Program-made: the position numbers and the translations under genes
NCBI GenBank assembly: GCA_002269645.1
Contig: NIVC01000854.1
Coordinates: 62,001 to 126,000 of the forward strand
Direction: 5' to 3'
Origin: Macrostomum lignano
Lineage: Eukaryota
DNA: 64,000 nucleotides
Shown: positions 1-64,000 of the stretch, piece after piece
Layout: every line of letters begins with the position of its first letter
Numbering within the stretch: the stretch's first letter is position 1
The notes under the pieces: generated by a model
What the model saw: the letters and a program-made list of their open reading frames with translations, nothing else
Databases searched by the model: none
What the model was told of the DNA's origin: nothing

Positions 1-109
1 TCACATTTAAGAAATGACTAAGAAAATCGCGACAGCTCCGCCTATCCGCAAGCCTTTTTTATGTTAAGTCCCTTGTGAAATTCTCACAGTGACAAACCGC
101 ACCACTCAC

Positions 110-2416
110 CGCTGTACTCAGCCAGCTCAACGTGACCGTTTACGAGACGGCTCGTCGACGCGACATCCTGGCAGTCGCACACCCCACCGCCGATGTGGTA
201 GCGACTCCCGCTAAGGCAGGTGACATCGATATCCGAGTCGGCTCCGATGGTGCCGTCCAGCCGTTCAAAGCAGGCCCCCCAGCCCTCCGCGAAGCTGCCA
301 ACAATTCGCAGATTTGTCTGCTGCAGGTAGGACCGGCTGACTGCTTCGAGTGCTCTGGCCAGGGCGGACTGCTTGGCAGCCCGGCTAGCGGTGAACCCGG
401 CTAAGCGCATGCTGTGGCAGAGTTGCTTGCTGAACTCAGCTGATGACAGATTCAGCCTGAGAGATTGCATGGAGTGCACTGTTCGACCTCAAGCAGCAGC
501 TAGCAGGGGGGTCTTTCATCGATATAAATTGCATGAATATAGAGTTAAGGCACTAGTGAATATATTTGTAAATTATGAGTAGTGAAATCAGTTTTTTCCT
601 TGAAATTCTCGGCTCCATTCCAAACGACTCAGGTTAAGGACGATAGAAGAGATCGCCTAGAGATCGAAGACGTGTGCCTATACATGTAGGTAAGTACTCA
701 ATAGATAAGTCTATTTGACAACGAGTATGATCTCAGGTGCTAAAATAATCTTACAGCTGTTTGTAATTCCGATTATTCTCCGGTGTCTCCAGGGCAGTAG
801 CCAGAAACTCTCGGTCAATCAGTGGGTCGTCGAGATCTAAGACGTCGGATTCACAAATGCCGTTGGATAGTAACAGTCGCAGGACTTCTGGATGCCGGTT
901 TCGGGCTGCATTCTCCACTGGTGAGCTGGCCAAGCGTCTGTCTCGACTGCCGGCTGCAGCACCAAAGTTGAGCAACAGTTTTACAGCGTCAGCGTGTCCG
1001 TTGTGAGCTGCCACCCACAGCGGTGTCTCGCCGAAGTTGCTCGACAAGTTCACATCGGCTCCTTTGAAGTCAAATGTGTGATGCTTTTGCTTCTAATATT
1101 CAAGTCGCTGGAGGGGTTTGGGAACTGCCGTGAGCCCAAGGCGACAGTTGACTTGCAGCCAGACAGGAGGCAAGCAGTCATGCTGCCTCTTCTATTAGCC
1201 TCTGAGCACGTACATGCTCCTACATGATATACAGTACAGTAGTACTGACCTTGTAGTCAGATATGTACACACTGTGTCCTGCTTTGAGTGGTAAGTTCAG
1301 ATGCGGATGTAAATGCGAATGTGGAGCAAGTGGCGATTTTAGATACGGATGTGAAACCCGTGGTCAGATGCAGATGTGAAACCCCGTGGGAATTTCAGAT
1401 GCAGATGTGAAACCCCATGGGGATTTCAGATGCGGATGTGAAACCCGTGGGGATTTCAGAAAGAGACGTGAAACCCTATCGGGATTTCAGATGAGGATGT
1501 GAATGTGGATGTGGAGCAAGTAGTAATTTCCAATGTGGATGTAAATGCGGATGTTAAACCATTGGTGATTTCTGATGCAGATGTGGAACCATTGGTGAAT
1601 TTAGATATGGATATGTGGAGCAAGGGTTGATTTCAGATCCCAACGAAAGATATGGATGTGTATTTAAAAAGGAAAAGCTGGGACAGTAAAAGTACATATT
1701 TAATCGCCTATGTCACCTGCAACGAGCAGTTGCGCAGAAATTTTCGCGTGCCCCAAACGGCTAGCAGCCCACAGAGCCGACTGTCCCTCGGAGTTGGTCG
1801 TGTCAACTTCTGCGCCGGCGGTCAGCAACTTTTGGACAACTCTTGGACAATCCGACTGGCTAGCGATCCACAGCGCGGATTCTCCGCCGCTGCGCCGGCA
1901 GTCGACATTGTCGGCCTGGAGCAGCGAGTCGACAATGTCAGCGTTGCAGTTGCAGGCCGCGATCCACAGTGGGCAAATTCCTACCTGGTTGAGCAGGTCT
2001 TGCCGAGCACCATTCCGCAGAAGCAACTCCACCAGACGGAGATGGTCGTTGCAAGCAGCGATCCATAGGACGCTCTCGCCGCTGCGTCTCTGACAGTCAA
2101 TGTCGGCTCCTAAGCCTAGCAACAGCCTGGCAACGCTCAGTTGACCGTTTTGGCCTGCAATCCATAGAGGCGTCTCTCCTCGCTCGTTTCGACAATCGAC
2201 GTTTGCGCCGGCTTCGACGAGCGTCCGAGCGACGTCCAATGCGCCCGCGTTGGCAGCCAGCCACAGAGGCGTCTCGCCGCGCTCGTTGCGACAGTTTGGC
2301 GACTTCGTGGCGGTCACCGACGGGGGATCCGGGATGCGCAGCAGGCGTCGAGTCTCGTTGACGTCTCCGGAAACGGCTGCGTGAAGCAGCTGACGATCCC
2401 AGGATTCAGAGTTCAT
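110..2416 (-). CDS. Ankyrin-repeat protein fused to a cGAS/Mab-21-like nucleotidyltransferase (cGLR-like); 3' end lies beyond the window start
   Basis: Exons 2416-1717, 1061-755 and 456-110 with GT-AG introns and consistent phases (LLVAG|ADVN completes an ANK repeat; YKQL|LNLSS). About 9 ANK repeats (GETPLWxAA..G) followed by RIVGSFAEGWG...DSDID, a pol-beta-superfamily GS...DxD motif. Donor G|GTGAGT at 110/109 opens a further intron. Confidence 0.8.
1290..1650. repeat. Degenerate ~30-bp tandem repeat (GATTTCAGATGCGGATGTGAAACCCGTGG-like) in intron 1 of the ANK-NTase gene
   Basis: Repeated units visible directly. Confidence 0.8.
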
Positions 2417-2909
2417 GCGAGATGAATGTCAAGAGAGACTTTTACGGACAAGTAAACAATCAGCCAGAATTTATGATCACTGAGCACATTTTCAGGAAAA
2501 GTTGCGGCCTTTGTACTTGGCTTAGCATATCATCACGACCAAGAATAGAATTGACAAATATCATCACGACCAAAAATAGAATTGACAACAATTCTATTTT
2601 TGCTCATTATTAATCGGAATGGTAAACAATTTTGCTTTAACTACGTATGTTGGTGTTTTACAACTGCAGTTGAAAAGGGTTAGTTAGCAATACTCGTATA
2701 CTGGTTCAATATATTTATATTTGTACATGTAGTACCGTATATAAAACGAACAAATTTATTAAAATAGCGAGCATAAATTATACTGAACTTTTATTTCCTA
2801 CTCTACTGACAGTAAAAATGTATACCGAAAATACGCTAAAAAATAATTTATATATGTATATGTTTCCACTGCATGTACTGTCTAACTAATTTAATATTTT
2901 AATCACCAC

Positions 2910-3625
2910 CACTGTGAAACTTGTCTCTGCCTGGCCGAAAGCTTGTAATGAGTTAGTAGGCTGGGTTGGAGGGTAATAGTGGATCAGGAAGGGCTGTGGG
3001 TAGCTGTATAGGAAGGCAGGCCTATACCTGTTCCAGTTGGTACTCTGACGGTCCCCCTCGGAGTGCCCTTTGAGCGAACAGCCAGCGACTCTATTAAAGC
3101 TGGAGTGTGCCAGAAGCAGGACTGAGTCTGAACAGGACGGGACCGTTGGCACGGTCACTATAGAAATGGTGGGTTGGCGAAGCAAAGGGTGAAACAGTCC
3201 CGGCGATTAGCCCTCCTGCCGCTTCAAAGATAAGAGACTGTCTGGCAAGAGTACCCGGCCGGGTTTAGTGGGGGGGGAGGTTCCGTCGGGTCGCCACGGC
3301 CGTGGGGGCGGTCATATGACCGGTTTTTTGGCTTTTCTAACCCGGAGAAGGCACGGGCTTCCCTGATTGGTTCACTCAACCCCCTCTAGCCCCGGGGAGG
3401 TTTTGATTTGAGCTTCGAGTAGGTGCGACGCCCCGACGGTAGGGGGTAGGGCCCACCCTCAGCCCGACTGGTGTCACCTGCTCGGCTTGATGGCCACAGT
3501 CCTCTATTAGTCTAGCTTTGAAACCTAGTGTACATTAGTACACTCCCAAACTTGGATCCTAATTCATTACTAATGGCGTAAGAGCCTGTTCAATGGCTGA
3601 GACGCCTTATTACTTATCTTAGTAG
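2910..3625. mobile_element. ~716-bp GC-rich non-coding insertion flanked by 19-bp direct repeats; probable retroposon (SINE or 5'-truncated non-LTR 3' UTR)
   Basis: TTAATATTTTAATCACCAC at 2891-2909 and 3626-3644; interior is GC-richer than flanks and has several hairpins; family not recognised. Confidence 0.55.
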
Positions 3626-3784
3626 TTAATATTTTAATCACCACACAACAAGGAGCACAGGGCTGAGTGAACCCAGGCGCACTTTAAGCGACATTGTCAC
3701 GCATCCGGCGAGAGGAATTCTGTTTATTACGCCGACTAATCTGAGCAGGCACACAAAAAGGACGACTAAAGTAACGTATATATA

Positions 3785-4249
3785 GGACGCAAGACTCAAC
3801 TTTCGTGAAAAATTCGTTGGAGGCCGATTTTCGTAATGCAATGCATAGCCGAAATAGAAGTAGTTTACATGCTTTATAATCGTTGCAAGATATTATCGAC
3901 CACGTGTAGAACAGTTGTGTAGCATTTTAATTCCGAGTTATTCAACTTATTGATGTCTTAAATATTTCTTCCACATTCTACTACCTTGCCAGTTTGATCT
4001 CTTTTCACGTTTTTTCTTGTTTGTTTTGACATAATAAAATCAGCACTTTTAGAAGGATACTGTACTGTTGACAAGTACTTTGAGGTGTTAAAGTCCGAAT
4101 TGTTCAACTTATTGTGTCTTAAATCAAAGGGCATATGTTACTGCCTATTCTGCGCAAAAATAAGTATCTTACGATCAATAGCGTACACAGGAGATACATT
4201 GAAAAATCGGCCTCCAATGAAACTTTCACCAAATCTGAGTCTTTCGTCC
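3785..4249. mobile_element. Degenerate MITE-like element with ~48-bp imperfect inverted repeats
   Basis: 3785-3832 (GGACGCAAGACTC...GGAGGCCGATTTTC) is an imperfect reverse complement of 4201-4249 (GAAAAATCGGCCTCC...GAGTCTTTCGTCC); no clear TSD. Confidence 0.45.
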
Positions 4250-4972
4250 TTCTACTTAAGTAGTCCTTGGTAAGATTGAGCTGGTTTTGCTAGTAGGACA
4301 AATAATCGAAGACGGAATTAAATGACTAACAATTATCAGAAGCTAAAGTTAGCAACAGGTGGGATAGTGAAAATTAAACAGTTGGAAGACAGTTCGAGAG
4401 TAAGGCTATCTAAAAATAGGGTTGGACGGTCTGGACCTCTTGGTGCGCACTACGCGCGCGAAAAGGACAAAAGGGCGTTCTGAATATATATTCCACAAGC
4501 ACAAGGGATAAAACGGCCCGATTGGGGGACCATCAAACGCAAAAATACGCAGACGGGATAGGAAAAAAGCAAGTATTGTCAGTTTTTATGCCTAAATCTT
4601 ACAGAAGGTAACGTCTGCTTCCAATTCTTGTAACGCAAAAGAAGTGTACTTGGAGGTCCTTCTGGAGTTGATGAGGCCATGTAGATAAGATGGCAGCAGG
4701 AAGACCACATGTCTTTCTGAGTGCGAGCTCTTCCCGTGAGTAGGCTATTTGAACTAATGAAGAAATATTACAAAAAATAAAGAAGGTCCTGTTTCGCTCG
4801 TACACACTGATAGCTTGTGAATGTAACCAAATAAAAATAGCTAAAGATAGCAAGCGTGTGCGATAACTTCAATTGTTAATATCTCCTACTAGCCCAATTG
4901 CGAGACAGTCGAGGCTCTTGGCTCTGGCAATTCCGGTGCTTCAAAATTTGTAGTCCATGTCCATTCAATTAG

Positions 4973-6076
4973 CTAGTGCTTCTTGAACCAGCGCTGACCT
5001 TTCACATCGCCTGACTGCATCGTCTGAAAGTTATTTTGGGCCACGCTGCTTATTTTTAATGTTGTTTGCGGGATTTTATGCACTGCCAGCACCTTTAATG
5101 CTGAATTGTTGTGACTAATCTCTTAGGTAGACGAGCTAGCAACTTCAATTATATTCACTGAATCTATCGTGCAATTGTGTGCTTTGTCCCTCTGTTCCCT
5201 CTCCCCTTCTCTCTCTGCCTCTCCCATCTCTCCCTCTTTCCCTCTCTCCTCCCTCTTGTCTCTTCTCTTATCCCTCTTCTCCCTCTATCTCCCCCTCCTT
5301 CCCTCTCCTCCCTCAGGCATGCAAGCGCAACCCCAGCAACAGATTCTGGAACTCCTCACCATTAGCATTTCCCCATTGTCCAGAATCTCCCTAATCTGTT
5401 TGGTATCCCCAGACTTGGGGTCGCTGCCAGGCTTAGCGATGTAGATCACTAGCCTGCCGTCCTCCCATTCGGCAATGCAGTCCTGCTCGCTGCCCTGAGG
5501 TGGCTTAAATCGACAGATGGAACCGAGGGTGAGCTCCTGCTCCATGCTGCTCAGCATCACCTTCGTTGCTATGCGAATTCGTTTGTCGTCCATGCGTTCG
5601 ATGGTCATGGTGGGGTTGGCCTTCTCGGACATCTTCTGGGCAAGCCAAGGAGCCCCTGGTGGCGGGTGGAAGGTAGCTTGGCTGGAATTTTTTCTGAACC
5701 AGGTAGACCTGTTGGACACGATTGTTAGGTCCTGTTAGACCTGTTAGACACGATTTTTAGGTCCTGTTAGACCTGTTAGACACGATGGTTAGGTCCTGTT
5801 ACACCTGTTAGACGCAATCTTTAGGTCCTGTTAGACCTGTTAGATGCAATTGTTAGGTCCTGTTACACCTATTAGACGCAATTGTTAGGTCCTGTTAGAC
5901 CTGTTAGACACGATGGATAAGCCTGACTTGTCTCTTGTTAGACAAGATTGTCAGCAGGTCAGCCAGATTAGGTTCATAGCAACGTGTGGCGTCTCACCAG
6001 CTTTCTCCATCACAGCCTTGATATTTTCGCTTCTATAACTCTCCCATTTGCCAAATAAGGCCACGTTTTCAGCCAT
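4973..6076 (-). CDS. FABP: Intracellular fatty-acid-binding protein (FABP/iLBP family), 141 aa
   Basis: Exons 6076-5998, 5655-5360, 5023-4973 with GT-AG introns in matching phases; N-terminal LFGKWESYRSENIKAVMEKAG (FxGxW motif) and C-terminal REILDNGEMLMTMQSGDVKGQRWFKKH. Confidence 0.9.
5706..5916. repeat. 32-bp minisatellite (~6.5 units) in FABP intron 1
   Basis: GACCTGTTAGACACGATTGTTAGGTCCTGTTA; period 32 from 5706/5738. Confidence 0.95.
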
Positions 6077-6727
6077 GATAATTTTATCTGCGAGTGGTAA
6101 AGAGTTGAAAGTGCTGAGGTCTGTCTCGAGTATGATACTCGCATTACTTTGGCATATTTATACGCACTTACTGAACCACTTGCTGAGAAATTTTAACTCT
6201 CCTGTTCCATTGATTCTAGCTCGCATAGACAAATTCTCCTGCTTGAGAACTCTTCAATGTTTGGCGTGGTTCTCATGGGAGTACCTACCTATGCGCTCTG
6301 CTAATAACTACGTGCAGCGCCTTTGGACAGGTTGTCACTCACTGGTAGTTAAATGCAAAAACACATACTGGACCTTGAATGCTACTCGCCTAACCCTCTG
6401 TCTGTTTGATTATATTTACACGAATAGAACAGACTGGTAGCAGGAAATGTGACTAAGTACATATTGTTGTGTTATACAGTAGTAGCTCGTATTTTAATTA
6501 GTTCTTCTCTTCTCAGAGGACGATTTGACAGAACATTTTAGGCGTCCGACTCTCGGCGCCGCAAAGTTCAGAATCACAGAATTAAATTAAATTTGGTCAG
6601 GGCTTGTTCTGCAATTCTCGCCCAAAATGAAGAACCTACCACGACACAGAGAATTTATATGCCTGGGGATGAGAAAGTCAGGGCCGCTGTACACATGCGT
6701 TCGTTTTTACCAACTTAAATAGATCAA

Positions 6728-8212
6728 CCTTTGAATCAACCGCCAACCATTGAATCAACCTCCAACCATTGAATCAACCTTCAACCATTGAATCAACCTC
6801 CAACCATTGAATCAACCTCCAACCATTGAATCAACCTCTAACCACTGAATCAACCTCCAACCACTGAATCAACCTCCAACCACTGAATCAACCTCCAACC
6901 ACAACCTCCAACCACTGAATCAACCGCCAACCATTGAATCAACCTCTAACCACTGAATCAACCTCCAACCACTGAATCAACCTCCAACCACTGAATCAAC
7001 CTCCAACCACAACCTCCAACCACTGAATCAACCGCCAACCACTGAATCAACCTCCAACCACTGAATCAACCTCCAACCACTGAATCAACCTCCAACCACT
7101 GAATCAACCTCCAACCACTGAATCAACCTCCAACCAGTGAATCAACCGCCAACCAGTGAATCAACCTCCAACCACTGAATCAACCTCCAACCACTGAATC
7201 AACCTCCAATTACTGAATCAATCTCCAACCACTGAATCAACCTCCAACCATTGAATCATCTTCCAAACAGTGAATCAACCTCCAATTACTGAATCAACCG
7301 CCAACCACTGAATCAACCTCCAACCAGTGAATCAACCGCCAACCACTGAATCAACCTCCAACCAGTGAATCAACCTCCAACCACTGAATCAACCTCCAAC
7401 CACTGAATCAACCTCCAACCAGTGAATCAGCCTCCAACCAGTGAATCAACCTCCAATTACTGAATCAATCTCCAACCACTGAATCAACCTCCAACCATTG
7501 AATCAACTTCCAACCATTGAATTAACCTCCAATTACTGAATCAATCTCGAACCACTGAAATAACCTCCAACAACTGAATCAACCTCCAACCACTGAATCA
7601 ACCTCCAACCATTGAATCAACCTCCAACCAGTGAATCAACCTCCAATTACTGAATCAACCTCTAATTACTGAATCAATCTCCAACCACTGAATCAACCTC
7701 CAACCACTGAATCAACCTCCAATTACTGAATCAATCTCCAACCACTGAATCAATCTACAACCACTGAATCAACCTCTAACCACTGAATCAATCTTCAACC
7801 ACTGAATCAACCTCCAACCACTGAATCAACCTCCAATTACTGAATCAATCTCCAACCACTGAATCAATCTACAACCACTGAATCAACCTCTAACCACTGA
7901 ATCAATCTCTAACCACTGAATCAACCTCCAACCACTGAATCAACCTCCAATTACTGAATCAATCTCCAACCACTGAATCAACCGCCAACCACTGAATCAA
8001 TCTCCAACCACTGAATCAACCGCCAACAACTGAATCAACCTCCAATTACTGAATCAACCTCCAACCACTGAATCAATCTACAACCTTTGAATCAACCTCC
8101 AACCACTGAATCAATCTCCAACCTTTGAATCAACCTCCAACCACTGAATCAACCTCCAACCAGTGAATCAATCCCAACCTTTGAATCAACCTCCAACCAG
8201 TGAATCAACCAC
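6728..8212. repeat. 19-bp minisatellite (TGAATCAACCTCCAACCAC), ~78 units
   Basis: Period 19 (6732, 6751, ...) across ~1.48 kb. Confidence 0.97.
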
Positions 8213-8559
8213 CAAACGCTCTAGTGGTTCGTACTAGTACTCTAGTTTTCCATGATTCAGTTCCTCTGAGATGTTTCACTCGGGTTCAGGACAACTTGAA
8301 ACTTAAATCTTCAATTTTAAGCTGAGGTAGCTCGGATTGTGGCATTATCGTATATTTTAATGAGAGTAGAGTCAGAAATGGTGTGGAGGCTCCATGTCAA
8401 AGCATTTAAAACTATATTTTAGATATCACTTCTCCTATAGGTGAGTGAGGTAAATGTCTGTAACTACTACTTCTTAGTAAGTAGCAATTGCAGTTCTAAT
8501 TGCGTAAGATTTGAGAAACACCCATAGAATTTCCAAATAAAAATGAAGTAGTCCAGAGC

Positions 8560-9492
8560 TCAAATGTGAGCAACATTCACCAAGTAGTGCTCATAGCAAC
8601 AGGCCCTTTGATCTCCAGTTATGGATTTGAAGAAAATCGAATAGGGGTTCTCGTGGAACTTCCAAGTACGGAAGCCAATCTTGAACAGGCCGAGCCACAC
8701 TCGAACCAGCTTCCCGTAGTCCGGTCGCTTGTACACCAGCTCGTCTGTGTGCGACTCAAACAGCAGCTGACGCACCCTGGACAGGCAACCCTCGCGCAGT
8801 GCAGCGTCAAAGCTGTCCCATTCCCACAGTTCGATGTCCACTTTAAGTATGTCAATCGGCGAGTTCTCGAAGCCGAACTGTTTAAATAAGGTACACAACG
8901 TTCGCATTGTCCAACCAGTTTTCTTCTGCACCGAGTTGCTGGGTCCAAGGCCGAGTTTGTAGAACCAGGATGTTTTCTTGCGCTGATGGTCTTCGACTTT
9001 GGTCATGCTCGGATCGAACATGTACACCCGGCAGTGGTAGGCGTCCGCTAGTTCGTCGTCGTACTCGAAGACGCCGTTGATGCCGAAGGAGAATGCTACG
9101 CAGGGTCGCCCGCTGACCCGTCGAATGTCGAATGGCGCTGTAAAGCAAACGTCCCAGCCTCCGTCGACCTCCTTACCAATTCGACGCCAATTGAAACACT
9201 CGATCTGCCTGTGCTGTATGATGAAGTAATATAGATCCTCCAGCTGCCGTGCGGTCATGTTGTGCATGGAGCTTTCAATCAGGGATAGAAAGCTGACATC
9301 CTTTGATACGATTTTTGACTCACTGATTAGCGGTGCTTGAGAGCTACCTGTTGCGCGGCTTACAGACAGCGTCGAAAAATTCTGGTTTAACATGAGCGCA
9401 CCGATCAGGATGATTGCTAGGGCCATCAGCCCAATCAGTGAATAGGTAATCTGACGTTTCGATTGCACTAATGAAGACAAAATAGGACGCAT
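8560..9492 (-). CDS. METTL24: METTL24-like (Methyltransf_22/FkbM-related) methyltransferase with N-terminal signal anchor, single exon, 310 aa
   Basis: Uninterrupted ORF; hydrophobic ITYSLIGLMALAIILIGALML; motifs DGGWDVC, AFSFGINGVFEYD, VYMFDPS, IDILKVDIELWEW, VRQLLFESH, CCYEHYLVN typical of this family. Confidence 0.82.
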   Translation of the reverse strand: MRPILSSLVQSKRQITYSLIGLMALAIILIGALMLNQNFSTLSVSRATGSSQAPLISESKIVSKDVSFLSLIESSMHNMTARQLEDLYYFIIQHRQIECFNWRRIGKEVDGGWDVCFTAPFDIRRVSGRPCVAFSFGINGVFEYDDELADAYHCRVYMFDPSMTKVEDHQRKKTSWFYKLGLGPSNSVQKKTGWTMRTLCTLFKQFGFENSPIDILKVDIELWEWDSFDAALREGCLSRVRQLLFESHTDELVYKRPDYGKLVRVWLGLFKIGFRTWKFHENPYSIFFKSITGDQRACCYEHYLVNVAHI

Positions 9493-10946
9493 GGCTTTCT
9501 AAAAATATTGCGATTTGATTCTCTTATTTAAAATGAAATATTGAAACTTTTGATTTTACTTTTTAATACATGACCTGTTGGTAACCGGATCGTAAGTCTA
9601 CCTGTACGAATATGATCTAGATCTAGATATACAGATGTACACGAAAGTTTAACCTAGATAACCTAATAGGGTAAGTTTTTCCTAAACTTACCCTAACTTT
9701 AGGAGCTCATGGTAACTAGGACGAAAGTCTACTACCTTGATTGTCTGGTAAACTAAATGTGATTCTACCTCCGGTGATGACCAGGTAACCCGGATGTGAT
9801 TTTACCTCTGTGACGACCTGGTAACCCGGATGTACATGTGATCCCAACTGGATTTCCTGCTGGTAACCAGAACGCTAGTCTTACTTTATGATACAATCAC
9901 CTCTGTAAGTGTCAAATAAATTTCTCGAATATAAACATGATCTTTATGACCCCACTAACAGCAGTTAAGTCTGCCTCCAGATTCCCAATGCACTAAGCAA
10001 AATTCCCTTTAAACTTACCCTAATTTAGGCTTCCAATGTTTCAGCGTCTCGGAATGTTAATCAGGGTATTAGGTGTGACTATCGATACAGGATTTCAGGA
10101 GTTGACAGAATGCCAGAAAATTGAGAAGAAATCGCGTATTTTTAAGAACCCTCAAAAAGCTGTTGTTTATATTTTCTCTCCTAACAGCATTGACTTCAGC
10201 TCCAGTTTAATGTGTTCAAAACCCGGACTTGGAAATAACTTAAGTGCAGATTCTTTTTTTTACTAATCCTGCGCCACAAGCAGCAGATAAAGAAGGTCGA
10301 CTTCTTGGTTTTTGTTTTTTCTCTGTACTGAAACTCTTAGCAGTTGTTGGCCTTAGCTAGCCTTCTCGGAAAACTGAAAAAATCTCCTTCACGACAGGAA
10401 TTGATAAGCTTATTAGAAAAGTTTTCCCGGATTTCGAGGAGTCAAAACACTTGAACAGTATTACCGGTATGTGAAGAAAAATAGTGTTAAAATTTTTTTG
10501 TACCAGCATTTTTTGTACCAGCATTGTAGCCAGCAGTAAGAAATGCCAGCCTACACACAATTTCAATAGCTCAGTGGGATTAATGCTGCATGCCTTAAAC
10601 TCACGTGTAACTGCATGCACACGTACATTTACACGTGTACACGTTACAGAGATATGGCTAATCTAGGCAATATGGTAATACGATTCCTCATGTGCCCATG
10701 CAGACAACATTCTAATAATGTTTGCAGACGTTTCCGACATCAGATTGCTGTGCGCCGTGGAAGGCCGCATATGTACTCTCTGCACAATGTGCACTCTACA
10801 TGTACATGACTTTCGTGCCTTCGATTCCCAGTTATAGGCGCATCAGAGCGGAGCATACATGTATGTGCCAAGCTACCAAGCTGTTGCATGCAGATGTCAA
10901 GCATACCAAGCCAATTCCAAGCTACTGGATTGGCAATAAATAAAAA

Positions 10947-11242
10947 AAAAATAATAATAATAATATAATAATTTATTACACCTGCCCCAATTGGACCAGA
11001 TGTGCAACCGACAGCTCAGCCGCAGCTATTGCGCGGCGCACCTGAAGGCTGCGTAGTACGGCTGTTCAGTCCAAGGACCGGGTACCCATGCATTTTACAG
11101 CTGGGTGAACTGAAGCAAATGCAGAGTTACATGTGTCTTGCTCATGCAAGGACACAAATTGTTCGAGAGGGACCGGGAATCGAACCCCCGACCTTCAAGT
11201 CGTGAGTCCGACGCTCTAACAACTAAGCCTACTACAACCCCC
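10947..11242 (-). mobile_element. tRNA-derived SINE (family A) with CORE/Meta-like central box and (TTA)n tail
   Basis: Minus strand: A box TAGTTGTTAGAGC, B box GGTTCGATTCCC, central TTCACCCAGCTGTAAAATG, GTCCTTGGACTGAACAG shared with the copy at 41707-41969. Confidence 0.8.
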
Positions 11243-12068
11243 TGTAGTTGAATTTTTATTCAAAAATAATGAAACTGAGCTGAGATGGATTTGCAGAAAA
11301 TGATGGAGGCGCGTAGTCTGGACAGCCTGGCTTGGGTATAAAAACCTCACTAGTTTTGGTCCAGCGTGAAAGACAAGTCGAGCATAATTTAATTACATAC
11401 CAGAGTAGGGACAGTATACACACGCATACTGTACATGTACGTAGTTACATTTATATATGTAATTATAAATGTGTACAATTAATTAAGTGATGATGTAAGC
11501 TGAAGATATCTTTTTGTTGGACGAACGTTTTGTGACAGTCCGGGCTGTAACGTTTCTTCTAAGGCAAGTGAATGCAACATGAAACGTTTGAATAATTTAT
11601 CAATCATCGTCTGTACTTAAATCCGGGGATAGAAAACAGTATAAACTTTGCACTATACCAACAGAATGTACATAATTTCTGTGCATTGTACCAGTAAAAT
11701 TGCATCCAATATACAGATGTACGTACGAATGTACATTCATTATCGTAGCTGACGTTTAAGTTCATTTAAGGATCACGTTATCGATTGTTTCGACACATTC
11801 TTTTAGTCCTTTAGGTTTAGTTTGCGGCTTAATCCGTTATATTTTTATGATTATTGCAAATTTTAGTTATAACGCCATTTATAGGAACGTTTTTTTGAAC
11901 GGCGCAAATTGTCAACATTAAATTGAAACGACGTGTCAAATTTGTCTTCGTCATTGTTCAACAACATGACCGGTTTTTCAGTTCCAGTTCCCGATAAGAT
12001 AAAAATAACAAAAAGATCGATTTAGCAGAAAAAACTTGAATGTAAAACGATTTTTTAGTCGAAACTCA

Positions 12069-12790
12069 AATTTACCATCTGAAATCTGTGTATATATAAA
12101 AAATCAGCTTCACAGACCTTACTGTTGCTTCAGTGCAGGTCTTCAATCTTGCATAGCGTGATGTTGAAACGTCAGTAACTGCGGGATTTCGCATACAGGC
12201 TAAATAAATTTACCCCCGGAACTACGAAATACCCAACAACAACTGATAACCAATTTTATTTTTGCAATTTACCATCTGAAATCTGTGTTTACATAAAAAA
12301 ATCAGCTTCACAGACCTTACTGTTGCTTCAGTGCAGGTCTTCAATCAAGCATAGCGTGATGTTGAAACGTCAGTAACTGCAGGATTTCGCATACAGGCTA
12401 AATAAATCTACCCCTAGAACTACGAAATACCCAACAACAACTGATAACCAATTTTATTTTTGCAATTTACCATCTGAAATCTGTGTTTATATAAAAAATC
12501 TGCTTCACAGACCTTACTGTTGCTTCAGTGCAGGTCTTCAATCAAGCATAGCGTGATGTTGAAACGTCAGTAACTGCAGAATTTCGCATACAGGCTAAAT
12601 AAATCTACCCCCGGAACTACGAAATACCCAACAACAACTGATAACCAATTTTATTTTTGCAATTTACCATCTGAAATCTGTGTTTATATAAAAAATCTGC
12701 TTCACAGACCTTACTGTTGCTTCAGTGCAGGTCTTCAATCAAGCATAGCGTGATGTTGAAACGTCAGAAACTGTACGATTTCGTAACTAA
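12069..12790. repeat. 197/198-bp tandem repeat, ~3.7 near-identical units
   Basis: Unit starts AATTTACCATCTGAAATCTGTG at 12069, 12266, 12464, 12661. Confidence 0.95.
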
Positions 12791-12869
12791 GGATTTGTAA
12801 CTTCGAATTTGTAAAATAACCAGCTTATACTCGTAGGTAATTATAGAACAACAGCAACAAAAAATACGC

Positions 12870-14270
12870 AGTCGCCCCAGTAGTCAGTGGAGGGAGCGTC
12901 AGATGACATGTCGAAGCGCCAGTAGGCGAATAATCAATTGTCCGGCCTATTGATCGACAGTGTCGGGCGCACCAACGTTGCTCAGGATGCAGTCCACGTA
13001 TCTCTGTGTCCTCGGTCGCTTGAGCCCGCCTGAACTGTTCTAGCAAAGTGAGCGGCAGGATGTCCTGGACAGGCTAGGGCAATAGCCCGGATCACGTAGC
13101 GCCTGTCAGTTGGAGTCGCCGCCTCGCTGCAGGATGGTACATCCTTGAACAGGACGCTTTTGTCAGCCTGAACGCATGGAGCAGCCCCGCGGGCCGAGTG
13201 ATCAAATTGTTTAGCTGTTGCTCCAGCGTGACCGTTAACATCGGGACGCTAGAATTCGCGCGACTGGATTTCGCGCGATCTGGCATTCGAGTGACTGCAT
13301 TTGCGCGACTGGAAATCGCACGACCTGGAATTGAAGCGCGCGACTTCTTTCTAGCGACTGGATTTCACACGACTGGATTTAAATCCAGTCGATCGAAATC
13401 CGGTTGCGCGAAATTCAGTCGCGCGAAATCCAGTCGCACGAAATTCTACGTCGCGCGAAATCTAGTCGCTTGAAGTAAGTCGCGAGAAATGATGCAGTCG
13501 AATTCAATTTCAAGTCGCCTAAAATCATCCGATTCGTGCAAAATCCTGGTGCGCAGAAGACAATTAGCGCAAAATCCAGTAGCGCGAATTCTAGCGTCCC
13601 TTGAACATCCACGTCTCTGCAGCGTTGTCGAGCAACACGGTCTCAACAGCCGAGCCCTCTGACGATCGGGCAGCGCTTTGGACTGAAGGATGGCGCGAAT
13701 CGACCGGTAGGCCGTCCAGGCAAGTCCTCTCGATCTAGATCTGCGTCGCCGAATTTCGTCCTCAACGTTGGGCATCAGACCGTCGAGGTGAACCGCTGAC
13801 AGCGCGCGAGGTTGGTCGTCTGCCCGTCTGCGCCGCGGCATTACGCTGTGGTGACGGCAGACGGCTTGTCTGACCTGTCTGAAACTTCGTTTAGGAGTGC
13901 TACACAGAGCGACACATTCTAGCACCGTTCCTCTTCGTGCTGCTCCTGGCATGGATTGTGCAGCTTCGGAACGGACCCCCTTCAGCAGGCGACGGCTTCC
14001 TGTTGCGCAGACACATCGGTCGCCGCCACAACGAGAAACGCCTGAGCGGTTCTGGGCTACGCCGACGACCTCACACTCCTGTCCTCAACTGTTGATGGCG
14101 CACAGCGCTAGATTAAGGTTGGTCGAGGTGGCATCAAAGCGTCGGCCTATTTGTCGACACGCTGAAAGACCGAGGCGCTGGCATGACCAGCGAGCCGATA
14201 TCCCAGGCGGAGCTGACATATCACCATACAGCGATATGATGGCGTCAACTACATGTAGCTGCTGGGGACT
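12870..14270. mobile_element. Decayed RTE-clade non-LTR retrotransposon: RT core on + (about 13845-14270), downstream part on - (13840-12870), the latter split by a MITE
   Basis: + strand: VVTADG, (GD)TLAPFLFVLLL, LGYADDLTLLSST with frameshifts. - strand: CRGADG, GLAWTAYRSIRAILQSKALPDRQRARL, TWMLTVTLEQQL, RRRLQLTG. Confidence 0.75.
13243..13600. mobile_element. 358-bp fold-back MITE (GGG...CCC termini, 8-9-bp TSD; Mutator/Foldback-like)
   Basis: Perfect TIR GGGACGCTAGAATTCGCGC / GCGCGAATTCTAGCGTCCC; internal CGCGACTGGATTT subrepeats mirrored about GGATTTAAATCC (~13375-13386); flanks TTAACATC and TTGAACATC. Confidence 0.8.
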
Positions 14271-14486
14271 CGACAGGTTCGTAGGACAAAACTCTTAGCA
14301 CTGAATCAAATGCCATAATAATTAAAAACCCTAAAAAATGCCGAGTAAAGGCCGAGACCTTTCACAGAGTCGTGAAAAATCTCGGCCCCTCGGAGTTGTA
14401 ACTCCTTTAATTTCCTATTTTTCCGAGGTTCAGCTTGTACATTGTTTCATTTTACGAAATTGTACCTTTAAATGCATAATCACATG

Positions 14487-14714
14487 CAAGGGCCCGCGTC
14501 ACCGCGCGGGACAGGGGCTGACATCGGGACAACTGTGCATGTCCCTCCTGGTCTGAGTGAAAGCTATGAAAAAGCGAACAAAATGAGTGTCTGTTTGGCA
14601 ATAAAGTTGAGTGTTAAAAACACCGATATAAAAAATAATGTAGGAATTTCGTCACTTAGAATTCTTGACTTTGTCCCCCACCATAAAATCCATAGCGACG
14701 CGCTCACGCCCCTG
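14487..14714. mobile_element. Possible hAT-type MITE
   Basis: 8-bp direct repeat ATCACATG at 14479-14486 and 14715-14722; ends CAAGGGC... and ...GCCCCTG resemble hAT CAGGG termini; TIR short and imperfect. Confidence 0.45.
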
Positions 14715-15014
14715 ATCACATGCAAGTTAAGAATTACATCTAATTGTGCAAAATATTTACATGTTTAATATTTGATCAATTAGATTTGTAAGGTCTGTAG
14801 AGAAATTACAATTAATCAATTCAAGGTGCACTATTGGATTAAATTACATATTGTCTGTATTAAGTTATTGATAGAATTTTTACGACAATTACATGCATTC
14901 TTCTGGAGAAGTAACATCATAATCTTATAAATTACAGGTATCCTATCTTATATTTTTATCTCAATATTTTTATTTCACATGTAATATTCAAAACCCATGT
15001 TTTATAAGGAGCTT

Positions 15015-16702
15015 TGTAGCGTATTCACTAATATTATAAAAGTATTGCAGCTAGCGTATTATAACTACTGTATTCTAGAAACTTCCGCGTAAACACGCAC
15101 TTTCCATATTTGGCGTTTTGAATTCCCGCGCACCCCCTTTCTAGAAACTGCTTCTCGAACTTTCCGGATTCCGGAATGTTCCATCAACACGAATATAAAT
15201 ATACAGCACCCTAGCACGCAATTACTCAAACCCCGTTCTCTCTATTCTTTTCCACACGGAAAACAATCAAAGAAAAATTAAAGCAAACGAACCACCGCGT
15301 TTCACGCCTCAATTATTTTCGCTATTCTACAACTGGTCCGGTGAGGCGTCCAAAATTCATCTGAGTCCCCAGCAGGGGGCTAGGCCGTCGAAGTGCGTGT
15401 AAATATCCGTGTAAATACTGCCTGAATGTAGCATAACGCCATCATCGACATTGCCATCAACGCCATGCCTCATCGTCGTCTGCACGCGCCCGTCGTCCAC
15501 GCCACTACTGGATATAGCTACCGGATGCGTCATACATGTACGACACGATATTAACCTGATCGACGTAATTCTACAAACGTGGTATCGAAGTTGACACGGA
15601 ACTCATCGACGACAGACAGACAAATGCCTACACGGGTATTACCAGGCCGTTCGATAGAGTCTTCCGTGAACCCCACCAAATTCTACGCCAAAATAAGCCG
15701 AAATATCACCAGTCAACCAAGCTGCTATTGACCAAGGAACGCGCTGCTGAAACCTTCGGCGATCGTCTTTATATGACACCTTCCACGAGGTGATCGACAT
15801 CCCGAGGGGCAACCCAGCCTGTCAATCGGTTCGCCTTGTGCGCTCCATCAGCCATGCCCAGCAATATTCAGCGACCGCCCGCCGTCGTCCTCATATTATT
15901 CTCGGGAGTCTGCCTGCAATGCGAAAGGTCGTCCTGCCTGACGATCCGTCGTCCTGGAGTGTGGCTGAGCGTGCCACAAGCATCCCAAGTTCTCCTACCA
16001 GAAGCGCGTTGCGTGTACACCTGCTACGAGATGCCTACCGAAGCAGAGCGACAGCCCGCCTCGACTCACGGTGCACCGATCTTGTTCCGGGTGTCGTCTG
16101 TCTGCATCCTGGCACATTCCGTCTATGTACATTGCTATTCGGCCAATCGGGGGCATCGCAGTAAGGTCTGATTTGCGAAATGACTAATTAATCAAGCAGC
16201 TTGACTTCACCAGTAATAACGTTTCACTTATTATTGAATATGTACATCATCGCCCCTATACTGTAACAGTTTGAAATCTGGATGTACAAACGTAAATGTC
16301 CACCCCCCCCCCAATTCATCATCTAATGTATATATATTTTTTCCTGTACTTCTCCAGGTGACTCCGTCTCCGGCGGGGGAACTGTTGTAGCGTATTCACT
16401 AATATTATAAAAGTATTGCAGCTAGCGTATTATAACTACTGTATTCTAGAAACTTCCGCGTAAACACGCACTTTCCATATTTGGCGTTTTGAATTCCCGC
16501 GCACCCCCTTTCTAGAAACTGCTTCTCGAACTTTCCGGATTCCGGAATGTTCCATCAACACGAATATAAATATACAGCACCCTAGCACGCAATTACTCAA
16601 ACCCCGTTCTCTCTATTCTTTTCCACACGGAAAACAATCAAAGAAAAATTAAAGCAAATGAACCACCGCGTTTCACGCCTCAATTATTTTCGCTATTCTA
16701 CA
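15015..16702 (+). mobile_element. Non-autonomous LTR retroelement (317-bp LTRs, 1054-bp internal region without recognisable pol)
   Basis: LTRs 15015-15331 and 16386-16702 (TGT...ACA), one visible difference (AAACGAA vs AAATGAA); 4-bp TSD GCTT; PBS-like TGGTCCGGTGAGG at 15334; GGCGGGGGAA purine tract before the 3' LTR. Confidence 0.9.
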
Positions 16703-17599
16703 GCTTTAACTTTTACAAATTTTTTAGCGTCAATTGAAACCATTATTTGAATTGCTATTAGTTAATTTATTAATTTACCACAATATTTTTTAGTTCAAAG
16801 TAATTGTAGTTAACTTAATTGTAGTTAACTACTGTCTTTATCAAGTGTAAAAAGAACGAAAATTTTTTTATAATTGTCTACTAGTTTCTTTGTTTATTCA
16901 TTCTACATATTAATTTTTTATCATATTTAGAAGAGTTCTTACTTCATATTGTTATCGTCACATTATCACATACAACGATAATGATAGATCGAGTTGACTC
17001 CGAGATCGAACCGTGGTTTTTTTGAATATTCGCCTCTATAATAGTACTTGTTTCTACCAAAAATATAAATAAAAAAAACGTTTGAATTATATTGTATTTT
17101 ATTCATTTTTTGAAACATTAATGTCAACTTCATTCTTAAAGCAGTAAACATTTGTTTTAATATGCGTTGTAACATATTCCGTTACGGCGGGATTTTAAAG
17201 TACGATTTGGGAACTGGAACTGAAAAACCGGTCATTTCAACAACATTGTCTTTAAATTTACAAAAATCCAATAGAAAATATGCAGACAGTTTTTTGTCTG
17301 TGTAAATATATAAATTCATATATCGTGTTTGATGAATTAGTTTTGCGGTGTGGACAAACCTGGGACACAAATTTGTAAACGAGATGAACATTACGATACT
17401 TTTATGTGATTTTTGGTACAACTGTCATGCTAAAATTTATTTGTTTGCACACTTGTGTTGTGTAAGCCATAATTTTGCATTTCATTATATTGTATTTTTG
17501 TTGAAATCAAAATAGAAACATATTCTATGCTATATATGATAAAATTCTTAAAAATGTATCACTAGATAAGACTCCAGAGTCTCCAGTGAGATTTTAAAA

Positions 17600-20500
17600 T
17601 TTTATATTTCTACAATTTATATAATTAATTACCATAGATGACAAGGTATTTACTCCTGCCATTTACCCAAACCATCAGTACTATTATTGGGGTTGTGGGA
17701 AGATCTATTAATGAGATCATTGTTTCCTCTCGTTTGTATGCCATTTTGGATAGGCCTAGGCCTAATACAATAGTCAAATAGAAAAAAATAAAGTAAAAAA
17801 TAAACAAAAGTTCTGCTCTCTTGCAAAAAAGAGTAAAAATGCTCATTTTTCTACTGTCAGTAGCTTCTTCAAATGCAAAAAATACCTAGGCCCCCTATGC
17901 GAGACACTACACATAAACTAATTATTGCATTGTATTTAAATAGGAAATCTATGCTAGAAATAGCTTTCAAACCTTGTTGCTTCTTTTTCATAATGAAAAA
18001 AGCTATTTTTTAAATTGCTTATGGACATATAGTGTAAAAACTATAACCCAAGAAACCACTTTGTAGGAATACCTTTTTTGGATAGGCCTAAGCCTATGTT
18101 TATTGCAAATTGCAATCAAGACACTCTACAAAGCCCTGTTTGAAACCAAACACATTGAATCATTGCTGTTGTTAGAAATGTTTGAAAAAAAGAAAACAAA
18201 TTTCCACTGGCCAAATAAAAACATTAGGAAAAAAATTTCTTGCTGTTTTGTCTTACAACACATTCAACACACTTCAATTATTATTCTATTAATATCTAGG
18301 CCTAGTCTTTATTTGTGTTTAAATGGGCTTAATTTGCTCTAAATTTCATTTTTCCAAAACTGTTTTTTTCAAGTTATATCTAGTAGGGCCTAGCACAACT
18401 ATTTTTTTGAGGGAGGCAGATTCTGGAAGGTAAAATCCTAGGAGGGGGGGGCAGAGGCCAGAGGGGTTGGCTCTATTTTTGGCAAAAATTTGCTTGATCC
18501 CCCTTTGATTTTTTTAGGTCTTCACCTAAAGGGAGGCAACTGCCCCTTCCCCCCCCCCTTGGTTGCACCACTGGTTGCATCTTCACTTTGGTTTTTTTTT
18601 ACCAAAAAGTAGCCAAACTTTTATCTAATATAACTTGGCATATGTTGCATATAAAAAACTATTGTGTTCCATTTTGTCTAGTTTGCAATGTATATTTTGG
18701 TTTTTTTCTAGCTCATTTGCATATTGAATCTGTTTCAATTTTATGATAGGCACTATTTTTTATCTTTCTGCAACTTTCAGCCTTTTTCAGCTTGTCAGAG
18801 TCTCTACAGTAGACACTAGGCCTACTAGGCCTAATATTAATAAGCATTTCATTTTTTAGGCTAGGCACTATCTAAAAGACTGGTTAAAAACTTTTTTACT
18901 AATATTTTTATATAACTTTTATTAAACTAATTTCTATGCCTAATATGTCCTTTTTTAGCTTTTTATCATTTTATTTATAATAAAAATATATCCAAGCCCT
19001 AGTTAAGCCAAGGGTTGGCAGTTGGACAATATCATATTTTAAGATTTTTGAGACTTAAGATCTATAATAACCATATAAGCCTAAGCCTAATTTAGATTGT
19101 ATATTAATATATGCTAGATCCCAGGTCTAGGCCTAACTAATAGGAGAAAAAGTATAGCCATTGCCATATAAGACTTATTCTAAGACAAAAAGGTTTTTTT
19201 AGCTATGTATGGCAAAGTTGTAGGCTTACTCTTGTTTTTTATTCTAGAATTAATTATTAATATAGAATAGCCTAACAAACAAAAAATATATACTTTTGCA
19301 ATATGGATTGAGAAAAGACAATTATAAAAGAAAAACTTTAAAACTTTTTATTGGCTAAAAAAGGAAAAATAAGGTTAAGGCAGAAAATTTAAAATAGCTT
19401 TTTATTATTCTTTGCTTATTCTATATTGATGGTGTTGCATATAGGCCCCTAATATATTTTATATAAATTCACTTTTTGATTTAAATGTATACTATAATTT
19501 GAAAGTGACATATATCGAAGATTTCCTAACATATAATAAAGGTAGGCTATTGAACATTTTTCAGTATATATTGGCATATGTCTTAGGGCTAATGCCTATC
19601 TTTCAAGATGATCTTATTACTGGCATTAACTGTGGTAGAGCTGCTTTTTCTTTCCTTATAATTTATAATTAGTTGCCAAGTTGTTATAATGATTTTTATA
19701 ATACTTTTACTTTTTTAGATATGAGTATTGCTGGTAGTATATATCCTTATCATCTACTAGTAGCATATATATATACTGTACTTCTAGCCTGAGTGGTCTT
19801 ATGGCACTGTCTATTCTATCCCTATACTCCTCTAAATATTTTTATTTTCTCAGTCCTGGGTTTCTTGGAATCAGAGGGTCATAGCTTACTTGCTAGGTAT
19901 TCTATCCTGTAGAGGTTTCTTAGACTCTAAGTCTATACTATTCTACCCTGTGGTATGATTTTTTTCTTTCTAAGACAATTTCTCATATTCTAAATCTAGA
20001 TATCTCATTCTCTAAGAACAGATTGAATTCTCCTAATCTTGGGGCTATTCCTAAGTCACTATCTACAACTCAAAAAATAAGTAACACAAGAGCAAACACA
20101 AGCCCTGAGGCTGATTGACTTTTGTTTTCAAATAGAATGCCTGGAGCACATGAAGTAAAAGTCTTTGAAAAGCTGAACAAGAAGTGGAAATAAAATGAGT
20201 TTATTTTCTTGGCATTAAACTGGCTTCCTTTTATAGTAAAAATTTTGCTTTAATATAACAACAGTAGTATTTTAAAATGAAGTTCTCTAAGAAACTTTAT
20301 AATAAAAATTGAGGCTTATTACACATATTTGCATATATATTAGGATCAAATGCAGTAACTTTACATAAAATATATTACATACAACCCATAGTTTGGATTG
20401 TGCATTAGTGTATAGCAGGTTTAATGCTAGAAAAACGACAAGACCTTGTTTGTATGCTGCATCTGTGCACCAATACAAACAATACAATAAACAATGTATC

Positions 20501-21100
20501 CACTGTGTCATGTATGCTGGGATATACCCTGATATATGCTGAAAAATGTTAAGACCCTTGTTGTATGCCAGGTATACAACACTATCAATATGGATTCATA
20601 GAACAAAGAATATTAAATAATTAAAGATTAAATGATTATTAAATGATTAAATGATTATTGAATAATTAATAATCAAAGAATAGTAATTAATTAGTATTCA
20701 TTAAAAAAAACAATTTAAACATTGTACCTTTAAAAAACTTATATATTTCTCAGTTTTTCAATAAAAGTATTTAAAGTACTTCCTTAATAATTGTCTCTTC
20801 TCAGTGCATGTTGAAACATGGTATAATTTTTAAGTTTGTTACTCTGCATTATTAATAAATTCAAGAATGAAAAAAGTGTAAAACTTTGGTGTACAAAGTT
20901 AAAAACATTTTTAGGCCCAGGTACGCTGGTATATAAATGTGGTCTTGTACTTTTTCTTTCACTGCACCCAATGAGTACACTAATACACAATCCAAACTAT
21001 GACATGTATGCAGATATGCCATAAAAATAGGCCAAAAAATCTAGCTTTGAATCGGTTTATGGGCAAATTATTATTGATAAAATACTCAGCTAACTTTTAA
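17600..21100. other. AT-rich, CpG-depleted, TAGGCCTA-enriched domain upstream of RBM22
   Basis: About 6 CpG counted in 17641-21060; 7 exact TAGGCCTA between 17751 and 19135. Confidence 0.8.
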
Positions 21101-21125
21101 TCCAAAAATCCCCTTTCATGCTGGC

Positions 21126-22962
21126 ATGGCTCACTCCAAAGGCACCAACACTTACAATCGACAGAACTGGGAGGATGCGGAGTTTCCCATCCTGTGCCAG
21201 ACTTGTCTGGGAGAAAATCCCTACTTAAGAATGATGAAGGAGCGCTATGGTAAAGAGTGCAAGATTTGCACCAGGCCATTCACCGTGTTCCGCTGGTGTC
21301 CCGGGCCGAAGTCGCGATTTAAAAAGACAGAAGTCTGTCAGACCTGCGCTAAGATTAAAAATGTCTGCCAGACCTGCATTCTGGACCTGCAGTACGGACT
21401 GCCAGTTGAGGTTCGGGATAAAGCGCTTAAGATTAACGAGAAACTGCCTAAATCCGATGTGGGGCGCGAGTATTATATGCAGCAGGTTGAGCGAGTGCTG
21501 GCTGACGACCCAACTGTGCCATGGCAGGTGAGAACTGTGGACATTGCACTGTGTTTTAATTTATTCATAAATCATGCAATGAGTGCAATGCTTGTTTTTG
21601 ATGCTATCACGTCATTTAACCAGTCATATACTCACCAATCTAGGCATTCACACCCTCCTTCACTTGCTCATAGTTATTCACACCCTCCTTCACTTGCTCA
21701 TAGTTATTCACTTCGATATTCTCTCACTTACTCAATCACTCAATCACTTACTCAATCAATTACTCACTCCATCACTCAATCACTCACTCAATCACTCAAT
21801 CACTCGCTCACTCACTTACTCAATTACTCACTCACCCACACCGTGTAAACCAGTTATTATTTATTAAAAATAAAAACAAATATGCTCCAAAAATATACTC
21901 GTATATAACAACCTGAACACAGAACCAGGCTCTGACTGCCGGCGCTCTGACGGCCGGCGGCGGGGGTGGCGGCAGCGGCGTTGGTGGCAGCGGCGCTCTG
22001 GCAGCCCTAGCAGGCGGCAGCGGCGGCGGCGGTAAGGCTCCGGCGCCGTCCTCGGAGATGCTGCACCGGCTGGCCAGAACTACGCCATATTATAAGCGGA
22101 ACCGGCCGCATATTTGCAGCTTCTACGTTAAAGGCGAATGCAGACGCGGCGAGGAGTGTCCGTATAGGTGAGCGGTTGGATTTTGCCCCTGTGCCACTCA
22201 CCTATGCGCCCTGTGCTACTCACCTGTGCACATGTGCCCCTGTGCTACTCACCTGTGCGCCCTGTGCTACTCACCTGTGCGCCCTGTGCTACTCACCTGT
22301 GCACATGTGCCCCTGTGCTACTCACCTGTGCGCCCTGTGCTACTCACCTGTGCGCCCTGTGCTACTCACCTGTGCCCCTGTGCTACTCACCTGTGCCCCC
22401 TGTGCTACTCACCTGTGCCCCTGTACTACTCACCTGTGCCCCCTGTGCTACTCACCTGTGCCCCTGTGCTACTCACCTGTGCGCCCTGTGCTACTCACCT
22501 GTGCGCCCTGTGCTACTCACCTGTGCCCATTCACTAAAAGTTCTATTTACCAGGTAACGAACGACATGACAGTGTTGAAAAACCAAAGCTTTCACCTGTC
22601 CATCCCACAGGCACGAGCGCCCAACAGATCCCGACGACCCGCTGTCCGAGCAGAACATCCGCGATCGCTACCACGGCACAAACGATCCCGTGGCTAACAA
22701 GCTCATGACTAAATACGCCACTATTCAACAGCAGCGAGAGGAGGCCGCGCTGGCTGCTCTGGAGGCTGGGCCGTCGTCAGAGTCATCGTCCGCGGCTGCG
22801 GCTTCAACTTCGAAAGCTTCAGCATCGGGTAGTTCGGCTTCAACTGAGCCGCTACCGCCAGGCGTTCCCAGCCTGCTGCCAGGGCTGTCATCGGGCGGTG
22901 GTGGCAGCAGCAGCTACCCCAGCCAGGACCCGGCCAGAATGGGCGGCTTCGCCAAGCGATGA
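21126..22962 (+). CDS. RBM22: Pre-mRNA-splicing factor RBM22 (Slt11/Ecm2-Cwc2 family) lacking the RRM
   Basis: Exons 21126-21527, 21923-22167, 22611-22962; [26 protein letters not shown]..., CCCH finger [44 protein letters not shown] and terminal [10 protein letters not shown]. Confidence 0.95.
21640..21840. repeat. (CACT/CAAT)n-like microsatellite in RBM22 intron 1
   Basis: Direct inspection. Confidence 0.85.
22186..22527. repeat. 20-22-bp minisatellite (CTGTGCTACTCACCTGTGCGCC) in RBM22 intron 2
   Basis: Direct inspection; explains the spurious ORFs at 22168-22697. Confidence 0.95.
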
Positions 22963-24849
22963 TTTATTTATAGACACCTGCTTTGCTGCCCGACTAAGGG
23001 TTGCTGTGTGCTGACACGTTTAATTGGGGGAGCGGAGTGTCTGTCTGTTTACTTACCCATTGTTTATCTATCTACGTAGTCAAAATAAGACTTTGCGAAT
23101 TTGAACTTTGGGGATTTGTGAAGTCACCCGCTGAGCTCATGGAATCACAGAAAGGACCGTTAAGTTAAGAGGACGTTCATTGGAAGTTCAAATAAACAAG
23201 AAATTACAAATACTTTTCCAAAGCTATCGAAAAACTTTATTTCATCAATACATCTTGGCTGAATTAAAATCGGGTCTTCAGAATTTTTCCTTTGTTTTAC
23301 ACTCAACAGTCTTTGTCAGCTAAAGCTCCATCCGTGTGTTGTTATTTGGTTTTTCTCGCTAATATTCAATAAAGCTTCATTAATGTGCTCTTTTATTGTG
23401 ACGCGTTTGTTATTACGCAAAATTTTCAATTTATTCTAAGCCCCTACTAAAATAATAATTAACATCTATGTAAAAATTGTCAATAAATGTTATTCAATAC
23501 ACAGCTAGTAGTGTCTTATGGCCCTAGTTGATCCACAAGTTTAAAATACTGAACTGAATTTATTTGCACGATTAAAAATATGCAGCGTCCTATAACTTGA
23601 GTAGTCCTTGTTTAAAAGTCAATATAATCCATGTAAAGATATAATGTCTACATGTATTGTAGCAGTTTGGCGTCGCGTGCAAAATAAAAAACAATGCGGT
23701 TTTCACTTTCCTTAATGAAGCCATATAAGTATGACTTATATGTCAAAACAGTATTACGTCCATGACTTGCACGCTCATTTTTTATTTGAGAATCCACTAG
23801 TTTGTACATGCTGTGTATATTGATGCATAAATATTTACATAGGTAAGTCTTAGGGACTATAGACATAAGGAGGCTCTTTATATTGCTTGTTCTGGTTCTA
23901 GAACCAGAACCAATTTGTAAAGTATAACTTTTTGTCTCCTAAACTAGAGGGATATTGAGGCTTTAAAATTGTGATTATTGAATGGCAATAGCCAAGAAGA
24001 AAGTGAAAAATCATGCAAAGTGAGGCTGTTAAGGCAGTCAAACATTCAACAAAATTAAATAGTTATACTGCTTTTTTTCTTGGAAATCCGAACCGATTCT
24101 GGTTCGAGAATCGATTGTCGTGAAGAGGCTCAAGCTATAACTGTTTGTTGCCTTCAATTTTCAGCATAGTACAGTTTGTTAAACAATAAAACTTCAAGTA
24201 CCGATTATAACATTTTTCTACTTAAGTAAAAACCGTACAATACTTTAATTTTTACCACAATTTCATTTGAATATATATAAAGCATCCACCAGCATTAATA
24301 TAAATAGTTATATTGATTGGACAGGCGTCATATCGAGGATTTAAATTTTAAACAATTTTTTTTTAACTCATCATTGAGATCGATAAGGCCCTAGTATAAT
24401 CAGTCTGCACTATACGTGAACGTGTACGGTGTACAGATGTATCTGTCATATGCGTTGTTGGCATGGCGCAAGTCGCAGTGTTGATAGTCAATCAATGATG
24501 ATCTTTCATAAGTTCTGTACATTACATTTACCCCTCTAGTGTCATTTCCTAACCTATTTAGGCTTACCTTACCTCATACTAGGCCTAAACGTTATCGAGT
24601 TGAGTCGAGTGTTCTAACTGGAACCCTAGGCCTAACATATTTTATCATAGAAATTTTTTTTGGTTCGGTTGATTCTGGTTCCTTTTATCAAATTTAGACC
24701 TACCCGATGTGTATTTTGAAATAAAAAATTGAACAAAATACAAATACTAGGCCTATGACATCTTTTGTCTGATAAACTATGTCACCTTTTCACTCATTTT
24801 AATGGGATTTTAAAACGAAACTGAGTATAACATAGGGAATTGCTGGACG

Positions 24850-27000
24850 AAAGAATGCCATGATTGTGGGCATAAGATTAGAAATAAGCCTAGCTTATAA
24901 TACTTGTCAATTGTCATAATACTAGTACTTTTGTAAGTAACTATACCCATAAACCCATAGAATACTCTTAAGTCTAATGTATTATGTAGTTACTAGGCCT
25001 AGGCCTAATATATTATAATATTATAAGCCCTACCTAGGACAGGACAGGTAACTAGGCCTACTAATAACTATATACTTTGTTTCTTGCCCTTGGCTAAAAA
25101 TCAGAACTTTTAAAATAAAAGTTTGAGACAAGCAAGAGATATATAATATTAATATAGGCCTATATATATGGTTTTAGTTGATAGGGCCTATTGCATGCAC
25201 TATATAGTTGTAGACATAGATTAGATATAGCCTCACATTGCCTGTACCTAGGCCTACCCCTTATAAAATGCCCAGAAATATATAAATAATATATAGTAAT
25301 AATATAATAATATTAGTATATTTTATTATGAATATACTAATATTACAAATAATAAATTTGTATACTCTATAGGCCCTACATAAATTATATATATCTTATG
25401 TACTTAAATGTATTCTTCAATCAAGTGCATATTTAGCATCTTTTTAGGCCTACCTAGGCCTAGGGACCTATTTATTTATGTCTGACACCTGGCAAGCTTA
25501 GCAGTTTTTGTTAGGTGACAAGGTAGCTAAGGAGTATATTTAAAAATTAGCCCCTATCAACAACAAACTATAAAATTTAAATAGGGATGCTTAAGATAAA
25601 AATAGAAATTTAAAAAAATTGATATAAAAAACAAATGGTCAAAAAAGAAAAACAGAATAAGAAATAAGTTGTAGCTCTGGAGCGCTGCATACCAGTCTCT
25701 ATTTTTCTCCCCCTTTTCTCTGTTTGGCCATATCCCTAAGCTTCCATGTACTTATATATAGTTAATTGTCATTATGTGACTCTATTTTGGTATTCTCTCA
25801 GCCCCTGTTTGTGTCATTATAAAATAGGCTACTTGCTTGTTAAAATAAACCTTGAGTTTCTTTATGCCAACTTCATGGCACAACAAAGGCAATAATTAGT
25901 TAAAACAAACGAGGATAGACCTTTAAAGCAAAATGTGTCAAATTTATATTTAAAAAGTACAAATGCACAATAGTTACTTGTAAGATAATAATCACACATT
26001 CACATATATATTGAATGAAAATGAATATAGTAAAAACAAATTTGACAGGAATTCAAATTTAGCTTTCTAAGAAAACTATCTACCATTTATAATCTATTAA
26101 GTCATCCAAAATCATATAGTGCAACAAGATGAAATTGCTTTGTGTATGACAAAAAAGTTGCATAATTCCATTGGGCATTCAAAATACAAGAATCCTATTC
26201 TAGAAAGCAAAAAAATAATTTTCACTTCAAATTCATATGCAGCTATGTTGCATTTTTGTCAGAAACTAAGTCTATCAATGGAATAAAAGTTATGTATGTA
26301 ATCTATTTTGACTTCACTTTGAAGGCTGTTCAATTTAATGTGTTCAATCTATTTGTTCAATTAACTATAAATGGAGTTTATTCAATACTTTTTCTATAGC
26401 CTATGATCTTTAAAGGCAAACTTATTTATTGCTTAGCTATTTTTGCATGATGTCAAAAATTTGGGATTTTTTTTCTGGACCAAGGCTCTATCGCTACTTG
26501 GACTCAAGTAGCCAAGTAAGTACATTTGGGAATAAAATAAAATCAGATGTTGCATTGACTTTTCTGATGTCATTTTTTGTTTTTTTAGAGCCAGCCATAT
26601 GAAGCAAACATCTTTGAAGCCATTCCTGATTATATTTTTGGAACAGTAAGTTTTATCTTTGCTTTTTTGGTATCAAGTCTAGATAGAGTAAGTTGCCATA
26701 AATGAGACCATTTTAATTGCCACACTGTTTTAGACACGATTTTGCATTGGATTGGCCCAATGGGGCTGGCCAATGGCTTTGCCGTACATGCTGAAACAGG
26801 CGCTCTACTCCTCAGGTTTGTTGATTTGTTCATCTGATTGCTGACTGCTGTGATTGTCTACATTTTACTGTTGCTGAAATTTGCTTACTATACTACTAAG
26901 TAGTTAGCATGTTAACCAACTACACTTGAAAGTTGTCTCATATTACAATTGAGTATTCCACTGTAGTATTGCACTCAAATCCTCAGTTGCTAGACCAGCC
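24850..27000. other. Second AT-rich, CpG-depleted, TAGGCCTA-enriched domain covering the 5' flank and exons 1-3 of ABHD16A
   Basis: About 7 CpG counted in 24841-27000; 10 exact TAGGCCTA between 24581 and 25462. Confidence 0.8.
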
Positions 27001-30000
27001 TCCCAGATCCTCAGTTGCTGGGCCAGCCTCCCAAATCCCCAGTTGCTAGGCCAGCCTCCCAGATCCCCAGTTGCTGGGCCAGCCTCCCAGATCCCCAGTT
27101 GCTGGGCCAGCCTCCCAGATCCCCAGTTGCTGGGCCAGCCTCCCAGATCCCCAGTTGCTGGGCCAGCCTCCCAGATCCCCAGTTGCTGGGCCAGCCTCTC
27201 AGATCCCCAGTTGCTGGGCCAGCCTCCCAGATCCTCAGTTGCTGGGCCAGCCTCCCAGCGTGTCAGTTGCTGGGCCAGCCTCCCAGATCCTCCTTTGCTG
27301 GGCCAGCCTCCCAGATCCCCAGTTGCTGGGCCAGCCTCCCAGATCCTCAGTTACTGGGCCAGCCTCCGAGATCCTCAGTTGCTGGGCCAGCCTCCGAGAT
27401 CCTCAGTTACTGGGCCAGCCTCCGAGATCCTCAGTTACTGGGCCAGCCTCCGAGATCCTCAGTTACTGGGCCAGCCTCCGAGATCCTCAGTTACTGGGCC
27501 AGCCTCAGAGATCCTCAGTTACTGGGCCAGCCTCCCAAATCCTCAGTGGATCCATTCTTTCAATATAACAACGCTGCCCTACCACCGCAGCGGACCAGCT
27601 GTCACTCCGCTGCCAGTCGGCTCTGTCCTACTCCATCGGTGCCGTCTGCCTCCTGCTGTGCGCCGCCTGCTGCCGCACCCTGGGTCGCAGCCTCAATCCC
27701 ACCTATTCGGCTTTTACGCAATCGTTGCGCAAGGCTCGACGCGGCTTCACAGCCGAGGACAAAGAATCTCTGTCCAAGTACGACTTCGACTTCTGGGCTT
27801 GGCCAGTTGAGTTCAAAGCGACTCAAACTCAGCCTCTTCAGCCTGCTTCTGGGCCAGCCGAACCGGTGCCTCATCCGTTGGATTGGTTGCTAGGGCCGGC
27901 CAGTCGGTTGCTAGTGCAAACAATCGGAATCAGAATGACTTATCCCGGCTGCACTGCGCTGATGAACGCGGTGGTTCGACCGATGCTGCAGCAGACCAGG
28001 GCCAGATTGCAGGTTGGTTTGTGAACTTTCCAAGAATTGATAATCACTAATTTAAATCTCTTCCTTTCTTAGAATAGCTGTTTCTTCGAAAATTAATTTT
28101 TTTTATTTGTTTTAGCTAAATTCGTCTTTTTTAAATAGTTTTCTTTCTCTATAAATGTTCTCTTGCAGAAATTTTTGCTACTTAAAGTAGTTTGGCTTTA
28201 AAAAAGCATTTTATAAAAACATTATCAATTGTCAGAAATTGTTTTCTAGAATTAAGAAATTTTGCTTTATCGAAAAGGTTTTTACTACAATACTTAAATC
28301 TAAAGTATTAAAAAATTAAAATTAAAGTATTAAAATTAAAAAAGTAAATTAAATTATGTCTGATATGGTTTTTTTTCAAAGACAAGATAAGGCTTATTTT
28401 ATTGGCTCTTACCCCCAAGCCTAAACCCTTAAACTCCACACAGAACCCCTGCCCCTGCCCCGCCATCCAATTTTTATTGCCTTCCTCGGTTTTTCCAGCC
28501 TAAATCTGCCATGTACATTCAGTGGCCAATGTACATTGCTGCTGAACCAATTAGCAAACTGTTTACACGCCTAGCCTGCAAGCTTCAGCCGCCTTTATTC
28601 TTATAAAATAGCTTATGTATTCTTTACTGCTGCTGAACTGAAAGTAGACGGCTTGACTTAACTTGACTTAGCTGCAGGGGGCGTCCGGCGGATGCAGCGA
28701 GGAGGCGGAGGAGACCGCCCATTCCGCTAGCCCCTGGCGACCAACGACTTCCGTTGAAGTGGTGTCGCTCAGGGGGACCCGTCGGTCTCGCCTGCAGCGC
28801 GGTCCTCCTCACCGACGGTGGGGAAGAAATCAGCTCGTCCGGTGTCCCTGAGGTACCGGGCGAGCAGCGGGATGCTCTCGGGCCTGCAAACGTCGGAGAG
28901 AACCGGGTTTGGCCCGAGGTGAGTAAGCCTGGCCCTGGTGAAAACCGGGCAGTGGCAGATAAAATGCTCGGCGTTTTCACTGCCTGAGCGGCAGAAGGGG
29001 CACCGCTCCTCGGGTACTTGGCCCTGAAGGAAGCGGTGGCGAGAGAAGCAGCCATGCCCGGAGAGGGCCATGCTAACTGCTCTGAGGTCTCTGCGGTTGA
29101 GCCTCAGGAGGGCTCTACGCAGGAGAGGAGAGGGACAGGGGACGGCAGCACGGGATTGCCTACAATTCCGGGTGTCGTGCCACCTGCGGAGATGCTCGGA
29201 GTCAGCCCAGCGCTTAACGCGGGAATTGATCACCGAGGCGGGGATGGGGGCACCCGGGCCCGGCCCCAATAGCGCGCCGGCGGAGCCAGCCTTGGCCAGC
29301 AGGTCAGCGCGCTCGTTGCCGAGGAAGCCGGCGTGGCCCGGGATCCATCTGAGCTCCACCTGGTTGCCTAGCGCAAGCCCGTTGAGCTGGGTGTTGCAGT
29401 CCAGGACGGACCTGGAGCTGGCGGTGCTGCGGCAGAGGGCCCGAAGGGCTGCTTGGCTGTCAGAGTGAAAAATAAATTTCCGGCCGCTAAGCTGCCTTCG
29501 GCGCAGCTCTGCCGCGCAGGAGCTGATGGCAAGCACCTCGCTCTGAAAAACACTGGAGTTGAGCCCAGTGTGCTGGGAGTAGTTCCACACCACTTCTCCC
29601 TTGAAGAAGACGCAAGCTCCGAAGCCTGAAAGACCATGCCTCATAGAGCCGTCAGTGTAACAGTGGACTTCAGAGTCGCTCCAGCTGTCACTCGCCTCGT
29701 GTCGAGGCTGAATGGTGACCTTATACCTTTGGCTCAGGAGAAGGGTGGCTGGGATCGAGTCCGTGAGGATGTTGAGCCCGCCACACTCCTCGAGAGCCTT
29801 GAGGCAGAGGTCAGAGTGCGGGATAAGCGACCGCTTCTTAAAGGCCCGCACTTTCTTGAAGGCCACCCCAGCATCCAGAAGACGCCGGGTGCTCTTCGCC
29901 GCCTCTCCTTTGATATAAATATCCAAAGGAGGGGCACAGAGGAAGGCATTCATGCCTTCAAAAGGAGTAGAGGGTGGAGCGCCCATAGTCATGCGGCAGG

Positions 30001-33000
30001 CTCTGCCCTGGATTTTGTAGAGAGCGTCGAGGTTGCTCTTGACGCTCAGGCCGCTAGCCCACACGAGGCTGGCGTAACTGATCGAGGGGCGGATGATGGC
30101 AGTGTAAATCCACCACAGCTTCCTGGGGGTGAGCCCCCAGGTGGTGCCCACGGCGCGCCTGATCTGAGCCAGTACAGCCAGGGCTTTTTTGGCTTTAGTT
30201 TGAATGTGCGGAGTCCAGTTAAGCCTGTGGTCCAGAGTGAGGCCCAGGCAGCGGACCTGCTTCTCCATGGAAATATTCTTTCCATAGAGGGTGAGGGGCT
30301 TAATGGTCCAGAGCAGTTTGTTGGTAAACATGACCGCTGTGGTTTTCGACTCTGAGAGTCTAAGGCCACATTGGTCTGCCCAACGCTCCGCTCGTCCCAG
30401 AAAGCCCTGCAGAAGGTCTCTGATGGTATCAACCGAGGGGCCCGCGCATATCGCGGTCACATCATCGGCATAGCCCACCTTGAGAATGGGGTCGTGGAGA
30501 TCACTGCAAAGCAACTCATCCATGACCATGTTCCAGAGAACGGGGGTGAGAACGCCGCCCTGGGGGCCCCCTTTCAGGACAGGCACCGAAAGAGAGCTGC
30601 CGCTCAGGTGGGCCACAACAGTGCGGTTTCGGATCATGAACATGATCCACCGGACAAGGTGAGGGTGCGTGGCCCTGGATTCCAGGGCTCTGCAAAAGGC
30701 CTCGAAGATGACGTTGTCGAAGGCCCCCTCAATGTCCAGGAAAAGCGAGAGGGCAAAGCCGCTGCCAAGAACGGCCCTCTCCAGGAAGTCAACAATGACA
30801 TGGAGAGCACTCTCGGTTGACCTGCCCGCGCGGAAGGCGTGCTGGTTCTGCGAGAGTGGGAAGCGCTTCAGCTCGACCGAAAGTAGGCGCCAAAGCACCA
30901 GTCTCTCGAGGAGCTTGAGGCAGAAAGAAGTGAGGCTGATAGGCCTGAAGGCCTTCACCGATTGGTAGTCGCTCTTTCCAGGCTTGGGGATAAAGACCAC
31001 CCGGGCCTCTCTCCATGCAACTGGTACATAGCCCAGCTCCACACAAGCTCGAAGGAGACGACAGAGCAGGTCCAGGAAGCGGTGGTTTTTCACCGCCTCG
31101 TGCAAGAACGCTGGGTAGATGCCGTCGGGCCCAGGCGCCTTGAACGGGTTAAAGGACCTTGCCGCTCTAATAATGCGGTCTTTGGTGATCATAGACTTTG
31201 CTAGGCCTTGCCCTCCCACTGTGTGGTCGGGCGGGCCCTGCTGAGTCGGAGATTTAGGGAAAAAACTGTTGAGCATGAGCTCTAGAGTCTCTTCCGAACT
31301 CTCTGTGACCGAGCCGTCAGGTCTCTTCACAACAGAGAGTTTAGAAAAACGGTCATTAGTGAGTGCCTTAACCACGCGGGCTACGGGGCGAGAGCCCTCA
31401 AGCCCTTCGCAATATTGGCGCCACTTGGCCGTCTTGGCCCTTCTGACTTGGCCCTTAAACTCGTGGATCGCACGGGTATAGGCCTCTCTGTCAGATGGGT
31501 CTTTGGTTTTGAGCGCTCGCCTTTGGAGGGTCCTGGCTCGGCGCCGAAGGGCCCCGAGCTCTGGGTTCCACCAGGGAGCAGATTTCTTGCCTTTATAGGC
31601 CTTTAGGGGGCAGGCTGCTTCAAAGGCAGTGGTGATCGCCCCGCCCAGGGAGGAGGCGAGATCGTCCACCACCTGGCAGTCAGAGAGGTCACTGGGGGGT
31701 CAAGATCCCGAAGGCCGCGGCTCAGCTTCGAGCCAAAGGCGGCCCAATCGGTGTTCCTGACGTTCCGACTCCAAGTGACCTTAGGCTTTTGCTTGGTCGG
31801 CCCAATGCAAAAGCGGATAAAGCGGTGGTCCGAGAGCGAGTCCTCGTCCCACACTCGCCAGCCCGTAACTGCGGAAAGCAGTCCGGGTGAGGCGATGGTG
31901 GTGTCGATGACTTCGGCCCACCGCCCATTATTGAACGTTGGTGCATTGCCCACGTTACAGAAGTTGAGGTTAGTGCTGCTGACATAGGCCAGCAGCTCCT
32001 CGCCTCTGCTATTGATGTTCTTGCTGCCCCAATGCAGGTGGTGTGCGTTCACATCCCCTGCAATGAGCAGCTCGAACCGATGGGACGCAGCATAGTCAGT
32101 AAGGTTGACTAACGCGTCGCAGACAACTGGGGCATCGCCCGGGAAATAGGCAGAAGCTACCAGCACAGGTTTATTGGGAATGAGGTTATTGATTTGAACA
32201 ACACAGATGTCCCCAGTCGAGAGATCAGGTCTCATCCATGCCTCAAAAGCTTTTGCAGCAAAGACCAAGATCTTGGGCGAGGCTGAGAGCCCGCCATGCA
32301 AAAACAGTGGTAGCCAGATGGCACATTATTTGGCTTACCTTTAGTCATCCAGGGCTCCTGTACGAAGACCAGGCCCGGAAGCTGTTGCTCTGCCGTGCGC
32401 ATCAGGTTGACCGACGCCGCCACGCAGTGCTGGGTGTTGATCTGCAGACACCAGGTAGTCGCTGGCATCATTGCAGATCGGATGTTGCAGCCGCCAGGAG
32501 TTCCTCCTCCTCCTCGGCGCTCACCGGCTTCGGGTCGGGGTCGCCGGTGTCCATGGGCTCTTCTTCAGCAAAAGGCCCCCGATTGGCCGGAAGGCAGTAG
32601 GCAGCGTTCGCCGCCCTTTGCCCACCATCCATGGGGTCCTCCGCCTCAGATTGGCCCAATGCCCTGGAGCAGCCAGCCGCCTGGGCAGGCGGGTCCGTCT
32701 CCAGTCGGCCCTGCCCCGAGGGGTTGGGCCCAGCTGGGACGTCCCCACCCTCCCTGGACGAACTGGTGCGCCTAGGCGTCCCGGCGACCTCTCGCCTCAG
32801 CTGGGAGATTTTGGCGGTACGGACTGCCTCAGCTGCACGCTGGTACAGGCCGCGCCGCTTGGTGCTGCGCGCCGGGCGTCGGTCGCCTCCGCCCTCAGCA
32901 GCGCGCTCAGCTTTGCCCGCGCGGCCGTGCTGCCGGGCAGGGCGGTTTGCTTTGGCAGTCTGAGCAGAGGCTTGCGCCTCGGCCCCGGCCGCCTCCGCAT

Positions 33001-34996
33001 CCCGCCCGCCCTGCTCACTGCCACGGGGAGGGTCGGCCTCGTAGGAGCGGATGCGCAGCTTCCAAAGGCCGACGTTGATGAAGCTGCCGTGTGGATAACG
33101 CCTCATCCAGGCGTCCGACAGCCCCAGGATGGCTGTGAAGCCAGTGCCGTCGGTGCGCTTAAGGGTGTCATGCACCACTAGGCCCGCGGCGGGAAGCTCC
33201 CGGTTGACTGCTAGCAGTCCTTTCCGGAGCTCGTCAGCAGAGGTAACAACGCTCCTGGCCGGGACCCAGATTCGATGCCTCTTGGTCCGGGGGCGCTCGT
33301 CCTCTCTGCAGAAGGCTAGGTTGAGGTCCCAGCTCTGCTCGGGCAGCAGCTCAAGGAGCCGCCGACCCGAGTCAGCATCACTGGGCCAAATGAGAAGGCA
33401 CGAGTCCCTCGTCGCATTCGAATGAATGTTCAGAGGCGTGCCCTTCAGAGTTTGCTTCCACAGGAGGCCATCAACGGCACTTCTCACCTGCTTCAGCTGA
33501 TCGGGAGACAGGCGCGCGTCCTTTCCCAGGATGACAACCGCCGGTTGCCTCTTTGCCGCATCAGCGTAGGAGGCCCGGGGGTCAGTGGAGCTTTCTTCAG
33601 GTGGGCTGTCCACCCTCCCGGCTGCATCGGCCTCCCTATCCTGGGCAGGGGCTTCCGTGGGCTCGAGGCCCTCTTCCGCCACCGCCCCAGACTGGGAAGC
33701 TTCCGCTGCCGCGGGCCGTTGGCCCCTGGCACCGGTTTGGCTTCCGCCCTCCTTGGCCCGCCTCGCCTTGTTAAGTCGACGGCGGGCAGCTCCAGAGGTG
33801 GTGCTGCGTTTCTTAGCAGCTGGAGTAGCAGGTGTCTTCTCGGAGGCACCGCTCAGAGTTGGCTCCACGGGTCTCGCCGAGGCGTCCCCGATGGTAGCAG
33901 GTGGTATGGCCGAGGAGTCCACGGCCCCAGCCGAGGCCGGAGGCACTGTGTCATCCACAGCCGGTTGATTTCTTCGGTTAGAAGCCATTGGCTGGAAGTA
34001 AAAAGGTGGGACTTCCTGAAGAACACAGGCAAAGAGCCGCAAGGCCGCAACCCCAAACCAAGCGGCAGGCCCCCAAAAAGCAAAATACCACCCTGCGGGG
34101 GGACCCAAAAGCGCAAGGGGAACCGTTAGCGACCAGACTACTCCCTGGCCAAGCGTCCATCAGCACGGAGTTACACTGGGACATTAGAGGGTGCGTTTAT
34201 GGTCACACCAGGACCCGGCGCCAACGAATCAGCTCGGCAGGGCCCAAGGGGGCCTGCCTTAACACCCACGGGACGAGTACCCTTCGAAGTGCGCCTTGCA
34301 AGGTGAAAATCAGGAGACAGAGTCTCTTGAGCTATCAGCCCGCCAGGGGAGGCAGGTGTGAGCATCGCTGGCTGGGATAAAGGCCATACCAGTCTCATAC
34401 TGCACAGATAGTTCACCACGCCATTACGTGCAGGACCCGGGGTCCTGGGGGCAACAGCCCCGGCAAAGTAGACGGCTGTTTTACCAAGCATATATACCTG
34501 AGTAGCCCATCTCAGAGCGTTGACTTTCTTACAACTCTTGGTATCCTGAAATTGTTTTTAAGGATAATTTGGATCTGAAGATTATAACTTTTCCTTTCTA
34601 TACTTTTTGATTCTTAAAATTGACAATTTGTTATTCCCCAGAATGACCCATTTCTTTAAACGTATTGCTTATTTGATTTCTTCTGTTAATTCGTACCTTT
34701 AAATATTTGTTTTTTGCATAATACAGACTCAGCACCGCATCCAGCGTTTTAAGCTTCTGACGCCGTCCGGCTTTGAGGTCGAAGCCTTCTTTGCGGACAG
34801 GCGCTCCGGCGGTGACGGCCACGGCAACGGGGAAATTCTCATTGTCTGCTGCGAGGGCAACGCCGGCTATCCGGAGATCGGCTGCACCGGGGTGCCGCTG
34901 GAGAAGGGTCACTCTGTGATTGGCTGGAATCATCCAGGCTTCGCTGGCAGCACCGTGAGTCTCTGGGCCTGCTGTGTGTCTGACTGTGTTTGTCTG

Positions 34997-35055
<59 letters not shown>

Positions 35056-35091
35056 TTTAGTGTCTGTCTGTCTGTGATTCTCTGTCTGTCC

Positions 35092-35155
<64 letters not shown>

Positions 35156-35734
35156 TTATGTCTGTCAGTCTGTTTTAGTATCTGTCTGTCTGTGTTTGTC
35201 TGTCTGTCTGTCTGCCTGCCTGCCTGTTTCTGTCTGTCTGCATGTGCCTGTCTTTATTTCCTGGTGTATGCATAATATTAGTCTCCTGTTTGCCTGTCCT
35301 TCCCTACACTGACCCGATTCCCCACCCCACTTCACTCCAGGGCCTGCCATTCCCCGACACGGAGCGCGAGTTCATAGAAACTGTGCTCCAGTTTGCCCAG
35401 CAACGCCTCGGCTTCGAACCGGGCGACACGGCCCTCCTAGCCTGGTCCATCGGCGGCTACTCGGCCACCTGGGCGGCCGCCAGGCAGCCGCAGCTGCGCT
35501 ACCTGCTGCTGGACGCCACGTTTGACAACATCGAAGAGCTGGCGGTGAAGGCCATGCCCAAGTTTGCCAGCTGGTTTGTGCGGTACGCCGTGAGACACCA
35601 CCTGCGCCTGGACAATGCCGAGCAGCTGTGCCGGTGAGCTGCCTGCGGCTGTGTGCCTGTATCTATCTGTCTATCTATCTATCTATCTATCTATCCATCT
35701 ATCTATCTATCTATCTATCTATCTAGCTAGCTAG

Positions 35735-35819
<85 letters not shown>

Positions 35820-35820
35820 C

Positions 35821-35855
<35 letters not shown>

Positions 35856-35896
35856 CATCTATCTATCTAGCTATCTATCTATCTATCTATCTATCC

Positions 35897-35935
<39 letters not shown>

Positions 35936-36004
35936 CATCTATCTATCTATCTATCTATCTATCCATCTATCTATCTAGCTATCTATCTATCTATCTATCT
36001 ATCC

Positions 36005-36043
<39 letters not shown>

Positions 36044-36148
36044 CATCTATCTATCTATCTATCTATCTATCCATCTATCTATCTAGCTATCTATCTATCT
36101 ATCTATCTATCCATCTATCTATCCATCTATCCATCTATCTATCTATCC

Positions 36149-36179
<31 letters not shown>

Positions 36180-36180
36180 C

Positions 36181-36223
<43 letters not shown>

Positions 36224-36224
36224 C

Positions 36225-36259
<35 letters not shown>

Positions 36260-36260
36260 C

Positions 36261-36299
<39 letters not shown>

Positions 36300-39200
36300 C
36301 ATCTTTCTATCCATCTATCTATCTATCTATCTATCTATCTGTCCATCAGTTACTTGTAATGCATGGTGAAATTGACAGCAACTGCAATATTTCACAAACA
36401 CAGTTTTGCAAAGTAAAAAAACACTTGGTTTTCCCACTGCATGACTCCATTTAGCAAATTTTGTTTTTAAACAAACCTTTACTTTAACCAACAGTGACTG
36501 GCTGCTTGACTATTCCAATAATAAGATTCTGGCAAGTCACTGATGACGGAACTTCAGCAGCTGTGCGCGACAGACAAAACGCAGAGCTTTCTGCTTTTGC
36601 GCATCTTTCCTGACAAGCTGTGGGAAAAGTACTTTTTTGCGGTGGCAGTAGCTTTTAGAATAAGTGCGAGAGTAACGGCTGCATCTCAAGTTGCTTATTA
36701 AATGCTTTTGATTGCGGTTGTAGCCCGTATGTTGCCAGAATGTCATTTGGGATATAAGATATATGGAATTAGTGATATGGGATTAAGAAGGTAGATATGG
36801 GATTAGGGAATTGGATATGGGATTAGGAAATGATATCTGGGAATATGAAATTAAGAAATCTGATATCGGATTTCAAAATAAAATTATAAAGGATGTATCG
36901 AATCTTAAGAAAGGAATTATGGGAATTAAAATGGGAAAGAAGGTGATCAGAATAGGTTAACCGTGATGCAGCCTGTGCCATTAGGTGACAGTCCGGTGGA
37001 CCGTTATAATTGAGGAATATGTTGTAACGAAAATATGAACGCATACTTAATTAGCGAGATTAAGTTAATTGAACTGTCCGCAGTTTAGCAACCATCGCCG
37101 CTCTCAGATTCGCGTCGGCTGTTAGAAAGAACACAGGATAAGCCAGACTGGTAGTCTGAGCTATCCACCTGGCATTGGATACGCTGCTCCAGTTTAATAG
37201 CATATTGGTCTCGATTGTCTCCTGTTGCCGCAGCTGTGGCAGGCAGTGCAGCAGGTTGCACAGGGCGTAGGGGGACCAGAATGCCAGGCTGACAAACAGG
37301 AGGCTGAGGTGCAGACCCATGGCTTCAGTCGGCTGTCTCGGTTCTGGGGCCATTTCGCTGTAAGCAAATCATTATTTTGGGAGCGAAATGAGGCCTAAAA
37401 ATGGCTGTAGAGATCGGGTAGGGAAGGAGACAGCGGGTAAGGAAGGAGAGAGCGGGTAAGGAAGGAGACAGCGGGTAAGGAAGGTGAGAGCGGGTAGGGA
37501 AGGCAGAGAGCGGGTAGGGAGGAAAGAGAGCGGGTAGGTAAGGGGAGTGCGGGTAGGGAGGGAAGAGAGCGGGTAGAGAGGGAAGAGAGAGGTTAGGGAA
37601 AGTAGAGAGCGGATAGGGAAGGGGGATAGCGGGTAGGGAGAGGGAGAGAGCGGATAGGGAAGGGGGAGAGAGCGGGTAGGGAAGGGGGAGAGAGCGGGTA
37701 GGAAGGGGGAGAGAGCGGGTAGGGAGGGAGGCACGAGGGCACTGAAGAAAACATAAGAAGAAAACACAATAATTAGGCATAGTTTAAGCAGAAGAACAAA
37801 TTTTTGCAAAAATAGACGTCAGAGCTGCTCACCTTCGCTCCTCCGTTCCCCTCTCGTTCTCCTCTTGAATGACTTCGAGAGCCCCATTGTTCAGCCTTGA
37901 CTGCTGTCCTGTGGCGATATAGCAGACTTCAGATGCAGTTGTACTGTTCTCCTCCGTACGCAGACTCCTGGGACAGTGATGGAGTGTGCAGCTGCTCATA
38001 GCAAGCCAAGCCAGCGTCCCACCGCAGGCCGCAGTGGCCGGCAGGGCCCAGCCTAAAATCCATCGCATCAGCGTCAAATTCGGGTGGCAACTGACGCAGC
38101 CAACAAGCTGGCTATTGTCGTTGCCAGCTAAATAAGGAGGCCTGCTGTTGTCAAGTATTGCCGATGCCGCAAATGCTGCAGTCGTTTGCGCAATCGCTGT
38201 GCACCAAGGCGCGGCCAGAGTCAGGCAGAAAAGCTTCCTATTGTTGCTCCTGTTGCCTGGTTGCAGGCGCGTTAGACAGGCCTCAATGCTGCAGCAGATG
38301 GTGTGCAGATAGGCCAGATGGCACTGGACTGTGTCAAGGTAGATGCTGGCTGTGCACAGCAGGTCCGTCACCGATGCACCTTGAAGTGGGAGAACTGCTT
38401 GTGAAGTCAAAGCGATCTTTATGAAGGCAGACTTTTGCTGATGTAGAATTTCACAGTGAAAATTGACTTCCAGCTTCATTAGAGAATCTCCTTGCAGATT
38501 CATCAGAGAATCTCCTTACAGCTTCTTAGAGAATCTCCTTGCAGCTTCATCAGAGAATCTCCTTGCAGATTCATCAGAGAATCTCCTTACAGCTTCTTAG
38601 AGAATCTCCTTGCAGCTTCATCAGAGAATCTCCTTGCAGATTCATCAGAGAATCTCCTTGCAGCTTCATCAGAGAATCTTGCAGCTTCATCAGAGAATCT
38701 TGCAGCTTCATCAAAGAATCTCCTTGCAGCTTCATCAGAGAATCTCCTTGCAGATTCATCAGAGAATCTCCTTGCAGCTTCATCAGAGAATCTTGCAGCT
38801 TCATCAGAGAATCTCCTTGCAGATTCATCAGAGAATCTCCTTGCAGCTTCATCAGAGAATCTCCTTGCAGATTCATCAGAGAATCTCCTTGCAGCTTCAT
38901 CAGAGAATCTCCTTGCAGCTTCATCAGAGAATCTCCTTGTAGATTCATCAGAGAATCTCCTTGCAGCTTCATCAGAGAATCTCCTTACAGCTTCATCAGA
39001 GAATCTCCTTACAGCTTTAATAAGGAATCTCCCAGCTTCATCAAAAAAATTCCCAGCTTCATCTAAGAAATTCATAGGGAGAGAGTCGTCAATACCCTGG
39101 TGTACAGAAGTACAAGAAAGTCATGATAATGCACAATAACAACCTCTGCGACCCGAAATTCTTATCCCAAACCTGCTGCGGCATCGAAATGCCTGGAGGA

Positions 39201-42200
39201 CGCATTAACTTCCACATCTGGCAGGCAAAACTTTTTTGCTGTCTAGTGTCCGCCCACCGGTGTGCCAGGTTGTAAATCACTGGCGCCCCTGTTCAGCCTC
39301 CTTCATCCTATGCTAGATAATGTCTCCGTTGCTTCCTGTTTCTTCAGCTTGCTTTACTAAGGCATTCATCCTGTCCGCATGCAACGTTTTTAAGTTAAAT
39401 GCGGGCCTACCTACGAGGGTGACTCCCACCCTGCAATGCTGCAGCGCCAGCACTTGTGCCTGGAGAGTGAGCTACTCAGTGTGATTTTGAGCCATGTCTA
39501 TCTATCTATCTTCAATATGGGTGTATAAATCTATTTATCTGTCTGTCTGTCTGTCTATAGATCTCATCTCTTTATCTCCCCCACCACAGCTACCACTCGC
39601 CAGTCAGTGAATCATATTCCAATCAGCTAACCAACGAGTTCCACAGCCGCAGCCGTTGGGACGCAGACGGCGCACTGCAGCAGCATGGCTGCGCACACGG
39701 ACAGCACGTAGTGATAGCAGTGGCCGTCGGCATGCACAGTGGCAGCCGCGGCCATAGTGAGGCAGTTGAGAACCAGCGCTGCCAGCAGTAGAATTATCAG
39801 CAACGCGTAGGCCAACGCTGCGGCTATCGCAGCCATGACTTGGCTAATTTTTTCGTATTATTGTCCGAGTCGATGTCGGCTCTGAAAGGTCCTTCGTTTT
39901 AGCGAACGAATATTTTTCCGCAGTATTTCTTCTACTCCGGTCTTCTTCACGAACACGACATAAAAGCTGCGCGCTCATTGGCTAAGACGCTTACTGCCCA
40001 ATCTATGCTGCAATCTATCTATATCTTGGGAGAAAAATCCGCTGTTAAATTTCCTTCTGGGGCTATGAAACGCGTAATGAGTGTGACTTCATACTGACTA
40101 TTAGTGTCTAGTTTTTCGTCGGAGCAATAAAAAGACAAAAGACAGATAATATGATGGATGACGTCCTTTTAGACTATTGATGTTATGCCACTGACCTGAT
40201 GTCATATAAATAATGACATCACAGTAAGCCAATGACGTCATAGTTAATGCTGTTGTGAAATCAGCCACATATAAGAATACGATATTAGAATGCGAAGCGC
40301 AAACAGAGGCGCGAGCCTGCCTGGGCACAATTAGGGAATATATCTAGAGATAAGAAATGAGGTGGCTAGCATTGGCGAGTCAAGAAGGGGTGGGGCGATC
40401 GATAAGCGGTGTACAGTACAGAGCGAAGGGGGCGAGGGAGGGGCTAAGAACTCGTAAATTGAACGTTTGATACTTTAAAAGAGTGTAGCAGCTGGCAGCC
40501 AGAACAAGTTCCAATACAAATCCAATTACGTCATAGTTAGGCCAATGACATCATAGTTAAACCGATGACGTCATAGTTAAACTGATGACGTCATAGTTAA
40601 ACTGATGACGTCATAGTTAAACTGATGACGTCATAGTTAAACTGATGACATCATTGTTACTAAAAAAGGTCATATTTAAATTAAAAGTAGATTACCTCAA
40701 CTACCCTTTGTCTTAATTACCCAATCGCTTCTTGCCTCGCCTAGCTACCCCGGCCCGGTGAAGATAATTCGCCGAACCCAGGACGAGATGATCACCACTG
40801 GCCGGCCTGGCGAGCTGGTCACGAATCGCGGCAACCAGCTGCTGCTGGCTCTGCTTCGTCGGCGCTACCCGAACTTGCTGCCGGCGCCTGGCGCCGCCGG
40901 TGGCGCCAGCGATGGACTGATCGTGCTGAATTGCTTTCTAGCGAGGGGCCAGAAGGTTCGTTTCATTTTTTAGATACAACAGCAAATTTTTTATTATAAT
41001 TAATATTTTTTATATCAGCAGTTAGTTCAGCCGATATGTATCGAAAGTAGAGTTTCTATTGTCGATATTTTTGCACTGTATGTTATGTAGTAGCTGATAA
41101 GTGTAAAAAGAAAATGAAATCTGTTTATCTTTGTTTTGACAACCGTTATGTATGGAAAAAAGGTTTTACTTTTATGTCCGAAATTGCCGATATGTATCGT
41201 AATTAGTGTTTATATCATACCTATAACATCCGGCGTTCGTCGTGTAAATGACAAAGAATACATGTATATGGATTAGCCGATATGTATAGAAAGAAATAAT
41301 AGTACGATTAGTCTATAACTGCCGATATGTATTGAAACAATAAAAAATCAAGTATACATTTATCTCTTCAATCAGGCCCAATTAACCGAATACCTGGCCT
41401 CAGTTGGCTACATCGGGGACGAGGCCTGTCTGCGCCATCTGGCCAATAGTCGACGCCGCCGACTGCGTCAGATTGGCAATCAAAACCCCGGCCGGCAGAT
41501 CTACCCGCTGGACATTGGAGTTGGGCTCGGTCAAGCCGATCGCGTCAGCGTCCTGCTGTTCCTGGTCAGCTCATTTCCCACTATTTCGTGTATTTTTTAA
41601 AATTCTTTCAAATTTTAATTACTAAATACTATTTTTACTACTTATTCCATCAAGTTTCAGTAGTATTAAATAAGCTTCAAATAAAGCTTTATATAACCTA
41701 TAACTAGGGGTTGGTTGGCTAAAGCTTAGTGGTTAGAGCGTCGGACTCTCGATTGAAAGGTCGGAGGTTCGATTCTCGACCCAGTTGGAACAATTTATGT
41801 TCTTGAGTAAGACGCTTTACTCTGCATTGCTTCAGTTCACTCAGCTGTAAAATGGGTGCCAGCATTAGCTGGGGCAATAAAGGATGTGTGTGTGGCGCCC
41901 CCCCCCCATAGTCCTTGGACTGAACAGCACTGCTCATTAGGCATGAGTAATCAATTATTTATTATTATTAGTATAGGCTTTAAAATGGCATTTTTACATT
42001 ATTTCAAGGCGGGCAAGCTGATGGTGAATATGGAGTCCACCCACTGCACGCCGCTCACCCCGGGCCTGTTCACGCCGCCCTGGTCTGAGCTCACTGAGCC
42101 GGCCCTGTGCGATGAAGCCGAACTGCAGCAGCTCAAAATTGATGACGGCCAGCTGCTTATCTCCGACCCGTCCGTCGGGCCCAGCAGCGAGAGCGACGCC

Positions 42201-42218
42201 TCCTGGGAGCCGGTTTAA
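26447..42218 (+). CDS. ABHD16A: Phosphatidylserine lipase ABHD16A (BAT5) homologue, 9 exons
   Basis: Exons 26447-26515, 26589-26645, 26734-26815, 27591-28012, 34727-34954, 35341-35633, 40745-40955, 41376-41564, 42009-42218, all GT-AG and in phase; motifs [37 protein letters not shown], nucleophile [19 protein letters not shown]. Confidence 0.93.
26980..27546. repeat. 28-bp minisatellite (GTTGCTGGGCCAGCCTCCCAGATCCCCA), ~20 units, in ABHD16A intron 3
   Basis: Period 28; explains ORFs starting at 27015/27043/27071. Confidence 0.95.
28390..28653 (+). mobile_element. Relic of the non-coding left part of the Tc1-like element at 59-60 kb; continues at 34465-34520 after the LINE insertion
   Basis: TTTTATTGGCTCTTAC...CCAGCCTAAA.CTGCCATGTACATT...CTGAACCAATTAGCA...GAACTGAAAGTAGA aligns by eye to 59190-59475. 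Confidence 0.7.
28769..32471 (-). pseudogene. LINE ORF2 (APE endonuclease, RT, RNase H, C-terminal CCHC) broken by two frameshifts near 32280 and 31680
   Basis: APE: LQINTQH, VQEPW, GDVNAHH, IDTTIAS, SDHRFI. RT: [38 protein letters not shown]. RNase H: [58 protein letters not shown]. Confidence 0.9.
32468..33988 (-). CDS. LINE ORF1, ~506 aa (low-complexity ends, central LOA-type/DUF4780-like domain, no zinc knuckle)
   Basis: Open frame from ATG 33988 (MASNRRNQ) to TGA at 32470-32468, overlapping the ORF2 ATG (CAATGATG); domain assignment is from memory of LOA-clade ORF1s. Confidence 0.8.
   Translation of the reverse strand: MASNRRNQPAVDDTVPPASAGAVDSSAIPPATIGDASARPVEPTLSGASEKTPATPAAKKRSTTSGAARRRLNKARRAKEGGSQTGARGQRPAAAEASQSGAVAEEGLEPTEAPAQDREADAAGRVDSPPEESSTDPRASYADAAKRQPAVVILGKDARLSPDQLKQVRSAVDGLLWKQTLKGTPLNIHSNATRDSCLLIWPSDADSGRRLLELLPEQSWDLNLAFCREDERPRTKRHRIWVPARSVVTSADELRKGLLAVNRELPAAGLVVHDTLKRTDGTGFTAILGLSDAWMRRYPHGSFINVGLWKLRIRSYEADPPRGSEQGGRDAEAAGAEAQASAQTAKANRPARQHGRAGKAERAAEGGGDRRPARSTKRRGLYQRAAEAVRTAKISQLRREVAGTPRRTSSSREGGDVPAGPNPSGQGRLETDPPAQAAGCSRALGQSEAEDPMDGGQRAANAAYCLPANRGPFAEEEPMDTGDPDPKPVSAEEEEELLAAATSDLQ
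34217..34363 (-). ncRNA. Predicted HDV-like self-cleaving ribozyme in the LINE 5' UTR
   Basis: P1 GCUCAC(34363-58)/GUGGGU(34269-64); P2 GGCGCACUUCGAA(34295-83)/UUCGUUGGCGCC(34228-17); P3 GGG/CCC; L3 UACUCGU; P1.1 AC:GU; P4 GGCAGG...CCUGCC; J4/2 GCUGA with C at 34232. Manual fold only. Confidence 0.7.
34975..35240. repeat. (TCTG)n microsatellite, ABHD16A intron 5
   Basis: Direct inspection. Confidence 0.95.
35660..36340. repeat. (CTAT)n / (GATA)n microsatellite, ~680 bp
   Basis: Direct inspection. Confidence 0.97.
37060..39836 (-). CDS. Divergent rhodopsin-like (class A) GPCR, 349 aa, nested antisense in ABHD16A intron 6
   Basis: Exons 39836-39632, 38379-37833, 37357-37060 (GT-AG, phases 1 and 2, 1050 nt including stop); seven hydrophobic segments; N in TM1, Cys at start of TM3, W in TM4, WALP in TM5, FWSPY in TM6, YPVFF...LR in TM7. 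Confidence 0.78.
37420..37730. repeat. Purine-rich ~19-20-bp repeat (GAGAGCGGGTAGGGAAGGGG) in GPCR intron 2
   Basis: Direct inspection. Confidence 0.9.
38478..39030. repeat. 24/21-bp minisatellite (AGAGAATCTCCTTGCAGCTTCATC) in GPCR intron 1
   Basis: Direct inspection; produces stop-free repetitive ORFs in several frames. Confidence 0.95.
40525..40655. promoter_or_regulatory. 20-bp tandem array carrying palindromic CRE/ATF motifs (TGACGTCA)
   Basis: Perfect TGACGTCA at 40566, 40586, 40606, 40626, variants at 40526, 40546, 40646, and another perfect site at 40233; function not shown. Confidence 0.4.
41707..41969 (+). mobile_element. tRNA-derived SINE (family A) in ABHD16A intron 8
   Basis: A box TAGTGGTTAGAGC, B box GGTTCGATTCTC, TTCACTCAGCTGTAAAATGGG, GTCCTTGGACTGAACAG, (TTA)n tail; homologous to 10947-11242. 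Confidence 0.8.
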
Positions 42219-43019
42219 ACCGGTTTAATCGCGAATTAGTTTTGAACAGAAACCCAGACGGCGAGGCGGGAAAAGCTGTCAGACTGGCCAGCTGATGTCA
42301 ATCGTGTTATTTTCCTAATCCATTATAATTGCTGTCGTATATTCTTTCTTGTTAATTGTTGCCACCTCAGCTAGTCTTTGTTTTTATTCAGTTGTTAAAT
42401 TTGGCTTTGACCTTTTAATAGCGTTTGTTCTGTCAATCTGTCAATTTTATTCAAATTGCGGGTTTTGCCGATATGTTTCGAAAAAAAACTTGTTTCTAAG
42501 CGGAGTTGATAATGAAAATATTTATTGCTATGCTTAGAAACTTAATTAGAAAGTTTTGTTTGATTGCCATTTATCGATAGGTAGAGAGGATTTCGTCAGA
42601 AACGATGCTGTCTACTACTAATAGTAGTACAGTATAAAACTGTGTATACGAGCTGTTAATTATAAAAATCTGTGATTTTAGCCGATATGTATGGAAAATT
42701 AATATTGTTTCCTGTTGCTGACTTGTGTACTTTCTATTTCTGTTCCGGGTAAAGATTTTTAATCAATCCTTTCTGCTGTTTTGTTTTGTCAACTTTTTAT
42801 TCTTTTTTATTCCAGAGGTCCACGATCTGAAGCAGCCACTTTCCTATTTGAGCATCAAAAAATAAATATGGTCAGACTTTGTCATCCTTTGACAGCCGGA
42901 TTTTAACAACCAAGGCCTGGCTGTAACTAAATTTAACGAGGCCAAAACATATGCAGCTTGGAATTCTCACCAAATTACTTTTTTGTCAGTTATTATCTCA
43001 CCAACACAGGTAGCCAACT

Positions 43020-43340
43020 TGAGAGGCCAACTGCCTCACGAGAGGCCAGAAAAGGAGGCCAACAGCCCCAGGAGAGGCCAGTAAGAGGGACCAACACTAG
43101 AGGCCGCCTCAGTAGAGCCCAACAGGAGAGGCCAACAAGAGAGGCCAACAAGAAAGTCAAAAGGAGAGGCCAACAAGAGAGGTCAACAAAATCAACAAGA
43201 GGCCATTAAGAAGGTCAATAAGAGAGGCCATTAAGAAGGTCAACAGGGAAGGCCAACAAGAAAGTCAACAGGAGAGGCCAACAAGAAAGTCAACAAGAGA
43301 GGCCAACAAGGTCAACAGGAGAGGCCAACAATAAAGGTCG
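43020..43340. repeat. Degenerate purine-rich repeat (AGAGGCCAACAAGAAAGTCAAC-like)
   Basis: Direct inspection. Confidence 0.8.
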
Positions 43341-44009
43341 ACACGACAAACTGGACAAGGTCAAGTGCGTCTTTTTTTAAGAAAATTCAATTACAAATGA
43401 TTAAAACAATCAATCTGTGTAAAAATGGTTTGGATATTGTGGAATATCTACGATTGTTTTTATTGATGTATTTATTGTATTTTCCTGAATATTGTACATG
43501 CTCATGTTTGTGAGCACATTTGAAAATATTACACTAGATACATTGAGTAGTTCATTGTTCTGTTCCAAGCAATCAAAGTGTCGAATTTATAATTTAAAAT
43601 AATATAATTTAATACTGGGTAGAATTTAATTTTGGCATATTGTTTAGATATTGTTTAGTACAAATATTCGCATTATGGTGTCTGCACCCACAGTTCAGAG
43701 CAGTTAAAATTAGAGGAAAATTATAAAATAAAAAAATACTTTTTTCTCCTGTTGGCAAAATTAATGCTGCTGTCCCGGTCTCTGTTTCTCAGATGCTGAC
43801 TGTTATTTTAATGTTGCTGTCGTATCTGAGTAGCATTGTGCGATGCTCAAGCACCTGATGCTGGAATTTTTTTGTTTTAAATAATTTTATGTACACTATC
43901 TGCACATACAGTATGTACATTAGACACCCACCACCCACCACCACGCCACCCCATGAGACCCAGCGATTGCACCAAGACACCCGCTACCCCTGACACACAT
44001 GTTTACCCT

Positions 44010-44650
44010 CCACACTGACTTCACCCTCAACCCCACCCACTTCACCCTCAACCCCACCCACTTCACCCTCAACCCCACCCACTTCACCCTCAACCCCATT
44101 ACGCCCATCACCCCACTTCACCCTCAACCCCAATACGCCCATCACCCCACTTCACCCTCAACCCCATTACGCCCACCACCCCACTTCACCCTCAACCCCA
44201 TTACGCCCATCACCCCACTTCACCCTCAACCCCATTACGCCCATCACCCCACTTCACCCTCAACCACATTTCGCCCATCCCCCCACTTCACCCTCAACCC
44301 CATTTCGCCCATCCCCCCACTTCACCCTCAACCCCATTACGCCCACCACCCCACTTCACCCTCAACCCCATTACGCCCACCACCCCACTTCACCCTCAAC
44401 CCCATTACGCCCACCACCACACTTCACCCTCAACCCCAATACGCCCATCCCCCCACTTCACCCTCAACCCCATTGCGCCCATCACCCCACTTCACCCTCA
44501 ACCCCATTACGCCCATCACCCCACTTCACCCTCAACCCCATTTCGCCCACCACCCCACTTCACCCTCAACCCCAATACGCCCACCACCCCACTTCACCCT
44601 CAACCCCATTACGCCCATCACCCCACTTCACCCTCCACCCATTACGCCCA
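44010..44650. repeat. C-rich minisatellite, 21-bp units followed by 34-bp units (CACTTCACCCTCAACCCCATTACGCCCATCACCC)
   Basis: Periods 21 (44020, 44041, 44062, 44083) and 34 (44114, 44148). Confidence 0.95.
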
Positions 44651-44830
44651 CGCACCGCCATGAATCCAATTTAACTTACGTCTGCAGGCCTCCTCGTCCG
44701 TTGGCTTTACTAATGGAATTATTTTTTCCCAAATTAGTGAGCGCATTTGAAATTTTTACACTAAAAGAGACATTGAGAAGTTTATTGTTCTGTTCCAAGC
44801 AATCAAGTGTGGAGATCCAGTTGAAGTCAT

Positions 44831-57373
<12,543 letters not shown>

Positions 57374-57924
57374 TGTTCCGTAACCCAAGTGTTCTACCAG
57401 AGTTTAAACTCAGTAGTCGGTTTAGTATGGAATCAGCAATCAATCAGTTATTAATTATTAGTTAGTTATCCTAATCGTAGCTTTTAATTTGTTATTTGCT
57501 CTCTTCTCGGTAGCAGCAAGATATGATTGATTTACGATGCTGTGCACGGGACTACCGCTGGGACAGTGAGCTGCTGAGGCTGGGTTGTGCCACAGACTAT
57601 CCTCTGCGGACTGTACCTGGAGCCGACCTCGAATAGCAATAGCAAGGACTATACTTAAGCATTAGTACGATTTTCACGCAGCTCACAAATGATTCTATGG
57701 CAGCCACACAGCTGTAGAATTACAATTACTTAATACCATCGTATTTGATGCTTCAGTATAAGCCTAAAAAAATTTGCAAATAGAATGTTGAACTTAATTA
57801 AAATACCTGTGACTGATGTGTTCATGCCGACAGAAATGTGTTTGTATTTTGAGAGCCGCAAATTTGAAAAGATACAGTGCATAGTGCAATGCAAGTTGAA
57901 AATGGAATAGATTTTATAGAATGG

Positions 57925-58060
57925 AACGTGTAGAATGAAACTTGTAGAATGAAACTTGTAGAATGAAACTTGTAGAATGAAACATGTAGAATGAAACTTG
58001 TAGAATGAAACGTGTAGAATGAAACGTGTGGAATGAAACTTTTAGAACGAAACGTGTAGA
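57925..58060. repeat. 14-bp minisatellite (TGTAGAATGAAACT)
   Basis: Period 14 at 57931, 57945, 57959. Confidence 0.92.
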
Positions 58061-58329
58061 AGACAATCTGCGCCCCTTCCTCTTCGAGAAGGCAACAAAG
58101 AAAGGAATTTTTTAATGTACTACTCGTAAATTCAGCTTTTAACCTTGTGCAGTGTTGCGTCGCGCACTCTTGCAGTGCAAGTGCACCCTGTTTTCCAGGT
58201 TTTCTAATCTAAATCAAACCTCTGAGTCTGAGTCTCAGTCTCGTCTCGTCCCTCTTTTGTTATTTACTTGAATCACCCCTAATTGTGTATGCCTCAGCCA
58301 GTTGGTTTGTCTTGTCTCTTATTGTGTGC

Positions 58330-58480
58330 GATGATTGGCTTGTCATCTGATTCTCGCGTTCTGCGCTGTGATTGGCTGGTGGGGGTCAGGGCCGCCGGAA
58401 GGGGGCGGTTTAGGCTGATTGGTCGTGGTGGAGCTCTCCGCCTGCCTCTCCCCCTTGCGCGCTGTGGCTTATTTAACAGC
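58330..58480. promoter_or_regulatory. GC-rich promoter-like cluster: three CCAAT boxes (as ATTGG), ETS-like CCGGAAG, GC box, TATA-like TATTTAA
   Basis: ATTGG at 58334, 58371, 58418; CCGGAAG and GGGGCGG at ~58395-58408; TATTTAA at ~58470; target transcript unknown. Confidence 0.35.
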
Positions 58481-59169
58481 AGAAATACCAAGTAGGAATT
58501 CCGCCAGACGAATCAGTGGAAAGCAAAGAACTTGCTGATGCAGCCCAACTGCAAGAGTTTAGTGAATTCAGACGAGTACAGAAGTAAAACTCGAGCAGGC
58601 CAGCAGGAATCCTAAGATCGGCCAAAGCGAATTCGCCAACCTTAGAAACTCGAGTACAGGACATTGTAAGGAACTTTTGCCCGAACACAATACTAACTAG
58701 CAAGTCAAAGACTATTATTATTACACCATTCAGCGACTCCACCGGCGCTATGATGTTATTAAACTAATTAATAAGTCATGACTAAATTATAGACTCGCCT
58801 ATTATCTTATCTGATTGTCAATTCAATTGCCCTTTGCCACGCGCGTAATCAACATAATCATCACTTCATAACCTACAGAGATTGTGGGAGCATTTTAAAA
58901 TTTAATCTAATCAGTTATAAATTACCATGATATTAATCGGGTAAATTAGTGATGTGATGCGTAATTACTCGCAATGAGTGTGTTTAATTGGAGTCTCCTG
59001 TCTTACTTTCGAATTTGATAAGTCACACAGTAATATGACCACTTAATTAATTGGGTTAAAAGGTGCACTATAAAAGTGGCCCTGCTGATTCTGCAAGTCC
59101 AAAACATCGAATTTACTTGCAAGCTACTTTCAGTTTAGTAGCAAGTTAAACAGAAGCATTTTAATGTGT

Positions 59170-60480
59170 TTTTAAAGCCAAGGCGCTCATTTTATTGGCT
59201 CTTACGCCCCTCCCCCGCCTAAAACCTCCAACCGCGCCTTTCCACACTACCCCGCCTGCCTTTCTTGGAATTCCAGCCTAAAGCTGCCATGTACATTTCA
59301 GTGGACTGGCTAATGTACATTATTGCTGAACCAATTAGCAAGGTTGGGCTTGTAAACTTATCAAGGTCATTTCAACTGCTTTTATTTTTATAAAATAGTT
59401 ATGTATTCTTCTTTGCTACTGAACTGAAAGTAGAAAGCTGTTTTACTAAGTAGCTCGTAATATATGTGCCTGAGTGGCCTTTCAGTAACTGTGGTTCGAC
59501 CAAGGAGTTTCCCAGCGTGCCATAGCCTGCATCGGAAAGTCGAAAAAGTGCGTCCAGCAAGTACTCAGGCGCCTCAGCAGCACTGGCTTATATGCCCAAT
59601 GACCTGGCAGGCACCGAAAACAGACCACCGAGCACCGACTGGACTGGATCGACGAATTGTCTGAGTCCAACCGTCGGCTCACCGCTGTGGACATCAGCCG
59701 TGAACTTCTGGTATCCATTGGTGTCCAGCTGCAGCCCGACTGTCCGCCGCCGTCTGGTAGCTGCTGGACTGCATGGCCCGCATTGCTAGGAAGAAGCCAT
59801 TTATCTCCGACAAAAACCAGAAGCGGCGCTTGAACTGGGGCAAAGCGGCATGACAGCTGGAACACTCCAGGACTGGGTCAAGGTCATCTGGAGTGACGAC
59901 GACGAAAGCAAATTTTCCCGCACTGGTTCTTATGGCCACCGGTTCTTGCGCCGCCGGGCTGGTGAGGAATTCGATCCCAGGTGCACTGTTGGTACCATGA
60001 AGTATGGAGGTGACATGGCAATGCCATGGTGGGCTGCATTCTTCAGAGCTGGACCCGGGCGAATGACTCGCATTGAGGGCATCGAGAGTCAGAAGTACCG
60101 TGGGATCCTCAGCAGTCACCCACCAGAGGCAGCAGCAAATGCGTTGCCACTGGGTGCAGTGAACAGCTGGCGCTTTCAGCAGGACAACGATCCGAAGCAC
60201 ACCTCCAAGGTTGTAAAGGCATGGCTTGCTGAGAACAATATCCGCACCGGCCAGCGCGTCACCGGACCTCAATCCGATTGAGAATCTGTGGAACTGGGTC
60301 GAGCGGGACATCCAGATGCAGCAGCCAGCTTCCCTTGATCAGCTGTACCGTATCATTGAGTGGGCTACCATCCCCGGCAGAAGTGTGCCAGAAGCTGGTT
60401 TACAGCTTGCCTAGGCGGTTGCAATGCTGTGATTAAGTCAAAAGGACATGCTACAAAGTATTAGAGTAGTTAGTTGGATA
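59170..60480 (+). mobile_element. Decayed Tc1/mariner-superfamily (Tc1-like DDE) transposon; ends not resolved
   Basis: Frameshifted transposase fragments WVKVIWSD(DD)ESKF, TVGTMKYGG, WRFQQDNDPKHTSK, SPDLNPIENLW. Confidence 0.85.
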
Positions 60481-60726
60481 TCAGTGACATTTACTTTACT
60501 TATTTCTCTAAGTATTTATATATGGTCTTATTTCAATGTTAAACCCATAAGTGTGCTTCCTATTCAAATATCAGCTTTTTGAACTAAAAAATGCTGGACG
60601 GAAGTGAACCAAAATGCAATAAAAATAATTTAAAGTAATATTCCTACAAGTTCTACTTCAAATTTAGAGTTTAGCTTAAAGACCAGTTAAGACCAGCTAC
60701 GCGCACTCGTGTTTGGCCATTATTTC

Positions 60727-63700
60727 TTTAATGACTCAGACTAGCTATTTAGTTTTGGCGAGAGAAAAACGATGCACTTAACTGAGCCGACTGCTCAATT
60801 CAATATATTTATAGGCACGAGAGTATTGCGTAATAAGAATATTGCTACGAATTCATTGACCAAGCCAGCCGTACATTATTACCGCGCAGAGCGTACACTA
60901 CATCTCTCCTCATATCGGATTAAAAGTGCAACTGCAAAAGGTTTTTAAAAAAATGAAAGATACCACAAATAAATATTGCAAAGAAGAAACATTATTCAAC
61001 AAAATGAGACACTATCTGACACAAAATGTTACTGATTATAGTGCATTAGCCAGAGAATGACAATCTTTTCGCAAGCTCGCGATGCAAAAGCAAAATCAAA
61101 GTGCACCCAAAGATATTAGCGTCAGTCTGCCAAGCGCGAGTTATAGTTAAACCCTATAGTTCACTCTCACCTTGGCCTCTCGGGGGTGTGGTCGCAGCGC
61201 AATTGGAGAGGTCGCGGGTTCGCTCCCTGCAGCTTGTAGGATCGGAGGTGCGGGCTCCCCGACAGGAAAATCGGGCTCTGTATCCGGCGCTACCCGCTTC
61301 AGGTCAGTGCAGTGCCGCCTGAAAACTCTGGCGCCCTGCCGAATGGTCATCGAGTCGCCCTTGACCTTCTCGACCAGCCAGGGTGCCCACTCGAACGGAG
61401 TCTCGCCCTTGAGCGGATTTAGTCGGCGCCGCAGCACTGTGTCGCCGACTTTGAGACCGTGCGGTCTCGCCTGCCGTTGCTTGTCGGTGTAGCGCTTGTC
61501 CTTTGCCTTCACGTCGCCGAAAGCTTTTGTTTCTCGAGGTCGGTCCATGCCCAGGGCTCGCCTTTCCTAGTCAGATTGTGCAGCGGCCTCGCTACGTCCG
61601 CCAGCCCGGGGGTGAATGAGGCCAGATAGTTGACCAGGCCTAGGAACGAGCGCACCTCTGTGGCAGTCTTTGGCTCGGCGAATGCGTGAATGGCCTCCAG
61701 CTTGGACTGGGTTGGTCTGACCCCTTCACGAGACAGCCGCATCCCCATGAATGTGACCTCGGTACGGGCGAGCTTGCATTTTAACGGATTTAGCGTCAGC
61801 CCGTGCTGCGCGAGTCGTCGCAGACATGCCTGCAGGTTGCTGTGGTGCTCCGCCGCGCTGTGCCCATACACGATGATGTCGTCTTGAATCCATTTTACTT
61901 TCGGGAGTCCAGCTAGCACGGATGACATGACCGCCTGGAGAATTTCCTGGGCCGTAGACAGTCCCATACAGAGCCGTGTCAGCCGCCGCAGGCCTCGTGG
62001 CGTCGAAAAAGTCAGAAGATGGCGGCATTCGTCGGCGACTGGGATTTGATAAAATGCCTTCGCAATGTCGAGCTCTGAGAATAGCTGCGCCCCCGCCATG
62101 TCTCCCGTCACCTCCTCGAATGTCGGGATGGGATGCCGCTCTCTAATGACCGACTTGTTCAGGTCTCTCAAGTCCTGCGTAATCCTGATCTCGCCTGGGG
62201 TCTGCTTGGGCACGACGACGATGCGAGCTACCCACTGACAGGGGCCTTCAACCGGCTCGATGATGTCTTGGTCCTCGAGGCACTGTAGCTCGGCGTCGAC
62301 TGCCTGTGCGAGATGTATTGGCACCCTTGATGGGGAATGACAGACCGGCCTGGCTCCCTCTTCCAGGAAGATGCGGGCGGCATAGTTTTTGAGCCTGCCG
62401 ATTCCGCTGAAGACTTGTGCGTTCTCCGTCAGGAGTTCGTCCAGGGCCGGTGCCCCCGGCGCATGTAGGACTTCCTTTGGGATCCCTGCTAGCATGCTGT
62501 CTAGCGAGACCTCGGGATACGGACGCAGCTGGCATGCCACCTTGTTCTCCGGGCCGACTCGCAGAATCTGAAGTCTTTCAGCGCTTCTCCGGCCAATGAT
62601 GCAAGCGCCCTCACCGTCGAGCACCAAGAACGGTAGTGTCTCGTGGATCTCGAACACGCTGACTTGCAGGTCTGCCTTGCCCAGCAGTCTCAGTGGCTCT
62701 TGGCTTCCGTACGGGTAGACCTTGTCGCTGGCGGGCTGCAGCGCGGCTTTTTGCGGCATCCTGTCGTAGGCCGCCCTGTCGATGATGTTGCAGGCCGCGC
62801 CGCTGTCGATGAGCACATTTGCCTTGAGCTCGTTAATGGTCGCAGGCGTCCAAGCTGAGCCGCAGTTCCGCAGGGTAAATAGCTCGTGCTCGACGGGGTC
62901 GTTCTGCAGATATTCGATTCGTCCTGGCGGAGCGCCCTCCTGCGGTTCGTTAACGTTCCTCAGAGGGACTTTAGCTGCTCCTCGGCACGCCCGAGCGAAA
63001 TGACCTATCTTTCCGCAGCGTCGACACGCCTTGTTGCGGGCTGCCTCGCACGTCCGATGCCCTGGCCGCCGCAGCGATCGCAGTTAATGCCGCTGTCTCT
63101 TGCCGCGGCAGCCGGCCTGGTTGAATGCAATGGTTGGTTACGAGGTGGGCGCAGCGCCGCCACATTCGAAGCGGAAGGATGGCCCGTGTCGGCTGCGGTG
63201 CCGATCTCCATGGCCTGGGCCTGCTGTTCCGCTGCCTCCCTCGCTCTGATTCGCTTCATAACATCGTCCAAGGAGACATCGTTGAGCTGCAGGAGTTCCC
63301 TCCTGATCCTGTCGGACCGGTAATGAGCCACGATCTTGTCCCTGATGATAGAGTCTCGGAGTTCGCCGGATGTGCATTGGTCCGCAGCCTTGCGTAGCCG
63401 ATGGTATCAGGCCTCAATTGACTCTTCTTCCTCCTGCCGGCAGATTTCAGATTGGTACCTGAGGAAGACAACGCTGTTCTTTTAGTCGAAGGTTCCCTGC
63501 AACTCTTTGATGAGCTCCTCGGCGGATTCTCCTTTCTCCACGCCGTTATCGTCCATGAAGTCTTCCAGCTTCTCGCCTGCTGTGTAAACTAAGAGTTTCA
63601 GCTGCTGTGTCGCATCTGTGATGCCGGCTGCGCGTATGTAGCTGTTGAACCTTCGTGTCCATGTTTTCCATCGCTGAGCTCTTGTCAGAGGATCGCCTTC

Positions 63701-63982
63701 GAGGTTAAAGACGTCTGGTGCCGCGAGTTGCAGGGCCTGTGCCATATTTGCTGAATCACCGGTCGCTATCAGTGCGCGGGGGGTGGGCCTCACTGAGAGT
63801 TTGCTTGCGACGCCATGTAATGACTCAGACTAGCTATTTAGTTTTGGCGAGAGAAAAACGATGCACTTAACTGAGCAATTCAATATATTTATAGGCACGA
63901 GAGTATTGCGTAATAAGAATATTGCTACGAATTCATTGACCAAGCCAGCCGTACATTATTACCGCGCAGAGCGTACACTACA
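60727..63982 (-). mobile_element. Ty3/Gypsy (Mag-like) LTR retrotransposon, internally deleted (no RNase H or integrase core), frameshifted
   Basis: LTRs 63816-63982 (167 bp) and 60727-60902 (176 bp); 5-bp TSD ATTTC; PBS TGGCGTCGCAAGC at 63815-63803; PPT GAGGAGAGA at 60911-60903; gag (QRWKTWTRRF, two CCHC knuckles), protease LIDSGAACN, RT LRDLN/ELDIAKAFYQI/QDDIIVYG. Confidence 0.92.
61509..62816 (-). pseudogene. Gypsy protease + reverse transcriptase ORF, ending at a frameshift just before the internal deletion
   Basis: ORF-track translation with DSG protease and RT motifs through EVRSFLGLVNY...WAWTD. Confidence 0.85.
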
Positions 63983-64000
63983 ATTTCAGTCCCTTATCTA

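What the first reader, a model, noticed from the sequence alone, without database searches (positions are those of the whole stretch)
110..2416. Ankyrin-repeat sensor fused to a cGAS-like nucleotidyltransferase (candidate innate-immune receptor)
Seen: three in-phase exons join about 9 ANK repeats to a domain with GSFAEGWG-x-DSDID and a following H...CDC cluster. Established: GS...DxD is the catalytic signature of pol-beta NTases, and the GSxAEG variant is typical of invertebrate Mab-21/cGAS-like receptors (cGLRs), some of which are ANK-fused in other invertebrates. Unusual here: the GS-to-DxD spacer is ~20 residues rather than the usual 9-13. Inference: ANK-gated synthesis of a nucleotide second messenger in a flatworm-like animal, where such signalling is not well characterised. 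The third catalytic acid and C-terminal lobe are outside the window.
Basis: partly seen in the sequence, partly recalled or inferred. Interest (0 to 1): 0.75.

Follow-up and report, generated by a model that had tools for sequence, protein, structure and literature searches.

The report
Flatworm ankyrin-fused cGAS-like receptor gene
The window's left end holds the first three exons of an already annotated Macrostomum lignano gene that joins nine ankyrin repeats to a cGAS-like (Mab21-fold) nucleotidyltransferase; its family is already listed in the published catalogue of animal cGAS-like receptors, but no activity, ligand or downstream receptor is known for it.

Summary
Three GT-AG exons on the minus strand (2416-1717, 1061-755, 456-110) encode 451 aa. 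These are nine ANK repeats, a linker and the N-lobe of an NTase carrying G389-S390, a 20-aa spacer, D411-I-D413 and an H..CxC..H cluster.

The product is identical to residues 1-451 of GenBank PAA75939.1 (BOX15_Mlig000846g4, Macrostomum lignano, 903 aa), an RNA-seq-derived gene model. Exons 4-5 lie beyond the window. They supply the third acid (D469), a Pfam Mab-21_C lobe and a 250-aa helical extension of unknown fold.

An AlphaFold model of the post-ANK module matches oyster Cv-cGLR1, cGAS and MAB21L1. The G-S/DxD/D set is intact in 58 of 63 paralogous domains.

The family has about 73 clusters at 50% identity, and every named cluster sampled is from M. lignano. Li et al. 2023 already classified it as ANK-fused cGLRs and cloned five paralogues (33-34% identical to this one). 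No flatworm enzyme is among their 15 characterised active cGLRs.

Enzymatic activity, a sensing role for the ANK repeats and the effector remain untested; STING is reported absent from other flatworms.

The parts
1717..2416 (-). Exon 1 (ATG at 2416; aa 1-233 plus one base): N-cap and ANK repeats 2-7 up to ...AQLLVAG
   Evidence: ORF and splice enumeration. Donor is GTGACA. Identical to P0074 residues 1-234. Pfam ANK.
1062..1716 (-). Intron 1, containing a 31-bp minisatellite at 1330-1503
   Evidence: GT..AG boundaries. Tandem Repeats Finder result.
755..1061 (-). Exon 2 (aa 234-336): end of ANK repeat 7, repeats 8-9, and the acidic linker DLDDPLIDREFLATALETPENNRNYK
   Evidence: Acceptor ...TTCAAAG and donor GTAAGA. 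Identical to P0074.
457..754 (-). Intron 2
   Evidence: GTAAGA...TCTCAG boundaries.
110..456 (-). Exon 3 (aa 336-451): first part of the Mab21-fold NTase N-lobe, comprising the spine helices, strand beta1 with G-S, the 20-aa spacer, the DxD strand and the His/Cys cluster
   Evidence: Donor is GTGAGT at 109. The exon is 100% identical at nucleotide level to the paralogue in L001. Secondary-structure elements come from the AlphaFold model.
1..109 (-). Start of intron 3. In the paralogous locus this intron is about 2.5 kb. Exons 4-5 (aa 452-903) lie outside the window.
   Evidence: tblastn of P0001 on L001 places exon 4 at 14867-15853 and exon 5 at 16159-16539. Window position 1 corresponds to L001 position 12417.
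838..2401 (-). Nine ankyrin repeats (aa 6-308), interrupted by intron 1; calculated pI 5.6
   Evidence: Pfam Ank E=5e-48 with 7 stretches, Ank_2 E=4e-58. Repeat register and pI.
294..299 (-). G389-S390, the NTase 'activation loop' G-S at the end of strand beta1
   Evidence: G in 80/82 and S in 82/82 family domains. The model puts strand 385-389 directly before it.
234..293 (-). 20-residue spacer FAEGWGACFERLDGTIGADS between G-S and DxD, about 10 residues longer than in mollusc cGLRs
   Evidence: Coordinates. There are no gaps in this stretch in the 22-sequence family alignment or in the five Li et al. constructs. Mollusc comparison.
225..233 (-). D411-I-D413, the putative metal-binding acidic pair at the start of strand beta2
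   Evidence: D411 in 82/82 and D413 in 80/82 domains. Model strand 412-417.
132..197 (-). Conserved His/Cys cluster: H423, C429, C431, H444. C477 and H510 of the full protein are outside the window. Candidate metal or structural site.
   Evidence: H423 76/82, C429 65/81, C431 73/79, H444 66/72.

Best explanation
Window positions 110-2416 (minus strand) hold exons 1-3 of BOX15_Mlig000846g4 (PAA75939.1). The gene belongs to a large, apparently Macrostomum-restricted expansion of proteins with this layout: N-terminal ankyrin repeats, then a cGAS-like receptor (cGLR) type Mab21 nucleotidyltransferase, then a family-specific helical C-terminal extension.

Shown:
- the exon structure;
- the ANK repeats;
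- the Mab21/cGAS fold of the full-length product;
- a complete G-S / D-x-D / D active-site set that is kept across paralogues sharing only 30-45% identity.

Inferred: the protein is a ligand-activated nucleotidyltransferase. Binding of an unknown ligand or partner, most plausibly through the ANK repeats and/or the basic Mab21 surface (pI 8.7), would reorder the unusually long G-S loop. The two-metal site (D411, D413, D469) would then condense NTPs into a cyclic or linear oligonucleotide signal read by a downstream receptor. That receptor is unidentified, and STING has been reported absent from the other flatworms examined.

Identity as an ANK-fused cGLR-type Mab21 protein has confidence of about 0.95. 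The catalytic second-messenger mechanism has about 0.5. The figure given below is for the whole statement.
For: - Exon joins and identity: the spliced product equals residues 1-451 of P0074. The GenBank models derive from a genome-guided RNA-seq assembly (PMC5730564).
- Fold: the family profile hits PDB cGAS-like receptor 1 (8gjy, E=5.8e-7) and cGAS (1e-5 to 2e-4), well ahead of MAB21L1 (0.095). The AlphaFold model has pLDDT 80.9 and pTM 0.82. Foldseek's top hit is Cv-cGLR1 8gjw (E=1.2e-6, TM 0.52 normalised by target), followed by cGAS and MAB21L1. All 50 hits listed are Mab21-family proteins.
- Pfam Mab-21_C scores above its threshold in the full protein.
- Active site: G-S/DxD/D is complete in 58 of 63 domains. 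The residues sit on the expected strands: beta1 end, beta2 start, and strand 468-476.
- The motif meets the final selection rule of Li et al. (G[S/G] plus [E/D]h[E/D] X50-90 [E/D]), with a 53-aa gap.
- BLASTP against the five M. lignano constructs in Li et al. Table S3 gives E=1e-42 to 1e-68.
- ANK-cGLR fusions are documented, including in M. lignano.
- The six amino-acid differences between the window copy and paralogue g3 within aa 1-451 all fall in the ANK part, while exon 3 is identical.
Against: - No enzymatic activity is known. Li et al. screened five paralogues as Mab21 domains without the ANK part, and their 15 characterised active cGLRs come from insects, anemones, molluscs, hydra and corals, not flatworms.
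- The residue before G-S is V388, not the Q/T of the h[QT]GS search motif. The 20-aa spacer sits at the extreme of the allowed X8-20.
- The Pfam N-terminal Mab-21 model (PF03281) does not hit.
- Only one of five AlphaFold models reached pLDDT 80; the others scored 57-69.
- The fold search does not separate cGLR/cGAS from the non-immune MAB21L1.
- cGAS and STING are reported lost in Schistosoma and not found in Schmidtea, so the canonical receptor may be missing.
- The window copy's full protein has Q at position 510, where 65 of 68 family domains have His. That position is outside the window.
Confidence: 0.6

Rival explanations
1. The protein is a non-catalytic Mab21-fold scaffold or nucleotide-binding adaptor. 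It would use the ANK repeats and the helical C-terminal extension for protein-protein interactions, and the conserved acidic residues only to hold a nucleotide or metal cofactor. MAB21L1 and MiD51 are thought to work this way (that statement rests on my own knowledge of those proteins).
For: - MAB21L1 (5eom, CTP-bound) is as good a structural match as cGAS.
- No flatworm member is among the active enzymes of the 140-protein screen.
- The G-S loop is atypically long and the [QT] position is V.
- Two large interaction-type modules, ANK and a TPR-like helical extension, flank the core.
- STING appears absent from other flatworms.
Against: - The full G-S/DxD/D set is kept in 58 of 63 highly diverged paralogous domains. 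That is hard to explain without catalysis.
- The sequence profile is much closer to cGLR1/cGAS (E about 1e-6) than to MAB21L1 (E about 0.1).
- Li et al. state that many cGLRs are inactive in vitro simply because the ligand is unknown.
Confidence: 0.25
2. The protein is an active nucleotidyltransferase with different chemistry from cyclic-dinucleotide synthesis. Possibilities are OAS-like linear 2'-5' oligoadenylates, RNA 3' tailing, or nucleotidylation of a protein bound by the ANK repeats.
For: - There is a weak Pfam match to the poly(A) polymerase palm (MTPAP-like_central, E=0.026 to 0.2, 12-15 bits; up to E=5e-4 in paralogues).
- The GSxxEGxx...SDxD motif style is shared with TUTase/PAP-type NTases (my own knowledge).
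Against: - The Pfam match is far below its gathering score of 27 bits.
- All top structural matches are cGLR, cGAS or MAB21L1, and none of the 50 hits listed is a PAP, TUTase or OAS.
- The C-lobe carries the Mab-21_C signature SYHxKT...HFF.
Confidence: 0.1
3. The window copy is a decaying, redundant duplicate (a pseudogene in the making) in the partly duplicated DV1 genome. It would be transcribed but no longer functional.
For: - The assembly has 180 Mb of blocks that are at least 95% identical.
- Copies g1, g3 and g4 fall in one 90%-identity cluster.
- Six of ten exonic nucleotide differences from g3 change an amino acid.
- The annotated g4 product has an H510Q change at a near-invariant position.
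Against: - The reading frame is open through all three window exons and all splice sites are canonical.
- The 903-aa model is full length.
- Exons are more conserved than the locus as a whole (99.3% against 97.6%), and exon 3 is identical.
- All active-site residues are intact.
Confidence: 0.05

Closest known systems
Macrostomum lignano ANK-fused cGLR candidates catalogued by Li et al. 2023 (PMC9980059): PAA86972.1, PAA45980.1, PAA57558.1, PAA93208.1, PAA68676.1
   Same: Same species and same architecture: ANK repeats N-terminal to the Mab21 domain (Table S2 lists their Ank_2 hits). They share the GS[FY]xEGWG motif, the 20-aa spacer, SD[IV]D, the H..C.C..GH cluster and RPxxD in register. BLASTP gives E=1e-42 to 1e-68.
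   Different: They are only 33-34% identical, so this is a separate subfamily. I could not show that PAA75939.1 or PAA65033.1 is itself in their list, because the stored copies of Tables S1 and S2 are truncated. They were assayed without the ANK part, and no activity is reported for them.
Crassostrea virginica Cv-cGLR1 (PDB 8gjw/8gjy) and other invertebrate cGLRs
   Same: Best sequence-profile match (E=5.8e-7) and best fold match (E=1.2e-6, TM 0.52 by target). They share the GSxxEG...SDxD motif style and the SYHxKT...HFF C-lobe.
   Different: Mollusc cGLRs have a spacer of about 10 aa between G-S and DxD, against 20 here. Most are single-domain proteins (87% according to Li et al.). They have no 250-aa C-terminal extension. 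Structure-based identity is only about 14%.
Vertebrate cGAS
   Same: Bilobal Mab21 fold, an N-terminal spine helix before strand beta1, a G-S loop and a three-acid site.
   Different: There is no disordered basic N-terminus; ANK repeats take its place. The His/Cys cluster lies between DxD and the third Asp, whereas the cGAS zinc thumb H(X5)CC(X6)C follows the third catalytic residue (cGAS positions from my own knowledge). No DNA-sensing evidence exists. STING has been reported absent from the other flatworms examined.
MAB21L1/MAB21L2 (PDB 5eom)
   Same: Equally good structural match (E=1.7e-6). Same Pfam clan.
   Different: The sequence-profile match is about 10^5-fold weaker than to cGLR1 (E=0.095). 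MAB21L1/2 are single-domain developmental proteins, described in the Figure 1 legend of Li et al. as lacking a predicted functional active site. This family keeps G-S/DxD/D.
Stylophora pistillata cGLRs fused to ANK repeats or death domains (Li et al. 2023)
   Same: Precedent for ANK appended to a cGLR core as a presumed ligand- or partner-binding module.
   Different: Cnidarian, not flatworm. S. pistillata encodes seven STINGs. No sequence comparison was made here.

Membership tests
cGAS-like receptors (cGLR), criteria of Li et al. 2023 (PMC9980059) | Predicted structural homology to cGAS (bilobal Mab21 NTase fold) | tested here: met
   AlphaFold model (pLDDT 80.9, pTM 0.82). Foldseek top hits are Cv-cGLR1, cGAS and MAB21L1, E about 1e-6, TM about 0.5 by target, covering whole targets. 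Profile hits to cGLR1/cGAS. This needs exons 4-5, taken from the public full-length model.
cGAS-like receptors (cGLR), criteria of Li et al. 2023 (PMC9980059) | G[S/G] activation-loop motif | tested here: met
   G389-S390, window 299-294. Conserved 80/82 and 82/82.
cGAS-like receptors (cGLR), criteria of Li et al. 2023 (PMC9980059) | [E/D]h[E/D] X50-90 h[E/D]h catalytic triad | tested here: met
   D411-I-D413 is in the window. M-D469-I follows 53 residues later, in exon 4, outside the window and seen in P0001/P0074. The set is complete in 58/63 family domains.
cGAS-like receptors (cGLR), criteria of Li et al. 2023 (PMC9980059) | Search-stage motif h[QT]GS followed by X8-20 | tested here: not met
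   V388 precedes G-S. The family has V in 16/22 and T in 3/22. The spacer is 20, the upper limit. This was the PSI-BLAST refinement motif of Li et al., not their final selection rule, and their own five M. lignano picks share the deviation.
cGAS-like receptors (cGLR), criteria of Li et al. 2023 (PMC9980059) | [quoted passage not shown] | not testable with these tools
   Biochemistry is required. No flatworm enzyme is among the 15 active cGLRs reported.
cGAS-like receptors (cGLR), criteria of Li et al. 2023 (PMC9980059) | A cognate receptor (STING) in the same genome | not tested
   The M. lignano genome and proteome were not searchable here, and the species is missing from Li et al. Table S5. 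cGAS and STING are reported lost in Schistosoma and not found in Schmidtea.
Pfam Mab-21 (PF03281 N-terminal NTase domain / PF20266 Mab-21_C) | Score above the gathering threshold | tested here: inconclusive
   PF20266 passes in the full-length protein (38.4 bits against 24.1, aa 546-621, outside the window). PF03281 gives no hit in any of eight family members. The window-encoded part alone has no Mab-21 Pfam hit.
Ankyrin repeat proteins (Pfam PF00023/PF12796) | Tandem 33-aa ANK repeats above threshold | tested here: met
   Ank 158.8 bits (cut-off 21.1), Ank_2 194.3 bits. Nine repeats by register.
Vertebrate cGAS proper | Zinc thumb H(X5)CC(X6)C located after the third catalytic residue | tested here: not met
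   The H423..C429xC431..H444 cluster lies before D469 in the sequence. The position of the cGAS thumb comes from my own knowledge.
Poly(A) polymerase / TUTase-type NTases (Pfam PF22600, PF01909) | Score above the gathering threshold; PAP-type fold | tested here: not met
   MTPAP-like_central scores 12-15 bits against a cut-off of 27. No PAP, TUTase or OAS appears among the top 50 fold matches.

The most novel reading that the evidence does not exclude
Macrostomum, a flatworm lineage outside the parasitic and planarian groups reported to have lost cGAS-STING, has expanded a private clade of cGLRs. In this clade the ANK repeats would sense non-nucleic-acid ligands such as pathogen or host proteins. 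A 10-residue insertion in the G-S activation loop, together with a His/Cys metal site, would replace the usual nucleic-acid-driven activation switch. The signal would be read by a non-STING receptor, possibly through the family-specific TPR-like C-terminal extension.
Probability: 0.15. Interest if true: 0.7.

Novelty: new member of a known kind. Interest (0 to 1): 0.3.

Why it matters
Flatworms are usually cited as having lost cGAS-STING signalling (PMC4117786, PMC13563047). The cGLR survey says most platyhelminths have only Mab21-like proteins (PMC9980059). M. lignano is the exception. It carries dozens of ANK-fused cGLR-type genes with intact active sites, and it is a transgenic, RNAi-tractable model.

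If these enzymes are active, they would allow a test of what a cGLR signals through where STING may be missing, and of what an ANK sensor module adds.

For this scan, however, the locus is an annotated gene of an already catalogued family. It confirms existing knowledge and does not extend it.

Tried and rejected
- The word-indexed homology search with the 147-aa non-ANK part found nothing. The exhaustive HMMER search was needed.
- phmmer of the same part against PDB sequences gave only a chance hit to superoxide dismutase.
- NCBIfam and PADLOC gave no hits.
- Exact-protein look-ups of the window ORFs 8560-9492 and 1700-2416, meant to reach DNA left of the window, found nothing on record. The paralogous locus was reached through P0001 instead.
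- There is no paralogue of the NTase exon elsewhere in the window.
- The C-terminal extension (aa 652-903) has no Pfam family and no significant PDB fold match. The best hits, E about 0.4, are generic TPR-like repeats such as IFIT1, the TRIF N-terminal domain, Sec72 and MamA. I rejected naming it.
I could not test clustering of D411/D413/D469 or of the His/Cys residues in 3D, or ANK docking, so I ran no further search on the full-length protein.
- Literature searches for Macrostomum with cGLR, Mab-21 or STING found nothing specific beyond Li et al..
- I considered a STING search with the last homology call and decided against it. A word-indexed search with a vertebrate STING would not give a meaningful negative for a flatworm.
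Full report
**What is in the sequence**

The feature lies on the minus strand. Starting from the ATG at 2416, I enumerated all GT/AG combinations. Only one chain of three exons is free of stop codons: 2416-1717, 1061-755 and 456-110. The only variation is a 3-nt alternative acceptor at exon 2. The donors are GTGACA, GTAAGA and GTGAGT. The acceptors are ...CAAAG and ...CTCAG. The phases are 1, 2 and 1.

The spliced product is 451 aa. The window ends 109 bases into intron 3, so the gene runs off the left edge.

**ANK part**

Pfam scores the product at 158.8 bits for Ank (E=5e-48, seven stretches) and 194.3 bits for Ank_2. Register analysis gives nine 33-aa repeats, aa 6-308. These are one N-cap, seven canonical [ST]PLW[IL]AA-type repeats and one C-cap. 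Intron 1 splits repeat 7. An acidic 26-aa linker follows.

**NTase part within the window**

Exon 3 encodes two long helices, then ...LRIVG389-S390. Next comes a 20-residue spacer (FAEGWGACFERLDGTIGADS), then D411-I-D413-V, then H423...C429-x-C431...G-H444.

On its own this stretch has no significant Pfam, NCBIfam, PADLOC or PDB-sequence match. Its only hit is a sub-threshold match to the poly(A) polymerase palm, E=0.026.

Mollusc cGLRs printed in Li et al. Table S3 have about 10 residues between G-S and SDxD.

**Identity of the gene**

An exhaustive HMMER scan of 1.84 billion representatives with the 147 non-ANK residues returned 73 representatives at E<1e-3. The best is a 903-aa protein that is 100% identical over residues 305-451.

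The window's 451 aa are identical to residues 1-451 of P0074 = PAA75939.1, BOX15_Mlig000846g4, from Macrostomum lignano. They differ at six ANK positions from P0001 = PAA65033.1 (g3). UniProt auto-names these proteins 'Mab-21-like HhH/H2TH-like domain-containing protein'.

The GenBank models come from a genome-guided RNA-seq assembly, in which transcripts at least 95% identical share a name prefix. The DV1 assembly contains 180 Mb of duplicated blocks (PMC5730564). The exon joins therefore have transcript support, and g1, g3 and g4 are recent duplicates.

The g3 locus (L001) is 97.6% identical to the window's left end. It shows five exons, with exons 4 and 5 beginning about 2.5 kb beyond the window edge. 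Between the two copies, exons 1-3 differ at 10 of 1354 bases, and exon 3 is identical.

**The rest of the protein**

In the full-length product, Pfam Mab-21_C (PF20266) matches aa 546-621 at 38.4 bits against a cut-off of 24.1.

The whole ~540-aa post-ANK module is conserved across the family. A third acidic residue, D469, lies in R-P-x-x-D-h-h-h-A, 53 residues after the DxD strand.

**Fold**

A nine-sequence family profile hits PDB 'cGAS-like receptor 1' (8gjy, E=5.8e-7). It then hits about 15 cGAS sequences (1e-5 to 2e-4), and MAB21L1 only at E=0.095.

An AlphaFold model of aa 335-903 has best-model pLDDT 80.9 and pTM 0.82; the other four models scored 57-69. It places G-S at the end of a strand, DxD at the start of the next strand, and D469 on strand 468-476. 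This is the classic pol-beta NTase arrangement. A helical lobe follows.

Foldseek against the PDB ranks oyster Cv-cGLR1 (8gjw) first, at E=1.2e-6 and TM 0.52 normalised by target. Human and mouse cGAS and MAB21L1 follow. There are 121 hits at E<1e-3, and all 50 listed belong to the Mab21 family.

The fold is therefore cGAS/Mab21-like and not OAS, PAP or CD-NTase-like. However, fold alone does not separate cGLR from MAB21L1.

**Active-site conservation**

Aligning 110 domain instances from the family to a family HMM gave the following counts:

| Residue | Conserved in |
|---|---|
| G389 | 80/82 |
| S390 | 82/82 |
| D411 | 82/82 |
| D413 | 80/82 |
| D469 | 62/67 |
| H423 | 76/82 |
| C431 | 73/79 |
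| H444 | 66/72 |
| C477 | 64/67 |
| H510 | 65/68 |

The complete G-S/DxD/D set is present in 58 of the 63 domains that cover all five sites. Paralogues share only about 30-45% identity, so this argues for selection on catalysis or at least on metal-nucleotide binding.

The second group (H423 to H510) suggests a structural or metal site. It precedes D469 in the sequence. It is therefore not the positional equivalent of the vertebrate cGAS zinc thumb, which follows the third catalytic residue (my own knowledge).

**C-terminal extension**

Residues 652-903 are conserved within the family, but they have no Pfam hit. Modelled alone (pLDDT 75, pTM 0.78), they have no significant PDB match. The best hits, E about 0.4, are generic TPR-like helical repeats. 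I leave this region unnamed.

**Taxonomic range**

All 18 sampled representatives that carry a name are from M. lignano; one further sampled representative carries no name. The only outside hit was an annelid Mab-21 protein at E=6.7e-6 over 18% of the query.

The number of clusters is inflated by two annotation sets and by the duplicated assembly. Even so, the family is clearly a large lineage-specific expansion.

**What is already known**

Li et al. 2023 (PMC9980059) selected cGLRs by homology to cGAS, a G[S/G] loop and an [E/D]h[E/D] X50-90 [E/D] triad. They note ANK- and TPR-fused cGLRs. [quoted passage not shown]

Their Table S3 lists five M. lignano constructs (#89-93), cut to the Mab21 domain. 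Their Table S2 lists Ank_2 domains in several M. lignano accessions.

These five share the motifs of the window protein in register. They match it at E=1e-42 to 1e-68 with 33-34% identity, and one of them is my P0050.

Their 15 characterised active cGLRs come from insects, anemones, molluscs, hydra and corals. They caution that many cGLRs are inactive in vitro because the ligand is unknown.

Whether PAA75939.1 itself is in their list could not be checked, because the stored tables are truncated.

cGAS and STING are reported lost in Schistosoma (PMC4117786) and were not found in Schmidtea (PMC13563047). M. lignano is absent from Li et al.'s cGLR/STING count table.

**Interpretation**

Identity as an ANK-fused, cGLR-type Mab21 protein is secure. 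The most likely mechanism is a ligand-activated nucleotidyltransferase that produces a nucleotide signal, with the ANK repeats as recognition or regulatory module. This is inferred from three things: active-site conservation, closest similarity to cGLR/cGAS, and precedent.

Four rivals remain:
- a non-catalytic scaffold;
- a different NTase chemistry;
- a decaying duplicate;
- for the effector, an unknown non-STING receptor.

**Verdict**

The finding is an annotated gene of an already catalogued family, so its novelty is low. The open questions of activity, ligand, ANK role, the loop insertion, the His/Cys site, the C-terminal extension and the effector apply to the whole M. lignano family and need experiments.

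Noticed in passing
window 1330-1503 (intron 1 of the gene): A minisatellite of 31-bp units (4.5-5.9 copies, 77-87% matches), with a related 42-bp array at 1483-1572, lies inside intron 1.
   Followed up: no
window 6732-8215: A 19-bp satellite (TGAATCAACCTCCAACCAC) of about 79 copies. It causes the strong negative GC skew of the 6-8 kb bin. The paralogous locus L001 has a shorter array at the corresponding place.
   Followed up: partly
window 8560-9492 (-): A 310-aa uninterrupted ORF with a Pfam Methyltransf_22 domain (E=9e-15). No gene with exactly this product is on record in the assembly collection.
   Followed up: partly
window 21126-21848 (+): The start of an RBM22/SLT11-type splicing factor gene (Pfam STL11_N, E=1.7e-29). 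After about 120 aa the ORF continues into low-complexity sequence that is probably intron.
   Followed up: no
window 28769-34108 (-) and 51666-52466 (+): A non-LTR retrotransposon with RT and RNase H in a 967-aa ORF, and upstream ORFs of 232 and 546 aa. A second, truncated copy of its 3' part, nearly identical in protein sequence, lies at 51666-52466 on the other strand.
   Followed up: no
window 54116-55708 (-): Two LDL-receptor class A domain exons (E about 1e-10) are embedded in long simple-sequence tracts that read as (TDRQ)n / (SVCL)n.
   Followed up: no
window 61509-62816 (-): A 435-aa ORF with a reverse-transcriptase domain (E=9e-22), preceded by what looks by eye like an aspartic-protease motif (DSGA). 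It is probably an LTR retroelement pol fragment.
   Followed up: no
outside the window: aa 510 of P0074 (exon 4 of this gene): The annotated product of the window's copy (g4) has Gln at position 510. Paralogue g3 and 65 of 68 family domains have His there. This could be relaxed constraint on one duplicate, or a sequencing difference.
   Followed up: partly
P0002 and P0003 (M. lignano proteins from the older annotation): Each of these predicted proteins contains two copies of the Mab21 module. They may be real tandem-domain proteins like OAS2/3, or they may be fused gene models of neighbouring paralogues.
   Followed up: no
L001 17741-26542: Downstream of the paralogous gene lie a 142-aa gene on the opposite strand and a 705-aa gene with no Pfam hit on record. 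The corresponding region is beyond the window.
   Followed up: no

Follow-up and report, generated by a model that had tools for sequence, protein, structure and literature searches.

CpG-void blocks directly upstream of two conserved genes in the flatworm Macrostomum lignano: possible traces of germ-line methylation

Genes of the locus and their CpG content

The stretch of Macrostomum lignano DNA analysed here, called the window in the following, comprises 64,000 nucleotides and contains two conserved genes on the plus strand, each of which is preceded by a CpG-poor block (positions are those of the window; blocks, flanking segments and repeats are given without strand). The first gene is RBM22-like, as indicated by an STL11_N domain (E 5e-29) and the RBM22 zinc finger (zf-CCCH_RBM22, E 2.3e-14), and in the spliced model the exons join in frame at AG/GT boundaries. 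Exon 1 (21126-21527, 134 codons) is 75-88% identical to animal RBM22, exon 2 (21923-22167) encodes a Gly/Ala run and the CCCH zinc finger, and exon 3 (22611-22962) contains the stop codon; an RRM is absent throughout the gene model. The exons retain CpG, as had been noted in a first-pass annotation of this DNA, with an observed/expected ratio (o/e) of 0.73 in exon 1, about 1.1 in exon 2 (measured on the provisional bounds 21925-22163) and about 0.9 in exon 3 (provisional bounds 22590-22962). The same is true of the AT-rich 3' UTR and 3' flank of the gene (22963-24848), where the o/e is 0.79-0.84.

The second gene is predicted from its sequence to encode an ABHD16-like lipase. Exon 1 (26447-26515) carries the start codon and is followed by exon 2 (26589-26645), exon 3 (26734-26815) and exon 4 (27591-28009, start approximate), which upon splicing match positions 2-125 of the 125 positions of Pfam ABHD16_N (E 4.4e-30). 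Exon 4, which matches ABHD16_N with an E of 1.2e-13, holds 31 CpGs against 35.9 expected (o/e 0.86), and further plus-strand exons are marked by colinear tblastn matches at 34715-34954, 35341-35634, 40746-40892 and 41994-42083. The later introns of this gene have a CpG o/e of 0.5-1.1. All in all, CpG is kept in the exons, distal introns, 3' flank, retrotransposons and satellites of the window, and the coding exons, with an o/e of 0.73-1.12, include many synonymous CpGs. A third gene, represented by a Methyltransf_22 ORF on the minus strand (8560-9492), has no such block upstream, which we count against the idea that CpG loss marks gene 5' domains. Rfam and tRNA scans of the whole window gave no match.

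Two CpG deserts at gene 5' ends

The desert upstream of the RBM22-like gene (D1, 17395-21053) is non-coding and AT-rich (30% GC). It contains 5 CpGs where 82 are expected (o/e 0.06); even if the o/e of the whole window, 0.74, is taken as the baseline, so low a count has a Poisson P of about 3e-20. Only CpG is depleted; indeed, GpC has an o/e of 1.55 and CC/GG of 1.40. The interval 17600-21100, in which the first-pass annotation had seen a shortage of CpG relative to about 60 expected, holds 6 CpGs (17731, 17900, 19516, 20436, 20924 and 21053) against 79 expected by our count (o/e 0.08), together with 124 GpCs (o/e 1.56). AT-richness can be excluded as the cause, as had been argued: a 171-nt G-run/C-run island within D1 (18395-18565) has 50% GC and 8 GpCs, with no CpG against 10.4 expected, and the equally AT-rich segment on the left side of D1 (16706-17394, 27% GC) keeps its CpGs, of which there are 19 against 12.4 expected (o/e 1.53; GpC o/e 0.64). 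D1 is thus a sharply bounded, CpG-specific anomaly 5' of a conserved gene. The desert had been described as ending at the RBM22 start codon, which is correct as to the side of the gene; the true end is the CpG at 21053, which leaves 73 nt to the ATG at 21126. Among the words reported as abundant, CTAG (23 against 9.7 expected) and TAGG (26 against 9.1) are so, while TATA (61 against 52) is not. Nor does 17600-21100 bear out the reported excess of TpA, as its o/e is 0.97 and TpA/ApT is 1.08, mildly above the 0.85 of the window.

The association with a gene 5' end is replicated once, by the block that immediately precedes the neighbouring ABHD16-like gene (D2, 24849-26491, 29% GC), which is unrelated to D1 in sequence and has a like signature: 2 CpGs (25683 and 25910) against 35 expected (o/e 0.06), with a GpC o/e of 1.71. 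The start codon is not the limit of D2, which ends 45 nt inside the first coding exon, where the next CpG lies (26492). The CpG-free state extends further into the first three short introns of the gene, whose unique parts (324 nt) have no CpG against 7.9 expected (P 0.003); all CpGs within 26516-26978, the region of introns 1-3 and exons 2 and 3, are exonic. The two deserts border on the first coding exons of conserved genes that share a strand, and they constitute the whole sample, two blocks in one 64,000-nt window. Alignment of D1 with D2 (blastn with words of 7-9, nhmmer) gave nothing significant, only low-complexity or chance matches, as did alignment with the rest of the window. Since the blocks cannot be aligned and yet have a common signature, a shared process is suggested rather than shared ancestry. 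A model trained on D1 indicated that, CpG and TAGGCCTA words aside, this common signature is mostly AT-richness.

Both blocks look old. In D1 an inverted duplication (19145-19582, partner arm 20521-20957) has decayed to 63% identity over 458 nt (E 7e-28), and a foldback, MITE-like element with decayed terminal inverted repeats (20372-21017; arms 20378-20412 and 20976-21010, 89% complementary) lies just upstream of the RBM22-like ATG. Across the blocks, inverted duplications are down to 63-76% identity and micro tandem duplications, 17 in D1 against 1.8 in shuffles, are 9-fold more frequent. The LTR element that adjoins the blocks has LTRs that are 99.4% identical.

Clusters of the word TAGGCCTA

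Seven copies of TAGGCCTA had been pointed out in D1, and they are indeed found there, against 0.03 expected. In the whole window the word occurs 17 times against 0.75 in dinucleotide shuffles, and none of the 17 copies lies outside two clusters, 0.9 and 1.4 kb long, which are located at the edge of each desert that is farther from the gene. Cluster 1 (17751-19135, plus strand) consists of 7 exact copies, some of them paired as doublets (AGGCCTAGGCCTAA), and lies 2.0-3.4 kb before the RBM22-like ATG, with nothing conserved in the flanks beyond a C at position -1. Cluster 2 (24580-25462, plus strand) comprises 10 exact copies that precede the ABHD16-like ATG by 1.0-1.9 kb; it starts about 270 nt before the CpG loss of D2. 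The core AGGCCT is extended to exact TAGGCCTA in 17 of 17 cases in the blocks and in 0 of 19 outside, with no conservation of the flanks. The word is also clustered upstream of a SIX-family exon on a contig of another animal; as the DNA is CpG-normal there, the enrichment is a feature separate from the loss of CpG, and it is left unexplained by methylation. The clusters may be protein-binding sites, and that they set the desert domain is speculation.

Other sources of the word were considered. The non-LTR element of the window was rejected, as its 3' tail is an AAGTC-type repeat and not TAGGCC, and viral contigs with TAGGCCTAGGCCTAAT appear to carry unrelated phage regulatory repeats. A literature search retrieved nothing relevant on TAGGCCTA or AGGCCTA in connection with Macrostomum.

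Origin of the CpG loss

The explanation that we tentatively favour, and that may well be correct without being the probable one, is that the non-coding DNA 5' of the two genes is, or formerly was, densely methylated in the germ line and has lost its CpGs by deamination. D1 and D2 would be long-resident non-coding DNA, partly transposon-derived, whose CpGs were densely methylated in the germ line, at present or over a long past time. Deamination of 5-methylcytosine would then have eliminated about 94% of the CpGs that the base composition predicts and left GpC and other G/C words in place, while the coding exons, distal introns, 3' flank, young LTR element, non-LTR retrotransposon and satellites would have been spared as non-targets. 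From the CpG-specific loss, its sharp limits, its location next to the 5' ends of two genes and the weak hypermutability of CpG in the repeats of the window, all of which are direct observations, we infer three things: methylation as the cause, the germ line as its site, and the 5' domains as its target.

Methylation decay is plausible because M. lignano, among the few flatworms to do so, retains both DNMT1 and DNMT3 and has low levels of 5mC (PMC11292947, PMC9246332). The location of the methylation is not known (PMC9246332) and its pattern is unmapped (PMC11292947, PMC9246332, PMC10658182); in our literature search, the M. lignano genome papers did not treat CpG or methylation patterns. In the repeat pairs of the window 10.5% of CpG positions differ, against 6.4% of other G/C positions, which is a hypermutability of about 1.6-fold. 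This value fits the window-wide o/e of 0.74 and not the 0.06 of the blocks, which consequently need a local cause. In the old internal duplications no double-transition mismatch is more frequent than TG/CA, with 5 cases compared with 1 for the AC/GT control, a weak signal. No excess of deamination products was found in D1 and D2, where CpA/TpG has an o/e of 1.05-1.08 against 1.05-1.18 in controls; the excess expected at 30% GC is small. Canonical gene-body methylation was rejected, as the exons and later introns are undepleted and the loss lies upstream of the ATG. The slippage of CpG-free founder motifs was also rejected as a sole cause, since micro-repeats cover only 11% of D1 and have many different units.

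A less likely explanation, although one that deserves to be weighed, is that the blocks are relics, namely the oldest surviving non-coding DNA of the locus, from which regulatory content keeps transposons out. Their CpG loss would record an earlier and heavier, perhaps genome-wide, methylation, and the CpG-normal surroundings would be either coding or younger, repeat-derived DNA. Several observations agree with this. The blocks hold decayed old duplications and many slippage products, and their neighbours are young or repetitive: the LTR pair is nearly identical, non-LTR copies are 95-96% identical, and satellites fill the introns. In addition, the short 5' introns of the ABHD16-like gene are CpG-free while the large, repeat-laden ones are not, and CpG hypermutability in repeats is weak today. 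However, the exons of these ancient genes keep their synonymous CpGs and the 3' UTR and flank of the RBM22-like gene are normal. As a past genome-wide methylation should have depleted exons and 3' flank as well, those CpGs count against a relic origin.

It is improbable, in our judgement, that the blocks are CpG-free for functional reasons. They would then be promoter, enhancer or outron DNA in which the CpG-free, AT-rich state is itself maintained, for example to stay hidden from proteins that read or methylate CpG, and TAGGCCTA would provide candidate sites for a regulator or boundary protein. The position of both deserts directly upstream of start codons points in this direction, as do the strict extension of AGGCCT inside the blocks with unconserved flanks, which is the pattern of a discrete site, the clustering of the word upstream of the SIX-family exon, and the absence of CTCF from flatworms (PMC10658182). 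On the other hand, selection against every CpG across 1.6-3.7 kb is unparsimonious, and the slippage and decayed repeats of the blocks are those of neutrally drifting DNA.

An intrinsic difference in composition is slightly more doubtful still. According to this explanation no CpG was lost in place, and the blocks would be remnants of a mobile element that was itself poor in CpG and rich in AT, or of DNA gained by horizontal transfer. The dinucleotide signature of the blocks is distinct from the rest of the window, D1 contains the foldback element and inverted duplications, and one ORF weakly matches THAP9_C (E 0.028). Nevertheless, D1 is not a single repeat family, a finding that the first-pass annotation had named among those that would speak against a targeted domain: the window contains no further copy of it, and neither terminal repeats nor remnants of coding sequence were found. 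In particular, terminal inverted repeats were found neither between any pair of block edges nor in the CpG-normal flanks, and target duplications are likewise missing at the block edges. The ORFs of at least 50 aa in D1 and D2 gave only sub-threshold Pfam matches, THAP9_C and Replitron_HUH (E 0.1), neither of which was reproduced when the three plus-strand frames of D1 were scanned whole, and the longest ORF of D1 (79 aa) has no credible Pfam match. Moreover, insertions would not be expected to give two unrelated blocks that end at first coding exons, one of them reaching into introns.

A RIP-like process, that is, duplication-triggered C-to-T hypermutation, had been proposed alongside methylation decay and is very unlikely to have made the blocks. 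Their AT-richness and sharp bounds, a TpA/ApT of 1.05-1.08, slightly above the window, and the old inverted duplication in D1 would all agree with it. RIP is recognised by a clearly raised TpA/ApT together with a (CpA+TpG)/(ApC+GpT) below about 1.03, and the latter index is 1.29-1.31 in the blocks against 1.32 in the window. CpA and TpG are not depleted and TpA has an o/e of about 1. D2 lacks any duplicate within the window, as does the greater part of D1, and the real repeats of the window do not show such mutation. No case of RIP is known from animals. Equally hard to credit is an artefact, be it a wrong consensus or wrong base calls at methylated CpGs or the mis-joining of foreign DNA, for which nothing specific speaks: M. 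lignano genes and repeats flank the blocks on both sides in one continuous sequence with intact exons between them, and base-calling errors would not take about 94% of CpGs and spare adjacent reading frames.

Comparison with known CpG landscapes and implications

Mosaic methylation of invertebrates such as Ciona, sea urchin, oyster and annelids places CpG-depleted methylated domains beside CpG-replete unmethylated ones, and transposons are often unmethylated (summarised in PMC11292947, PMC9246332). The present locus alternates as sharply between CpG-depleted and CpG-replete DNA, its transposons keep their CpGs, the animal has both DNMT1 and DNMT3, and the depleted domains accompany conserved housekeeping-type genes. 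However, the known depleted domain is the transcribed gene body including its exons, with the promoter spared, whereas here depletion affects the DNA that precedes the start codon, and in one case also the first short introns, but neither the exons nor the distal introns. Furthermore, an o/e of 0.06 is far below the usual values of about 0.3-0.6. Like vertebrate CpG islands, the deserts show a contrast in CpG over kilobases that is tied to gene 5' ends, with 5mC deamination as the presumed cause of the CpG-poor state, but the polarity is inverted: the 5' flank is void of CpG and the remaining locus is CpG-normal. Unlike vertebrate bulk DNA, the M. lignano sequence as a whole is only mildly depleted. 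The RIP blocks of fungi (Neurospora, Leptosphaeria) are likewise sharply bounded AT-rich blocks among gene-bearing DNA of normal composition, but D1 and D2 miss the RIP indices, are not repeats and have lost CpG only.

The position of D1 and D2, 5' of the first coding exon in conserved genes, is also the one expected for outrons. Trans-splicing affects 30% of M. lignano genes, with enrichment of conserved genes (PMC8629364). Outrons have not been described as void of CpG, however, and no spliced-leader acceptor motif YTNCAG was found within 1.5 kb upstream of the RBM22-like or the ABHD16-like ATG, a motif present at only 44% of the known acceptor sites of this species (PMC8629364).

If the blocks are footprints of methylation, the target would be the 5' flanks of conserved genes rather than gene bodies or transposons, which departs from the invertebrate norm. 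This would also explain the low bulk 5mC, as the targets have almost no CpG left. If instead they are merely old backbone DNA, they still mark ancient unique sequence within a genome that is 75% repeats. A more general picture, which is bold and more likely wrong than right by a wide measure, is that M. lignano, and perhaps other flatworms, possess inverse CpG islands, domains of kilobase size 5' of conserved genes that would be specifically targeted by germ-line methylation or otherwise purged of CpG, with gene bodies and transposons spared; their upstream edge would be marked by oriented CTAGGCCTA clusters bound by a putative boundary or targeting factor, in a phylum without CTCF.

A possible parallel for the clusters is the DRE of Drosophila (TATCGATA), which is bound by DREF and BEAF-32 and forms homotypic clusters at housekeeping promoters and boundaries. 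Both are exact palindromic 8-mers with unconserved flanks that recur many times in about 1 kb of DNA 5' of broadly expressed genes. They differ in that the M. lignano word is another one, its clusters lie 1-3.4 kb from the start codon and not in the core promoter, and it is so far a candidate site. Stable transgenesis is available in M. lignano alone among flatworm models, and the TAGGCCTA clusters are a candidate cis-element for reporter assays.

CpG-void blocks upstream of two conserved genes

CpG is almost completely lost directly upstream of the RBM22-like gene. In the interval 17600-21100, described as a CpG desert in the first-pass annotation, 6 CpG are present against 79 expected from base composition (observed/expected ratio, o/e, 0.08), with GpC occurring 124 times. 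The CpG-poor run itself extends over 17395-21053 (D1) and holds 5 CpG against 82 expected, with P ~3e-20 even when the window-wide o/e of 0.74 is taken as baseline. As that annotation had also held, the loss is no side effect of AT-richness, because a 171-nt island of 50% GC within D1 is free of CpG (10.4 expected) and the left flank (16706-17394), AT-rich like D1, is replete with it (19 against 12.4 expected). The return of CpG in the RBM22-like exons (o/e 0.73-1.12), the seven copies of the word TAGGCCTA in the interval and the abundance of CTAG and TAGG (2.4- and 2.9-fold above expectation) were likewise confirmed; the claimed TpA excess was absent, with a TpA o/e of 0.97 and TATA only 1.2-fold over expectation.

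A similar situation is present at a neighbouring gene. The block D2 (24849-26491), directly upstream of the ABHD16-like gene, holds 2 CpG against 35 expected, and its 3' end falls within the first coding exon of this gene, which lies on the same strand as the RBM22-like gene. The symmetrised dinucleotide profiles of D1 and D2 are nearly identical (o/e in D1 and D2, respectively: CG, 0.06 and 0.06; GC, 1.55 and 1.71; CC/GG, 1.40 and 1.43; GA/TC, 0.77 and 0.72), and the two blocks are not alignable. The short introns 1-3 of the ABHD16-like gene (within 26516-26978) are also CpG-free (324 nt, 0 CpG against 7.9 expected, P 0.003), and its later introns have a CpG o/e of 0.5-1.1. A CpG-void block is thus found directly 5' of both conserved multi-exon genes in the window (2 of 2); no such block precedes the single-exon Methyltransf_22 (FkbM-like) domain ORF (8560-9492, minus strand). 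This recurrence makes a real observation more interesting than one block would be.

Both blocks look like old, drifting, non-coding DNA. The 3' half of D1 holds an inverted duplication, now at 63% identity, as well as a foldback element whose terminal repeats have decayed. Micro tandem duplications number 17 in D1 and 6 in D2, against 1.8 and 1.1, respectively, in dinucleotide shuffles, an excess that the CpG-normal flanks do not share. About 0.7 kb to the left of D1, a short LTR-type element (15014-16705; CpG o/e 1.32), whose 321-nt direct repeats (15014-15334 and 16385-16705) are 99.4% identical, is a young insertion. Between them, the 27% GC stretch 16706-17394 displays an anomaly opposite to that of the desert (CpG o/e 1.53, GpC o/e 0.64). 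A G-run, its complementary C-run (GGAGGGGGGGGCAG ... CTGCCCCTTCCCCCCCCC) and the direct repeat AGGGAGGCA mark an island midway along D1 (18405-18560) that may be hairpin-forming or G-quadruplex-prone.

Possible causes of the CpG loss

In the one 64-kb window covered by the whole analysis, diverged repeat pairs carry mismatches at 10.5% of CpG positions versus 6.4% of other G/C positions. This weak, ~1.6-fold hypermutability is in line with the o/e of 0.74 for the whole window and cannot yield 0.06; the blocks therefore underwent either far stronger CpG-specific loss than their surroundings or selection against CpG. Since deamination of 5-methylcytosine is, to our knowledge, the only well-established animal mechanism of such specificity, local germ-line methylation of 5' non-coding domains is tentatively put forward as the best explanation. 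In the germ line, D1 and D2 would be, or would long have been, densely methylated at CpG, and deamination of 5-methylcytosine would then strip CpG from them. Direct sequence support is thin: the commonest double-transition mismatch of the old duplications is TG/CA, though at just 5 against 1, and neither TpG nor CpA is in excess in the blocks. The mechanism is probably familiar methylation-driven CpG decay, in an unfamiliar location.

The main rival reads D1 and D2 as leftovers from a past period of heavier methylation that survive only in insertion-free regulatory DNA; it is considered less likely, and the CpG-normal state of the exons and the 3' UTR speaks against it. A canonical footprint of gene-body methylation is ruled out by the CpG kept in exons and 3' DNA. 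Indeed, synonymous CpGs are many in the RBM22-like exons, and o/e is ~0.8 in the 3' UTR and flank of this gene and 0.86 in ABHD16-like exon 4. The blocks may contain outrons, though the sequence gives this reading no support, with no YTNCAG acceptor found within 1.5 kb upstream of either ATG. Rfam and tRNA scans of the window found no known RNA genes in the blocks. That the desert is a single repeat family, which the first-pass annotation had named as contrary to its own reading, or an obvious transposon is not supported: within the window, neither block has a second copy or terminal repeats at its edges, and Pfam searches of the ORFs of both blocks and the plus-strand frames of D1 found no coding remnants. 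The RIP-like process also proposed there is disfavoured by a (CpA+TpG)/(ApC+GpT) of 1.29-1.31, equal to that of the window (1.32), and a TpA/ApT of 1.05-1.08.

The TAGGCCTA word

TAGGCCTA occurs 17 times in the window against 0.75 expected, confined to clusters at the distal edges of D1 (17751-19135, 2.0-3.4 kb from the RBM22-like start codon) and D2 (24580-25462, 1.0-1.9 kb from the ABHD16-like start codon). AGGCCT is part of TAGGCCTA in 17 of 17 cases within the blocks and in 0 of 19 outside. The copies are frequently doublets, such as AGGCCTAGGCCTAA; C precedes 13 of the 17 and G follows 4 (Fisher P 0.005, post hoc), which suggests a shared orientation, and no other conservation was found around them.

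A metagenome scan with TTGGATAGGCCTARGCCTA returned 14 contigs, about the chance expectation. Six of them (L002, L004, L005, L011, L012 and L013) are poor in ORFs and animal-like, apparently from another animal, and hold either 3-7 TAGGCCTA apiece or (TAGGCC)n runs, a strong over-representation (3-7 copies per 1.4-14.6 kb). In L011 (4497-8980), an SD-domain exon of the SIX family has copies at 0.55-4 kb on its upstream side. As CpG is normal in the contigs with TAGGCCTA, the word is a separate feature rather than a consequence of the loss of CpG. It could provide binding sites, act as a boundary or be the scar of an insertion. The stretches 17735-17764 and 18068-18096 share with copies in L012 and L013 a longer context, GCCATNTTGGA-TAGGCCTA(G/A)GCCTA, which may be chance and whose GCCATNTT part resembles a YY1/PHO-type site.

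Genes and repeats in the window

The RBM22-like gene has three exons on the plus strand (21126-21527, 21923-22167 and 22611-22962), with AG/GT at all junctions. Its 332-aa product contains an STL11/RBM22 N-terminal domain (E 5e-29), the RBM22 CCCH finger and a conserved C-terminal YPSQDP motif; no RRM was found in the gene model, which may be a truncated paralogue of true RBM22. Both introns are mostly satellites (CTCACTCA-type; 22/43-nt unit). The ABHD16-like (phosphatidylserine lipase) gene (26447-42083, plus strand) starts with exons 26447-26515, 26589-26645, 26734-26815 and ~27591-28009, whose spliced N-terminus matches Pfam ABHD16_N positions 2-125 of 125 (E 4.4e-30); further colinear exons lie at 34715-34954, 35341-35634, 40746-40892 and 41994-42083. 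Upstream of the RBM22-like ATG a TATAAA occurs at a distance of 194 nt, and upstream of the ABHD16-like ATG at 83 nt; where DNA is this AT-rich, it is at most a hint. An ankyrin-repeat ORF is located at 1700-2416 (minus strand).

The ABHD16-like introns are full of satellites, and one of them holds a retrotransposon. This antisense non-LTR element (28650-34400, minus strand; endonuclease, RT and RNase H; 61% GC, CpG o/e 0.72) ends in an AAGTC-type repeat at its 3' tail. Where the two align, its 967-aa ORF (28769-31672, minus strand) shows 100% identity to a protein of M. lignano in UniRef, with the next named matches also from M. lignano. A partial inverted copy (51418-52585, plus strand) is 95-96% identical, and a second RT-bearing element lies at 61509-62816 (minus strand). 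In the 28-nt minisatellite of ABHD16-like intron 3 (26979-27547), the first 10 units are CpG-free and the last units have a CCTCCGAGATCC variant, by which a new CpG has spread within this young array. The window has 46% GC and a heavy micro- and minisatellite load, both in keeping with the M. lignano genome. The satellites are unusually dense at 6600-8000, 34930-36550, 38400-39100, 43940-44760, 45400-45840, 46030-47230, 47100-51180, 53500-55500 and 57880-58075. The arrays have periods of 4/8, 14, 17, 19, 24, 30 and 47 nt; three of them belong to a 30-nt CCCAGTAAGCCTTGACATCTCAGCAATTCC family, and those of TCTG/TCTA type at 53.5 and 55.1 kb are inverted.
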